Shown here: piece after piece, positions 1 to 40,511 of the stretch
Layout: the number at the start of each line of letters is the position of its first letter
Numbering within the stretch: the stretch's first letter is position 1
From: Candidatus Micrarchaeota archaeon
GTDB taxonomy: Archaea > Micrarchaeota > Micrarchaeia > Anstonellales > Bilamarchaeaceae
Length of the DNA stretch: 40,511 nucleotides
Direction: 5' to 3'
Assembly: GCA_041694845.1 (NCBI GenBank)
Contig: JBGFRY010000030.1
Span: 1-40,511, forward strand
Made by a program: the position numbers and the translations under genes
The notes under the pieces: model-generated
What the model was told of the DNA's origin: nothing
Seen by the model: the letters and a program-made list of their open reading frames with translations, nothing else
Database searches by the model: none

Positions 1-126
1 AACGGCGATCCGTTCAATTATAAAAATTTATATAAAGAAATAAATGTTAAATTTTTATGCTATTGAACGGCGATCCGTTCAATTATAAAAATTTATATAA
101 AGAAATAAAGGTGAAATTTTTTATGC
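1..126 (+). repeat. Tandem direct duplication (period 65 nt) of the promoter/leader upstream of rpl24e
   Basis: nt 1-44 are identical to nt 66-109 (aacggcgatccgttcaattataaaaatttatataaagaaataaa). The copies then diverge (tgttaaatttttATGc versus GGTGAaattttttATGc). Each copy has a 5-bp inverted repeat AACGG/CCGTT followed by an A/T-rich TATA-like stretch. The window begins inside copy 1, so more copies may lie upstream. Confidence 0.9.
66..122 (+). promoter_or_regulatory. Probable rpl24e promoter plus Shine-Dalgarno
   Basis: TATA-like ttataaaaatttatataaa lies about 30-40 nt upstream of the ATG. GGTGA at 110-114 sits 8 nt before the ATG at 123. The AACGG-CGAT-CCGTT inverted repeat at 66-79 is a possible operator. 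Confidence 0.5.
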
Positions 127-371
127 CAACTTGTTCATTTTGTTCTAATCAAGTTCTAAAAGGAAGCGGAGTGCTTTATGCAAAAAAAGATGGAACGATA
201 TATTATTTTTGTTCGAGTAAATGTAGGAGAAATCAATTAGATCTTGGCAGAGAAGGAAGAAGAAAAAAATGGACGAAAGCATATAGACTCTTCAAAGACC
301 TTGAGAAAAAAACTGGTGACATGCCAAGCTCTGAGACAAGAGCACAGACAAAAGCGATTAAGAAGCTGTAG
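123..371 (+). CDS. rpl24e: 50S ribosomal protein L24e
   Basis: MPTCSFCSNQVLKGSGVLYAKKDGTIYYFCSSKCRRN is the L24e zinc-ribbon N-terminus (C-x2-C ... C-x3-C). Start taken at ATG 123, which follows GGTGA. The longer ORF from 57 reads through the duplicated leader. Confidence 0.9.
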   Translation: MPTCSFCSNQVLKGSGVLYAKKDGTIYYFCSSKCRRNQLDLGREGRRKKWTKAYRLFKDLEKKTGDMPSSETRAQTKAIKKL

Positions 372-404
372 TTTTATGAATAAATTTTCATGAGAATGAA
401 TTTT

Positions 405-866
405 ATGCCAGCAGAAAGAACTTTAGTATTACTGAAACCAGATGCAGTCCAACGCGGATTTATCGGTGAGATTACTACGCGAATTGAGAGAAAAGGTTTG
501 AAAATAATTGGCATGAAGATGTTGAAAATGACACCTACACTAGCAAAAGAGCATTACGCACATTTAGTTGGCAAACCATTCTATTCTGATCTGGAAAAAT
601 TCATGACAAGTAATCCGATTATTGCAATTGTTGTCGAAGGTAAAGAAGCAGTTGAGGTAGTTCGTACATTATGCGGACCAACAAATGCAACGAAAGCATC
701 TGCAGGAACAATCCGCGGAGACTTTTCAAATTCAACATCGCGTAACGTAATTCATGCAAGCGATTCAAAAGAAATTGCTGCAAAGGAAATTCAACGATTC
801 TTCAAGCATGATGAGTTATTTGAGTACGAAAAAGAAAGGTTTTGGCTTTACGCAAGCGATGAATAA
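405..866 (+). CDS. ndk: Nucleoside diphosphate kinase
   Basis: ERTLVLLKPDAVQRG...GPTNATKASAGTIRGDF...NVIHASDS are classic NDK motifs, including the NxxH active-site His. The rpl24e-ndk linkage is typical of archaea. Start could also be ATG 390 or 396. Confidence 0.92.
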   Translation: MPAERTLVLLKPDAVQRGFIGEITTRIERKGLKIIGMKMLKMTPTLAKEHYAHLVGKPFYSDLEKFMTSNPIIAIVVEGKEAVEVVRTLCGPTNATKASAGTIRGDFSNSTSRNVIHASDSKEIAAKEIQRFFKHDELFEYEKERFWLYASDE

Positions 867-898
867 ACTTTTTTGCCAAGATATTTATTGATTAGATT

Positions 899-1027
899 GC
901 TCCTGTAGTCTAGTCCGGTCAAGGATATCAGACTCTCACTCTGAGGACCCGAGTTCAAAAGTGTCTTGAGTCTTGCGTTCCGCATCTCAAAACTCGTAAC
1001 AGAAAACTGACTTTCTCGGCAGGAGCA
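899..1027 (+). tRNA. tRNA-Glu (anticodon CUC) with a roughly 54-nt non-canonical intron in the T-loop (about 960-1013)
   Basis: Hand fold. Acceptor GCTCCTG (899-905) pairs with CAGGAGC (1020-1026), discriminator A at 1027. D-arm is GTCT-AGTCCGGTCAA-GGAT, the archaeal tRNA-Glu type D-loop. Anticodon stem TCAGA/TCTGA with loop CT-CTC-AC (933-939). T-stem CCGAG (949-953) pairs with CTCGG (1015-1019). The T-loop TTCAAA...T is interrupted. No CCA is encoded. Confidence 0.8.
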
Positions 1028-1156
1028 TTTTTACTTGCTCTGAATGTGCAAAAATAAGCATATTACTCATTTATATTCATTTAAGTGAAGGGAAAACTAC
1101 TATAATCCTTCACTTCAATGAAAACATTTATAAATATGTCTGAACAATAACTGTGT

Positions 1157-2404
1157 GTGAAAACCTCAATAATGAAATGGAATTTCTGGTGGTCAAATCC
1201 AGAAAAGTTAGATGAATTTGAATGGGTAGAGAGAGATATTTTAAAAAACACCATAAGCCTGATAGATTCCTCTTATATAAAGGACATTATAGGAGTCAGG
1301 AGAGCTGGCAAAACATTCCTGATGTATCAACTCATTTCTTATCTTATAAAAACAGGCATTAAACCTGAAGAGATACTGTATTTGAATTTTGATGACCCTG
1401 AATTCAAAGAAGTGAAAAAAACAATTTCTACAGCTCTCGAAATAAAGCCGGAGATAAAATATGTTTTTCTGGATGAAATTCAAAATTTGTCTGGATGGGA
1501 AAAAGAGATAAGAGTGTACTATGACAGAAAGGAATTCAGGCAAATACTTGTATCTGGGTCGTCTGCTTCCTTGATCTCAAGAGACGTTGGAAAAACACTG
1601 ACTGGCAGGCACATAACTGTATTAGTAACTCCATTTTCATTCAAGGAATTTATCTCCAAACACAATGTAGACTACAAAGACCCTTTCCAAAAAGAGAAGG
1701 TGGCTCATTACTTAGAAAGGTTTCTGCAAGAAGGCGGATTCCCTGAAACCTTGTCTGGAAAAGTAGTAACCAAAGAACCAATTCTGGTTAACACTTACAA
1801 CGACATACTTATGAGGGATGTGGTTTCAAGATTTAATGCAGATTCTGATACTGTAAAAAAACTGGCGTATTATCTAATGACGAATATAGGTGTTCCATTC
1901 TCTGAAAATAGTATTGCTAAAGCCCTAAGCATACATAATGAAACTGTTAGGAAATACTTGTCTATGCTGGAAGAGGTGTTTTTGTTTTACTATGCAAAGC
2001 AATTTTCATGGAAAGTCAAAGTGCAGATAAAAAAGGGCATGAAATGCTATTCAATAGACACAGGATTAAGAAATGCTGTTTCATTCAAATTCTCAAATGA
2101 TTCAGGCAAGCTTGCTGAGAATGCAGTATCGACAGAACTAAAAAGAAGAGGAAAAGATATATATTTCTGGAAAGGCAAAAAGGAAGTTGATTTTATAGTT
2201 AGAGAAGGAAACAATTTAACTGCAATAAATGTTGCTTATAGTGATACCCCACACAAGAGGGAAACAGATGGGTTGATAGAATTTAAAGAAAAAAACCCAA
2301 ATGCAAAACTAATGCTGATAACAAAAGACTTTGAGCAAACAAATAAGAAAGGTATAAAGTATATTCCACTTTGGAAATGGTTGTTAAATAACATTAGTAT
2401 ATAG
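1157..2404 (+). CDS. AAA+ superfamily ATPase with C-terminal DUF4143-type domain (COG1373-like)
   Basis: Walker A-like GVRRAGKTF and Walker B-like VFLDEIQ. The overall layout (ATPase, winged-helix-like middle, nuclease-fold-like C-terminus with EVDFIV) is typical of the archaeal/bacterial DUF4143 ATPases. GTG start at 1157, alternative ATG at 1172. Confidence 0.75.
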   Translation: MKTSIMKWNFWWSNPEKLDEFEWVERDILKNTISLIDSSYIKDIIGVRRAGKTFLMYQLISYLIKTGIKPEEILYLNFDDPEFKEVKKTISTALEIKPEIKYVFLDEIQNLSGWEKEIRVYYDRKEFRQILVSGSSASLISRDVGKTLTGRHITVLVTPFSFKEFISKHNVDYKDPFQKEKVAHYLERFLQEGGFPETLSGKVVTKEPILVNTYNDILMRDVVSRFNADSDTVKKLAYYLMTNIGVPFSENSIAKALSIHNETVRKYLSMLEEVFLFYYAKQFSWKVKVQIKKGMKCYSIDTGLRNAVSFKFSNDSGKLAENAVSTELKRRGKDIYFWKGKKEVDFIVREGNNLTAINVAYSDTPHKRETDGLIEFKEKNPNAKLMLITKDFEQTNKKGIKYIPLWKWLLNNISI

Positions 2405-2462
2405 CGAGTTCGAATATCATACACGGCATTCCTTTCATCCTCTGAGCTAGCGGCAGGAGCAT
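2405..2462 (+). other. Degenerate copy of the 3' part (T-arm to acceptor) of the tRNA-Glu gene
   Basis: cgagttcGAAT at 2405-2415 resembles cgagttcAAAA at 950-960. cggcaggagcat at 2451-2462 is identical to 1017-1028. The T-stem cannot pair in this copy (GCGAG versus AGCGG) and no 5' half is found, so it is not a functional tRNA. Confidence 0.5.
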
Positions 2463-2549
2463 ATTCTTTTTTTACAGTCAAAGTTTTTTCAGCATACTCG
2501 ACTGCTATTATTTATTAATTTATCTCCATAACACTTAATTGGTGGGTGT

Positions 2550-3188
2550 ATGCCAGTTATAGATGAAGAAACAAAAAAAATTATCAAACAAAAATTTAAT
2601 GCGTTAAATAATCAAATAAAATTGACATTTTTTAAACCAGAGAATGAATGTACCACGTGCCATTATGCTGAAGAAATGATTAGCGAATTAGCAACATTAA
2701 CTTCTAAAATAAACAAAGAAGTTCTTATTTTTGAGCAGAATATTACAAATGCAAAGGCACTTGGCATCGATAAGGCACCAGGGCTAGCTATGCAGAATGA
2801 TAAAACTATACTGCGATATTACGGATTTCCAAGCGGTTATGAATTTGAAACATTTTTAATTGATTTAATTGATTTATCACGCGGAGAAATAGATATATTC
2901 CAAGAATTAGCTAAAGAAGTCAAAAAAATTAATTTCCCAGTGCATATTCAAGTTTTTGTGACTCCACAATGTCCCTACTGTTCATCAATTGCTAAAGTTG
3001 CACATGATTTTGCAATGATTAATCCAATGATAAAAGGTGATGTTATTGACATCACTGTTTTCCAACAGTTAGGGGAGAAATATAATATAATGTCAGTTCC
3101 TTTCACAGTAATCAATGAAAAACTTATACTAAGAGGTACCTACCCCCCAGATGTAATAATAAAAAAAATACTTGAACTCAAACATTAA
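2550..3188 (+). CDS. Protein disulfide oxidoreductase, glutaredoxin/thioredoxin-like with two CXXC units (PfPDO-like)
   Basis: Two thioredoxin-fold halves with CTTC (N-terminal half) and CPYC (C-terminal half), plus the SVPF cis-Pro region. GGTGG Shine-Dalgarno precedes the ATG. Confidence 0.75.
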   Translation: MPVIDEETKKIIKQKFNALNNQIKLTFFKPENECTTCHYAEEMISELATLTSKINKEVLIFEQNITNAKALGIDKAPGLAMQNDKTILRYYGFPSGYEFETFLIDLIDLSRGEIDIFQELAKEVKKINFPVHIQVFVTPQCPYCSSIAKVAHDFAMINPMIKGDVIDITVFQQLGEKYNIMSVPFTVINEKLILRGTYPPDVIIKKILELKH

Positions 3189-3218
3189 AATGTGAGAAAG
3201 TATAATCAACGTTTCTTC

Positions 3219-3422
3219 TTAGCTAGTCAATTTCTGTAAAATTTCATACGCTTTGGCAGCGTTAGATCCCTTGACCACAAAGATTGTATCAGTATAGCAA
3301 GAAACGAATTCAACAACATTGATACCTTCGCTTGCAAGCGAGTTTAACATATGTGAAATTACACCAGGTGTTTCTTCTACTGCTGGAGGGCTATGGATAA
3401 CAATTAGATTTAAGTTAGTCAT
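3219..3422 (-). CDS. Small ACT-domain protein
   Basis: The 67-aa beta-alpha-beta-beta-alpha-beta pattern (LIVIHS...PGVISHMLNSLASEGINV...IFVV..NAAKAYEIL) is typical of stand-alone ACT domains. Confidence 0.55.
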   Translation of the reverse strand: MTNLNLIVIHSPPAVEETPGVISHMLNSLASEGINVVEFVSCYTDTIFVVKGSNAAKAYEILQKLTS

Positions 3423-3735
3423 TATTAGTAGATATTTTTTGTCTTTCTTATCTTTTCTGCTTCTGATTCTTTAACTATATAACTCATCTATCGCAAACTC
3501 GAGTTTGAAAAGATACTTTAAAAAAACTAAAAAAGAAAAAAATCTGTTTATTAATTTCCGTCGTAGATGCATAGGAGTTCATAATGTATTTACGACGAGA
3601 AATTAAAAATGCAATTGTTTAGTATTATATTTTAAAACAGAATGTTGGTGAACATAATAATGAAGATCATTGAACTATTTGATTTAACATGATAAAACCA
3701 ACCATTTTTATATTTCTACTTTTCTAATAGTATAA

Positions 3736-5676
3736 GTGATTTTAATGATAAAAAAGTCGCATTTTTATGTTTTGATAATAGCATGTTTATCATTAATTCT
3801 ACTTTTTGGCTGTGTAGAGCTTCCTAAACAGCCAATATGGCCAAGCAGTCCAACCAGTGAAAAGATTTCTACAGGACTTCCAAAATTCTCTTCTTGTACT
3901 GATATCGTATCTGCGTTCAAAAATGCAAAAAGCATTTCTTATTATGGAATAGAAAAATCTATAACAACCATGCCAACAGTAACAACAGGTGCTATTGAAT
4001 ACACAGCTGCCCAAGAGCATTCTCCAACAAATGTTCAAGTAGCAGGTGTTGATGAAGCAGATATTGTAAAGACAGATGGTAAAAACATATACACTGTTTC
4101 AAATGGAAAACTGTATATTGTGGAAGCTTACCCTGCAGAGAGCGCAAAAGAGTTATCATCAACAACTCTTGTTAATATAACACCATATGAAATATTCATA
4201 AATGGAAACACCGTTCTTATATTTGGAGGTAAACACAATTACTGGTATGATGAAGAATATAATGCATTATACAAATATTACTATGCTGATTTGACTGTTC
4301 TTCAATTATGGGATATTTCTAATAAGGAAAAACCAAAGCTTTTGCGCACTCTTGAATTTGAAGGTGCTTACATCTCATCAAGAAAAATAGAATCAACTGC
4401 ATATTTTATACTCAGGAAATACCAATACTCAATTCCTGAAGATCCAGGTAAAATTGTTCCTTTATATAGAGACCAAAAAACTGGCCAAGTAGAAAAGCAA
4501 CCTACAGAGATAACTAAGTGTGGTGATATAGGTTATCTGCCACCAGTAAACGCGAAAAGTTTTGTTATTGTAGGTGCAATTTCAATGAGTAACCCAGATG
4601 CAGAGATAAAAAAAGAAGTTGTAGTAGCATCTGGAGAGAATATATACGCATCTTTTGAGAATTTATATGTTGCAGAAGTAGACTACAGTGAAGGGTGGTA
4701 TCCTTACTCAGGTATACCTTATTACTTCTATCAATCCTCAGAAAAAACAATCGTTCATAAGTTCGCCATTGATACTATGAATATTTCCTATTTAGGATCA
4801 ATGAATGCAGCAGGATATATCCTAAATCAGTTCTCAATGGACGAATACAATGGATACTTTAGAATAGCAACAACAAAAAGCGAAATTTTACCTTATGGTA
4901 AAAGCACAACTTCTAATAATATCTACACATTTGACAGCGAGCTAAAGCAGAAAGGTAAACTTGAAGATCTTGCACCAGGAGAAAAAATATATTCAGCAAG
5001 ATTCATTGGTGATAGGGCATATCTAGTTACATTCAAGAAAGTAGACCCATTGTTTGTGATTAATCTTAGCAATCAGGAGAAACCAGAGGTTTTAGGAGAG
5101 TTAAAAATACCTGGTTACTCTGATTATCTCCACCCAATAGACAAAGACCATATAATTGGGGTTGGTAAAGAAACCGTGGAAGCAGAAGAAGGTGATTTTG
5201 CATGGGACCAGGGCCTAAAAATGGCAGTGTTTGATGTTTCAGATGTTTCAAAACCAAAAGAAATGCACAAAATTGTAATAGGTGACAGAGGAACAAACTC
5301 ATATGCATTGAACGATCATAAAGCATTCTTGTATGATAAGAAAAAAGAGCTATTAGTACTCCCAATTAAGTTGGCGGTAATCGATAGAGAAAAATACGGT
5401 GAAGACATTCCTGCAAATACCTATGGGGATTTTGTATTTGACGGAGCCTATGTATATAAACTAACATTAAACGATGGGTTTCAGTTAAAAGGAGAAATAA
5501 CCCATATTGAAGACAATAAAACATTTGAAAAATATGTTTATTATTACTATGTTCACGGTGATTCTGTAAAAAGATCATTATATATTGAAGATGTACTTTA
5601 TACAGTTTCTGACAACAAAATCATTGGTAATGCGCTTTCTGACTTGACTGAACTTACGAGAGTGAAGCTGAATTAA
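3736..5676 (+). CDS. Exported beta-propeller domain protein (PF09826/COG4880-like), lipobox-like signal
   Basis: YSARFIGDRAYLVTFKKVDPLFVINLSNQEKPEVLGELKIPGYSDYLHPID is the hallmark block of the secreted beta-propeller family. N-terminal signal ends in LLFGC. GTG start at 3736, alternative ATG at 3745. Confidence 0.8.
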   Translation: MILMIKKSHFYVLIIACLSLILLFGCVELPKQPIWPSSPTSEKISTGLPKFSSCTDIVSAFKNAKSISYYGIEKSITTMPTVTTGAIEYTAAQEHSPTNVQVAGVDEADIVKTDGKNIYTVSNGKLYIVEAYPAESAKELSSTTLVNITPYEIFINGNTVLIFGGKHNYWYDEEYNALYKYYYADLTVLQLWDISNKEKPKLLRTLEFEGAYISSRKIESTAYFILRKYQYSIPEDPGKIVPLYRDQKTGQVEKQPTEITKCGDIGYLPPVNAKSFVIVGAISMSNPDAEIKKEVVVASGENIYASFENLYVAEVDYSEGWYPYSGIPYYFYQSSEKTIVHKFAIDTMNISYLGSMNAAGYILNQFSMDEYNGYFRIATTKSEILPYGKSTTSNNIYTFDSELKQKGKLEDLAPGEKIYSARFIGDRAYLVTFKKVDPLFVINLSNQEKPEVLGELKIPGYSDYLHPIDKDHIIGVGKETVEAEEGDFAWDQGLKMAVFDVSDVSKPKEMHKIVIGDRGTNSYALNDHKAFLYDKKKELLVLPIKLAVIDREKYGEDIPANTYGDFVFDGAYVYKLTLNDGFQLKGEITHIEDNKTFEKYVYYYYVHGDSVKRSLYIEDVLYTVSDNKIIGNALSDLTELTRVKLN

Positions 5677-5720
5677 GGCTTAGTTAACATAAATAAATCT
5701 ATTCTATTATTTAGTATACT

Positions 5721-6722
5721 ATGGGCCGAACGATTATCATAGGCGGACAGTATGGTGATGAGGGCAAAGGTAAGATAGTTAGTTACGTTGCGATTAATGA
5801 TAAACCAGAGATAGTCGCACGTGGCGGAGTCGGACCTAATGCTGGCCATGAAGTTAATTACAAAGGAGTTCGCTATCCATTACGAATGCTTTCGTGCGGT
5901 TTTGTTTACAAAGGTGCAAGAATACTTATAGGCGCAGGTGTTAGTGTAAACCCAGAAGTATTTTTAAAAGAAGTTGAGATGACAAAAACTTACAATAGAA
6001 TTGGGATTGACAAACGCTCTACAATAATAACAAAGGAACATATTGAAAGAGATTCTTCAAGTGAGAACTCTGTAAAAATAGGGACTACAAAAACAGGTTG
6101 CGGGCCAGCAGTTGCTGATCGCGTTTTACGGGTTGCAAAACTTGCTGTTGAAATTCAAGAACTTTCAAAATACATAACTGATGTTCCAGAAGAAGTAAAC
6201 AAAGCAAAAAATGTTCTTGTAGAAGGTTCGCAGGGTTTCATGCTTTCAGTTCTTTATGGAACTTATCCATTTTGTACGTCGAAGGATACAAGTGCATCAA
6301 CGATTGCAGCAGATGTTGGTCTTGGACCAAGATCTATAGATGATGTGGTAATGGTAATAAAATCTTACACAACACGAGTTGGTTTTGGGCCTCTTAAAAA
6401 TGAGATAAGTAAGGAGGAAGCATCAACTATTGGGATGCAGGAGTATGGTACTGTTACTGAAAGGCCAAGAAGAACATCCGTAGAATTACACTGGGATGAA
6501 TTAAAATTAGCAACAATGATAAATAACGCAACGCAGATTGCTCTGACAAAATTGGATGTGAGATTTCCTGGTAATGCTGGTGTGAGAAAATTCGCAGCAC
6601 TTACAAATGAGGCAAAATCATTTATAAAAGATATTGAAAATAGATTAGGTGTTCCAGTAACTCTTATTGGAACTGGAAAAGATACAGAGGATACAATAGA
6701 TCTAAGAGAGAAAAAATTATAA
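5721..6722 (+). CDS. purA: Adenylosuccinate synthetase (short archaeal form)
   Basis: GGQYGDEGKGK P-loop, GPNAGH, TTKTGCGPA, EGSQG and TERPRR motifs. The 333-aa length matches the short archaeal PurA class. Confidence 0.9.
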   Translation: MGRTIIIGGQYGDEGKGKIVSYVAINDKPEIVARGGVGPNAGHEVNYKGVRYPLRMLSCGFVYKGARILIGAGVSVNPEVFLKEVEMTKTYNRIGIDKRSTIITKEHIERDSSSENSVKIGTTKTGCGPAVADRVLRVAKLAVEIQELSKYITDVPEEVNKAKNVLVEGSQGFMLSVLYGTYPFCTSKDTSASTIAADVGLGPRSIDDVVMVIKSYTTRVGFGPLKNEISKEEASTIGMQEYGTVTERPRRTSVELHWDELKLATMINNATQIALTKLDVRFPGNAGVRKFAALTNEAKSFIKDIENRLGVPVTLIGTGKDTEDTIDLREKKL

Positions 6723-6729
6723 TAAGTGT

Positions 6730-7197
6730 TTATTCCTGCGCGAAGTATTTCTTGAATTTTTCAGTAACAAATAGCTTCGCACTTCTACCTGCTTTCTGTG
6801 GTTTTACAAACCCACTCTCTACGAGCTCTTTAACATCTTCATAAATTTGTGAACCAATGCGCTTCATCAGCTCACTTTTCAACACAGCATCATGTTTTGA
6901 TATATACGCAAGTGTGCGCAGTGCTCTTTTGCTTAATTCAGTTTCCTGTGCAAACTGTTTTACTCTATTAATATACGCTGTTTTGACTCTCATTAAATAT
7001 TTTCCTTCAACTTCTATAATCTCAATTGCACGTTCGCTTTCATTATACTCATTTTGCAATGCTTGAATTGTTCTCTGCAAGTAGCCAATAGCACCTATCC
7101 CAGTAAGTGTTCGTATCTCTCCTATAGAGAGTGATCTTGCACTTATAAAGAGTGCAGCTTCAATCAGTCTTTTCTCATCAATATCAACCATATTCAA
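6730..7197 (-). CDS. scpB: Segregation and condensation protein B
   Basis: IEAALFISARSLSIGEI opening plus tandem winged-helix layout, 155 aa. Confidence 0.75.
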   Translation of the reverse strand: MNMVDIDEKRLIEAALFISARSLSIGEIRTLTGIGAIGYLQRTIQALQNEYNESERAIEIIEVEGKYLMRVKTAYINRVKQFAQETELSKRALRTLAYISKHDAVLKSELMKRIGSQIYEDVKELVESGFVKPQKAGRSAKLFVTEKFKKYFAQE

Positions 7198-7213
7198 AAC
7201 CTATTACAATATG

Positions 7214-7774
7214 TTATTTTAAGCCGAGATATTTAAGCAACTCATTCCTATAGTTTATACAATCAATTTTTTTATTTTTCTTTTTATTTTTCATTTCCCT
7301 TATTATTATATCGACACATTTTTCTTTATTTCTTCTACTTGTATCAAGTTCAACAACAGTAGTACGATAATTTTTCATAGCGTTTACAACACAATAATCT
7401 AACAATTCTGCAAGTATATTTTCAGCGATTTTCTTTTTATCATAACCTCTTCTTCTTAGCCTTTTAATTAAGGTATTTGGATTAGTCCGCAGTACTATAA
7501 CAAGATCAGCAGTGAGTGCAATCTCGCAAGCAAGATGACCTTCAATTATATAGCCTTTAGTAATCAACTCAAGTCCCAACTCTTTGAGTATTGCTTGCCT
7601 TAATTTTTTCAAATTAACTATTTTTTCTTTATCTTTGATTTCATAGATTTTATTTTTTTCTACTATTTTTTTTATGTCAATTAATCCATAACCAATTTTT
7701 TTTGCAAGCATCTTAGCAATAATTGTTTTTCCAGTTCCAGGTACTCCAGTTACAACAATTCGCAACACAGTCAC
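7214..7774 (-). CDS. P-loop nucleoside/adenylate kinase-like protein (Fap7/AK6-like)
   Basis: RIVVTGVPGTGKTIIAKMLA Walker A at the N-terminus, small size (186 aa), RLRRRGY lid-like segment. Confidence 0.6.
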   Translation of the reverse strand: MTVLRIVVTGVPGTGKTIIAKMLAKKIGYGLIDIKKIVEKNKIYEIKDKEKIVNLKKLRQAILKELGLELITKGYIIEGHLACEIALTADLVIVLRTNPNTLIKRLRRRGYDKKKIAENILAELLDYCVVNAMKNYRTTVVELDTSRRNKEKCVDIIIREMKNKKKNKKIDCINYRNELLKYLGLK

Positions 7775-7780
7775 AACCTT

Positions 7781-8116
7781 TCATAACCTTTTGCTAAGTG
7801 TATTTAGATACTCCTTTGTAAATTTTAAAACTCCCTCCCCTTTTTTAGTCAGAACATAATACTTTCTGCGTTCAATAGTTTTTTGTTTTCCTTTGATTAT
7901 CCCTTCATCTTCTAGTTTATACAAAACAACATATAACATAATTCTGTTTGGTCTGAAGAAAAATTCCTCTTCTAATTGTTTATCAAGTGTATATGCGTAA
8001 ACTTCTTTTTTCTCTTTTATTAGCGATAGTATATACATCCAAATATTCCCATAACTAAGCAGATGTTTAAGCCTTTTTGTTGGTCTTGTATCCATTATAT
8101 TATTCAATCGCGTCAT
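7781..8116 (-). CDS. PadR-family winged-helix transcriptional regulator
   Basis: YILSLIKEKKEVYAYTLDKQLEE...LYVVLYKLEDEGIIKGK...RKYYVLTKKGEGVL is the PadR pattern. It is transcribed divergently from the membrane-protein operon. Confidence 0.8.
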   Translation of the reverse strand: MTRLNNIMDTRPTKRLKHLLSYGNIWMYILSLIKEKKEVYAYTLDKQLEEEFFFRPNRIMLYVVLYKLEDEGIIKGKQKTIERRKYYVLTKKGEGVLKFTKEYLNTLSKRL

Positions 8117-8179
8117 GATAAACTCCCTAGTAGTAATAATTTTATCAACATATATAAATTTTACATTTATAGTATAAGT
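8117..8179. promoter_or_regulatory. Divergent promoter region between padR-like gene and paralog operon
   Basis: 63-nt A/T-rich spacer with tatataaatttt about 25-30 nt upstream of ATG 8180. Confidence 0.45.
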
Positions 8180-9427
8180 ATGCTGATACGCTTTGTAGCA
8201 ATCTTCTTTTTCGTTACTACGATGATGCTTTCAGTTTCTTTTGCTGTTGATGAGTTTAATATAGTCCAATCAGGCCTTTTTTGGATAGTTCTCCCTGCAA
8301 CTGCCATAACAGTTATCGTGATTATATCGCTAGCTTCTATGCTTAGTCATGCATTTAATATGCCACAGCTTGAAGCATGGGCAAAGATAGAGTTTAGAGA
8401 ATTTATAATTGGCGTAATTCTTTCTGTGATCGTATTATCAATATTCTTGACCCCAGATCTTATAAGCATTCTCACAGGAACACCAAATTTTGTTACTTCA
8501 TCTATAAATACATTAACTGTATTTCGGGATAATTATCTTCTTGTTGCTTATACATCAACTATATACGCATCTCATGAGCTTACTCTTTTAACAGGTTATA
8601 GATATATCTATCCAATTAGTTTTCTATACTTTTCTCACACCGATGTCACCGCACCATTCACAGGTGTTGGTACGCTTCTTTTATTAGTTTCACATGCAGC
8701 AGCAGGGCTTTCAACTGCCATAATGGTATATAACTCAACTATCGTTCTTTTAGAATTCTTTCTCGTAGCGTCAGTATTGCTCCTTCCATTTGCCCTCTCA
8801 TTACGTTTAATCCCATTTAGCCGCAGGCTTGGCACAACAATGATCGCACTTTGTGTTGGTGCATACATCTTTCTCCCATTTTCGGTTTTCCTTGTATCAC
8901 AATTTCATACCCAGATTAATTTAGTAGATCTTGATAAAATGATAGAACTTAGTTCAAGTGAGCTTAATGCTATCCATCTTACTATTCCAATTGGATTCGG
9001 CGATCTTTGCAAAAATGATGCATTTAAGTTATTTACATCATTGCCAGGCGAGATCTGGGGGATAATATCCGGGATTTCATATTGCATACCAAGCTGTGCT
9101 GGAACAGGTCCTGGCTATGCAGCATGTTACACTGCGTGTTTTGCCAGTGTTTGGAGTTATACAGTCTATCATGCCTACCCATTTGCAAATGACATTGTGC
9201 AATTAACATATGGCACGTCTTTTTATTTAGCGAACAAGTTAAGTGGTATAGATGCAGGTATAGTATACAATATTATACATGAATTTCTTAAAGGTGTAAA
9301 TAGTATAGTTCTGTTAAGTTACATTAACGTTCTTGTAATAGGGATCATAACATATGTTGGAATAAGAAGTGTATCAACTGCATTAGGTGGCGAATATATG
9401 CTACCAGCAATTCAGAAGTTGATTTGA
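8180..9427 (+). CDS. Paralog 1 of 6: polytopic membrane protein, uncharacterised family
   Basis: Signal-like N-terminus MLIRFVAIFFFVTTMMLSVSFA. Family motifs AFNMPQLEAWAKIEF, LPFALSLRLIPFSRRLGTTMIA and C-terminal IRSVSTALGGEYMLPAIQKLI. Cys-rich loop YCIPSCAGTGPGYAACYTAC. Start moved to ATG 8180 because the ORF from 8063 overlaps padR. Confidence 0.8.
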   Translation: MLIRFVAIFFFVTTMMLSVSFAVDEFNIVQSGLFWIVLPATAITVIVIISLASMLSHAFNMPQLEAWAKIEFREFIIGVILSVIVLSIFLTPDLISILTGTPNFVTSSINTLTVFRDNYLLVAYTSTIYASHELTLLTGYRYIYPISFLYFSHTDVTAPFTGVGTLLLLVSHAAAGLSTAIMVYNSTIVLLEFFLVASVLLLPFALSLRLIPFSRRLGTTMIALCVGAYIFLPFSVFLVSQFHTQINLVDLDKMIELSSSELNAIHLTIPIGFGDLCKNDAFKLFTSLPGEIWGIISGISYCIPSCAGTGPGYAACYTACFASVWSYTVYHAYPFANDIVQLTYGTSFYLANKLSGIDAGIVYNIIHEFLKGVNSIVLLSYINVLVIGIITYVGIRSVSTALGGEYMLPAIQKLI

Positions 9428-10419
9428 TGAAAAGTAAACTGCAATATTTCTTCATTTTACTTTTGCTGATATCACTTTCATTTGCAGAACAGCTTAGCTG
9501 CAGCAGTAATGCTACGCATTATATTTTGAATTTCGAGGATAATCGCCTCCTGCTTCCAGGCATTCTAGCATTTACTGTATTTATGATCATACTTGCATAC
9601 ATGATAGGAAAAACTACGAATAATCCGCAGTTCCAGATTTTTTATAAGGATGAGATGTTCCATCTTTTCTTTTCACTTGCTATATTAGTTGTTTTTTCAG
9701 GAATCTTATTTTTCTCATGTGAAGCTATGCGATTATTCTTTGATTTCTATGTTCAAAAAGCCGGAATTATATCACCTCATTATACCTCTGGTAAATCCCT
9801 TCTTGACATCGCTTATGATATGATTTTTTATATGAGTTCTGACGCATCTTATTTTTCAGGACACCTAATCAAAAAAACAATAGATGCAACAATGTCGTCT
9901 ACGTGGGGTTATTCGTTATATTTTCCATTTTATGGCGGACTTACAATTGCTACAAATGCCTACAAAAGAACCCATGCTTTGCAATATGATAGCCTAAACA
10001 CATTTTTTATCTTGCCAGCTCTTATTAGCATTAACGTACAAAAATTACTCCTTAAATTTGTCATTGATTATGGTGAAGTTTATCTCCTACCACTTGGCTT
10101 TTTCTTAAGGTTATTTCCAAGTATGCGCCAGATGGGGAATATTGTCATCGCATTTGCACTTGGTCTTTTTACAATTCTCCCTTTCATGTATGTTTTAAAT
10201 GGGTTGATGTATGATGTTGTTACGCCACCACCACCACAAGGATGTGATCAATCAATGAAAAATATAATAGACGATCATGTAGTTGGTGATTGTGGTAAGA
10301 ATAGCTTTTACACTGCTGCAAGATTACTCCCCCAGGCATTTTTCCTTCCTAACTTAACACTTGCCATATTTATAACCTATCTCGCTGCAATAAATAAGGC
10401 ATTAAGGGTGTTGGGATGA
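9427..10419 (+). CDS. Paralog 2 of 6: polytopic membrane protein, uncharacterised family
   Basis: Signal-like MKSKLQYFFILLLLISLSFA. Motifs NNPQFQIFYKDEMF and LPLGFFLRLFPSMRQMGNIVIA. PPPP-Q-G-C...C loop. The C-terminal tail is shorter than in the others. The ATG overlaps the P1 stop (TGATG). Confidence 0.8.
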   Translation: MKSKLQYFFILLLLISLSFAEQLSCSSNATHYILNFEDNRLLLPGILAFTVFMIILAYMIGKTTNNPQFQIFYKDEMFHLFFSLAILVVFSGILFFSCEAMRLFFDFYVQKAGIISPHYTSGKSLLDIAYDMIFYMSSDASYFSGHLIKKTIDATMSSTWGYSLYFPFYGGLTIATNAYKRTHALQYDSLNTFFILPALISINVQKLLLKFVIDYGEVYLLPLGFFLRLFPSMRQMGNIVIAFALGLFTILPFMYVLNGLMYDVVTPPPPQGCDQSMKNIIDDHVVGDCGKNSFYTAARLLPQAFFLPNLTLAIFITYLAAINKALRVLG

Positions 10420-12350
10420 AAAGTTTTAAATTTTCAGTTTTCAGTTTTGTTCTAATCATTTTCGTGCTACTAGCTTTACTTTCACTCTCATACACGCAAG
10501 ATGTAACAGAAATATTGCAAAAAACAGAGCAGACATCAGCATTCGAACTTGTTAAAGACTGGCGCGTTCTTTCACTTTTGGCTGTAATGTTTTCTGTGAT
10601 AGTTGTAGCCATTGTTTACATGGTCGGTGTTGGATTTGATATGCCTGATCTAAAAGGTTTTGCAGCTGTTGAATTAAACCAAACAATCGTTACCGCAATC
10701 ATTGTTGCAGTACTTTTGTCAACTATAACTTTTCTTGATTTAATTACTGCAATGTTTGTGAATGAGAGTGATATACTAGATCCTAATAATCCAGACACTA
10801 TTCTAAATTGCGGACCAACTGATTTTTGTGCGAAAAAAATATCCCAGGCATATTTCAAAGACCTGTTAGATACTATAAATAATGCAGCCCGTGGAAATCT
10901 TATCTCTGCATTTAATTATGCAGAAGAGGCTGCAAGCAGAACTGGCTGGTCGTGCAACACATTTATTCTACCGATCCCATGTCTCTGGGGGTCTTTTTCC
11001 TATGCAGATGGTGCGCATCTTATCCTTCAAACAGAGCGGTTGAATATTGTATTAGAAACATATGCAACTATTCTTTCTTCTATCTATGCTCAACAATTTT
11101 TCATTGAGAAAATTTCATTTACTATTGCACCTGCACTTCTTTTGATTGGTATAGTTGCTAGGACACTCTTTTTTACACGAAAGCTTGGCGGCCTTTTAAT
11201 GGCAATAGGAATAGGAGTAATGTTTGTTTTTCCGACTATGTACGTGTTTAATTGGTTTACTATGAACGTAATGCTTTTTGGCGATGCTGTAGTCGGCGTA
11301 TATGGTGCAGTTTCCTGTCCAGAGGAATGCAAAACTGCACCTCTTGCATTTGAGAGTTCTTCGCCAATTACACCACCTAAAATGCAATTCACTCAGTATT
11401 TTTCAGTTAATGAATTATCTAAACGTCTCGAGGAATCAGGAGCAGCTCAAACAAATGACAAAGCAGCTACCTTGGCATATAACTTATCCACAGGCAAAAT
11501 CGAATCTGTCACCATAAGTGGTAATATAAAAATTTATTCATGCGAGTGGATGGCAAATCATACTGCGTTTGCGCAATATGGAGGATACTGTCCACAAGAG
11601 TGTAGAATTATTCCATATCCTGCTCTTCCAAAATGCCTTAATTATACTACGCAATTTGCCTGTGCAGCGTTGGATGGTAGTTGCAAATATATTCCATACG
11701 TAGATCTTATAGCACATCCTGATAATTATAATACACCAAAAAAATGCCCAAAAAAATGCCGTACTATTCCTCCACTTTCAACAAATTGCGATTATATAGA
11801 ATCATATAAAACTCTGAAAAAGAAAGAGTATAACTGTATCTACTCTCCAATTGAATGTCGTGTTGCATTAAAAGATAATCAAAACTGGAGACTAGAAGAC
11901 TGCCTTTCTACTGATAAATATAAAGTCATGATGCCAAATGGAACTCAAGTAGAGACATTCACAAAGGCAACATTAAAGTCATGTGTTGCTGTTAAAGATG
12001 ATCCTTATTCTTCATGCGCATATCAGATAGCAGATGAGGAGACATTAGAGAAAGAATGTGATGGTTGCGTTTTTGTTCCTGTTCAGTACACATTTGACCC
12101 ACCAATATATCTAAACTGTTTGGACGGATGCTCTCAACAGGATACGCCATTGATTTCTCCTGCTGATGTTACAAAGCAATCAAACAAAGGAATGGTTGGT
12201 AGAGATGACATAAAGAATGTAGCATCAGTCCTATTACCTAGTTTTCTTCTTCCACTTCTTAATATTCTTGTTACTGTTATGTTCATAAAAACATTTTCTC
12301 CACTTTTTGGAGGCGATATTGAAATTCCTGGTCTGCAAAAGGTGTTATGA
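10416..12350 (+). CDS. Paralog 3 of 6: polytopic membrane protein with roughly 300-aa Cys-rich insert
   Basis: Motifs GFDMPDLKGFAAVEL, IGIVARTLFFTRKLGGLLMA and C-terminal IKTFSPLFGGDIEIPGLQKVL. The loop between the last two TM segments is expanded (about nt 11304-12224) and holds about 20 of the protein's roughly 24 Cys (hand count). ATGA overlap with the P2 stop. Confidence 0.85.
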   Translation: MKSFKFSVFSFVLIIFVLLALLSLSYTQDVTEILQKTEQTSAFELVKDWRVLSLLAVMFSVIVVAIVYMVGVGFDMPDLKGFAAVELNQTIVTAIIVAVLLSTITFLDLITAMFVNESDILDPNNPDTILNCGPTDFCAKKISQAYFKDLLDTINNAARGNLISAFNYAEEAASRTGWSCNTFILPIPCLWGSFSYADGAHLILQTERLNIVLETYATILSSIYAQQFFIEKISFTIAPALLLIGIVARTLFFTRKLGGLLMAIGIGVMFVFPTMYVFNWFTMNVMLFGDAVVGVYGAVSCPEECKTAPLAFESSSPITPPKMQFTQYFSVNELSKRLEESGAAQTNDKAATLAYNLSTGKIESVTISGNIKIYSCEWMANHTAFAQYGGYCPQECRIIPYPALPKCLNYTTQFACAALDGSCKYIPYVDLIAHPDNYNTPKKCPKKCRTIPPLSTNCDYIESYKTLKKKEYNCIYSPIECRVALKDNQNWRLEDCLSTDKYKVMMPNGTQVETFTKATLKSCVAVKDDPYSSCAYQIADEETLEKECDGCVFVPVQYTFDPPIYLNCLDGCSQQDTPLISPADVTKQSNKGMVGRDDIKNVASVLLPSFLLPLLNILVTVMFIKTFSPLFGGDIEIPGLQKVL

Positions 12351-12353
12351 TTT

Positions 12354-13376
12354 ATGATAAAACTCCGAACGCTGATAGTTGCAATATTGATTTCTTTCCT
12401 GTTTCTCACTAATATAATATTTGCAGGTTGGTTAGAGCTTACTGCACAGGCGCTATTACTCTCTTTTATGATTCTTGCTTTAATGTATATGATCGCTATT
12501 GGCTTTACAATAAACGAGCTCAAATTTCTTGCCCAAGAGGAGTTTTGGCAACTCATAGTTACAGTTGTTATGGTCGCATTGCTTTACAGTACACACACGT
12601 TCTTTGATTCTTTATTTGCTTCACCAGAATTTGGAGCAAATGGTGGTGTGCAAAAAGCATCCATTAAGATCTCGCAAGATATAATATCAAAATTAGATTT
12701 GATATTCGAGAATGTAAAAGATCAAGCTGATGATGCTGGCAGAGAATCTTCAATAAGTGTTTTCTGTTCATTTATGGGTACATCTGTTTACGTTGCAGCA
12801 TGTGGGTCATATCGAGCAATAACCCCAATTTACTCTACTTCCTATCAAGTTCTCTCAATCGCATTAATGGAAGAAAAATCGCTAGAGATACTTCTTACTA
12901 TCGGTTCAAAATACGCATTTACAATATTTCTCCCATTAGGTATATTTTTGCGTACTTTCAAATTTACTAGAGGAGCTGGCGGATTTTTGATAGCACTTAG
13001 CATTGCATTTTATTTTGTCCTTCCTCTTACTGTATTTATTTTTGATGAATTAGCAAAAACAGCAAAGAGTAATATAGAAAATGTACCTCCTGGTTCAATC
13101 ATTAAGCCAATTAATCTAGAGGTTCAAAATCTTAATAAGATTAATGAATGCGATATGTACAACCCTGATCGTGCTGATGAGAATAGCAATGTCGATTCTG
13201 TTGTCAGTGCATTAAATGATATGAACAGTAAATCTATGGGATATCTATATGTTATGCTTGTAAATGCTAGTTTGGGAGTTATAATCCCGATAGGCGCTAT
13301 GATTGCTTCGATAAGAGCATTTTCTGCTCTTGCTGGTGCAGAGGTGGATGTAAGCGCACTTTCTAGAATTGCGTAA
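12354..13376 (+). CDS. Paralog 4 of 6: polytopic membrane protein, uncharacterised family
   Basis: Motifs GFTINELKFLAQEEF, LPLGIFLRTFKFTRGAGGFLIA and C-terminal IRAFSALAGAEVDVSALSRIA. Starts 3 nt after the P3 stop. Confidence 0.85.
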   Translation: MIKLRTLIVAILISFLFLTNIIFAGWLELTAQALLLSFMILALMYMIAIGFTINELKFLAQEEFWQLIVTVVMVALLYSTHTFFDSLFASPEFGANGGVQKASIKISQDIISKLDLIFENVKDQADDAGRESSISVFCSFMGTSVYVAACGSYRAITPIYSTSYQVLSIALMEEKSLEILLTIGSKYAFTIFLPLGIFLRTFKFTRGAGGFLIALSIAFYFVLPLTVFIFDELAKTAKSNIENVPPGSIIKPINLEVQNLNKINECDMYNPDRADENSNVDSVVSALNDMNSKSMGYLYVMLVNASLGVIIPIGAMIASIRAFSALAGAEVDVSALSRIA

Positions 13377-13390
13377 TTGGTTGGTTAAAT

Positions 13391-14407
13391 ATGGTCGCAG
13401 GGCAATTGTTATGTGATGGTGACGGTGCTCTTGGATTTTCGCAAATAATTACTGATAGTATCATTCCGCTTACTGCATTTGCAGGAGTTATCACTTCTAT
13501 CATTGTAGCGCTCTCTTATATGTTTGGAGAAATGATCCAAAACCAAAAAATTATCGTATGGGCAAAAACAGAATTCTTTCAAATATTCATTTCACTTGCA
13601 TCAGCTTTGTTGATTGTTGGTCTTATAAACTCTTTTTGCACATTCAATTTTTCAGATATAGTTGCACTTACGCAGGATAAAACAATAATATCACCTACAT
13701 TAGCTCACCAGAATATTTATGATGCTGCAAAAACCTATTTGGAGGATGTAGCTAAATACTCACATGATGTATTAAGAGGACAAAGGGCGATGCTCGCAAG
13801 ATTCAACATGCTAGAAGGAAGAGCACGCTGGTATTGTCTTAGCTATACTTTTTGTCTCTTTAATCCATCAGGCTACCATACCGCACCTTATGCTGGTGTT
13901 GCACTTGCTTCTGCTGCATTCACTGTTTCTTTCAATACTTCCCTGTTTTCTTACCTCTCTTCTCTAAATTATTTGTTTATATTAAATTATACATACAGTG
14001 GGATAGCACTACTATTCATTCCATTTGGGATTTTCCTTCGTTCAATGCCATATATGCGCTCTTTTGGGGGTTTAATCTTAGCTGTTGTATTTTCATTTTT
14101 ATTTATCTACCCAAGTCTATTGGCAATATTTAATATTATAGGAAGCGTTATAACACAATCAAGTTGTCCTACTGATGAAGGAATTATAGAAGCATTAGGT
14201 AAGAATGTTATGCAGGAAGAAGGAAACAATGAAGAATCTACAGTTCCTTGCAATTATGCAAATACAATAATGGACAGTAGCGGCGCATTTATTTTCGCAG
14301 TGTTTCTTCCAACAATTGCATTAGTTGCCACTATCGCTAGCATTCGTTATGTAGCTCGTTTACTAGGTGAAGATATCGATCTTAGTAGGGTAGTTCAAAT
14401 GATGTGA
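13391..14407 (+). CDS. Paralog 5 of 6: polytopic membrane protein, uncharacterised family
   Basis: Motifs MIQNQKIIVWAKTEF, IPFGIFLRSMPYMRSFGGLILA and C-terminal IRYVARLLGEDIDLSRVVQMM. Confidence 0.85.
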   Translation: MVAGQLLCDGDGALGFSQIITDSIIPLTAFAGVITSIIVALSYMFGEMIQNQKIIVWAKTEFFQIFISLASALLIVGLINSFCTFNFSDIVALTQDKTIISPTLAHQNIYDAAKTYLEDVAKYSHDVLRGQRAMLARFNMLEGRARWYCLSYTFCLFNPSGYHTAPYAGVALASAAFTVSFNTSLFSYLSSLNYLFILNYTYSGIALLFIPFGIFLRSMPYMRSFGGLILAVVFSFLFIYPSLLAIFNIIGSVITQSSCPTDEGIIEALGKNVMQEEGNNEESTVPCNYANTIMDSSGAFIFAVFLPTIALVATIASIRYVARLLGEDIDLSRVVQMM

Positions 14408-14413
14408 TATGAT

Positions 14414-15442
14414 GTGGTTGTCATGAGTGAAATATCAATTTTCCTTGAAGATCTTCAAAATAAAGGGCTTTGGTTCAGCCTTCCACTCATAGCCACGTTT
14501 ATCGTCATCCTCATAAGAGGATTGCTTGTTGGAATTGGCCATGCATTTAATATGCAAGAACTCGAAAGAAATTCAAAAGCTGAAATCATTCAGGCTATTG
14601 CAACATTTTTGATTCTTGTATTTATTGTTGAAATAATTCTTGGAGTAGAATCATATATCATAAAAGATGTGCTTGGTGCGGCTAGCTATATAAAATGTGG
14701 TGCAAATCAAATTCCAGTTGTTGATCCAAATACTGAAAATACTCTTAATCTCATGGAAGTCATAAAATGCCGCGTTAATGAAAAGGCATATATGCTTGCA
14801 GACATGCAGGAAAAAGTATATTCAAATGCATACTGGCCTTTTTGGAAACTTTCTATTGTAGTTTCTGTTGCTGGAGTACCAGCATTCCAGGGAAGTTGGA
14901 TTGATACGTGGTTTAGCGAAGCAGAGCAGATGCGTTTACTTAATATAGTAATTACTACTTTGTTAATTGGTCTTAATGGAATACTAGTTTTCATAAATTA
15001 TGTCAAGAGTAACATGCTGCCAGTGTTCTTGCCAGTTGGCATTGTTTTGCGTGCCTTTAATTTTACAAGAGGAGTTGGCGCATTTTTCATTTCTATTGCT
15101 TTAGGGCTTTATCTAATCTTTCCATTAATTTTCGTTCTAACTGACCCAGGATTCGTTAAGGTCAGTAGCTATGAGGTGTTTCCGCAGCAGATAAAACCAA
15201 CTAGCTGTTACCCAGTTTTTTCAGGAGTTGTATCTGCAGTAACAGCTGCTCAACAGGATTCTGCAGTAGGCTCAGCATCAATCATTCAAAAAACAGTTAG
15301 CGATCTTCAAAGTATTTACATGTTATTACTTCTGCATCCGTTTGTTGTTCTTGCAATTACTTTAATATTTGTGAGATATCTGATGTACTTATTTGGTGGC
15401 GAGCCACAGGATATCATGCGTTATGTTGCGAGGGTGATTTGA
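14414..15442 (+). CDS. Paralog 6 of 6: polytopic membrane protein, uncharacterised family
   Basis: Motifs AFNMQELERNSKAEI, LPVGIVLRAFNFTRGVGAFFIS and C-terminal VRYLMYLFGGEPQDIMRYVARVI. GTG start at 14414, or in-frame ATG at 14423. Confidence 0.85.
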   Translation: MVVMSEISIFLEDLQNKGLWFSLPLIATFIVILIRGLLVGIGHAFNMQELERNSKAEIIQAIATFLILVFIVEIILGVESYIIKDVLGAASYIKCGANQIPVVDPNTENTLNLMEVIKCRVNEKAYMLADMQEKVYSNAYWPFWKLSIVVSVAGVPAFQGSWIDTWFSEAEQMRLLNIVITTLLIGLNGILVFINYVKSNMLPVFLPVGIVLRAFNFTRGVGAFFISIALGLYLIFPLIFVLTDPGFVKVSSYEVFPQQIKPTSCYPVFSGVVSAVTAAQQDSAVGSASIIQKTVSDLQSIYMLLLLHPFVVLAITLIFVRYLMYLFGGEPQDIMRYVARVI

Positions 15443-18400
15443 TGATAAGAAGGAATAAAAATAAACACTATCTATTAACATTTGTTTTTATTGCCATTAT
15501 GATTATTGTCTTTATTAGTATTTTTGCCACTGCAGGTTGCACTATTAAGAAAAATACAAGTTTTGGTTGCTGTGATAAAAAATACGCAGCTCAGAACGGA
15601 GAATGCAAATATATTGACAGTAATATGGATCAATACAAAAAGGATCTTGGTCTTGAATCAGGAGAGGTTATTCAAACCAATAACTGTGATATTAAAAAAG
15701 GCTATTGCAATGTTTCAATTAACAAGATTACTCAAGCTAGTCCAGATTCTATAGAAATTCCAATCTGTTCTCAACCAGAGATTACTGATTGCATTCAGTC
15801 AAATTGCAATGCAATGGTTTGTGGTCCATTTAAGTTTACTCCTTCACTTCCGTCATCAGGATTTATAGCTATTGAATCAGGTTCAAAAGGTTATTCTCCA
15901 GAGATGCTAACAGGTCTAATGGGTTCAACATGTAAATTCGTTCCAATAGATGAAAATTTAAAAAATGTTTTTAAGAATACCCGCAACTCGTTCGTGAATA
16001 CATTTAGGGTTGGTTTCGGCCCTAGTTTTGAAAGCTACCAGCGTGGAAGTCTTATCTATCCTCATACAGATAAATTTTGTGGTATTAACCCAGTAGGTAC
16101 AATGGACAGATTTGAAAATTATCTCATCACTCTTGATAGTGCATCTGTTCTTAATGGAAAGAGCATTGATTATGCAGAACAGCATGGCTTGAAGATTTTT
16201 AATCCTGTTAAATATTTCAATGATCCTGGGATTTGCATTAATGATACTCTTATTGAGCCCTTCAACACAACTAATTACGGATATTCTGTTAGTGGTGTGC
16301 AACCTGCTTATACGAATTTTATGAATTCCTATAAATTTACTTATTACAACAAACAAGTTGGTATTCTTAAAGAAGGTGGTTTTGTTTCATTAGATAGTTT
16401 GAGCCCTATTAATCTCTATACTTACTCTCAGATTGACAGGGCGTTCTATGCAAAGGCTCTTCCTTTCATCTATCGAGGCGATTATGATATCGGAAATGTG
16501 AAAATGCCATTTGAATGTAACTTAGAAGCAACAGAGTGTAAATCAGGAACATGTGCAACAAAGGATTATTCAAGAGAAGTATGTATTGATAAGGATACAG
16601 GAGAGGCAGTATTCTGCGATTGTATCACATGGTCTGACAACAAAGGTGATGGATTATTGGGCGCTGGTAATGCTGTTCTTTGCATGCCAAGATGGTGGTA
16701 TGGAGACTTTTTGATGAGCGATCTAACACCATTAGATGAGGAGTCCTCTATAAATTATGAAAAAATCATGGATACCTCTTATATGGCATATCCGCTAACA
16801 ATATCTACAAATATAGAAACTAGGTTAGCAGAATCTCATATGAACGAACTAATATTTAGAAATATAGAAACTAAGTCAGTAGGATATAATATGGACGAAC
16901 TTGTTCTAAATAGAGATAATTGGAACGTTGGCGGCTTGGATTCACTATTTCCTGCTGCAATAGTTTTCTTTGGCTCAATGGAAGGTGATGACTACAAAAA
17001 CGTTCGTGAAAACCACCAAGAAGAAATAGGTTTTAGCCTTCTTCTAAAAGATCAATTTGAGAATACTGCACTAGTTAAAAATTGTCAGATGAAAGAAGGG
17101 ATAGATTATATTGTTTATAATTTTACATCGTATGATCAGGCGGATTCTTTTGGGCATGTGCCGTATGGTTACTATAATTATGAAGATATTTATTATGAAG
17201 ATAATTATTATAAAGAGGATTATAGATATTCGCCAAATTATATAAGCATACTCTCAACAGGGAGATGCAAACTTGAAAAAGGCTCGCATGAAGAGATGCC
17301 AAAACTTAGGAGATATGGATGGTGTGAGCCATGCAGTTATGCAACTATAGCACTTCAAGTTGTTAAAACAACAACACCGAGTTATTTGCCAGGAGCTATA
17401 ATACCTCTTCTTCCACCATCTGTTTCTAGTTCAAAAACACAGGCATCTGCTGATGCATACCAAGGCCTTGATGGCTGGTGCGATCCTTCCTCTTATTGTA
17501 AATCGTTATGTAGTATAGGATGCAAGAAATGGGATTATGGTTCTTGCGATGAATATTACGACCAATCACTCACTGACCCAATAATATTTGGAAGTTCTGG
17601 AACTTTATGGCATCCTGCGACAGGAATAAAATGTGGTGATGCATATCCATGGCCAACAACAAATCCAGAGATAACATATCTGCAAACACAGCTTACTGAT
17701 CTACTCTCTCGCGGAGTTCTGCCTGTGCTTGATCTTTCTGATGATGAAATATGGAAAGCAGTTCAAGTAAAAAACATCTTCGGGAGTAAAATAGGTGAAT
17801 ATAGTGATTATAACATCAAATATCTATTAGGATTAAATAAAGGACCAATCATTGTTGTTATTAAATCATTCGATAGCCAAATTTCTGATCATTCATCTAT
17901 TGATGCACTTATTAAATATAGAAGCGAGCAGGTTAAATATTACTGCTCAAAATGCCTTGTTGCTGTTCATGTTTCTAATGCAAATACAGAAAACGATCTT
18001 AAAACTCTTGAATCGCTTTTTAAACTTATACCTAACCATAGTAGTTGCTATGATTTTAAAGATATTCCTGTATTCTGCAACAAAGATTTAGTTAATGCAA
18101 TTGATATAATTACGTTCAATGTTAATCTAAAAGATTACAGCGATAACACCATATGCACTGCAACAGATGTTCCTTATTACTCTTACATGCCAATAGTTAC
18201 TAACATTACGCAATTTGGAAGAGATGTTTTATATCTCTTCCAAAAACCAACTCTTATTCAACACTTCAATGCAACAGGTTTCTGCGGTAATGATGAAAAA
18301 AAGACGCAATCAGCGCTTTCTTATATGTTTACCAACCAGCTTCATTTTGCAAAAGCAGGTATAACTGGTATGATTATAACAAATCCGGATTACAAAACAT

Positions 18401-19038
18401 ATTCTAATCCTTTGCAGGCTAGTGATTATAGCACTCTTAATATACCAGACAGTTGTGCACTTGAGAAAGCATCGCACTTTATTTTAGAAGGGAAGCAGGC
18501 ATATCTCTATCAAAAACAATATACAATGCCGCAGGATAAAGTGCTATGCATGAAAAAAAATGATATCGAAAAAATAATAGATCCTTCAGTTAATTTAAAA
18601 TGCGCAAATGGAGCAGAATGCACTCTTCCAGTAGGTGCAACTAATAAAGCAGATTATAAATGCCAACAAAACAACATCCCTGAGCCCTGTAAGCAATGTG
18701 CTCTTGATACGCGACAACTTGAATGTAGGATAACCCAGTTAGACGGCAGTAAATTAACTAATATCTATAATATTACTGACTTCAATGACGCATACCAGCA
18801 ATTTATTGGAAGCATGCCTTATGGTGAGCAGTGCTGCCTTCAAGGTAGTACTGGGTTGAATTACACATATATAAAAAATACAATAACGCCAAAAGCAAGT
18901 GCACCTTTAATGTATTCAAAAAAAGGTTATGAGAATGAAGATTGTGGTCAGATGGATACTTCTATGTTTGATACATTATGTGGGATGCCGATGCTTCCTC
19001 AAGTAAGCACTAATAAAATAGAATGCAAAATAAAATAA
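15442..19038 (+). CDS. Giant Cys-rich exported protein, predicted lipoprotein (about 1,198 aa)
   Basis: N-terminal TM/signal ends in the lipobox-like FATAGC. About 49 Cys by hand count and many N-x-S/T sequons. No domain recognised by eye. The ATG overlaps the P6 stop (TGATG), so it is co-operonic. Confidence 0.85.
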   Translation: MIRRNKNKHYLLTFVFIAIMIIVFISIFATAGCTIKKNTSFGCCDKKYAAQNGECKYIDSNMDQYKKDLGLESGEVIQTNNCDIKKGYCNVSINKITQASPDSIEIPICSQPEITDCIQSNCNAMVCGPFKFTPSLPSSGFIAIESGSKGYSPEMLTGLMGSTCKFVPIDENLKNVFKNTRNSFVNTFRVGFGPSFESYQRGSLIYPHTDKFCGINPVGTMDRFENYLITLDSASVLNGKSIDYAEQHGLKIFNPVKYFNDPGICINDTLIEPFNTTNYGYSVSGVQPAYTNFMNSYKFTYYNKQVGILKEGGFVSLDSLSPINLYTYSQIDRAFYAKALPFIYRGDYDIGNVKMPFECNLEATECKSGTCATKDYSREVCIDKDTGEAVFCDCITWSDNKGDGLLGAGNAVLCMPRWWYGDFLMSDLTPLDEESSINYEKIMDTSYMAYPLTISTNIETRLAESHMNELIFRNIETKSVGYNMDELVLNRDNWNVGGLDSLFPAAIVFFGSMEGDDYKNVRENHQEEIGFSLLLKDQFENTALVKNCQMKEGIDYIVYNFTSYDQADSFGHVPYGYYNYEDIYYEDNYYKEDYRYSPNYISILSTGRCKLEKGSHEEMPKLRRYGWCEPCSYATIALQVVKTTTPSYLPGAIIPLLPPSVSSSKTQASADAYQGLDGWCDPSSYCKSLCSIGCKKWDYGSCDEYYDQSLTDPIIFGSSGTLWHPATGIKCGDAYPWPTTNPEITYLQTQLTDLLSRGVLPVLDLSDDEIWKAVQVKNIFGSKIGEYSDYNIKYLLGLNKGPIIVVIKSFDSQISDHSSIDALIKYRSEQVKYYCSKCLVAVHVSNANTENDLKTLESLFKLIPNHSSCYDFKDIPVFCNKDLVNAIDIITFNVNLKDYSDNTICTATDVPYYSYMPIVTNITQFGRDVLYLFQKPTLIQHFNATGFCGNDEKKTQSALSYMFTNQLHFAKAGITGMIITNPDYKTYSNPLQASDYSTLNIPDSCALEKASHFILEGKQAYLYQKQYTMPQDKVLCMKKNDIEKIIDPSVNLKCANGAECTLPVGATNKADYKCQQNNIPEPCKQCALDTRQLECRITQLDGSKLTNIYNITDFNDAYQQFIGSMPYGEQCCLQGSTGLNYTYIKNTITPKASAPLMYSKKGYENEDCGQMDTSMFDTLCGMPMLPQVSTNKIECKIK

Positions 19039-19124
19039 ATATAAATAAATAATGTAAATTAATATATAACTTATATAAATGAGTATATAGATAAGTTAAA
19101 TAATCATAGAGCGATTTGATTCAC

Positions 19125-22100
19125 ATGATTCGGTCAGGTTTAATTAGTTCTAGTATTTGTGTATTCTTTCTCTTTATATTTACTTCAACCGGTTTCTCGC
19201 AGATGCCAGTGATGTGCATACAAGGGCAGCATTTTTACACTTATTTTTCAACAATGCAAAATGAATCACAAACTATTATAAGTAGTCGTCTTGTTTATGA
19301 GAATATTGCAGTCAAGCCACCATTACAACCTGTTATATTTGCTCCATTATTTATATATGTATATAACGACACATGGGATGGTAAACTAATTCTTACCTAT
19401 ACTAATAATGATGGCTATGCAACTATAAATATCTCAAAGCATGTGCCTGAGAAAAGTTGTTACAATGTAAGAATTATCTACTGTAATGCTGATGAAATAA
19501 CCATCTCTTGTCTTGAAAATTTCGGTGTAAAAAAACCTATATTAGATTGGTTGAAAGCACAAGCGCAGATTGAAAAGATAAGTACTCTTATGTTCTATCC
19601 AATTTCAATTCTTAGTTTTAGTAGTGATACTTTTGACATGAGTTTATTTAAGAATTCGCCTTCAGGTCCTCTGTCGTTTTTCACTCCTAAGTGGTACCGA
19701 TATTATACAAGCCAAATGCCAGATACCTATTCTCATTCATCAACTATTACATTAAGCTCTGCATTAGATGAGATTCAGATGTGTGGTGGTGGCGCAACAG
19801 TTGCTCCTGCAGCAACAGTATCATTTTGCATACCTTTAATATTGATATTCGCGCTTATGGCAGGAGGGCTTTTCCTCTCTGGAAAAAACCCACTTATGGG
19901 ATTTGATTTTGCAACACCGAGAATTGGTAAATATTACGGAAGATACAGTGCTCGTGGAAGAGGATGGTTTTTTGATTTAAGCTCAATAAGAACTTTTGCA
20001 TCAGGAATTCAATCTGCAAAATCAGATGTAGTGAATCTTAAATCAGAAGGATATATTGGGATGATTACAAGAGATATTAAATCTATGTTCAGTGGTTTAA
20101 CCACATCTTCTGAAAAAGTTAAAGATAGTGCTAAGACACCAGGAAGTGCTTCAAGCGTCAGCCAAGCTGCTGTAAAACTTGGTCTTGGTACTGGAAGAAG
20201 AGGAATGGCTTTGTTCGGGTTGGAACGTGTTGCAGGTGGTGGCGGGATAGTTGCAAAAGGCAAGGCAGTATCATATATTTCGAGTAGATGGGGAGAGTAT
20301 AAACAAGAAAAAGGAAAAGATGCTATAGTTTATGGCCACAGTCACACTGTTTCAACAATTTTAGGAGCTATCATAGGATATTTTGATCTCCCTGGTATAA
20401 TTAATTGGATAAATGTTTTTGCAGGAACTCAAAAGGACTGGAAGCAGATTTTTGGGAACCTGGCAAAACCAAGTAAGTCGAATGCGCGAGAAACACTTAA
20501 AAAAACTGGACCAAACGGTGAAGGCATTCAAATTAGCTATGAATATGAGAGTATTAACTATGAATATGCGAATCAAACAACAAAAAACAAATATAAGAAA
20601 ACTTTTACTTTACAGCAACTTCATGATGGAAAATTTATAATAACTGTAGATGAGAAAAAGATTACAGTTAACACAAGCGATCAAGATGATGTTGGAAAAG
20701 CTGCAAAAGAATTAGGTATAGAACCACAACGGATCATTGAGATGAAAACAGAGTTCGAGAAGCAGAGAACTGCAGCTGCTTTTGTTGTTTTTGAAGCAGC
20801 ACATGCAAGAAATATGAAAGTAGGCAGTACTATTAGCTCATTAGCTTCAGAGATGGCTAAGAAGATAGAAGATAGAATTAAAGAATATGAAGAAAGCAAA
20901 GAAACTGCAACTGATCTTAATGATGTAATAAAAAAAATCGCCATGCTCCAAAAAGAAAAAGAGAACTATCAAATAATTGCAGCATATTATGCAGGGCATG
21001 TTGATAATGATAGATACAATGATGCAGTAAAAGATTTATATTCAAGTAAAAAAATGTCAGATGAGATTGGATTGCAAATAGATATTTTTAACATAACAAA
21101 GAAAGAAGTGGAATATACACAACGGTTTGCAAATACTTCATTTATTATCTTTAATATTTTGCAACAACAAAAACAGGTTTCATCATCACTTAATGGAGAA
21201 ATCAGTGCTGCAACTGATTCAGTTAGTAAACTTGGAGACTATATATTGAAAGCATCAAATCAATCAAAAGATGTTTATGATGAAACATTTTCTAAAAAAA
21301 TTGAATTGGCAATTGCTGATGCAAATCTTAAAACTGCACGTGCAGAAGCAGCAGGTGCTTTATATTATACTCTTCCCCCAGATACTAAGCTAGAGGATTT
21401 TCAGAAATTGAAATTGCCAGAACTAGATATAAATGTCCCTGCAGAAATGGATAAAAACTACTTTGTTCATAAGAAAGCCGAGATCTATAAAGATCTTACA
21501 AAACTATACACAAGTGTTTCTCAGTATGCTCTTTATATCGAAAATGAAAATGTAGGACCGCGAGTCACTCCCAAACTTGCAGATGACATAGCAAATATAG
21601 GGAATTATGCTGTGAAATCTGCAAAAACTATTAGTGATGCCTCTTTAATGTTGGAGACTCTATTAATCGCTTCATCTGCTGATCACTATCTAACAGATTA
21701 TTCTACAATAAATGGCCTTATTGTCCTTTACGCAACTGATAAAACTGATAATCAACGAAATAATCGCATTCAATATATGAATATATATCTTGAGGTTAAC
21801 AATAACCACAACGCAGCGCAGCGAAAAGCGCTTGGAGGGATGATGGAGACAGAAGATGGTGTTAATAAAGTGATGAGCTGGTTAGAGAGCCGTAGTAGTG
21901 TACCTAAATATAAAACTATCGTAGAAGGAATAAAGGATGGAACAATTATAAGAGTACGAGAAAGAGATATGGATCTTAATAATCCAGCTATCAAAAGTGC
22001 AGTTGCAGACGTACTAGTAAAGCACTTACCAGATCAAGATTTAGATCGCTTTCTTGAGTTAAAAATAGATTACAAAAAAGGATTTGAAGAATTATTTGCA

Positions 22101-22346
22101 GTACAGTATAAGGCTCCGGCAGAGAGTGATAGTGATGAAAATAAGCAGAAATATGAAGATCATTTAATAGAGATTTATAAGAAAATGGAGGACCCTATAG
22201 TAAAAATTGTTACTGACAATATCAAAGTATATAATGATAGGATATCCATAGCTGACGCTACTGAAATAGTTAAAAGATTACAGAACCGCGGTCTTAAACA
22301 AACTGCCGATAAATTTAAAACTATTTATTTGTCAGATAAAAAATAA
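19125..22346 (+). CDS. Large bitopic membrane protein: exported N-domain, one TM, roughly 800-aa helical cytoplasmic region
   Basis: Signal-like MIRSGLISSSICVFFLFIFTSTGFSQ. Beta-rich N-domain of about 200 aa. TM VSFCIPLILIFALMAGGLFLSG (about nt 19812-19880). Then a Gly/Arg-rich linker and a long Lys/Glu/Ala-rich predicted helical region. An own A/T-rich promoter-like spacer lies at 19039-19115. Alternative TTG start at 19116. Confidence 0.8.
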   Translation: MIRSGLISSSICVFFLFIFTSTGFSQMPVMCIQGQHFYTYFSTMQNESQTIISSRLVYENIAVKPPLQPVIFAPLFIYVYNDTWDGKLILTYTNNDGYATINISKHVPEKSCYNVRIIYCNADEITISCLENFGVKKPILDWLKAQAQIEKISTLMFYPISILSFSSDTFDMSLFKNSPSGPLSFFTPKWYRYYTSQMPDTYSHSSTITLSSALDEIQMCGGGATVAPAATVSFCIPLILIFALMAGGLFLSGKNPLMGFDFATPRIGKYYGRYSARGRGWFFDLSSIRTFASGIQSAKSDVVNLKSEGYIGMITRDIKSMFSGLTTSSEKVKDSAKTPGSASSVSQAAVKLGLGTGRRGMALFGLERVAGGGGIVAKGKAVSYISSRWGEYKQEKGKDAIVYGHSHTVSTILGAIIGYFDLPGIINWINVFAGTQKDWKQIFGNLAKPSKSNARETLKKTGPNGEGIQISYEYESINYEYANQTTKNKYKKTFTLQQLHDGKFIITVDEKKITVNTSDQDDVGKAAKELGIEPQRIIEMKTEFEKQRTAAAFVVFEAAHARNMKVGSTISSLASEMAKKIEDRIKEYEESKETATDLNDVIKKIAMLQKEKENYQIIAAYYAGHVDNDRYNDAVKDLYSSKKMSDEIGLQIDIFNITKKEVEYTQRFANTSFIIFNILQQQKQVSSSLNGEISAATDSVSKLGDYILKASNQSKDVYDETFSKKIELAIADANLKTARAEAAGALYYTLPPDTKLEDFQKLKLPELDINVPAEMDKNYFVHKKAEIYKDLTKLYTSVSQYALYIENENVGPRVTPKLADDIANIGNYAVKSAKTISDASLMLETLLIASSADHYLTDYSTINGLIVLYATDKTDNQRNNRIQYMNIYLEVNNNHNAAQRKALGGMMETEDGVNKVMSWLESRSSVPKYKTIVEGIKDGTIIRVRERDMDLNNPAIKSAVADVLVKHLPDQDLDRFLELKIDYKKGFEELFAVQYKAPAESDSDENKQKYEDHLIEIYKKMEDPIVKIVTDNIKVYNDRISIADATEIVKRLQNRGLKQTADKFKTIYLSDKK

Positions 22347-22361
22347 TTAAAAGTTTTTCTT

Positions 22362-22700
22362 ATGGGATTTTTAAGCGATATTTTAAAGACAATGGTTGGA
22401 GGAGGTATAGAGGTAAAAAAAGGACCTAAGCAGAAATGCCCTAATTGCAAGGAAGATATTACTTTGGATATGAAGCGCTGTCCTAAATGTGGGGTTCATA
22501 TAAGCTCAATGTTTAGAATGAAATGCCCAAAATGTAAAGAACTGAACGAGCTTGATGCAAAAAAATGCAAGAAGTGTGATTATAATTTTGAAGCAGAGCT
22601 AAAACGTGCTGAAGAAAGTGTTTATATATGCCAAATATGTCAGTATAAAAGTAAAGTGTTTCTTACTTCCTGTCCTGCATGCAATACGAGATTTATATAG
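22362..22700 (+). CDS. Triple zinc-ribbon protein
   Basis: Six CxxC pairs in 112 aa: CPNC/CPKC, CPKC/CKKC, CQIC/CPAC. Confidence 0.7.
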   Translation: MGFLSDILKTMVGGGIEVKKGPKQKCPNCKEDITLDMKRCPKCGVHISSMFRMKCPKCKELNELDAKKCKKCDYNFEAELKRAEESVYICQICQYKSKVFLTSCPACNTRFI

Positions 22701-22738
22701 GATATATAAAATACGAAATGCAGTGAGTGTGATTTAAA

Positions 22739-23314
22739 GTGTATGAGAAATTTAAAACCGATACAAACCAAGAAGAAAAAAAAGAAAAGAAAGATGTAGA
22801 AAAGAAAAAATTTAATATTTTGCTTGAAGAGGACAATGTTGAGATAAAGCTTCTTGAAGAAGCTGATGTTGAAGAAGTAGTAAAAGTCATGCGAAAATGC
22901 TCGTTTGACGTTACAGATAAAGAAGTTTCTCTGATTACTGTATATGGGATGTCTTTTGGTGCTTTTGTCAACCGTATACTTATTGGTGTTGGGCTAGGCT
23001 GGCCTGCAAATTTTGATGAAAATCAAAAAAAGATTATGGGTGGAGAAGCTAACGCTATATATATGGAAGATGCAGCAATTTTGATCTCTTACGAAGGAAG
23101 AGGAATTAGAAGAATTCTTCTAAAAGAAAGAGAAAATGAAGCTAAAAATCGTAATTTTCTTTACTCTGTGGCTTATCTCTCAGCTGACTTACCAAAAAGC
23201 GGGGTTGACGACTACATAAAAGAAGCTGGAAGTCAAGTTGAGAAACTCTATCTATCAGAGAGTTATGAATTTATGAAAACTGATAAAGGCATTTTAGTAA
23301 TGAAAAAATTATAA
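22739..23314 (+). CDS. GNAT-family N-acetyltransferase-like protein with Lys/Glu-rich N-terminal tail
   Basis: The ILISYEGRGIRRILLKERENEAKNRNF block resembles the GNAT acetyl-CoA motif A (R/Q-x-x-G-x-G/A). The surrounding beta/alpha pattern is compatible. GTG start. Confidence 0.55.
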   Translation: MYEKFKTDTNQEEKKEKKDVEKKKFNILLEEDNVEIKLLEEADVEEVVKVMRKCSFDVTDKEVSLITVYGMSFGAFVNRILIGVGLGWPANFDENQKKIMGGEANAIYMEDAAILISYEGRGIRRILLKERENEAKNRNFLYSVAYLSADLPKSGVDDYIKEAGSQVEKLYLSESYEFMKTDKGILVMKKL

Positions 23315-23358
23315 TTTATATAGAATCAATTAAGTAATGCTAATCTATTACAATCTGC

Positions 23359-25077
23359 CTATTTTTTTATCAGATTATACATTAGAGATACTAAAACAAT
23401 AATTAGAATAACTACAATGAAATAAAAAATACTCTCACCATTCTTAGTACCTTTAATAGTTTCATTTTTTTCAGTTAATCGTTTTTTTATTTCTTCTGTT
23501 GCTTCATCCAACCCTTCTGCAAATTTGAATATTTTATACGCAACATTCTCAGTTCCTTTTTGCTGTGCCAGAAATACTCCATGGCCTTGGTAAAGTTTTC
23601 CCCAGAGCGAGCTCCTATTTTTTCCTTTCATTTCTTCTATTTCGTCATTTATCTGATTTGAGCTATGCGTCTTAATATAATCAATTGCATGTACACTTGT
23701 TATGATGAAAACAGAATCGTATACTGCTCCTGCGTATAATTCCTTATCAAAAAGATTTTTTGCTGCTTGCAAATGAAACTTTAAATCATTGTCATAAATA
23801 GTAAGCGACTGCGCTTCTTCTAATTTATCTTTGGCAAGTTCTTTGAGTGATGATTCATCAATTTCTTTTCCTTTTTCATCAATCATGTTTCTTAACTCAT
23901 TAGAGACATGACACCATGCATCAGCATACATTAATTCATTGAATACAAAATATTTTTCGTCAGCAAGCAATGGCTCATCTACATTAGTATTGCTAATTTT
24001 TGTTAGTGCCCATTCCTTTCTTATATCAGCACCAGCCAACCACTCAAAATTATTAAAAGTTTTCTTATAATTCTTAAGTGCATTGACACATGCAATTACT
24101 CTTTCCTTTTCTTTGTATAAATCCAGATTTTCAACATTCTCCAAAATTCCCAAAGAGGTTGCATAAATATAATTTAAAAACGCTCCGTTAGCAGCAGTAA
24201 ATATATAACCTTTTTCAAGAAGAACCTTTTGATTTTCAATTTCCTGTAAAAAGAATTTTTTAAGTTCTTTAGTTTCATTCAACGATTCTGATAAGGAGTA
24301 TACTCTTTTACTCTCGAGTTCAATCATCGCTAGAGCAATCTCTTTAAATTTTGTAAGATCACCATTATCAAAGGTATCATGCACTGTCAAAGTAGGTAAG
24401 ACCTTTACTTCTGCCTTAAATTCTTTTTTTTCTATTGTTGTATTATAAAATATGAAATCTATTGCTTCATCTACATTTTCAATCTGAAGTATTTGCATTC
24501 CATACTGTTTTTCCAGTGGCTTTAATAGTAATATCTCGTGAATATCTTCAACTGGTATTATAAAATACTTTATTCCTTTTCTGCCAGCCATTTTTGATTT
24601 TTCATAAAGGCCACCTACTTTTTTAACATTGCCATCTTTGTCAATTGAACCAGTAAATGTAACATCATTAGGAATAGTAAAATTGTTTATTGCTGCATAT
24701 ACCAAAACAGAAAATGCTACGCCAGCACTTGGCCCTTCGACATACCCAGTAAGACCTTTTCCTTCTATTTTTATAAGTACATTGCATTCATCAATGTATT
24801 TATTACTTCTTGAAAAAGCATATGTAACTGCATCTGTGGCAGATTTTTGCGTAGATGTCCCTGTTGGCGGATGTGTTTGGAGATAAACAGTACCATCCCC
24901 ATTAACAAGATTTAAAGATACATCTATTAGCTTTCCAGTTGTCTGCAAACCTGTTTCATCACTTACTATTGCGGGTACAACACTACCAGCATACCCTAAA
25001 CATTCTGCTGTTCCTGAATTAATTAATAGAGGTAAATAGAATGCAATAAATAGTATTAATTTTATGGACGATTTCAT
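23359..25077 (-). CDS. Exported, C-terminally membrane-anchored Lon-type (MEROPS S16) serine peptidase domain protein
   Basis: N-terminal signal MKSSIKLILFIAFYLPLLINSGTA. S16 proteolytic-domain blocks YVEGPSAGVAFSVLVYAAI (catalytic Ser) and TGSIDKDGNVKKVGGLYEKSKMAGRKGIKYFIIP (catalytic Lys region). No AAA+ module. Roughly 330-aa helical domain, then C-terminal TM FYFIVVILIIVLVSLMYNLI. Confidence 0.75.
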   Translation of the reverse strand: MKSSIKLILFIAFYLPLLINSGTAECLGYAGSVVPAIVSDETGLQTTGKLIDVSLNLVNGDGTVYLQTHPPTGTSTQKSATDAVTYAFSRSNKYIDECNVLIKIEGKGLTGYVEGPSAGVAFSVLVYAAINNFTIPNDVTFTGSIDKDGNVKKVGGLYEKSKMAGRKGIKYFIIPVEDIHEILLLKPLEKQYGMQILQIENVDEAIDFIFYNTTIEKKEFKAEVKVLPTLTVHDTFDNGDLTKFKEIALAMIELESKRVYSLSESLNETKELKKFFLQEIENQKVLLEKGYIFTAANGAFLNYIYATSLGILENVENLDLYKEKERVIACVNALKNYKKTFNNFEWLAGADIRKEWALTKISNTNVDEPLLADEKYFVFNELMYADAWCHVSNELRNMIDEKGKEIDESSLKELAKDKLEEAQSLTIYDNDLKFHLQAAKNLFDKELYAGAVYDSVFIITSVHAIDYIKTHSSNQINDEIEEMKGKNRSSLWGKLYQGHGVFLAQQKGTENVAYKIFKFAEGLDEATEEIKKRLTEKNETIKGTKNGESIFYFIVVILIIVLVSLMYNLIKK

Positions 25078-25138
25078 TGTTTTATTTATTTAGCAAATAT
25101 TTATATTTTTGAGCTATGTAATGTAATAGAGTGACCAG

Positions 25139-25987
25139 ATGGACATCATAACACAGAGAGAAGCGAGTAGGTATATTGAGCTATGGAAACATAGCTACGA
25201 TCTAAAATTTAGATTACATACTATTTCAGACGATGGAAGTGATGCTGCCCATATTTTAAAATTAACTACTGATCTGCAGACAATTTCTGAAGAATTAGAC
25301 GTTCTTAAGGAAAAGTTTCAAAAGGCAAAATTCAGAATAGGATTGTTTGCTGACGATATAATTAAACAATTAAGCCAAGACATTTATAATTACAAAATAG
25401 AAGAATTACAATTTGCTATGGTGAATAAGAGTGGAAAGGCATACGAACTTCTTTATAAGTTTAATTCATTACTACGACAAAACGCAGAGAATCGAGCAGA
25501 TCTTGCAAAACTTTTTATTCTAATCAACATGCTTTCAGATGAAGAAGTAGATAAATGCATAAATGTTATTTATAGTATGGATTTTCAAGAACCACTATCA
25601 CTCAATTGCAACGAAGAGATGAAAAATTCTATTGTAAAATTCCTAAAGCGCATTGGTTTTTCAGTATGTTTGAATAATGGAGAAATTAGGCCTACAAAAA
25701 ATCGTTCTACAGACGAAGTAAAAGTTGTAATTGCTCATAAAAAGGTATGGATTCCTGAAGTAGTTGCTGATAAAGTAAAGATGACTGTTGATAAAATTAA
25801 TGCATTAAGTGTTCAACTTCAGATTATAAGCGCAGAAAGACAGAATAAAAAATTCTCAGATAGTGAAGAACAAAATTTTGTTAAGCTGCAGAGAGAATAT
25901 CTAAACCTCCTCAAAGAACAGGATAGACTACTAAAAGATTTTTCTGAAGAAGATTCGCTTGTTTATAAACAATCCTTTGCTACATAA
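25139..25987 (+). CDS. Hypothetical coiled-coil protein
   Basis: Intact 282-aa ORF with heptad-like Lys/Glu/Leu-rich ends. No recognisable motif. Its 3' end overlaps the convergent elp3 by 25 nt. Confidence 0.5.
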   Translation: MDIITQREASRYIELWKHSYDLKFRLHTISDDGSDAAHILKLTTDLQTISEELDVLKEKFQKAKFRIGLFADDIIKQLSQDIYNYKIEELQFAMVNKSGKAYELLYKFNSLLRQNAENRADLAKLFILINMLSDEEVDKCINVIYSMDFQEPLSLNCNEEMKNSIVKFLKRIGFSVCLNNGEIRPTKNRSTDEVKVVIAHKKVWIPEVVADKVKMTVDKINALSVQLQIISAERQNKKFSDSEEQNFVKLQREYLNLLKEQDRLLKDFSEEDSLVYKQSFAT

Positions 25988-27552
25988 GGCCCTTTGAACG
26001 AATAGCCTCTTTTATAATAATACTCTTTAACCCCTACACCGCTTATAACAACCATGTTTTTGCGATCAAATTCCTCTTTTGCAATGCGCTCTGCTTCTGA
26101 AAGAAGTGTGCTACCAATACCTTTGTGTTGAATAATCCCAGTTCCATCTATTTCTGCCTCTTGACCTAACACACGCAACTCGCGTAAGATTGCGCTTTTG
26201 TTTGTTATCTCTTTTCTATGACTTTCTTCTGGTATACGAACCCTTGCAAAACCTGCTATAGTTTTGAATAGATCTGCTTTTTGTTCGAATGATATAAAAA
26301 GTTCGACACCTCCACTTGCAGTGTATTTTAAACTATTAATCGAGTATTCTGAATTATCAAATTTTTTATATCCTCCTCCTTTTTTTATAGTTCTCATACC
26401 TATCTCTCTTAACCTTATCTCATTTATTTTAATTTTTTTTCTTTTGACTTCTTTTTCAACAAGCTCTCGTAGGTTGCTATTCTTGACTCCAGCATATATC
26501 AAACCAGCAGGAATGTCTCGTTGTATGCGCATCACTCGGACATATTGTGGGATATATCTATAGAATTCTGATATTACATCAACAGCTTCATTTGTAGAAT
26601 ATTGATTGTAATTCCCTTGTTTCATTATTTCATAAAGTATTGTTCCTTTCAAAACTAAAGTTGGGTAAATCTTTAACATATCTGGCCTGAATCTCTCGTC
26701 TTCAAAAAGCTGTTTTAACATCCTGATATCTTTTTGCTTGTTCGATCTAGGTAATCCAGGCATTATGTGATATAAAACCTTAAAACCAGAATTTTTTAGT
26801 AATCTAGTTGCTCGTATTACATCTTCGACATTGTGGCTTCTGTTTATAATTCTGTAGATTTCATCATTAGGATGCTGCACACCTAATTCAACTCTGGTTG
26901 CGCCATAATCAAGCATCTCGTCTATTTCATTTTCTCCACATACATCTGGTCTTGTTTCTATTGTAAGTCCAACCACTCTATGACGCCCTTTTTCATTATA
27001 CTTTTTTGCTTCTGACAGAGATTTGCTAGTTTTCCCATTCATTGCGTCGTATGCGCTTTTTACGAACCATCTTTTGTATCTTCTTTGCATTGCAAAGAAT
27101 GTACCACCCATAATTATCAATTCGCATTTATCTATCGGATGGCCAGTACTTGAGTATTGCTGTAGACGAGTTTTAACCTGAGCAATCGGATCGAATTTTA
27201 CACTTCTTGCTCTTAATGCTGCAGGTTCTTCACCACTATAACTTTTTGGACCTTTTTTGCTTGTTGGACAGTATGCGCAATCCCACCTACATGAGCCAAA
27301 CGGTTTTATCATAATAGCAATAGGGCTAACACCAGAAATAGTGCGAACAGGTTTTTTTAGTAGCGAATTCATAATTTCTCTTTTTAGCTTCAATTCTTTC
27401 GCTCTTCTCAAAACCTCGCTGTTCTTTATTACATAATCCAAAGAAAATCTATGCGCTGCTTCGAGTTTTATAGCTTTTATGTTACTTCTACCTTTGAGTA
27501 ATTGATTGATTATGAAATCTATTGCTCTATTTTTACTATTCATATGCATCAA
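25963..27552 (-). CDS. elp3: Elp3-type radical SAM/GNAT tRNA uridine(34) modification enzyme
   Basis: Radical-SAM cluster CRWDCAYCP, ELIIMGGTF, RVELGVQ, and C-terminal GNAT block QHKGIGSTLLSEAERIAKEE. 529 aa. Confidence 0.9.
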   Translation of the reverse strand: MMHMNSKNRAIDFIINQLLKGRSNIKAIKLEAAHRFSLDYVIKNSEVLRRAKELKLKREIMNSLLKKPVRTISGVSPIAIMIKPFGSCRWDCAYCPTSKKGPKSYSGEEPAALRARSVKFDPIAQVKTRLQQYSSTGHPIDKCELIIMGGTFFAMQRRYKRWFVKSAYDAMNGKTSKSLSEAKKYNEKGRHRVVGLTIETRPDVCGENEIDEMLDYGATRVELGVQHPNDEIYRIINRSHNVEDVIRATRLLKNSGFKVLYHIMPGLPRSNKQKDIRMLKQLFEDERFRPDMLKIYPTLVLKGTILYEIMKQGNYNQYSTNEAVDVISEFYRYIPQYVRVMRIQRDIPAGLIYAGVKNSNLRELVEKEVKRKKIKINEIRLREIGMRTIKKGGGYKKFDNSEYSINSLKYTASGGVELFISFEQKADLFKTIAGFARVRIPEESHRKEITNKSAILRELRVLGQEAEIDGTGIIQHKGIGSTLLSEAERIAKEEFDRKNMVVISGVGVKEYYYKRGYSFKGPYVAKDCL

Positions 27553-27573
27553 TCAGATATAAGAGATAAAAAA

Positions 27574-28410
27574 TCAGAATAAATTAGAAAGCAGTCCTGC
27601 AAGTGAATATATTAGACTCTCTAGCATTGGAAATATAAGAATTCCATTATTCGTTGCCTTATAATCGTCAAACACATTTTGATTAACAACACTTATACTT
27701 ATATTTTTCTCGTATTTTATTATATCTGGACTTGAAACAGATTTTACTTCTATCTCTCCAATATAATTCTCTTGCTCTTTTTCAATGATTTCCAAGGTAA
27801 CTGTTTTTGAACTGCCTGATGCAACATAGAGATTCTTGGCAAATTCCCATCGCTTTTGTCCTGTGCATGTTATTTCAAAGGTATCACTTGCTGTTCCTTT
27901 ATTTGTGACTGTTATATAAACTCTTGCTGGTTGCAATGGACCAACTGTGGTCTTTTCAGGTGTTACATCAACGCCAATCACATCCCAAATGATTTTTATT
28001 TTAACTTTAAACGTTATGTTATCTAGTTTCTCACTACCTTGCTCATCGATTACAGTTATGTTTGCAAAATATTCTCCTTCTGAAGCGTTTTTAGCAGCAG
28101 TAATTTTCACTTGAAGTGGATTTGCGTATAATTCGCTATCCTGTACTTTCCATCCTTCTGGTAATCCAGTTACTATTGCTCGGTCGTAACTTCCACCTGT
28201 ATTGTATATGCCACCAGTAGTGACTTCTCGTTTTATAAGTACCTCAAATGTTTGGCCAGGGCCTATAACTCCTACAAAAACAATATCTCCATCTTCAATA
28301 TTTTTTGATATCGGTCTAACCATCTCGATAGCGCTTACGATATCAATTACAAATAAGAACAGAAATATTACAAACAATAATGTCAATTTACTATTGACCA
28401 TAATACCCAC
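27574..28410 (-). CDS. Exported protein with CARDB/NEW3-like beta-sandwich repeats and C-terminal TM anchor
   Basis: Signal KLTLLFVIFLFLFVIDIVSA. ANITVIDEQG and ARVYITVTNKGTASDTFEITC are typical of CARDB/NEW3-type domains. Hydrophobic C-terminus ILIFPMLESLIYSLAGLLSNLF. Confidence 0.55.
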   Translation of the reverse strand: MGIMVNSKLTLLFVIFLFLFVIDIVSAIEMVRPISKNIEDGDIVFVGVIGPGQTFEVLIKREVTTGGIYNTGGSYDRAIVTGLPEGWKVQDSELYANPLQVKITAAKNASEGEYFANITVIDEQGSEKLDNITFKVKIKIIWDVIGVDVTPEKTTVGPLQPARVYITVTNKGTASDTFEITCTGQKRWEFAKNLYVASGSSKTVTLEIIEKEQENYIGEIEVKSVSSPDIIKYEKNISISVVNQNVFDDYKATNNGILIFPMLESLIYSLAGLLSNLF

Positions 28411-28592
28411 AGTTTGTTATCTTGCTATAAGATTAAAAATCTAGTAGTTCATGTTAAACAAAAAAATTACAAAAATGTCTCAACATTTTATTTGCAAACC
28501 AGTTATTACACGCGTAACGCTGCTATCGATTCATTCTGAAATAACATAATTTATCGCATAATTCTTTAAAATTGTATTACTGTTATCCTATT

Positions 28593-29225
28593 ATGGAAAT
28601 ACTCTCTTTTGATACACTTGCACTTGCATTTTTTCTTATTTGTCTACTTTTATCAATCTATTTTAGAGAACGTGCCCGTCGCATGGAAATTGTGACAGGA
28701 AAAAAGATTAGGAGCTACTATAGGCATAATTGGATTGAAAACGTGATTAAGAAAGATAATATTCATTTCCTCCTTGAAACAATTAGAAATAACATTCTTG
28801 TTTCTAGTGGAATGATAACAGCACTTGTAATTGCATTTGGATTTGTAGTAGGTTCAGATGTAGGCACATCTATGAATGGAAACTTTGTAGCAGATGCAAG
28901 GATATTGTTATCTATAGCACTTCTTGTATACTCATTTTTTATGATCATTCTTGAAGTGCGTACTTTAATATATATCCCAATTGTGTTCGGAACATCAGAA
29001 AAACTTATTATTAAGTACGAGGGTATGAAAAAAGTAGACTATTTAGCAAAATTGATACACGAAGCATTCGACCATTTTTTTAATGCAATTCGCGCTTTGT
29101 TCTTTATCGTTGCACTTCTCATTTGGTTCTATAATTTATATGCATTTGTGTTGTTCACTGTCCTAATAAGCTATGTCATGGTAAGAGAAGATTTTGGCAC
29201 CAATAGTAAGATTACTATATTCTAA
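28593..29225 (+). CDS. Integral membrane protein, unknown function
   Basis: Four or five hydrophobic segments. Start placed at ATG 28593 (MEILSF); the listed ORF starts at TTG 28572. Confidence 0.55.
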   Translation: MEILSFDTLALAFFLICLLLSIYFRERARRMEIVTGKKIRSYYRHNWIENVIKKDNIHFLLETIRNNILVSSGMITALVIAFGFVVGSDVGTSMNGNFVADARILLSIALLVYSFFMIILEVRTLIYIPIVFGTSEKLIIKYEGMKKVDYLAKLIHEAFDHFFNAIRALFFIVALLIWFYNLYAFVLFTVLISYVMVREDFGTNSKITIF

Positions 29226-29279
29226 AAATACTTAGATGATCTGCATAACTTTTTAGTAACTGAGATAAGTTTCTAGTAG

Positions 29280-30263
29280 CTAACCACCAGCTGCCCTTTT
29301 CAATCTGTCAACTACAGCTAGACCAATTCCTTCTTTTTTTATTTTATCTAATGGTTCGCAGAGTATAATATCAATGCCTTTCTTATCCCAATTGCGCAAA
29401 TAAGCAAATAAGTTTTTCGCAATTTCTTTTGGATGTTTATTGAATCGTAGAATGGCAATTTTCTTCCCCTTCTTAACTAGTTCTTTTGCAGCCAGTTGCA
29501 TTTTTTCGCTTTTATAGAAAACAATTTTCGCTTTAGGTGCATAATGCTTGTATTTCATACCTGGAGATTTTAGTACGTTTGAATCCAGCACTTTATGAAC
29601 CGCAATTTCACAAATTACTTTTTCTATTTGTTCTTTACTTATCGCACCTGGTCGAAGTAAAGTTGGCGGACTGGTTGTAAGATCCAAAACTGTTGACTCA
29701 ACACCAATGTGTGTTTTTCCACTATCTATTATATAATCTATTTTTCCGTTTAAATCATCGAGTACGTGTTTTGCATTAGTTGGGCTTGGTCTTCCTGACA
29801 AGTTCGCACTAGGTGCTGCAATTGGCACTCCAGCTTTTTTTATTAATGCTAGTGCTATTCTATTCGCAGGCATACGAACTGCAACAGTATTCAATCCAGC
29901 AGTAACATCTTTTGGCACGTTTTTCTTTTTCTTCAAAACAAGTGTAAGCGGACCAGGCCAGAATTTTTTTATCAATTTTTTTGCAGTTATCGGAATATCT
30001 ATAACAATTTTTTTCAGCTGCTTTTGATCAGCAACGTGTACAATTATGGGATTATCACACTGCCTTCCCTTAACGATAAATATACTTCTAACAGCGGTTG
30101 CATCAAGCGCATTGGCACCAAGACCATAAACAGTTTCTGTTGGAAATGCGACAAGGCCTCCTTTTTGTATTACTGCTGCAGCTACAGCTATGTGTTTTAG
30201 GTTTTCAGTTTTGTATCTTAAGATCGTTATAATCCTAGTTTTCTTCAGTATCCCCACCATCAA
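29280..30263 (-). CDS. sua5: L-threonylcarbamoyladenylate synthase, Sua5 type (YrdC plus SUA5 domains)
   Basis: FPTETVYGLGANA, KGRQCDNPIIVHV, PGPLTLVL, VAVRMP, APSANLSGRPSPT. The C-terminal SUA5 domain is present. Confidence 0.9.
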   Translation of the reverse strand: MMVGILKKTRIITILRYKTENLKHIAVAAAVIQKGGLVAFPTETVYGLGANALDATAVRSIFIVKGRQCDNPIIVHVADQKQLKKIVIDIPITAKKLIKKFWPGPLTLVLKKKKNVPKDVTAGLNTVAVRMPANRIALALIKKAGVPIAAPSANLSGRPSPTNAKHVLDDLNGKIDYIIDSGKTHIGVESTVLDLTTSPPTLLRPGAISKEQIEKVICEIAVHKVLDSNVLKSPGMKYKHYAPKAKIVFYKSEKMQLAAKELVKKGKKIAILRFNKHPKEIAKNLFAYLRNWDKKGIDIILCEPLDKIKKEGIGLAVVDRLKRAAGG

Positions 30264-30313
30264 AAAATATAGCTAACCAATACGCTTTTAATTATATAAG
30301 TAATAATCTTTTT

Positions 30314-31084
30314 ATGACATCTAGTAAACAGAAAATAAATCCGCTACATATTGGTTTGGCACTAGTTGGTGTATTTGCGATATTGCTTGCTTTATTATAC
30401 TTTAGCGGAGGAAAAAGTGGACCTGATATTGAAAATTTAGATTCGTTAAATATTACTACTGGGTCCCTTCCTGCTTTAGGTTCTGCAAATGCACCTGTCA
30501 CTATAATTGAATTTAGCGATTATCAATGTTCATATTGTGCAAAGTTATATTCTACTGTTAAAAAGAAAATTAAGGCAGATTATATAAATACTGGAAAAGT
30601 TAAACTTTACTTTAGAGACTTACCACTACCAATGCATGATAAAGCAAAGGATATGGCACTTGCTACAAGATGTGCAAATGAGCAGGGAAAGTTTTGGGAG
30701 ATGCATAATAAAATATTCGAAAATCAGAACAAATGGGCTTATTCCTCTCTTTCAGATGCTATGAAAATAGTAGATTCTTATGCTGCTGAATTTGCATTAG
30801 ATAGTACAAAATTCAAAAGTTGTATGGAATCAAAAAAATATGAAAATGAAATAAACGAGGATGTTAATTATTTCATCAAGAATTATAAAAAAGCTTCAAC
30901 ACCAGTGATGTTTATCCTATTACCTAAAAACAAAACTTCAGATCTAAGTGCAGTGAACACTTACAAAAATGCGTATCCAGATAATGTATTAATTGGCCAG
31001 AATAGTGATAGTTATGTTGTTGTTATTATTGGTGCATTCCCTTATGAAACATATAAAGCAATATTAAATACAGTTAAATACTAG
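30314..31084 (+). CDS. Membrane-anchored DsbA-family thiol:disulfide oxidoreductase
   Basis: N-terminal TM anchor LHIGLALVGVFAILLALLYF. APVTIIEFSDYQCSYCAKL contains the CxxC active site. The following helical insert with C...C is typical of DsbA/BdbD-like proteins. Confidence 0.8.
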   Translation: MTSSKQKINPLHIGLALVGVFAILLALLYFSGGKSGPDIENLDSLNITTGSLPALGSANAPVTIIEFSDYQCSYCAKLYSTVKKKIKADYINTGKVKLYFRDLPLPMHDKAKDMALATRCANEQGKFWEMHNKIFENQNKWAYSSLSDAMKIVDSYAAEFALDSTKFKSCMESKKYENEINEDVNYFIKNYKKASTPVMFILLPKNKTSDLSAVNTYKNAYPDNVLIGQNSDSYVVVIIGAFPYETYKAILNTVKY

Positions 31085-31341
31085 TTTTTACTTGATATTC
31101 TTGTTTTTTTAGAAAGATACCAAATACAATATCCTGCGACTCCTATTGATACTACTAGCATAATTGTGCTTGGTAATAAACTAGATAAATCTACTTTTTC
31201 TTTGCCTTCAGCAGAAGTATATTGTAAAGATGGCATTTCTAAATTCTCCCATAAAAATAATGCTGTGCTTAATGCAATCATGATGCTTATCGCAAGAACA
31301 ACAATTACGTTAAAATGACTTGTTATTTCGTTATTTGACAT
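31081..31341 (-). CDS. Small two-TM membrane protein downstream of atpD
   Basis: 86 aa with two clear hydrophobic helices. The start overlaps the atpD 3' end by 19 nt. Its stop shares a palindromic CTAG with the stop of the convergent dsbA-like gene. Confidence 0.5.
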   Translation of the reverse strand: MSNNEITSHFNVIVVLAISIMIALSTALFLWENLEMPSLQYTSAEGKEKVDLSSLLPSTIMLVVSIGVAGYCIWYLSKKTRISSKN

Positions 31342-31982
31342 ATATTTTCTTTCTTCTCCTTTTCAAGTTTTCTCTTAATTACCTTAAGGCTTACAAAACT
31401 ATCTCTTTCCATTTCATCCAAACGAAGGGTTATCATTCTTTTTTGTTCTTCTAATTTTGGGATTACAATATATTCCAAAGCACTTACACGTCGCTTTGTT
31501 TTTTCAATTTCACCTATAAGCCTTTTTATCGCTGTTTCTGTTTCAGCCAGTGCAATTGTTATGCGCAATATCTCGTTAAATCGCTCAATCGCATCATCAA
31601 GTTTTGCAGAAGTTCCTATCACTGGATATGTAGGATTTTCATACAATGGTCTCTGCTCAACAGAAATTTGCATAGATGGTATGCGTACGCCCATGACATT
31701 TTTTATTTCAATATCCATTTCAATTTTCTTGCGAAGGTTTAATGAAATGTTTTCAATCTCAGAACCGCTGTGATACAACTCTACTAAAGAAACACTATGA
31801 TATGCCCCTGCAATTTTTTTTGCTAGCTCTCCCCTTATATTCTGTGCTTTTTTCAGAATTTTGAAGAACTCTAATATAAGTGCATCACGCTTTTTTTTCA
31901 AAAGGTCATATCCTTTTTTAGCTAGCACTATACGTTCTTTTATCTTGATAAGTTCCATCCTTGTTGGCGTTACTTCTACCAT
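31323..31982 (-). CDS. atpD: A-type ATP synthase subunit D
   Basis: VTPTRMELIKIKERIVLAKKGYDLLKKKRDALILEF is the canonical AtpD N-terminus. Confidence 0.92.
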   Translation of the reverse strand: MVEVTPTRMELIKIKERIVLAKKGYDLLKKKRDALILEFFKILKKAQNIRGELAKKIAGAYHSVSLVELYHSGSEIENISLNLRKKIEMDIEIKNVMGVRIPSMQISVEQRPLYENPTYPVIGTSAKLDDAIERFNEILRITIALAETETAIKRLIGEIEKTKRRVSALEYIVIPKLEEQKRMITLRLDEMERDSFVSLKVIKRKLEKEKKENICQITK

Positions 31983-32009
31983 AATATCAGTTCTTTACTA
32001 ATAGCTAAT

Positions 32010-33398
32010 TTATCTATTATCTTTTTTTAAGTATTTCTCAATATGCTCCTTTTTAATTCTCTTAAGTTCTGCTTCAGGTAACGCAGATAAAAGATCCCAT
32101 GCAATTCCAATTGTTTCTTCGATCGAACGATCTTCATAAGGACCTTGCTGGACGAATTTCTGCTCAAATGCATCTGCAAATTTTAGATATCTACGATCAA
32201 TTTCAGTAAGCGCTTCTTCACCAACAACTGCACTCAAGCTTCTAAGATCACGACCATTTGCATATGCTGCATAGAGTTGATCAGCGATGCCTTTGTGGTC
32301 TTCTCTTGTTTTCCCGACACCAATACCTAAATTCATAAGTCGCGATAGTGATGGTAAGACATCTACTGGTGGATAGATCCCATTTCGATGAATGTCCCTG
32401 CTCAAAATAATCTGACCTTCTGTAATGTAACCTGTTAAATCAGGGATTGGATGGGTCTTATCATCTCCAGGCATTGTTAGTATCGGAAATTGTGTAACGC
32501 TTCCTTTTCGCCCTTTTATACGACCAGCACGCTCATATATCGTGGAAAGATCAGTATACATATAACCAGGATAACCTCTTCTTCCAGGAACTTCATGTCG
32601 TGCTGCAGAAACCTCGCGCAACGCCTCTGCATAGTTCGTCACGTCAGTGATCAAAACAAGTACATGCATGTCATGCTCATATGCTAAATACTCTGCAGTT
32701 GTCAATGCAAGTCTTGGCGTAATAAGCCGCTCAACAGAAGGATCGTCTGCCAAGTTCAAAAATAGTACTGCATTCTCAATCGCGCCAGTTTTCTCGAAAT
32801 CTCTAATAAAGAAACTCGCTTCTTCATGCGTAATTCCAACTGCCGCGAATACAACAGCGAATCGTTCTTCCTTTCCAAGAACCTTTGCCTGTCGTGCTAT
32901 CTGCACTGCTAACTGGTTGTGTGGAAGTCCTGCGCCAGAGAAAATCGGAAGTTTTTGTCCTCTTACTAATGTGTTCATCGCATCAATCGTAGAGATGCCT
33001 GTTTGAATGAACTCGGAAGGTGCATCACGCGAGTAAGGGTTTATAGGAAGACCGCTTATATCAACTCTTTCTTCAGGAATTATTTTTGGTCCTTTATCAC
33101 GTGGCTCACCAAGGCCGTTAAATGTGCGGCCAAGCATCTCAGTACTCAAACCAAGCCGCATTGTTTCTCCCATGAATTTTACAGAAGTTTGGCTTCTGCT
33201 TATTCCACCTGTAGCACCAAAAACCTGTACAACTGCAATGCGTTCGCTAACATCAAGAACCTGGCCTTTTCTTTTCTCTCCGCTATGAAGTACAATTTCA
33301 ACAATCTCTCCATAACTAACCCCGCTGACATCCTCAACAAAAACAAGCGGGCCTGTGATTTCCGTAATTGTTCTATATTCTTTCACAAACATCACCAA
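32010..33398 (-). CDS. atpB: A-type ATP synthase subunit B
   Basis: [45 protein letters not shown]. 462 aa. Confidence 0.97.
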
Positions 33399-33406
33399 TT
33401 TTCTTT

Positions 33407-35155
33407 TTATCTCTTCAACAAATCATCAAATTCATTATCAATTTCTTTTTGGAGTTTATCAAACTCTTCTAGTTTATTCTCTGAAATTTCCTTCATTCTA
33501 CCGATTTTATTTCTTGTAGAGAGATCTATAATTCTCTTTAGCTGAACACCAACTTCAAAAGATCCCATTGTGCGCTCATGAAATCGTATGATTGTTTTAA
33601 GCATCAAGTATTGTTTCTTTAGATTGCATCGTGCATCAACATCACTATATGCATTCTGCTGAAGATAATCTTCGCGTAACATTTTAGTTGTCATTAGAAC
33701 TGCTTGTTCTTTTTCAGGTAATGCATCAGGACCTACAAGTTGTACAATTTCTTGAAGCTCTGCCTCTTTCTGCAGTAGTGCCATGGCAGTCTTTCGCAAT
33801 TTTGGCCATTCTGAAGATGCCTGTTTCATGTAATATTCTTCCAATTCATCAAGATAGAGTGAGTAGCTCTTTAACCAATTAATTGCTGGGAAGTGCCTTC
33901 TATACGCAAGTGATGCATCAAGTGCAAGAAAAACTTTAGTAACACGTAGTGTGTTTTGCGAGACAGGCTCTGAAAGATCACCGCCTGGAGGTGAAACAGC
34001 ACCAATTACACTAACACTACCATAACGTTCATCGCTTCCAACACATCGCACTCTTCCTGCTCTTTCATAAAATTCTGCGAGTCTTCTTCCTAAATAAGCA
34101 GGATAGCCTTCTTCGCCAGGCATCTCTTCAAGACGGCCACCAATTTCACGCATTGCCTCTGCCCATCGTGATGTTGAATCAGCCATCAATGCAACATCGT
34201 ATCCCATGTCCCTAAAATATTCTGCAATTGTAATTCCTGTGTAAATACTTGCTTCGCGCGCAGCAACAGGCATATTTGATGTGTTTGCGATGAGTACAGT
34301 TCGTTCCATAAGTGGTCTTCCTGTTTTCGGATCAGTCAATTTCGGGAATTCCTTAAGCACTTCTGTCATTTCATTTCCGCGTTCGCCGCATCCAATGTAA
34401 ACAATAATCTGTGCATCAGAGAATTTTGCAAGTGCCTGCTGACAAACGGTCTTTCCAGATCCAAATGGTCCTGGAATGGATGCAGTACCACCTTTCGCAA
34501 TTGGAAAAAACGTATCAATAATACGCGTACCAGTAACAAGAGGAATTACAGGTGGGAATTTTTCAATAACTGATCGTGATTTTCTTACATACCAGCGTTG
34601 ATACATATATAGTTTTTTTTCTTTTCCTTCTACAGAAATCGAACCGATACTCTCTTCAATTTTAAATTTTCCAGATTCTATCGATCCAATCTTACCATCA
34701 TATTGAGAAAGAATTTTGTGCTCAATTAGCTCAGTTTCTTTTACAGTTCCTAGAACATCCCCAACTTTTACCTTTGCACCTTTTTTTACAGTTGCTTTGA
34801 AATCCCATTTCTTTTCTCTGTCAAGTGCATATGCCAGTACACCACGTTTGATGAATGCACCACCTGATTCACTTTCAACAACAGTTAAAGCACGTTGCAC
34901 TCCATCGTATATACTTGTCAAAAGCCCTGGCCCTAACTCAACAGAAAGTGGTTCGCCTGTTGTTTCAACCGCTTCTCCTGGTTTTAAACCGGCAGTGTCC
35001 TCATAAACCTGAATCACTGAGGTATCCCCGACTATCTTGATTATCTCTCCGACTACTTTTTCTTCGCCGACTCTTACAACATCATATAAACGCGCACCTT
35101 CTACAAAGGCCTCAACAACAGGACCTGATATTCTTTTTATAAATCCTTTAGTCAC
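33407..35155 (-). CDS. atpA: A-type ATP synthase catalytic subunit A
   Basis: Walker [44 protein letters not shown]. 582 aa, no intein. Confidence 0.97.
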
Positions 35156-35173
35156 ACAATCACCTTTACTTTT

Positions 35174-35497
35174 TTATTTTGATGAAAGATCAACACCTAG
35201 CGCTCGCTTTATAAGCAGTATAATATCCTCACTCTCAATTTTAGTTCCACTAATATCAGGTATTGAGATAATTATTGGATAAGGGTTTGCATCAATCTGT
35301 CTTCTCAATCTCCAATCGATTTTGCTTAGCATTATTTCATTAACAACAATTATACCGAACTCCTTGTTTTCAAGTGCTGTTTCAAGATTTTTTTGAAAAT
35401 GCTCATTTGATGTTTGTATTGTGTTTTCTACACCAGCAAGTCTAAAACCAGTGACAAGTGATTCATCACCAAGCACCAATAATTTTGCATTAACCAT
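35174..35497 (-). CDS. atpF: A-type ATP synthase subunit F
   Basis: LVLGDESLVTGFRLAGV is the typical AtpF opening. 107 aa, in the expected operon position. Confidence 0.85.
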   Translation of the reverse strand: MVNAKLLVLGDESLVTGFRLAGVENTIQTSNEHFQKNLETALENKEFGIIVVNEIMLSKIDWRLRRQIDANPYPIIISIPDISGTKIESEDIILLIKRALGVDLSSK

Positions 35498-35506
35498 TCA
35501 AGCACC

Positions 35507-36610
35507 TTAAACAATAACCAATATTTCCTTGATATCTTGCTCAGAAACTCCAAATTCTTTTGCCTTTGCTATCTTGCGTAAATTGTTTACTTCCTCTTCT
35601 TTAAGAAGTAAAAAACCAAGCAACACACCAATCGAAAGAATGCTTTGGTGAAATGTTTTAACCTTCTCATAAGCGATTACTTTTTCAAGGATAATCTCTA
35701 GATCAGTAAGAGATGAGCATTCCTTTTCACTACTCTTTCTAGCAATCAACTTTGGGAATCTTGTTTGCAACAAACCATATGTTTTTTTCAAATCATCGGC
35801 TTCTATAAGTTTCTCAATAAATAAATCAAAGAGCGTTCCACCTTTTATAAGAAAATTTCTTATCTTTTTTTTGTCAACTCCATGGGCCTTTAGTCTTTCT
35901 ATCAATAATATATTCTTTGCATCTATCTCAAGTCGCAGTAATTTTCTTACTAATTCAACATCCTTGTCGCTTGATTTTAATCCCTTATCCATAAACAAAT
36001 AGATATAGGCATCAAGTATTGTCTGCAATTGAAAGAATTTATCCATACTCTTAAGTGATGAGCGAAATGCATCAAACATTGAACGGTTGAAATGTTCTGT
36101 GCTTGATGAAAGCATTTCCTCTCCAAGACTTGTCTTTTTTATTTCTTCAAATAATTCCATTTCATCAGCTTTTGCTATTCGTTCATAATCACTTTCATTG
36201 ATTGTACCTGTGTTTATTAGATATGGTCTTATCTCTTCAAATGTTTTTCCAATGCGTTTTGCATTTATTATCATTTTGAGATTAAGGAGGTCCCATTTCA
36301 TAAGAAGTGCATTTATTATTTCAATATCATCGCTTGGTGCAAATTTTTTTATTTTTCTTGCAATCTTCCCAAAATGGCGGATAGCTGCAAGCTCAACTAC
36401 TGCTGAGTCTCTGTATTTTAGAGAGTAATAATTTATATCTTCTTTGTAATGAGTGCGCTGTAAAAGTTCAGCCATTGCAGAGATTGCTCTAACACTTATC
36501 AATTCATCTAAGAATTGTTGCGTAAGAAGCAACCCCTTCATTCCACGGACTCTTACATTTGAGTAACCGTATTTAAGTTCTCTTGTTTTTAACATAGAAA
36601 TATCAGTCAT
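35507..36610 (-). CDS. atpC: A-type ATP synthase subunit C
   Basis: YGYSNVRVRGMKGLLL opening, 367-aa all-helical protein, operon position between E and F. Confidence 0.85.
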   Translation of the reverse strand: MTDISMLKTRELKYGYSNVRVRGMKGLLLTQQFLDELISVRAISAMAELLQRTHYKEDINYYSLKYRDSAVVELAAIRHFGKIARKIKKFAPSDDIEIINALLMKWDLLNLKMIINAKRIGKTFEEIRPYLINTGTINESDYERIAKADEMELFEEIKKTSLGEEMLSSSTEHFNRSMFDAFRSSLKSMDKFFQLQTILDAYIYLFMDKGLKSSDKDVELVRKLLRLEIDAKNILLIERLKAHGVDKKKIRNFLIKGGTLFDLFIEKLIEADDLKKTYGLLQTRFPKLIARKSSEKECSSLTDLEIILEKVIAYEKVKTFHQSILSIGVLLGFLLLKEEEVNNLRKIAKAKEFGVSEQDIKEILVIV

Positions 36611-36615
36611 GTTTT

Positions 36616-37251
36616 CTATCGTTTAGTTTTTGCTTTTCTTTTTTGTTCTTCTCTTTTAGATTCATCTGCTTCTTTTTCTTTGTTGCATTTTCCAAAAAGC
36701 TCTTCATAAATCTTTTTGCGGAATGCGTCCTGCTGCAATTTGAATATTGCTTCTACAGACATATCTACTCTTACTTTTCTATCAGAACTTTCAACTATTA
36801 GACCACCAAATGCATCTAAATCTTCTACGATCTCCCCATCAAACGAGCTTAAATTCTTCTTATCGCCTTTTGCAATATAGACTATGACGTTTTTACCGCC
36901 AATCTCTTCAAGTGCATTGTTCAAACACCGCTGTAAGAATTCTGGATATTTTTTATGTTGTCTGATGTCCTTTAGCATAGAAAAAATTTCTTCTATTGCA
37001 ATTTTTATCGCATCCTCTCGTGCTTCAGATATCAAACGTTTTCCCTCAAGTCGAGCCCATGCAATTCTTTCTTTTTTTTGTTCTCTCAAAAGTTTTGCTA
37101 TTTCCTTATCTGCTTCATGCATCAACTCTGCTTTTTTTGTTCTTTCTTCAGAGAGCATCTTTTCTACATGCCACTCAGCAGTTCGTACTATATCTTCTAC
37201 TTCCTTCTTTGCATCTCCCAACAGAGAGGATATTAGTTTTTCAACTCCCAT
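36616..37251 (-). CDS. atpE: A-type ATP synthase subunit E (with Lys/Glu-rich C-terminal tail)
   Basis: N-terminal long helix (MGVEKLISSLLGDAKKEVEDIV...) plus globular C-terminal domain. Operon position fits. Confidence 0.8.
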   Translation of the reverse strand: MGVEKLISSLLGDAKKEVEDIVRTAEWHVEKMLSEERTKKAELMHEADKEIAKLLREQKKERIAWARLEGKRLISEAREDAIKIAIEEIFSMLKDIRQHKKYPEFLQRCLNNALEEIGGKNVIVYIAKGDKKNLSSFDGEIVEDLDAFGGLIVESSDRKVRVDMSVEAIFKLQQDAFRKKIYEELFGKCNKEKEADESKREEQKRKAKTKR

Positions 37252-37317
37252 ATAAAAAAACTCACCTATATAAGGCTAGTTGGCAGGGGACGTAACCCCA
37301 AATCAACTTATCTAAAT

Positions 37318-37581
37318 TCAATGAGTGCTTCCACCCATGAATATTATTAACATCAACGCTGTTACAAAGCCTAATAGTGCAAGGATCTCTGGCAGCACAA
37401 GCCATATAAGAACGTTTTTCTCCATCTCAGGCCTTTCTGCCACTAATCCCATGATAGCTGAACCCAAAGCTCCTTGGGACCATGCTGCTGCAAAAGCGCT
37501 CAATCCTATTGCAATTCCTGCACCGATTGCAATTGCTGCACTAGTCGTAATCCCACCCGTTGCTGCTGTTTCTGTTGCCAT
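37318..37581 (-). CDS. atpK: A-type ATP synthase proteolipid subunit K (single hairpin)
   Basis: 87 aa with two TM helices. The Gly/Ala-rich helix 1 contains WSQG. Helix 2 is LVLPEILALLGF with the carboxylate Glu. There is no Ser/Thr after the Glu, which argues weakly for H+ rather than Na+ coupling. Confidence 0.9.
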   Translation of the reverse strand: MATETAATGGITTSAAIAIGAGIAIGLSAFAAAWSQGALGSAIMGLVAERPEMEKNVLIWLVLPEILALLGFVTALMLIIFMGGSTH

Positions 37582-37638
37582 ATTTAATTCACCTCAAATT
37601 TTTCATTTTTTCTTTCTTTTATATTATATTTTTAATCT

Positions 37639-39549
37639 TTACTTTACTGAAAATGGTTTGAAAATTTTCCCGCCACCATGCAAAAATTTTGATCTGAATT
37701 CAACAATATTGAGACGTCCTCCTTGTATTAATGCCTCAATCATTACAATTAATGTGTTAATAACATGAAGAATAATAAATATCGGAATTAATAAAATCGC
37801 AAATATGCCATAAGATGGCATTGGAACAAGGAGCATGTTTATTACCTCGGCTAGCATAACGCCTACTACGCCGACTGCTGCAATTCGTGTATATGATAAT
37901 GCATTTCCCATCAACCCAGGTACTTCTAGTATCCCAACAAAACCTTCTGTAAGAACCAAGCCAATAAGAGATAATACCAACAATGCAATACCTACAGTGC
38001 CTATTACTGATGGAAGTGCTCCTACGAAACCAGCTATCGCAAATGTCCCACCTATTTCTGTGCCTAACCATGCAAGCTTTCCATAAGCATGTTTTCTATT
38101 ATGGTTCCATTCATTATACGCTGCGATTATAAACCCGAGAGCGAGATGAAATAATCCAACAACAATAGTTATAACTAACAGAGTAGTAAATTCAAAAACG
38201 CGATGCAATCCCTTATATAATGCTCCATGAACACCGATTGCTTCTAATGAAATACCCCATTTCTCAAAAATCTTAAACCAATAGGCATGCGGTACGCCAA
38301 ACCATTCATCGAAAACTAATCCAAAAAATATTGCAAAACATGCTGAAAAATACCAAATCTTTGCTGCATTCACAAGCATTTCGTTCTTAAAATTGTTCAT
38401 AAACCACTTAGCTAAAAAGATGGAAATCAATCCATATATAACATCGCCAACTATCATCCCGTAAAATAATGGCAGCGTTATAAAATATATCATTGTTGGG
38501 TCAAGTTCACGAGAATTCGGAAAAGAAAATGATTCTGTAATATATTGGAATTGGCTCGCGTATTTTGGGTTATCTAAAACTGTTGGCGCAATTTCATGAT
38601 GCTCTGTTTCAACACTTTCTATTATAGTATCTGGTGTACTTCCAACAATTCTTTCAAGTTCTTCAAGATTCTTTGATTTAACCCAACCTTCAATAATAAA
38701 AGCACTTTTTGTGAAATTAAACCTGCTAGTGATCTCTGCACGCTCTGCTTCAATGTTGATTAGTTTTTCAAGCGCAAGGATTTTTTTGTAATGTTGTTTT
38801 GAAAAAGAATTTAGTGTAGCATTTATCTCCTTCTGTCTTTTCTCGCTATTTTCCAATTCATGGCGTAGTTTATCCATCGTATGCTTTGGATATGTAACCC
38901 AAACAGGTACTTGAATCCTAGAAAATCTAAGGTCAGATAGTAATTCACTAATATCATAATTCCCTTTTTTATATATTAAAAGACAGCGTATTTTCTCCTT
39001 TTTGTTCTTTTTATCTTCTTCAATACGTATATTGTAATTTTCAACAATTTTATCAAGTTTTTTTCTACATTCATCTACTTTTGCAGTTGTGATATCACCA
39101 ACAATGTAGGATATCATTCGTGTCTCAAGTTGTGAGAAATCAATATCATCAAAAACAGTCAATTCTTCAACTATATGCAACTCATTTTTCAATCTTAATA
39201 TTTCAGATTTTATATTGACATTCTCTTCAGTTAGTCCTTTAAGCTCTCTTTCTAATTTTTCGAGCTCGATTTCTTCCTTTCTTATATCATAAGATGTTGG
39301 TGGGTTTGACCAGTCTTCTGCTTGCTTGATCATCATCGCTTTTACTGCACGAAGACGTACCAGTTTCTCTGACAATGCATTAAATACTTCCAACGGTCGT
39401 CCTTGTTCCAACCCACTGGCACTATAATCAATTACTTTTATCTCAATCAAGCCAGCTTCATGCAATTCTTTTATTAATGGTGATAAAATGCTCTTTAGTC
39501 CTATTATTCTAATTTTTTGCATTTTTATTGGTTTAAGCATATAAATCAC
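37639..39549 (-). CDS. atpI: A-type ATP synthase subunit I (stator a-subunit)
   Basis: Cytoplasmic coiled-coil N-half plus polytopic C-half with the conserved LSYTRIAAVG Arg motif. The true start may be ATG 39540 (MLKPIKMQKIRIIG). Confidence 0.92.
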   Translation of the reverse strand: MIYMLKPIKMQKIRIIGLKSILSPLIKELHEAGLIEIKVIDYSASGLEQGRPLEVFNALSEKLVRLRAVKAMMIKQAEDWSNPPTSYDIRKEEIELEKLERELKGLTEENVNIKSEILRLKNELHIVEELTVFDDIDFSQLETRMISYIVGDITTAKVDECRKKLDKIVENYNIRIEEDKKNKKEKIRCLLIYKKGNYDISELLSDLRFSRIQVPVWVTYPKHTMDKLRHELENSEKRQKEINATLNSFSKQHYKKILALEKLINIEAERAEITSRFNFTKSAFIIEGWVKSKNLEELERIVGSTPDTIIESVETEHHEIAPTVLDNPKYASQFQYITESFSFPNSRELDPTMIYFITLPLFYGMIVGDVIYGLISIFLAKWFMNNFKNEMLVNAAKIWYFSACFAIFFGLVFDEWFGVPHAYWFKIFEKWGISLEAIGVHGALYKGLHRVFEFTTLLVITIVVGLFHLALGFIIAAYNEWNHNRKHAYGKLAWLGTEIGGTFAIAGFVGALPSVIGTVGIALLVLSLIGLVLTEGFVGILEVPGLMGNALSYTRIAAVGVVGVMLAEVINMLLVPMPSYGIFAILLIPIFIILHVINTLIVMIEALIQGGRLNIVEFRSKFLHGGGKIFKPFSVK

Positions 39550-39565
39550 AAAGATATTAATAAAA

Positions 39566-39904
39566 CTATTTAGTAGTAAGAAATTCTTCCAAAAAAACTC
39601 CTAGTGTTTTTTTATCAATTACTATACTTTTTATTTTGTCACCTTCGCTTTTTGCCTTGTTGATAATATCCTTTACTTCATCTTCTATTTCTTCACTCCC
39701 AGCATGAAGCTTTTCATTCTTAAATTCTATAACTGCTTGTTCATTTTCACTTTTAATTCTTAATACGATTTCCTTTGCTTTTTTTAATATTTGATCAGAT
39801 TTTGTTTTTGCCTCTGATTTCATTTCCTCTGCTTGTTTTTCAGCTACTCTTACCTCTTCTATGGTTTTCATAAAATCAGATTTTAATTCATCCATGTTAA
39901 TCAC
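39566..39904 (-). CDS. atpH: A-type ATP synthase subunit H
   Basis: 112-aa Lys/Glu-rich coiled coil, first gene of the atpHIKECFABD operon. Confidence 0.7.
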   Translation of the reverse strand: MINMDELKSDFMKTIEEVRVAEKQAEEMKSEAKTKSDQILKKAKEIVLRIKSENEQAVIEFKNEKLHAGSEEIEDEVKDIINKAKSEGDKIKSIVIDKKTLGVFLEEFLTTK

Positions 39905-40074
39905 AATTTATTTCAGTAATTTCAAACGTTTATATGAAATTATCTTAGTAACATCTAAGTTCTAAGAAACTTCAAAAAAGTATTTTTATATGATATAAAA
40001 ATGTTTAAAAATCCTTGTTGTAATGGAACTTCTATTGCAACAATCAGAAACTGGTTTTGTTTTAAGGTGATTTT

Positions 40075-40511
40075 ATAGGAGCATACAAATATATCAAAGA
40101 GGCTTTTCAGAGAGAATATGCTAGGAGAGGGCCTACGTACCGTCATCGCTTAGTTGGGTGGGCAAATGAACAAACGATTTTACGGATAGATAAACCAACA
40201 AATCTTTCCAGAGCAAGAACTCTTGGCTATAAAGCAAAGCCTGGGTATGTTATTGTAAGAGTTCGCGTTGGTCGTGGAAAAAGAAAACGAAGGCATATGA
40301 TGGGCGGGAGAAAATCAAAAAGTCGCTATCTTTATGTACAACCGCAGCTTTCATATAGAATAATTGCAGAGCAGAAAGCAAACAGAAAATTCAAGAATTT
40401 AGAGGTATTAAACGCATATTGGGTTGGGGAAACTGGAACCAATAAATATTTTGAAGTAATCCTTGTTGATCCAACTAAAGTAGATATACCAGCTGCAAAG
40501 CGAAAAGGCCG
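40075..40511 (+). CDS. rpl15e: 50S ribosomal protein L15e (3'-truncated by window end; non-canonical start)
   Basis: Hand translation gives (I/M)GAYKYIKEAFQREYARRGPTYRHRLVGWANEQTILRIDKPTNLSRARTLGYKAKPGYVIVRVRVGRGKRKRR...LNAYWVGETGTNKYFEVILVDP, an unmistakable L15e. The frame opens after TAA at 40063-40065. GGTGA at 40066-40070 precedes ATA 40075. No in-frame ATG/GTG/TTG lies before the conserved GAYKYI. Confidence 0.85.
   Translation, partial: MGAYKYIKEAFQREYARRGPTYRHRLVGWANEQTILRIDKPTNLSRARTLGYKAKPGYVIVRVRVGRGKRKRRHMMGGRKSKSRYLYVQPQLSYRIIAEQKANRKFKNLEVLNAYWVGETGTNKYFEVILVDPTKVDIPAAKRKG

Follow-up and report, generated by a model that had tools for sequence, protein, structure and literature searches.

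A conserved Micrarchaeota operon of six paralogs and two giant envelope proteins, a candidate for a previously undescribed machine of the cell envelope

The T4SS of Rickettsiales contain tandem arrays of VirB6 paralogs (rvhB6a-e), diverged and partly very large, which belong to complete bacterial systems with VirB4, VirB11 and VirD4 ATPases. Like the row of six paralogs described here (the hexad, P1 to P6), these arrays are side-by-side membrane paralogs in host-dependent organisms with reduced genomes. Patescibacteria have a chromosomal T4SS, reported to be essential to the epibiotic growth of one cultured strain (PMC12102498); it and the hexad are both conserved chromosomal envelope systems of ultra-small epibiotic prokaryotes, but the former has recognisable VirB4, VirB3, VirB6 and VirB2 homologues and our block has none above threshold. 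CedA, CedE and TedA of the Ced and Ted DNA exchange systems (PMC9905601, PMC11868833) are polytopic archaeal membrane proteins, as are the P proteins; CedA and CedE are VirB6 homologues required for DNA transfer (PMC11868833, PMC9905601), and the five TM helices of CedE (PMC11868833) compare with about five predicted in each P protein. Both gene sets are chromosomal rather than plasmid-borne. However, Ced and Ted occur in Crenarchaeota with one or two such genes, whereas the hexad occurs in Micrarchaeota, its six paralogs fixed in each operon and the operon present twice in at least one MAG assembly. Its proteins also differ from CedA, CedE and TedA in their long predicted extracellular helical stalks and Cys-rich inserts, and the hexad is tied to two giant envelope proteins (G1 and G2), with neither a CedB/VirB4 ATPase nor a CedA1/TedC pilin nearby. 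In the envelope of Micrarchaeon ARM-1, cryo-ET revealed a barrel-like docking structure ~21 nm wide where host nanotubes arrive (PMC11329633). This envelope-spanning barrel at the host contact site belongs to the same phylum as the hexad and is the kind of object that the operon could encode; the link is purely circumstantial.

We studied a 40,511-nt stretch of DNA from a Candidatus Micrarchaeota archaeon (the window). An ORF check found all the ORFs of the original prediction in place, with the following features:

6730-7197, minus strand: ScpB
7214-7774, minus strand: AAA_18 kinase
7781..8116, minus strand: PadR-family winged-helix regulator, first gene of the minus-strand string (Pfam PadR, E 7.5e-13, 48.7 bits against a 27-bit cut-off)
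8117..8179, unstranded: divergent PadR/P1 spacer, 63 nt, A/T-rich with TATA-like runs (sequence reading)
8180..9427, plus strand: P1, 415 aa, polytopic membrane paralog 1 (identical to database protein P0002)
9427..10419, plus strand: P2, 330 aa (identical to database protein P0001)
10416..12350, plus strand: P3, 644 aa, common core and Cys-rich ectodomain
12354..13376, plus strand: P4, 340 aa, nearest paralog to the family consensus
13391..14407, plus strand: P5, 338 aa (36% identical to position 5 of related locus L002, E 3e-74)
14414..15442, plus strand: P6, 342 aa (GTG at 14414) or 339 aa (ATG at 14423)
15442..19038, plus strand: G1, 1198 aa, exported, 49 Cys
19039..19124, unstranded: G1-G2 spacer, A/T-rich with TATA-like boxes (sequence reading)
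19116..22346, plus strand: G2, 1076 aa (TTG at 19116) or 1073 aa (ATG at 19125) (TM scan)
22362..22700, plus strand: double zinc-ribbon protein, 112 aa, 12 Cys (Pfam DZR, 1.5e-9)
22739..23314, plus strand: cytoplasmic protein, 191 aa, weakly GNAT-like (Acetyltransf_1, sub-threshold)

Direct reading of the sequence agreed with the translationally coupled junctions that had been predicted. The ATG of P2 at 9427 lies in a TGATG overlap with the end of P1, P2 and P3 overlap as ATGA, P3 and P4 are separated by 3 nt and P4 and P5 by 14 nt, P6 starts 6 nt (GTG) or 15 nt (ATG) after P5, and the ATG of G1 at 15442 forms a TGATG overlap with the end of P6. The G1-G2 spacer measures 77 nt to the TTG or 86 nt to the ATG of G2 and includes an imperfect inverted repeat of 23 nt. 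G2 forms a separate, divergent transcription unit in 21 relatives, and the spacer is probably a promoter of G2 itself. The zinc-ribbon gene follows G2 after 15 nt. The spacer 8117-8179 is the presumed promoter region of both the P operon and the PadR string. As predicted, family scans detected no ATPase, pilin or S-layer family in the block; no part of the P1-P6/G1/G2 machine was annotated and none of the block's parts could be assigned with confidence to an unrelated pathway.

Synteny was compared in 36 species-representative genomes, all labelled Micrarchaeota (NCBI phylum Microcaldota) or close to it. The order P1-P2-P3-P4-P5-P6 was kept in all 29 contigs of sufficient length, with P1 orthologs at position 1 in 29 loci. 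The overlap of the P6 stop with the ATG of the G1 lipobox protein recurred almost everywhere among the relatives (33 of 36 loci). Orthology was 1:1 at each position in genomes of 34-61% GC, including a BLASTP-compared pair with 34.5% and 61% GC, and the 150 best representatives fell into six orthogroups. The arrangement is far beyond chance, since order and coupling recur in 29/29 loci with position-specific orthology. Rather than being scattered, the genes thus form one conserved unit of exported and membrane proteins, as had been proposed; the synteny expected across DPANN lineages was, however, seen among these Micrarchaeota alone, the only group from which the block is so far known. The neighbourhood of LeuS in Ca. 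Micrarchaeum harzensis held no hexad. The MAG assembly with the type-A operon L012 also has a second (type-B) hexad, L044 (GCA_964434735.1), which is collinear with the first and has no giants. When type-B proteins were scored with HMMs of P1 to P6, the top score was diagonal in 9 of 12 cases; the B1 protein of locus L040 tied with P4 and two were off-diagonal, and the P4 HMM gave high scores on all type-B proteins. Collinearity and the diagonal scores argue that each position is non-interchangeable.

The six-fold paralogy was confirmed by pairwise BLASTP (E 1e-5 to 7e-16, identity 21-31%), and E71, R209, R215, G218 and P233 (P1 numbering) are invariant among P1-P6. P2, which alone of the six lacks the C-terminal GG(E/D) tail, has its closest match at position 2 of L002 (38% identity, E 4e-71). 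In P3 an insert of ~300 aa with 24 Cys and three CPxxC[KR] motifs lies between the last two TM helices (columns 330-640 of the six-paralog alignment); the long members of the family (650-1683 aa) are always position-3 orthologs. The P proteins are probably oriented with the N-terminus out and the C-terminus in. The C-tail and a conserved loop rich in Arg (LRxFxFTRxxG) would then be inside, and the conserved Cys outside together with the giant Cys-rich inserts. The AF2 model of P6 (pLDDT 80.4, pTM 0.74) shows an all-alpha fold whose helices measure 34-50 residues, with two small beta hairpins besides and, at 249-289, a loop that is disordered; it had no significant fold match in the PDB (best E 0.16, TM 0.26), and there was no VirB6 chain among the 50 PDB matches shown. 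The family, of ~2,900 clusters at 50% identity, has neither a Pfam model nor a solved-structure match, its profile gave no matches among PDB sequences, and family scans gave none to transporter families.

The only similarity of the P family to anything outside it is a weak one, sub-threshold and consistent in register, to CedA and CedE. NCBIfam CedE was matched by 9 and CedA by 7 of 86 family members, as compared with at most one match for each other NCBIfam family; a Pfam scan of the same members gave single matches only. The P4 protein of the window matched CedE with E 0.0034 (residues 156-238), and 5 of 10 P4 orthologs matched CedA at model positions ~90-205 of 259 in constant register. These matches, spanning ~100 residues (TM3, cytoplasmic loop and TM4 core), scored at most 23 bits against curated cut-offs of 330-400. 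In the detailed scan they were confined to the P4 orthogroup, and none of the ten type-B proteins scanned gave one. Searches by fold, PDB sequence and family did not detect homology between the P family and bacterial VirB6. Neither the 40-kb window nor the Pfam annotation of five related loci showed a VirB4/CedB/HerA-type ATPase, a coupling protein or a VirB2-like pilin.

G1 begins with a hydrophobic helix and a lipobox-like A-G-C, in which G32 and C33 do not vary among 21 orthologs; the reading as a lipoprotein rests on this motif. In all, 33 Cys of the protein are invariant. The AF2 model (mean pLDDT 55, mostly 70-89 over 740-1010 and 1020-1150) places a TIM-barrel-like domain at residues ~740-1010, followed by a beta-rich C-terminal domain. 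Foldseek against the PDB returned 30 matches at E<=1e-3, all 30 of them clan GH-A glycosidases (probability 1.00, E 7.5e-5 to 1e-3, target-normalised TM 0.35-0.50). The confident region is thus predicted to fold like the (beta/alpha)8 hydrolases of this clan (GH5, GH53, GH164, GH10), from which G1 differs in that the barrel is embedded in a Cys-rich lipobox protein of 1,200-1,900 aa, has no Pfam or PDB sequence match, and shows no conserved catalytic Glu pair across orthologs. The residues conserved in the barrel are only Asp residues and Lys935, and the G1 of this window deviates from several consensus residues. A DsbA-like exported thioredoxin, a means to make disulfides, is encoded in the same window.

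The TM scan of G2 indicated a signal peptide, an ectodomain of ~200 aa, one TM helix and a cytoplasmic region of ~800 aa. The cytoplasmic region is poorly conserved, and G2 has no Walker A motif; the best-kept part is the TM helix with a juxtamembrane motif (residues 233-283). In the related loci compared, G2 always lies beside the hexad, on either side.

Taken as a whole, the operon makes a strong candidate for a cell-envelope machine not described before. We propose tentatively, with somewhat less than even confidence, that the block encodes a chromosomal envelope complex of several subunits through which a cell would dock with another cell or exchange material with it across the envelope. 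Translational coupling on a single mRNA would yield the anciently diverged P1-P6 in equal amounts, and these would assemble as a hetero-oligomeric membrane platform, probably with one copy each in structurally distinct positions. The long P-protein TM helices would project outward as a helical stalk and P3 would contribute a disulfide-rich ectodomain. Lipid-anchored, disulfide-rich G1, made straight after P6, would sit on the outer face, where its barrel may bind or cut glycans of the cell's own S-layer or of a partner cell. G2 would touch the platform via its conserved TM and juxtamembrane segment and reach into the cytoplasm, and the conduit or portal would be energised by something encoded outside the block. 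As the P core is most like the VirB6-like CedA and CedE, such a platform would most likely be a conduit or docking portal. The machine may be the surface apparatus for host attachment or exchange originally predicted, toward which the CedA/CedE similarity and the glycosidase-like fold of G1 are hints and not proof.

Somewhat unlikely, in our judgement, is a complex for envelope biogenesis or maintenance that takes no part in cell contact. The S-layer and pseudo-periplasm would then be anchored or organised by the P platform, with G1 a structural protein remodelling or binding glycans of the cell's own wall. Such a function would suit a module lying amid housekeeping genes, apparently inherited vertically across the phylum and encoding neither ATPase nor pilin, a further hexad that has no giants, which a basic membrane function would lead one to expect, and the fold of G1; Micrarchaeota also have a glycosylated S-layer, ~20 nm above the membrane (bioRxiv 10.1101/2021.04.28.441871). 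Yet the block showed no similarity to S-layer, anchoring or glycosylation families, the 49 Cys of G1 contrast with a reported Micrarchaeota S-layer protein almost without sulfur-containing residues (bioRxiv 10.1101/2021.04.28.441871), and the recurrent CedA/CedE signal is left unexplained. We regard as improbable a nutrient-uptake system in which G1 would be an active surface glycosidase freeing oligosaccharides or host compounds and the P hetero-oligomer their importer. The predicted barrel and the tight coupling of G1 to polytopic membrane proteins would fit, as would a reduced genome of DPANN type, with its probable dependence on outside metabolites. Against it, the barrel showed no conserved Glu as acid/base or nucleophile, none of 27 G1 orthologs had a CAZy-type Pfam match, the P proteins match no transporter, the block has no energy-coupling module, and six fixed, distinct subunits would be atypical of an importer.

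An integrated conjugative or viral element with T4SS-like cargo, for which the CedA/CedE similarity alone speaks, is close to refuted. The GC content of the block (0.35-0.37) is near that of the window (0.345), thus without a compositional break, and in a relative with 61% GC the block keeps adenylosuccinate synthetase (AdSS), ScpB and the AAA_18 kinase as syntenic flanking genes. The window showed no tRNA gene, the ORFs scanned no integrase or transposase and 2.9 million viral contigs no relatives of the block, and the divergence of the orthologs tracks that of their genomes; the block is therefore chromosomal, not restricted to a mobile element. It is very improbable that the genes are mere neighbours held by slow rearrangement, with shared function limited to the six paralogs. 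Synteny extends to the wider region (AdSS, ScpB, kinase, PadR, zinc-ribbon and GNAT-like genes), so adjacency alone is weak evidence for the outer genes; however, the stop/start overlaps from P1 through G1 are conserved, and G2 has switched sides of the hexad and still adjoins it, which points to selection for linkage.

Among the outer genes, the PadR family identity and its divergent position across the 63-nt spacer agreed with the prediction, and PadR orthologs in seven related loci were 52-56% identical. The classic local control proposed for this layout fared less well. PadR was adjacent in only ~8 of ~14 judgeable loci, and in most relatives G2 sits between PadR and the P1 promoter, the minus-strand string being G2-PadR-AAA_18 kinase-ScpB with PadR 3' of G2 and not beside P1; a role of PadR as dedicated local repressor is weakly supported. 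The spacer 8117-8179 showed no convincing palindrome that might serve as operator. Relatives with G2 upstream carry a conserved box, TTTAAAT-N9-10-AAGAAAT(C/G)TAG, before P1, which is absent from this spacer. At the other end, the zinc-ribbon call proved correct (a double zinc ribbon), and its orthologs adjoin the block's end in 19 related loci with 49-62% identity. The GNAT-like call was borne out in part: the Acetyltransf_1 match exists and is shared by 10 of 19 orthologs (55-61% identical), but it is sub-threshold (E 0.0078, 16.9 against 20.7 bits), and the protein has no match among PDB sequences. These two genes may be merely conserved neighbours, uncertain in their linkage to the machine: they are not beside the hexad in several relatives, and they are far better conserved (50-62% identity) than the machine itself (22-40%).

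The ORFs that we found between 7781 and 23,314 agreed with the ORF map of the original prediction, and the junctions it gave (TGATG and ATGA overlaps and short gaps) were all found when each was inspected in the sequence. The genes of the block and its flanks are as follows:

7781-8116, minus strand: PadR, winged-helix regulator
8180-9427, plus strand: P1, 415 aa
9427-10419, plus strand: P2, 330 aa
10416-12350, plus strand: P3, carrying a Cys-rich ectodomain
12354-13376, plus strand: P4, 340 aa
13391-14407, plus strand: P5, ORF
14414 or 14423 to 15442, plus strand: P6, ORF
15442-19038, plus strand: G1, 1198 aa
19116 or 19125 to 22346, plus strand: G2, ORF
22362-22700, plus strand: double zinc-ribbon protein, ORF
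22739-23314, plus strand: 191-aa ORF, weakly GNAT-like

TGATG overlaps join P1 to P2 and P6 to G1, an ATGA overlap joins P2 to P3, and the remaining P genes are separated by gaps of 3 nt (P3/P4), 14 nt (P4/P5) and 6 or 15 nt (P5/P6). An A/T-rich spacer of 77-86 nt lies ahead of G2, and 15 nt separate G2 from the zinc-ribbon gene. The ATG starts of P1, P2, P4 and G1, at the lengths listed, were backed by database copies. The proposal that P1-P6 are six paralogs was confirmed by pairwise identities of 21-31% (E 1e-5 to 7e-16). In Pfam and NCBIfam scans of all block proteins, only PadR and the zinc ribbon scored above threshold.

Word-indexed homolog searches performed poorly with the block proteins (10, 2 and 2 matches), and an exhaustive profile search of representatives (clusters at 50% identity) was needed; it matched 2,920 representatives at E<=1e-3 and 2,135 at E<=1e-10. 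The best 150 of the 2,920 fell cleanly into six orthogroups. There is no Pfam model for this family of about 2,900 clusters at 50% identity, public records label all the components "hypothetical protein", and full-text searches brought up no description of the operon. Scanning species-representative genomes with a P6 pattern yielded 36 loci, all titled Micrarchaeota, Micrarchaeia, Bilamarchaeaceae, "ainarchaeum" or uncultured archaeon, and every named protein recovered afterwards belonged to Micrarchaeota (NCBI phylum now Microcaldota). A synteny script showed the order P1-P2-P3-P4-P5-P6 on one strand in 29/29 loci of sufficient length, and the seven loci truncated by contig ends presented the expected partial P series. 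G1 directly followed P6 in 33 of the 36 loci, its ATG overlapping or abutting the P6 stop in almost all of them; two contigs stopped just past P6. The sole locus with other genes after P6 was L014 (4088-14084), where unrelated genes and a scaffold gap of 100 N occupy the downstream sequence; either G1 has truly been lost or moved elsewhere, or contigs were joined here in assembly. In a relative with 61% GC (loci L002 and L019) the orthologs corresponded position by position at 32-38% identity, which indicates that the six-fold differentiation is ancient.

P1-P6 share one architecture, with invariant residues E71, R209, R215, G218 and P233 (P1 numbering), and the AlphaFold2 (AF2) model of P6 (pLDDT 80.4, pTM 0.74) agreed with the hydropathy scan of the P proteins. 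By both, the chain starts with a signal-like or amphipathic helix followed by TM1, a short conserved loop (FNMxELExxAKxE) and a 41-residue helix containing TM2. Next come an ectodomain of ~80 residues (long helices and two small beta hairpins, with a conserved Cys pair) and a 50-residue helix whose end is TM3. A conserved basic loop (LRxFxFTRxxG) leads to TM4, a loop that is variable and disordered connects TM4 to TM5, and the chain closes with a conserved tail (GG(E/D)xxxxxLxRxI) that P2 lacks. The positive-inside rule and the position of the Cys-rich inserts argue for a topology with the N-terminus out and the C-terminus in, by which the three conserved motifs are predicted to face the cytoplasm. 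The ectodomain of P3 (10416-12350) has, in residues about 300-470, three CPxxC[KR] motifs (CPEECK, CPQECR and CPKKCR); P3 has 24 cysteines, and the Cys-rich insert is larger in some relatives (about 1,300-1,700 aa in loci L042 and L043, with up to 1,683 aa in relatives). A Foldseek search of PDB with the P6 model gave nothing at E<=0.001 (best E 0.16, TM 0.26), and the matches returned were BAR-domain and designed-helix noise; a topological likeness to TTYH proteins (five TM helices and an extracellular helical bundle; probability 0.01-0.02) was dismissed. The P-family profile had no match among PDB sequences at E<=10.

A further six-paralog operon adjoins the leucyl-tRNA synthetase gene in loci L040 (2031-8595) and L044 (7713-15499). 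This type-B hexad has neither the giants that accompany the type-A hexad of the window nor the Cys-rich P3 insert. L044 and the type-A locus L012 are contigs of one MAG assembly, GCA_964434735.1, with matching GC, so that this assembly holds 12 paralogs, i.e., two hexads. When HMMs of P1-P6 were run against 12 type-B proteins, the top score fell on the diagonal for 9/12; B1 of L040 gave a tie between P1 and P4, and two of the 12 were off-diagonal. P4 behaved as a generic member of the family in this scoring. The diagonal scores indicate that the type-A and type-B operons are collinear copies and that the gene order is older than the duplication. Such fixed order and identity, together with overlapping codons, would be expected of subunits with distinct places in an equimolar assembly. 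Among the listed rows of the supplementary annotation table of the cultured Ca. Micrarchaeum harzensis, the LeuS neighbours included no hexad, and neither PadR nor ScpB occurred in these rows. Two tandem ORFs on the minus strand of L040 (13945-15010) have signal sequences of class III, like those of type IV pilins (MKAQSAIEYLTVYGW...); OGG, M24 peptidase and SMC genes lie between them and the type-B hexad, some 5 kb away.

G1 begins with a hydrophobic helix ending in a lipobox-like ...FATAGC, in accord with the pattern [LVI/A][AST][GA]-C, and G32 and C33 were invariant in 21 orthologs. Similar ends (AGC, SGC, IGC) were seen in G1 (15442-15560) and its orthologs and in some type-B paralogs (L040:5271-5340, L040:6405-6480 and L044:15528-15600), a resemblance in sequence that suggests lipoprotein-type anchoring in Micrarchaeota. 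Of the 49 cysteines of G1, 33 were invariant among the 21 orthologs. The AF2 model of G1, for which database entries identical to the locus-derived sequences were used, was poor overall (pLDDT 55); residues ~740-1010 showed the alternating strands and helices of a (beta/alpha)8 barrel, mostly at pLDDT 70-89. Foldseek against PDB returned 30 matches at E<=1e-3 for this model, all of clan GH-A (GH5, GH53, GH164 and GH10 among them), and glycosyl hydrolases also ranked first in a viral library search. A conserved pair of Glu residues, the acid/base following beta-4 and the nucleophile following beta-7, was not found at strand or conserved (>=70%) positions of residues 735-1030 in 21 orthologs. 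The conserved barrel residues include D764, D767, D888, D893 (N in the window) and K935, and the G1 of the window differs from several consensus residues. Pfam gave no family at E<=0.01 across 27 orthologs, and the G1 profile had no match among PDB sequences. Glycan binding or a non-canonical activity is as likely as hydrolysis. Neither giant matched a Pfam S-layer family, and the 49 cysteines of G1 are out of keeping with an S-layer protein: the one reported for Micrarchaeota matches PF05123 and is almost devoid of sulfur-containing residues (bioRxiv 10.1101/2021.04.28.441871).

G2 opens with a signal peptide and an ectodomain of ~200 aa, which a single TM helix links to a cytoplasmic region of ~800 aa. 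The TM and juxtamembrane motif (residues 233-283) was strongly conserved and the cytoplasmic region poorly conserved; an ATPase was rejected since no conserved Walker A motif was present. The gene was divergent and upstream of P1 in 21 loci and downstream of G1 in the window and four loci; that it always adjoins the operon, yet on either side, argues for selected linkage. Within the A/T-rich spacer between G1 and G2 of the window (19058-19107) lies a 23-nt imperfect inverted repeat, 78% complementary with a 4-nt loop, which could be a terminator, a regulatory hairpin or a chance occurrence in A/T-rich DNA.

The regulator is a clear PadR protein (PF03551, E 7.5e-13, 48.7 bits vs a Pfam gathering score of 27). 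Its proposed role as local controller of the operon did not hold up well, the link being loose: PadR was seen beside the block in seven loci and the window, in relatives mostly after G2 on the minus strand (4 nt from it in L002), and it stands first in a run of genes that continues with the kinase and ScpB. The spacer 8117-8179 was searched for a palindromic operator and contains no inverted repeat; the one inverted pair found has one arm in the PadR coding region. A scan with bacterial promoter and terminator models, which are not applicable to archaea, gave counts equal to those of shuffled controls. Immediately 5' of the P1 ATG, 11 of 21 spacers (L016, L017, L019, L020, L024, L026-L028, L030, L038 and L039, the 61% GC genome included) carry a conserved box, A(A/C)GTTTAAAT-N9-10-AAGAAAT(C/G)TAG(C/G)C, alternatively written TTTAAAT...AAGAAATCTAG. 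This box of the relatives resembles a TATA box combined with a conserved element close to the start of transcription, and it may be an operator; the spacer of the window does not contain it.

The zinc-ribbon and 191-aa proteins follow the block in 19 loci, at 50-62% identity, far above that of the envelope proteins, and are missing from several loci. The description of the latter as GNAT-like stands as a weak likeness only (PF00583, E 0.0078, 16.9 bits vs a cut-off of 20.7), seen in 10 of 19 orthologs, and its profile gave no match among PDB sequences. We regard the PadR, zinc-ribbon and 191-aa genes as neighbours of uncertain linkage.

NCBIfam searches over 86 members of the P family gave matches to CedE in nine (best E 1e-4) and to CedA in seven (best E 2.8e-5), and at most one match to any other family. 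CedA and CedE belong, as VirB6-like membrane components, to the DNA-exchange system of Crenarchaeota (PMC11868833, PMC9905601), and CedE has five TM helices (PMC11868833). The hydropathy scan and the P6 model showed two features also expected of VirB6-type proteins, five or more TM helices and an extracytoplasmic domain. The scores examined in detail were at most 23 bits vs cut-offs of 330-400; the P4 orthologs matched in a consistent register, at about positions 90-205 of the 259 of the CedA model. Pfam gave only single matches among the 86 members, no model (TrbL/VirB6 models included) matching recurrently, the ten type-B proteins scanned had no CedA or CedE match, and no VirB6 chain (the solved structure being R388 TrwI, PDB 7o3v) was among the 50 PDB matches listed by Foldseek for the P6 model. 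In agreement with the original prediction, family scans revealed no VirB4/CedB-type ATPase and no VirB2/CedA1-type pilin in the block or the 40-kb window, and neither an ATPase of this type nor a pilin was found among the called genes of L002, L040, L042, L043 and L044. A VirB6/CedA ancestry of the P proteins is, by sequence comparison, the best lead and not a finding. If it holds, the operon would encode a T4SS-derived channel in DPANN archaea, parallel with the essential chromosomal T4SS of ultra-small Patescibacteria; if it fails, the operon would be categorically new.

The original prediction had named restriction to a mobile element as a refuting outcome. The window is ordinary archaeal chromosomal DNA, with adenylosuccinate synthetase, ScpB and an AAA_18 kinase upstream of the block and a membrane Lon-type protease, Elp3, Sua5, a DsbA-like thioredoxin and the A-type ATP synthase operon downstream. 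GC is 0.35-0.37 in the block vs 0.345 in the window, and no tRNA gene or Rfam family was found in the window. With no integrase or transposase among the ORFs scanned, no tRNA target site, no break in composition, no patchy distribution and no relative in the viral contigs searched, a mobile element is effectively excluded for the core of P1-P6, G1 and G2, and so is a gathering of chance neighbours. Genetically, the six non-interchangeable paralogs in constant order, the single duplication of the whole operon and the giant surface protein hard-wired to it point to a membrane machine of fixed stoichiometry. The best-supported reading is that P1-P6 would form a phylum-specific hetero-oligomeric membrane platform with an extracellular helical stalk, coupled to G1 (disulfide-rich, lipid-anchored and glycan-directed) and to its bitopic partner G2. 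This platform, plausibly descended from VirB6/CedA-type channel proteins, may serve as a conduit across the envelope or as a docking site; a role in envelope biogenesis is nearly as likely, and one in glycan uptake is possible.

Micrarchaeota and other DPANN archaea are host-dependent, and to our knowledge the molecules of their contact or exchange structures are essentially unknown. The block offers a concrete, phylum-wide set of 8-9 genes (~14 kb, ~1-2% of a ~1 Mb genome) and, with or without the VirB6 link, a defined target for cryo-ET, proteomics and structure prediction. Cryo-ET of a cultured Micrarchaeon has shown a barrel-like docking structure at the points reached by nanotubes of the host (PMC11329633), and the operon is a candidate for its genetic basis. 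A more specific version, which we consider improbable, is that the operon encodes the trans-envelope portal of Micrarchaeota, corresponding to the ARM-1 barrel (PMC11329633) and built of a hetero-hexameric VirB6/CedA-derived ring without a dedicated ATPase, capped by a giant, disulfide-rich, glycan-recognising lipoprotein. Such a portal would dock host-derived nanotubes or cytoplasmic bridges, through which lipids, nucleic acids or metabolites would enter the symbiont.

Elsewhere in the window, two ORFs of ~280 aa (25139-25987, plus strand, and 27574-28410, minus strand) had no Pfam match. Directly downstream of the block, on the minus strand (23359-25077), a protein of 572 aa combines a signal-like helix at its N-terminus, a Lon_C (S16) protease domain with no AAA module and a TM helix at its C-terminus; it is apparently a Lon-like protease that is exported or sits in the membrane. 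A DsbA-like Thioredoxin_4 protein (30314-31084) and a protein whose Thioredoxin_3 domain is accompanied by a long N-terminal region (2550-3188) fit an organism rich in extracytoplasmic disulfides, as the Cys contents of G1 and P3 would have it.

Follow-up and report, generated by a model that had tools for sequence, protein, structure and literature searches.

In the 40,511-nt stretch of Candidatus Micrarchaeota DNA analysed here (the window), six paralogous genes stand in tandem, and the third of them, P3, whose ATG start overlaps the stop codon of P2 (ATGA), encodes a long cysteine-rich loop between its last two predicted membrane helices. What is this loop, on which side of the membrane does it lie, and what might it do? 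The original prediction described it as a disulfide-knotted ectodomain grafted onto one subunit of a putative complex, and as a plausible ligand- or host-binding head.

Architecture of P3 and its cysteine-rich loop

The interval singled out by that prediction, 11304-12224, corresponds to residues 297-603 of the P3 open reading frame on the plus strand, and the cysteines that had been put at about 20 number exactly 20 (residues 301, 305, 376, 392, 396, 407, 416, 423, 444, 448, 458, 474, 481, 496, 523, 534, 548, 551, 568 and 572). The remaining four cysteines of P3 (132, 138, 180 and 189) all fall within the first predicted outside loop (Table 1). Cysteine makes up 6.7% of the P3 domain, compared with 0.86% in the 22 other genes of the window. 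Hydropathy gives about 40-126 aa for the same loop in the other paralogs, so the earlier estimate of 60-130 aa was roughly right.

Table 1. Features of P3 and of relevant neighbouring genes (positions in the window; residue numbers refer to P3)
Feature	Position	Strand	Basis or remark
P3 gene	10416..12350	+	644 aa; ORF list, 52 full-length orthologs
Signal peptide or first TM helix (MKSFKFSVFSFVLIIFVLLALLSLS), residues 1-25	10416..10490	+	hydropathy; modelled helix 3-25
TM hairpin, residues 49-115	10560..10760	+	helices 49-73 and 77-118
First predicted outside loop, residues 117-227	10764..11096	+	long helices and small sheet (model)
TM4 - cytoplasmic loop ARTLFFTRKLGG - TM5, residues 228-292	11097..11291	+	invariant R/R/G/G/P columns, charge count
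Predicted Cys-rich ectodomain, residues 297-596	11304..12203	+	20 Cys, pI 5.6
First CPxxC (CPEEC), residues 301-305	11316..11330	+	C, P, C invariant (52 orthologs)
Cys-free alpha/beta subdomain, residues 306-375	11331..11540	+	strand-strand-helix-helix-strand-strand
Module A, CPQECRIIPYPALPKC...CAALDGSCKYI, residues 388-426	11577..11693	+	5 Cys: 392, 396, 407, 416, 423
Module B, CPKKCRTIPPLSTNC...CIYSPIECRVA, residues 440-485	11733..11870	+	5 Cys: 444, 448, 458, 474, 481
Perfect 12-nt tandem repeat CCAAAAAAATGC x2	11736..11760	+	Tandem Repeats Finder; encodes PKKC-PKKC within module B
C-terminal Cys-rich part, residues 486-575	11871..12140	+	Cys 496, 523, 534, 548, 551, 568, 572
Linker back toward membrane, residues 576-596	12141..12203	+	low confidence, pLDDT about 50-55
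Last TM helix and cytoplasmic tail, residues 597-644	12204..12347	+	near-invariant GGDIEIPG motif
Six-paralog array P1-P6	8063..15442	+	alignment; own clade per position (102-protein tree)
P7, 1,199-aa Cys-rich lipobox protein	15439..19038	+	translationally coupled to P6
Membrane-anchored DsbA-like oxidoreductase (Thioredoxin_4)	30314..31084	+	Pfam E = 9e-32; CSYC active site, N-terminal signal-anchor

As proposed, a short motif recurs in the loop, as CPEECK (301), CPQECR (392), CPKKCR (444) and SPIECR (477). Shuffling the loop 200,000 times never produced three or more CPxxC[RK] motifs, the number present in P3 itself, and 1% of the shuffles contained at least one. The CPxxC part of the motif held up among orthologs, whereas the basic residue following the first motif is not conserved. 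Repeat analysis revealed a true internal repeat consisting of two homologous modules of ~40 residues, A and B (hhalign probability 94%, score 31 versus a maximum of 17 in 100 match-column shuffles), which follow the pattern C-P-x-x-C-[RK]-x-x-P-x-P-x(3-5)-C ... C-x(6)-C-[RK]. SPIECRVAL, formerly read as a degenerate fourth repeat, is instead the terminal C-x6-C-[RK] of module B, aligned to CAALDGSCKYI of module A. Residues R397 and P400 of module A are invariant in 52 orthologs, as are, across orthologs, both cysteines encoded by the 12-nt tandem repeat of module B. A search for DNA-level repeats that could account for the motif recurrence yielded this one tandem repeat alone, inside the third motif, indicating that the modules are old repeats of protein rather than products of recent DNA duplication. 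Module HMMs matched P3-type ORFs exclusively (6,393 ORFs from 85 sources, i.e. 84 loci and the window), and, judged by sequence, the Cys-rich domain is confined to one paralog, P3. The N-x-S/T sequons pointed out earlier are present, four of them in the P3 loop, but show no excess over chance (2.2 expected, p = 0.16) and are not conserved across orthologs, which have between 0 and 12 each.

AlphaFold modelled full-length P3 with a pLDDT of 83.5 and a pTM of 0.71, and the domain alone with values of 83.8 and 0.80, respectively. The subdomain at 306-375 reaches a pLDDT of about 94-98 in most 10-residue blocks, with a dip near 317-326, and the four P-x-x-C-[RK] sites share a local pattern in the models, in which a single helical turn leads into an extended stretch. 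This confident model found no fold match: with the domain-only model, the best Foldseek E was 4.6 against the PDB, where TM-scores did not exceed 0.10, and 1.2 against BFVD. Because Foldseek copes poorly with small, irregular disulfide folds, this negative result is weak for EGF-like, furin-like or TNFR folds. Sequence-profile searches of the PDB returned nothing for the P3 domain or the paralog core, NCBIfam gave no match for P3, and Pfam gave no family for P3 at E ≤ 0.1, three single-member chance matches among the 52 orthologs and none in six giant orthologs. For PF04706 (Dickkopf N-terminal/colipase-type) there was no match in the 52 orthologs at E ≤ 0.01 or in the window's P3 at E ≤ 0.1, and neither P3 nor its orthologs matched zinc-ribbon, other metal-binding or ferredoxin families of Pfam. 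A word-indexed search with the loop alone retrieved itself and one 48%-identical ortholog, with no stand-alone copy, and the best 150 profile matches likewise contained no stand-alone domain, all of them carrying the membrane core. The domain thus matches no described family or fold, and the gene cluster is undescribed, every P3-type or six-paralog member found being annotated as 'hypothetical'.

Conservation, probable disulfide bonding and predicted membrane topology

At least 198 species-representative genomes encode P3-type proteins with the loop, GGDIEIPG being among the retrieval patterns, and the named genomes among them all belong to Micrarchaeota. Some genomes carry two operon copies, and sequence reads were found in two groundwater DNA runs only and in no RNA runs. 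The array order (P1-P6, with three short paralogs after P3, then the giant lipobox protein) is shared by the window, loci L001 and L004 and most of the 76 P3-type loci, some of which lie on contigs that end early or have gaps in ORF calling; P3 keeps its third place in L001 and L004 as well as in about 70 further loci. On a tree of the shared core (102 proteins), each of the six positions forms its own clade, the P3 branch having an SH-aLRT value of 99. Given this support and the presence of the loop in every P3-type ORF of the sampled loci, the insertion is older than the radiation of the Micrarchaeota sampled, and 'grafted' in the sense of a recent addition does not apply. The core signatures FFTRKLGG (residues 251-259) and GGDIEIPG (632-639) of P3 are invariant or nearly so in 52 orthologs.

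The cysteine framework proved to be conserved across orthologs, as was expected of a genuine module alongside a detectable structural repeat. All 20 loop positions are conserved in the 52 orthologs, 19 of them at ≥90%, while the twentieth, C496, is shifted in the alignment, yet present in every ortholog. In the first predicted outside loop, Cys 132 and 138 are kept in 50 of 52 orthologs, and Cys 180 and 189 are gained or lost as a pair, being absent together from the same 19 sequences. The number of loop cysteines is even in 49 of the 52 orthologs and in 66 of 74 species (p = 9e-13), and some of the odd counts in the other 8 species may reflect where ORFs or loops were delimited. The 20 conserved cysteines would probably form ten disulfide bonds. 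A disulfide-bonded module, as originally suggested, is most likely, in view of the conserved cysteines, their even number, the predicted outside location and the DsbA-like gene in the window.

Hydropathy, the positive-inside rule and gene context place the loop probably outside the membrane. Its prediction as outward-facing rather than cytoplasmic, in agreement with the initial assignment, follows from the charge distribution, the signal-like segment, the even-Cys lipobox lipoprotein P7 and the membrane-anchored DsbA-like protein. The TM4/TM5 loop of P3, ARTLFFTRKLGG, is a family signature with three Lys/Arg and no acidic residue; such loops contain 30 Lys/Arg per 100 aa, again without acidic residues, and cysteines and sequons are located solely in predicted outside loops. 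The TMa/TMb turn, which was assigned to the cytoplasm, is net acidic, which counts against this topology. The turn of the P3 hairpin carries the conserved MPExKAWAxxELxQ and is predicted on the cytoplasmic side.

P7-type proteins have a lipobox-like xGC motif in 48 of 51 species, with an even number of cysteines past the lipobox in 42 of the 48, and P7 is a likely extracytoplasmic partner; the size and Cys number of the P3 loop show no co-variation with this downstream lipoprotein (for size, rho = 0.24, p = 0.13). The DsbA-like protein (30314-31084) would face outward and is, by its sequence, a candidate catalyst of the putative disulfides. A thioredoxin-fold protein at 2550-3188 was considered as the extracellular oxidase and rejected, since it lacks both a signal peptide and a TM segment and the DsbA-like protein fits better. 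The cluster also encodes a triple zinc-ribbon protein (22362-22700).

Candidate roles of the domain

The reading that we prefer, with slightly better than even confidence, is that residues 297-596 constitute an outside disulfide domain belonging to a six-paralog complex and binding a partner. The extracytoplasmic domain, held by ~10 disulfide bonds between the last two membrane helices of P3, would have four parts, i.e. a CPxxC clasp, the Cys-free alpha/beta subdomain, modules A and B, and the C-terminal Cys-rich part, with a fixed Cys/Pro/Gly framework and variable surface residues and module number. P1-P6, a set of membrane proteins conserved phylum-wide in Micrarchaeota, would assemble into one hetero-oligomer, the evidence for which consists of conserved order, translational coupling and ancient paralogy, and the P3 domain would be the single rigid asymmetric projection of this oligomer, reaching out beneath or through the S-layer. 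The partner bound there, outside the membrane, would be the Cys-rich lipoprotein encoded alongside, the S-layer or a structure of the host cell; the ligand- or host-binding role initially put forward is plausible.

Among relatives, the loop may be as short as 250 aa, with 20 Cys, or as long as about 1,300 aa, with about 120 Cys, and the window holds the minimal 20-Cys form. The Cys density of the loop stays constant at 8-9% while the size steps up modularly, the size classes track phylogeny, and the main insertion hot spot in orthologs follows residue 545, with insertions of 78 aa on average and 442 aa at most. Apart from Cys, nearly every conserved residue is Pro, Gly or a basic residue after Cys, and the loop positions conserved among orthologs include neither a catalytic-looking residue set nor a conserved His. 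Stepwise growth at constant Cys density, conserved residues of a structural kind (Cys, Pro, Gly) and the lack of a conserved polar patch fit a passive rigid spacer or strut without a specific ligand, which would set the distance between membrane complex and S-layer or brace the envelope, and Micrarchaeota do have an S-layer whose anchoring is not settled (bioRxiv 10.1101/2021.04.28.441871). The S-layer protein of Ca. Micrarchaeum harzensis, considered as a relative of the Cys-rich proteins, was discarded, as it is described as almost devoid of sulfur-containing residues (same source). A mere spacer nevertheless seems unlikely: the Arg after C396 is invariant and the basic residues after C423, C448 and C481 are conserved, which suggests more than bracing, and the Cys-free alpha/beta subdomain is retained in aligned orthologs. 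With 24% non-Cys identity, this subdomain is less conserved than any other part of the domain.

Non-Cys identity amounts to 24-31% in the domain versus 43-62% in the membrane core, and the dN/dS of the domain is 0.10-0.44 in ten close pairs and 0.17 in the sole unsaturated pair, values that denote purifying selection, with a roughly two-fold relaxation relative to the membrane core. The expectation of a loop more variable than the core was borne out for sequence and for length, which varies five-fold, whereas the dN/dS values are those of purifying selection. This makes it distinctly improbable that the domain is a host-recognition adhesin, i.e. a receptor-binding head diversifying with host range, although Micrarchaeota need host cell contact (PMC8975820, PMC11329633), P3 varies more in this domain than anywhere else, the length and module number of the domain differ between clades, and two operon copies exist in some genomes. 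An arms-race adhesin would be unlike a domain with such dN/dS values, with a Cys framework and many Pro positions fixed phylum-wide and with a near-uniform 32-36-Cys form throughout a 40-species clade; moreover, the fold and family searches turned up no adhesin, whether lectin, Ig-like or other, even in the 1,500-1,900 aa versions.

It is very unlikely that the CPxxC clusters are redox-active or metal-binding (Zn, Fe-S, Cu) outside the cell and serve thiol exchange, electron transfer or metal capture. Expanded orthologs do contain dense clusters, e.g. C-x2-4-C-x1-3-C-P-x-x-C, a basic residue beside a cysteine lowers the thiol pKa, and the source samples are groundwater, which may be anoxic. 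Against such a function, the even counts are often not multiples of four (22, 26, 34, 50), the C-x3-C spacing differs from the C-x2-C of zinc knuckles or thioredoxin-like sites, the cysteines have no accompanying conserved His, and the metal-binding and ferredoxin families of Pfam gave no match. An inverted topology, with the loop as a cytoplasmic zinc or iron-sulfur domain, is barely credible: cytoplasmic Cys-rich domains are common in archaea and the cluster encodes the zinc-ribbon protein mentioned above, but the TM4/TM5 loop has its three Lys/Arg and zero acidic residues in all orthologs, P3 begins with a signal-like segment, the partner is a lipobox lipoprotein sharing the even-Cys signature, and no zinc-ribbon family matched.

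Comparison with known systems and implications

Like the outside disulfide domain that we favour for P3, EGF-like, furin-like/growth-factor-receptor and TNFR domains and the CXXC-rich Giardia variant surface proteins are built from small Cys-held modules of ~30-45 residues, vary in module number and form rigid extracellular projections with variable surfaces. They differ in having no sequence (Pfam, NCBIfam) or fold (Foldseek against PDB and BFVD) match to P3; the P3 signature is C-P-x-x-C-[RK], with C-x3-C, rather than a CXXC or EGF pattern, and its array links two TM helices within a polytopic archaeal protein rather than forming a single-pass ectodomain. The large extracellular loop of tetraspanins and the Cys-rich luminal loop of NPC1/Patched-type transporters are Cys-stabilised, have variable surfaces, are looped out between two TM helices and provide a partner-binding face. 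With P3, the resemblance is one of analogy only, as there is no sequence or fold similarity and TM number, family and domain of life differ.

At the level of the array, the tandem VirB6 proteins of Rickettsiales type IV secretion systems and the VirB6-like CedA/CedE of the archaeal Ced DNA-import system are, like P1-P6, tandem polytopic paralogs, and some of them bear hydrophilic extensions of very large size. Among NCBIfam families, core paralogs repeatedly matched CedA and CedE alone, in 5 of 80 members (CedA in 3, best E = 1.6e-4; CedE in 2, best E = 1.3e-3), at scores far below the family cut-off (17.2 bits versus 400 for P4 of the window). The full P3 model gave a best E of 0.15 in Foldseek against the PDB, with no secretion-system chain among the 50 matches listed. 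The scanned ORFs of the 40.5-kb window include no VirB4/CedB-type ATPase or pilin gene, and VirB6, CedA and CedE proteins are without a counterpart of the Cys-rich loop of P3. In mycobacterial Mce systems, six tandem paralogs, MceA-F, form a hetero-hexamer, a pseudo-six-fold, envelope-spanning assembly with unequal extensions. What they share with P1-P6 is an unchanging order of six ancient paralogs. The two sets are not homologous: Mce proteins are single-pass with MCE domains, while P1-P6 have five or six TM helices and a presumed assembly. P1-P6 might form a pseudo-six-fold hetero-hexameric conduit, maybe an old VirB6/CedA-like derivative, serving the symbiont as a port that docks to host cells or host-derived nanotubes and takes up lipids, DNA or metabolites, with the P3 domain as its single asymmetric cap or probe. 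We offer this as a speculative and rather improbable idea; if it were true, the module number, corresponding to 20 to about 120 Cys, would tune the reach through the S-layer and the choice of partner.

Micrarchaeota are DPANN archaea with reduced genomes that live attached to host archaea, and to our knowledge none of the symbiont-side molecules of this contact is known. In the fixed-order set of six paralogs, found in at least 198 species, the P3 domain is the sole large, exposed and size-variable part by our predictions, and it defines a new Cys-rich module, C-P-x-x-C-[RK]...C...C-x6-C-[RK]. Being separately expressible, compact and confidently modelled, the domain is a practical target for antibodies, pull-downs and cryo-ET labelling, and such experiments could locate the machine and its contacts. 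It also adds to the evidence for extracellular folding of disulfide-rich proteins in Micrarchaeota.

Cysteine framework and internal repeats of the P3 domain

P3, the third of six tandem membrane-protein paralogs (P1–P6), was originally noted to carry a loop with about 20 cysteines and a recurring short motif. Exactly 20 cysteines were counted in residues 297–603, the remaining four of the protein all lying within its first large loop, and the Cys content of the domain is 6.7%, compared with 0.86% across another 22 genes in the window. The motifs do recur: CPEECK starts at residue 301, CPQECR at 392, CPKKCR at 444 and SPIECR at 477. Three CPxxC[RK] motifs were found in 0 of 200,000 shuffles of the loop. 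The N-x-S/T sequons noted earlier are present, but they are uninformative because four were found and 2.2 are expected (p = 0.16).

Conservation of the Cys pattern, on which the original prediction hinged, is evident in a 52-sequence alignment of orthologs: 16 of the 20 loop cysteines are invariant and three further ones are retained at 94–98%. The apparent variability of C496 reflects an alignment shift, since no ortholog lacks a Cys both at this position and at the column of residue 518. An even number of loop cysteines occurs in 49 of the 52 orthologs (p = 5e-12) and in 66 of 74 representatives of distinct species (p = 9e-13). In the first loop, Cys 180 and Cys 189 are missing jointly, from the same 19 sequences, as a bonded pair would be. 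Strong conservation outside the cysteines falls on Pro, Gly and the basic residue that follows a Cys (R397, 100%; K424, 86%; R482, 88%), and no catalytic-looking residue set was found among the conserved positions of the loop orthologs.

Two segments, module A (residues 388–426) and module B (440–485), are homologous. A profile of module A matches residues 442–483 over its full length, the reverse search succeeds too, and in hhalign the two sub-alignments scored 31 (probability 94%), compared with a top score of 17 in 100 shuffles of match columns. Both modules follow the pattern C-P-x-x-C-[RK]-x-x-P-x-P-x(3-5)-C ... C-x(6)-C-[RK]. The predicted repetition thus holds at the level of modules, but SPIECRVAL is not a degenerate fourth motif: it closes module B, with CAALDGSCKYI as its counterpart in module A. 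The first CPxxC (301–305) is a conserved clasp whose subsequent Lys is not conserved. Only a single perfect tandem repeat, of 12 nt, was found in the P3 DNA, and the protein repeats are therefore old. This short repeat may stem from replication slippage in an A-rich tract; both cysteines it encodes are invariant in orthologs all the same.

Features of the P3 locus and its surroundings, with typical protein sizes at each position of related loci
Feature	Coordinates	Strand	Description	Typical size
Two thioredoxin-fold halves (CTTC, CPYC)	2550-3188	+	212 aa, without signal peptide or TM	
P1–P6 array	8063-15442	+	common LRxFxFTRxxGG loop and C-terminal LGGE-type tail	
P1	8063-9427	+		about 400 aa
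P2				about 330 aa
P3 ORF	10416-12350	+	644 aa, third of six paralogs	600-1,400 aa
Cys-rich stretch of P3	11304-12224	+	residues 297-603	
12-nt tandem repeat	11736-11760	+	CCAAAAAAATGC x2, encoding PKKC-PKKC in module B/third CPxxC	
P4, P5, P6				about 330-360 aa each
P7, Cys-rich giant	15439-19038	+	1,199 aa, lipobox protein	1,130-1,930 aa
Lon protease C-terminal domain protein	23359-25077	-	without AAA+ module; adjoins cluster	
DsbA-like/Thioredoxin_4 protein	30314-31084	+	256 aa, N-terminal membrane anchor, CSYC active site	
A/V-type ATP synthase operon	31323-39549	-	subunits D, B, A, C, I; downstream, ordinary housekeeping genes	

Membrane side and predicted fold

Across orthologs, the TM4/TM5 loop, predicted to be cytoplasmic, contains 30 Lys/Arg per 100 residues and zero acidic residues, and all cysteines and sequons fall in the alternate loops. 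The N-terminus of P3 resembles a signal peptide. The P7 gene follows P6 and is translationally coupled to it. Across P7 and its orthologs (loci L001–L079), 48 of 51 species have a lipobox-like [A/S/F/L]-G-C motif, and 42 of those 48 have an even number of cysteines beyond the lipobox Cys (the window protein has 48), which reads as the same disulfide signature as in the P3 loop. The DsbA-like gene, 18 kb from P3, likely encodes an outward-facing thiol:disulfide oxidoreductase. Judged by charge, signal peptide, the P7 lipobox and even Cys number, and the DsbA-like gene, the P3 domain is most likely outward-facing and oxidatively folded. These data support the proposal of an outward, disulfide-stapled module on one subunit, the charge distribution and context placing the loop outside rather than in the cytoplasm; a weak point is the net acidic TMa/TMb turn. 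The product of 2550-3188 resembles archaeal cytoplasmic protein disulfide oxidoreductases.

Structure prediction, as originally proposed, yielded a confident model. Using the 52-sequence alignment as input, AlphaFold2 gave pLDDT 83.5 and pTM 0.71 for whole P3, and 83.8 and 0.80 for the domain alone. The modelled core helices are very long (77–118, 138–173, 202–249, 255–292) and must extend past the membrane. The domain is ordered as a Cys-free strand-strand-helix-helix-strand-strand unit (306–375), the two modules and a mixed C-terminal part, and in both models each of the four P-x-x-C-[RK] sites forms a single helical turn that leads into an extended segment. Foldseek found no relative of the full model in the PDB (best E 0.15) or of the domain model (best E 4.6 in the PDB, 1.2 in BFVD), with query-normalised TM-scores of 0.17 or less throughout, and Pfam, NCBIfam and PDB sequence searches with P3 gave no match. 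The P3 domain is an undescribed family without a detectable fold relative.

Distribution, age and size variation

A protein search retrieved 52 full-length P3 relatives (552–1,114 aa), mostly annotated 'hypothetical protein'; the source-named members are all labelled as Micrarchaeota-group archaea, 'Bilamarchaeum' and 'ainarchaeum' included. Profile searching of 1.84 billion cluster representatives matched 2,116 proteins at E <= 1e-3, of which 259 reached E <= 1e-30; P3-type matches are as long as 1,890 aa. In species-representative genomes relatives occur in 198 stretches, the best 80 of which are labelled Micrarchaeota, Micrarchaeia, Bilamarchaeaceae, 'ainarchaeum' or generic 'archaeon'. The window's sequence is present in groundwater metagenomes.

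Gene order is constant across related loci from species-representative genomes. The loop equivalent to that of P3 measures about 40–126 aa in the other five paralogs, a range reaching lower than the 60–130 aa first estimated. In P1 the same last outside loop holds a smaller insertion of ~126 aa with seven cysteines, e.g. SYCIPSCAGTGPGYAACYTACF; the tabulated P1 start may be too early, position 8180 having been chosen originally. In a tree of 102 proteins from 17 sources (16 loci and the window), every position forms its own group (SH-aLRT 99–100 for P1, P3, P4 and P5), and the duplications and the P3 insertion therefore predate the sampled Micrarchaeota radiation. Rather than recent, as the term graft first used for it would imply, the domain is ancient by this phylogeny, inserted early and later expanded or contracted by modules. 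Several Micrarchaeota genomes hold two P3-type copies, apparently in two operons (L058/L076, about 17 kb apart on one contig; L007/L018; L030/L075; L040/L066), and copies within one genome can differ in loop size class.

P3-type loops range from about 250 to about 1,300 aa, with 20 to about 120 cysteines at a steady density of 8–9% and 1 to 13 CPxxC[RK] motifs. In a tree inferred from only the membrane core, the loop size classes form clusters: several lineages have 20–26 cysteines, among them the window with L005 and L006, its closest relatives; one 40-species clade has 32–36 and another clade 72–102. The P3 of the window is therefore the minimal form of the domain. The main insertion site follows residue 545. 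A second lies directly after the signal peptide, past window residue 27 (e.g. in orthologs P0010, P0051, P0093 and P0109), where Cys-rich extensions reach several hundred residues and add up to 32 cysteines.

Non-Cys identity among orthologs is 24–31% in the domain versus 43–62% in the membrane core. Nei-Gojobori dN/dS for ten close pairs was 0.10–0.44 in the domain and 0.07–0.43 in the core; in L020/L036, the only unsaturated pair, the values were 0.166 and 0.076. Purifying selection therefore acts on the domain but is relaxed about two-fold, and no gene-wide signature of diversification was seen in these pairs. P3 loop size did not correlate with the downstream lipoprotein's size or its number of cysteines.

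The carrier proteins and a putative role

An NCBIfam scan of 80 core paralogs (alignment A4, the window array and 75 paralogs from 15 loci) repeatedly matched only CedA (3 of 80, best E = 1.6e-4) and CedE (2 of 80, best E = 1.3e-3), membrane components of the DNA-import machinery of Sulfolobales, with scores far below the cut-offs. PDB-sequence profile searches with the core paralogs gave no match, and the window contains no VirB4/CedB-type ATPase or pilin gene. A link to VirB6-like channel proteins is thus only a lead: the five-TM core may be remotely related to them, or may merely share a similar TM composition. In a cultivated Micrarchaeon, cryo-tomography revealed nanotubes of host origin extending to the symbiont (PMC11329633); nothing yet connects them to the P1–P6 gene set. 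A Lon C-terminal domain gene also lies beside the cluster in the distant relative L001 (20589-22040), so that this neighbourhood is conserved.

A putative role of the P3 domain as a binding head is a reasonable inference. The membrane-protein set that carries it is undescribed and widespread across Micrarchaeota.

Follow-up and report, generated by a model that had tools for sequence, protein, structure and literature searches.

The window analyzed here, by which we mean the whole 40,511-nt stretch of DNA, includes a target gene (T; positions 15442..19038, forward strand) that is predicted to encode a cysteine-rich lipoprotein. The reading frame of T begins with an ATG at 15442 and ends with a stop codon at 19036-19038. 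The ORF call and translation confirmed a product of 1,198 aa, and homologues and collinear family alignments also indicate that this ORF is genuine. Six paralogous genes (A-F) lie directly upstream on the same strand. Paralog F ends in a TGA (15440-15442) whose last base is also the first base of the ATG of T, creating a 1-nt overlap with the sequence TGATG (15440..15444, forward strand), as the initial annotation had described. In 19 of 20 other loci, the two genes lie 0-1 nt apart or overlap by 1-4 nt, and the lone exception (L007) has ~95 nt between them; because locus ORFs were taken from the first start codon past a stop, these starts are approximate. The "stoichiometric co-production" of T with the array that had been proposed from the overlap is at best plausible. 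We saw no sign that T is a fusion artefact of assembly, which had been named as a possible refutation, as ~120 homologues of ≥1,000 aa align to it end to end.

Hydropathy analysis identified a single hydrophobic segment in T (aa 7-37), which terminates in F-A-T-A-G-C33, and AF2 predicted a helix at residues 8-30. Based on hydropathy, AF2 and conservation of the G-C pair, we assign a signal/anchor helix (aa 7-30) followed by a lipobox to Cys33 (15442..15540, forward strand; Cys33 codon TGC at 15538-15540). A lipobox motif, [LFIV][LFIV][LFA][AS]-G-C, is present in 111 of 120 family members. Lipoproteins are reported to be prevalent in DPANN archaea (PMC12462473), and T resembles the archaeal lipoproteins that depend on AliA/AliB (PMC12462473) in having an N-terminal signal helix followed, family-wide, by [AS]-G-C. 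However, T is unusually large and Cys-rich in comparison with these proteins, its lipidation is predicted, and its lipobox in the window has a non-canonical Thr at position -3; in addition, characterized archaeal lipoproteins are mostly substrate-binding proteins.

The product of T contains exactly 49 Cys residues, in agreement with an earlier hand count of about 49, which corresponds to 4.09% of its residues, versus 1.09% in the 33 other ORFs of the window. The three Cys-rich strings quoted in the initial annotation were located at aa 356-394, 680-706, and 1054-1095. At ~30 alignment columns, Cys is retained by ≥85% of family members, and the number of Cys that follow the lipobox Cys is even in 90 of 120. 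Together with the lipobox motif, these patterns support the earlier reading of T as an exported lipoprotein, and we predict that it is a lipid-anchored, disulfide-rich surface protein. A DsbA-like membrane thioredoxin is encoded in the same window. The suggestion that N-x-S/T sequons are numerous did not hold, nor is a signal of glycosylation supported, as the 10 sequons observed in T do not exceed chance expectation (11.2 ± 2.9 in 2,000 shuffles).

Alignments and the AF2 model divide the remainder of T into several regions, all encoded on the forward strand; ~27% of the model has pLDDT <50. The N-terminal Cys-rich β module (aa ~41-130; 15562..15831) contains nine Cys kept in ≥90% of members (C43, C44, C55, C82, C89, C109, C117, C122, and C127). 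It is followed by a conserved core of no recognized fold (aa ~158-416; 15913..16689; pLDDT ~66-86), for which searches of PDB sequences and Pfam gave no match. No polar residues in the family are more strongly conserved than those of this core (R189, D210, D222, R223, Y227, Y336, E358, S368, and R378), which show 96-100% conservation across 120 sequences. A variable, low-confidence insert (aa 418-505; 16693..16956; pLDDT <50), gapped in alignments, separates the core from a middle β region (aa ~505-660; 16954..17421), in which the motif G626-W-C-E-P-C631 is invariant or nearly so. A second variable insert (aa ~660-735; 17419..17646; pLDDT <50) is Cys-rich, but its Cys residues (C680, C686, C690, C694, C702, and C731) are poorly conserved, and only C690 attains ~90% in a 30-sequence alignment. 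The β/α region described below (aa ~738-1032; 17653..18537) is followed by a C-terminal Cys-rich β domain (aa 1033-1198; 18538..19035), identified from AF2 and the alignment, with ~10 conserved Cys.

The alternation of short strands and helices that the initial annotation had noticed in the C-terminal third is real, as AF2 predicted 7-8 β/α units at residues ~740-1030 with pLDDT ~85-95. Foldseek aligned this region to GH5, GH53, GH26, GH10, and GH164 structures (E = 7e-5 to 1e-3; probability 0.99-1.0 against GH-A members over ~300 columns) and also to viral GH proteins. The match is at the level of fold only, with 8-13% identity and TM-scores (target-length normalized) of 0.33-0.47. Based on AF2, Foldseek and residue statistics, a GH-A-like β/α barrel is a high-confidence prediction for the C-terminal third of T, in support of the barrel suggested earlier. 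We compared it with clan GH-A (β/α)8 glycoside hydrolases that share this predicted fold, namely the GH53 galactanases 6GPA and 1HJQ, GH5 and GH26 mannanases, and GH10 xylanases; in contrast to these enzymes, T does not conserve the two catalytic Glu residues, and its barrel sits inside a 1,198-aa Cys-rich lipoprotein behind ~700 N-terminal residues of no recognized fold. In statistics from 120 family members, no Glu is conserved within residues 738-1032, and D764 and D888 are the only acidic positions conserved in ≥70% of members. The barrel is therefore probably not a canonical hydrolase, and the hydrolase barrel that had been put forward for testing lacks support in its canonical form.

The T family is small, with 205 representatives of 1,100-1,900 aa among 1.84 billion proteins, and we did not find it in IMG/VR. 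All 23 genomic loci with T belong to DPANN archaeal metagenome-assembled genomes, nearly all labeled Micrarchaeota (other labels include Bilamarchaeaceae and one Iainarchaeum), with protein identity of only about 25-35% between them. Searches of Pfam, NCBIfam, PDB-sequence, PADLOC, and PHROG families returned no match to T, consistent with the earlier statement that it has no named domain. Nor did the searches relate T to any S-layer or adhesin family, a homology that would have spoken against the original proposal. The Micrarchaeota S-layer protein SLP_Mh (Micr_00292) contains the S-layer domain PF05123 and almost no sulfur-containing residues (bioRxiv 10.1101/2021.04.28.441871). Although SLP_Mh is, as T is predicted to be, a large exported surface protein, and both come from the same phylum, T has no S-layer domain and is 4.1% Cys.

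The six upstream genes, all on the forward strand, are paralogs A (8180..9427), B (9424..10419), C (10416..12350), D (12354..13376), E (13391..14407), and F (14414..15442), which occupy positions 1 to 6. Based on ORF calls and positional comparison, the ORF of paralog A opens at 8063, and the ATG at 8180, behind a TATATAAA box, is its likely start. The paralogs have an N-out, 5-TM, C-in topology. In paralog B, a signal peptide precedes the 5-TM body, and its orthologues bear cleavable signal peptides. Paralog C carries, in its TM4-TM5 loop, an insert of ~320 aa that is extracellular and Cys-rich, with CPxxC[KR] repeats and 24 Cys. The model of paralog F shows 5 TM helices and, beyond these, long helices that reach out of the membrane. 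In 18-19 of 19 loci, the best match of each window paralog is the gene at the corresponding position; each is orthologous by position across genomes, and A-F are six ancient paralogous membrane-protein genes. With the junction, this positional orthology bears out the coupling of T to a true six-paralog array.

In 20 of the 21 informative loci, the six paralogs stand directly upstream of T in the same order and with the same sizes. In one locus (L021), T has no array in the 3.9 kb upstream but is still followed by the Zn-ribbon, GNAT-like, and Lon-like genes. In the window, T is followed by a gene for protein G (19116..22346, forward strand; likely start ATG 19125), which has its own AT-rich promoter region, and then by a double zinc-ribbon gene (22362-22700) and a 191-aa GNAT-like gene (22739-23314), both on the forward strand (22362..23314); in nearly all other loci, the last two genes come straight after T. 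In protein G, a signal/TM segment is followed by a conserved ectodomain of ~200 aa that contains Cys, then by a TM helix (aa ~230-257) and a variable ~800-aa cytoplasmic tail. Wherever a locus includes sequence at that point, the gene for G adjoins the array; it follows T in the window and L003 alone and is divergent and upstream in the other loci. G is a seventh conserved membrane (bitopic) protein of the cluster. Regional synteny is strong beyond the cluster (PurA-ScpB-AAA_18-PadR ... Elp3). The physical link between T and A-F is a prediction, and their adjacency could partly reflect this synteny. The genes within ±10 kb of the cluster pointed to no ligand or substrate and included no recognizable energy source (ATPase).

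One explanation, which we regard as unlikely, is that the cluster encodes a conduit that resembles type IV secretion or Ced systems but has diverged strongly from them. The six paralogs would be VirB6/CedA homologues at the base of a membrane stalk, and T, with a function like that of VirB5 or VirB1, would form the distal tip or breach the wall; DNA, proteins, or metabolites would be moved between symbiont and host. The likeness concerns the paralogs rather than T. At ~340 aa, they have the VirB6 layout (N-out, 2 TM, large external loop, 3 TM, C-in), shared by TrwI of R388 (342 aa), together with long helices leaving the membrane. When we compared a paralog model with 350,000 PDB chains using Foldseek, the highest TM-scores and lowest rmsd came from TrwI/VirB6 chains (8rt9_F: probability 0.60, TM 0.33 query-normalized and 0.39 target-normalized; then 7o3v_F/G/J and 8rtd_L/H), but all E-values were >0.6, and hhalign of the paralog profile against TrwI was negative (probability 0.4%). 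CedA is the NCBIfam family matched by the most paralog members (3 of 65, best E = 1.2e-4), paralog D weakly matches CedE (E = 0.0034), and all of these alignments fall on one TM3-loop-TM4 region; however, the six orthologue-group consensus sequences match neither family. A preprint describes both CedA and CedE as 5-TM homologues of VirB6 (bioRxiv 10.1101/2024.09.27.615246). VirB6/CedA are the best, non-significant matches of the paralogs, and the link is putative. No VirB4/CedB/HerA-type ATPase, coupling protein, pilin, or VirB5 homologue was found near the cluster (±10 kb in the window, L027, and L029 for the ATPase, coupling protein, and pilin), no Walker A motif was found in G, and the neighborhood is one of housekeeping genes rather than a mobile element. 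The Rickettsiales have tandem VirB6 paralogs, and their Rvh type IV system has several diverged copies side by side that are presumed to co-assemble. Like A-F, these are diverged copies of one polytopic membrane subunit; however, they are recognizable as VirB6 and lie beside other type IV secretion genes, neither of which is true of A-F. The six paralogs here are fixed, versus one or two in VirB6/Ced systems, and no counterpart of T is known from the type IV or Ced systems described so far.

We also doubt that T is enzymatically active on carbohydrates, as a non-canonical glycosidase or lyase that remodels the archaeon's own S-layer glycans or an exopolysaccharide. In this reading, the six paralogs would be the apparatus for synthesis, polymerization, or export, much as the exopolysaccharide machines of bacteria have glycosidases attached to them (PelA, PgaB, BcsZ, and PslG). 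The structural neighbors of the barrel point this way, as do a match of one family member to Pfam Glyco_hydro_53 (E = 0.079), D764 (87%) at the C-terminal end of strand β1, and the composition of the conserved N-terminal core, in which Arg, Asp, Glu, and Tyr are typical of sugar-active sites. At position 893, where β4 ends, 58% of members have D or E but the window protein has Asn, and no Pfam GH family matched T at threshold. The conserved neighborhood contains no glycosyltransferase, flippase, or sugar-nucleotide genes, and the paralogs match no Wzy/Wzx/GT-C family (best Wzy_C, E = 0.22, in 1 of 65 members). It appears improbable that T is a surface adhesin or envelope protein that stands alone, physically unconnected to the paralogs, and that its adjacency is gene order inherited in a slowly rearranging region. 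Synteny does reach unrelated housekeeping genes well outside the cluster, T persists without the array in L021, and T is tied more firmly to the Zn-ribbon gene than to G. However, the tight F-T junction has been kept despite the low protein identity, the A-F-T block is intact where G has moved (window and L003), and the conservation of T along its length, with near-invariant polar residues, is unlike that of fast-evolving adhesins.

We lean toward the explanation that T is an exported, lipid-anchored, disulfide-stabilized subunit of an undescribed, vertically inherited cell-envelope complex, and its best reading within that complex is as an exported cap or recognition subunit. The cluster is known only from Micrarchaeota-type DPANN archaea (23 loci with T). 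In the complex, A-F would form a membrane platform of fixed hetero-oligomeric composition, plausibly a pseudo-sixfold ring, whose N-termini lie outside and whose helical extensions project from the membrane. T would be translated last from the same transcript, exported by Sec and lipidated at Cys33, and would then dock on the platform as an extracellular cap. Its barrel and N-terminal core (R189, D210, D222, R223, Y227, E358, and R378) may bind a glycan or other envelope ligand, either from the S-layer of the archaeon itself or from a host, or may alternatively process it by non-canonical chemistry. Micrarchaeota are small symbiotic archaea, and T and the six paralogs, which almost always occur together, would mark an undescribed envelope machine in these organisms.

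The gene for protein T, the cysteine-rich predicted lipoprotein, opens at ATG 15442 on the forward strand and closes with a stop codon at 19036-19038, encoding 1,198 aa in the window sequence. Its start codon shares one base with the stop codon of paralog F, the last of the six membrane protein genes upstream (TGATG, with the TGA at 15440-15442), as the initial annotation had described. The hand count of about 49 cysteines proved to be exactly 49, which is 4.09% of T and compares with a mean of 1.09% in the other 33 open reading frames of the window; all three cysteine-rich strings that had been quoted occur in the translation. The N-x-S/T sequons had also been called numerous, but the 10 that we counted are not meaningfully so, as 11.2 ± 2.9 are expected from composition. 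Only one stretch of T is hydrophobic (aa 7-37); it ends in F-A-T-A-G-C33. Based on the AlphaFold2 model and the sequence, a signal helix (aa 8-30) is followed by T-A-G-C33, in which only position -3 is atypical for a lipobox, defined here as [LVI][ASTVI][GAS]-C behind a signal peptide that has a hydrophobic core. The lipobox-like signal noted earlier is thus upheld, and a 120-sequence family alignment shows [LFIV][LFIV][LFA][AS]-G-C in 111 members.

Pfam and NCBIfam scans of T gave no match, in keeping with the earlier failure to recognize a named domain, and neither did profile searches against PDB sequences or comparison with the anti-phage defence and viral proteins of PADLOC and PHROGs. 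Word-index protein searches are nearly blind to this family: one returned T itself and one relative with 29% identity, and further searches returned 2 matches in one case and 22 proteins in another. All 22 are unnamed or labeled "hypothetical" or "uncharacterised," and those with a taxon label are all Micrarchaeota or "uncultured archaeon." Relatives had to be sought exhaustively with HMMER among 1.84 billion cluster representatives; this search identified 205 at E < 1e-3 (71 of these at E < 1e-30), nearly all of them 1,100-1,900 aa long and alignable over the whole length. Collinear full-length homologues rule out T as a fusion artefact of assembly. A pattern scan of species-representative genomes identified 23 T loci, all in DPANN MAGs and almost all labeled Micrarchaeota or Micrarchaeia, including Bilamarchaeaceae (order Anstonellales), with one Iainarchaeum record; no T relatives were found on the viral contigs scanned.

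Within the 120-sequence alignment, ~30 cysteine columns are kept in ≥85% of members, and the number of cysteines beyond that of the lipobox is even in 90 of 120, which is what disulfide pairing predicts. The window also encodes a membrane-anchored DsbA-like thioredoxin (30314-31084; Thioredoxin_4, E = 9e-32; CSYC motif) and a two-domain glutaredoxin/PDO-like protein (2550-3188; CPYC motif); jointly, they could supply the means to form many extracellular disulfides. Lipoproteins are reported to be prevalent in DPANN archaea (PMC12462473). Based on the spread of the family, the conservation of its lipobox and cysteines, this prevalence, and the DsbA-like neighbor, T is a genuine, conserved, exported surface protein that is most likely lipid-anchored and disulfide-bonded. 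Twin-arginine export was considered and rejected, as the R-R of the window protein is absent from homologues.

The AlphaFold2 model of T, built on a 30-sequence alignment (mean pLDDT 67, pTM 0.69), places after the signal helix a small cysteine-rich β module (aa ~41-130), a conserved core of unknown fold (aa ~158-416), a disordered variable insert (aa 418-505), a β region with an invariant or nearly invariant G-W-C-E-P-C motif (aa 505-660), a cysteine-rich variable insert (aa 660-735), an alternating β/α region of 7-8 units with pLDDT ~85-95 (aa ~740-1030), and a cysteine-rich β domain (aa 1033-1198). The core holds the most conserved polar residues of the family (R189, D210, D222, R223, Y227, Y336, E358, S368, and R378, each at 96-100%); it has no conserved histidine, and a Cys-His protease was rejected. 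Internal repeats sought in T by hhalign all had probabilities below 2%. T was also excluded as an S-layer protein on domain and composition: archaeal S-layer proteins carry a PF05123-type domain and few cysteines, whereas T has no such Pfam match and 4.1% cysteine. The Micrarchaeota S-layer protein is a different protein, with PF05123 and almost no cysteine (bioRxiv 10.1101/2021.04.28.441871).

Foldseek matches of T in the PDB are confined to the β/α region, and all are TIM-barrel glycosidases of clan GH-A. They include the GH5 mannanase 9m20 (E = 7e-5) and the GH53 galactanases 6gpa and 1hjq (target-normalised TM 0.44-0.47), as well as GH26, GH10, GH164, and GH35 proteins, with probabilities of ~1.0 to GH53, GH5, GH26, and GH10; the Foldseek viral library again returned GH proteins. 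These matches support the barrel that had been suggested for the C-terminal third, with aa 740-1030 predicted to adopt the (β/α)8 fold of the clan; the suggestion that the barrel is enzymatic fared less well, since the catalytic glutamates are not in place. The clan GH-A acid/base glutamate lies at the C-terminal end of β4 in an Asn-Glu motif, whereas T has F892-N893-V894-N895 there. Among the 120 members, 58% are acidic at position 893 (53 D and 16 E), and the other 51 have a different residue, as does the window protein with its Asn. The nucleophile glutamate at the end of β7 is likewise not present, and the strand at 1020-1029 has K/R at 1025. Across aa 738-1032, D764 and D888 are the only acidic positions kept in ≥70% of the 120 members, and no glutamate is conserved. 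T matched no GH family profile; one of 30 family members hit GH53, at E = 0.079. Because the catalytic chemistry is not conserved, we treat the barrel as a GH-A-like scaffold that probably serves in binding or as an enzyme of a non-canonical type, and not as a member of a GH family.

The six open reading frames upstream of T are true paralogs (20-31% pairwise identity, E 1e-6 to 1e-18), all on the forward strand: A (8180-9427), B (9424-10419), C (10416-12350), D (12354-13376), E (13391-14407), and F (14414-15442). As listed, the A reading frame opens at 8063 and overlaps a PadR gene (7781-8116, minus strand); the start is more likely ATG 8180, ~25 nt behind a TATATAAA box, where it opens a signal-peptide-like sequence. 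The order and sizes of the six are constant among loci (about 400, 335, 700, 330, 350, and 345 aa), and in 18-19 of 19 loci the best match of each window paralog is the one at the same position; thus, the duplications are older than the divergence of these lineages, and every copy has been retained individually. Searches of Pfam and NCBIfam with A-F gave nothing at threshold, searches of PDB sequences with the paralog profile and with paralog C gave no match, and PADLOC and PHROGs returned no match for A-F or T.

AlphaFold2 predicted paralog F (pLDDT 76, pTM 0.70) to have five transmembrane helices, three of which run 15-25 residues beyond the membrane, and a 41-residue external helix. Seven residues are invariant in 65 aligned paralog members (E57, P207, R213, R219, G222, P237, and G328 in F numbering); those between E57 and G328 form the motif L-P-x-G-x-x-L-R-x-x-x-x-T-R-x-x-G in the cytoplasmic turn between TM3 and TM4. 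Paralog C carries an extracellular insert of ~320 aa (aa ~285-600) with 24 cysteines and repeated CPxxC[KR] motifs (CPEECK, CPQECR, and CPKKCR), and in its orthologues the median is 37 cysteines and 3 such motifs. Kinship of this ectodomain with the cysteine-rich modules of T was rejected, as all hhalign probabilities were below 2%. The cleavable signal peptides of the B orthologues and the location of the C insert in the TM4-TM5 loop fix the paralogs as N-out/C-in. The B orthologues (P0151-P0160) also share a conserved C-x-x-[ND]-A-T after the cleavable-looking signal peptide, a possible N-glycosylation site at the mature N-terminus that supports the same topology.

This layout resembles that of VirB6, TrbL, and CedA, which have an N-out/C-in topology, five or more transmembrane helices and, following TM2, a large external loop, as hydropathy, AlphaFold2, and the B signal peptides indicate for the paralogs; the 342-aa TrwI has the same layout. 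One reading is that the cluster is a type-IV/Ced-like conduit. When the paralog model was compared by Foldseek, TM-scores and rmsd were much the best for TrwI/VirB6 chains from the type IV secretion stalk of R388 (TM 0.33-0.40; 8rt9_F, probability 0.60, TM 0.33/0.39), although nothing reached significance (E ≥ 0.6). Of 65 paralog members, 3 were matched by CedA (best E = 1.2e-4), the NCBIfam model with the most such matches, and one by CedE (E = 0.0034), all aligning to the TM3-loop-TM4 region; both proteins are 5-TM VirB6 homologues (bioRxiv 10.1101/2024.09.27.615246). Against this reading, consensus sequences of the six orthologue groups matched neither CedA nor CedE in NCBIfam, hhalign of the paralog profile with R388 TrwI was negative (probability 0.4%), and no VirB4/CedB-type secretion ATPase is encoded in the window or within ±10 kb in two other DPANN loci with a T homologue (L027 and L029). 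Kinship with VirB6/CedA is in our view a lead of interest that is still unproven, and we consider a conduit of this type unlikely.

Protein G, a bitopic membrane protein of 1,076 aa (19116-22346, forward strand; likely start ATG 19125), always adjoins the array. It consists of a signal/TM segment, a conserved cysteine-containing ectodomain, a TM helix, and a variable cytoplasmic tail, with a conserved juxtamembrane motif (G-x-Y...A-R-G-R-G) and no Walker A motif. Pfam and NCBIfam gave nothing at threshold for G, PDB sequences gave no match, and PADLOC/PHROGs gave weak sub-threshold matches for G and for a zinc-ribbon protein. This double zinc-ribbon protein (112 aa, 12 Cys) and a weakly GNAT-like protein (191 aa), both very well conserved, lie within 22362-23314 in the window; in nearly all other loci, their genes follow T directly, often overlapping it. 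The gene for G is usually divergent and upstream, beside PadR, and is downstream of T solely in the window and in one other locus (L003).

The window has ~35% G+C and is archaeal, with genes for L24e, NDK, a short PurA, ScpB, Elp3, Sua5, and an A-type ATPase operon. Besides a Lon protease S16 C-terminal domain (E = 2.7e-14), a 572-aa Lon-like protein (23359-25077, minus strand) carries a signal peptide and a TM helix at its C-terminus, and is apparently an exported or membrane-anchored peptidase; its gene is syntenic with the T cluster in 18 loci and is inverted in the window compared with the other loci. Given this inversion and the position of G, the window lineage has been locally rearranged around an A-F-T block that stayed intact. 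Outside the conserved synteny are a 646-aa Beta_propel protein (3736-5676; PF09826, E = 1e-161) with a lipobox-like LLFGC, and an AAA_14/DUF4143 ATPase (1157-2404) that is absent from the syntenic loci and may be an insertion in this lineage.

In this conserved operon, a single 5-TM subunit is present in six different versions, followed through a stop/start overlap by the giant lipobox protein T, with G alongside. We incline, with modest confidence, to a picture in which A-F form a platform capped by exported, lipidated T. In such an arrangement, A-F would assemble as a fixed hetero-oligomer, most simply a pseudo-sixfold ring with its helical extensions pointing outward. T would leave via the Sec system, since family members lack a twin-arginine motif, and would be lipidated at Cys33, locked by ~24 disulfides, and seated on the platform as an extracellular cap, where its barrel and conserved core might bind, or else process, a glycan or another ligand in the envelope, belonging to the cell's own S-layer or to a host. 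A polysaccharide or S-layer-glycan processing machine with T as its active enzyme would share the glycosidase-like barrel; given the unconserved catalytic chemistry, we consider it quite improbable.

It could also be that the adjacency of A-F and T is merely inherited and that they form no complex. The wider neighborhood is itself syntenic and housekeeping (PurA, ACT, ScpB, AAA_18, and PadR, through to the Lon_C-like exported peptidase and Elp3). The six paralogs precede T in 20 of 21 loci with enough upstream DNA, and in 19 of 20 the sixth is separated from T by 0-1 nt or overlaps it by 1-4 nt. The one informative exception (JALWZW010000074.1, 1-7844) has TruD-like, Trm1-like, and PP2C-like genes upstream of T, tRNA-modification genes among them, and keeps the zinc-ribbon, GNAT-like, and Lon-like genes downstream. 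Mere inheritance appears very unlikely to us. Going beyond the capped platform, the eight genes might encode a Micrarchaeota-specific envelope-spanning machine, a pseudo-sixfold ring made of the ancient, VirB6-like A-F, held by G and capped by a lipid-anchored, glycan-recognising T, serving as the symbiont-side port for host docking and exchange with no dedicated secretion ATPase in the locus; we put this forward as a speculative and, taken whole, doubtful extension.

In full-text searches on Micrarchaeota S-layers, cysteine-rich proteins, protein families, and DPANN VirB6, we found no description of the cluster; none of the eight proteins matched a curated family, and a recognizable fold is present in one domain of T alone. 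On these grounds, we class the A-F-T-G system as a new kind; confirmed VirB6/CedA kinship would make it a very divergent type-IV-like variant. The genomes of Micrarchaeota and other DPANN archaea are tiny, and the cells rely on hosts. To our knowledge, hardly any molecular hardware has been assigned to the symbiont side of DPANN-host contact. Cryo-tomography papers describe nanotubes and contact sites but link no genes to either (PMC11329633). In a reduced genome, ~14 kb is given over to the eight proteins of the cluster, none with an annotated domain, and its order is constant across deeply diverged members of the phylum at 25-35% protein identity. With this conserved order, a six-paralog platform, and a giant disulfide-rich lipoprotein, it is a strong candidate for host-contact hardware or an essential envelope-building machine. 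In the few Micrarchaeota that have been cultured, it could be addressed concretely by proteomics, subtomogram averaging, and multimer modelling, and if the weak VirB6/CedA signal is real, it would extend the evolutionary reach of type-IV-like conduits. Whatever its function, which we infer, this set of envelope genes in obligate symbionts is phylum-wide, tightly conserved, and wholly without annotation.
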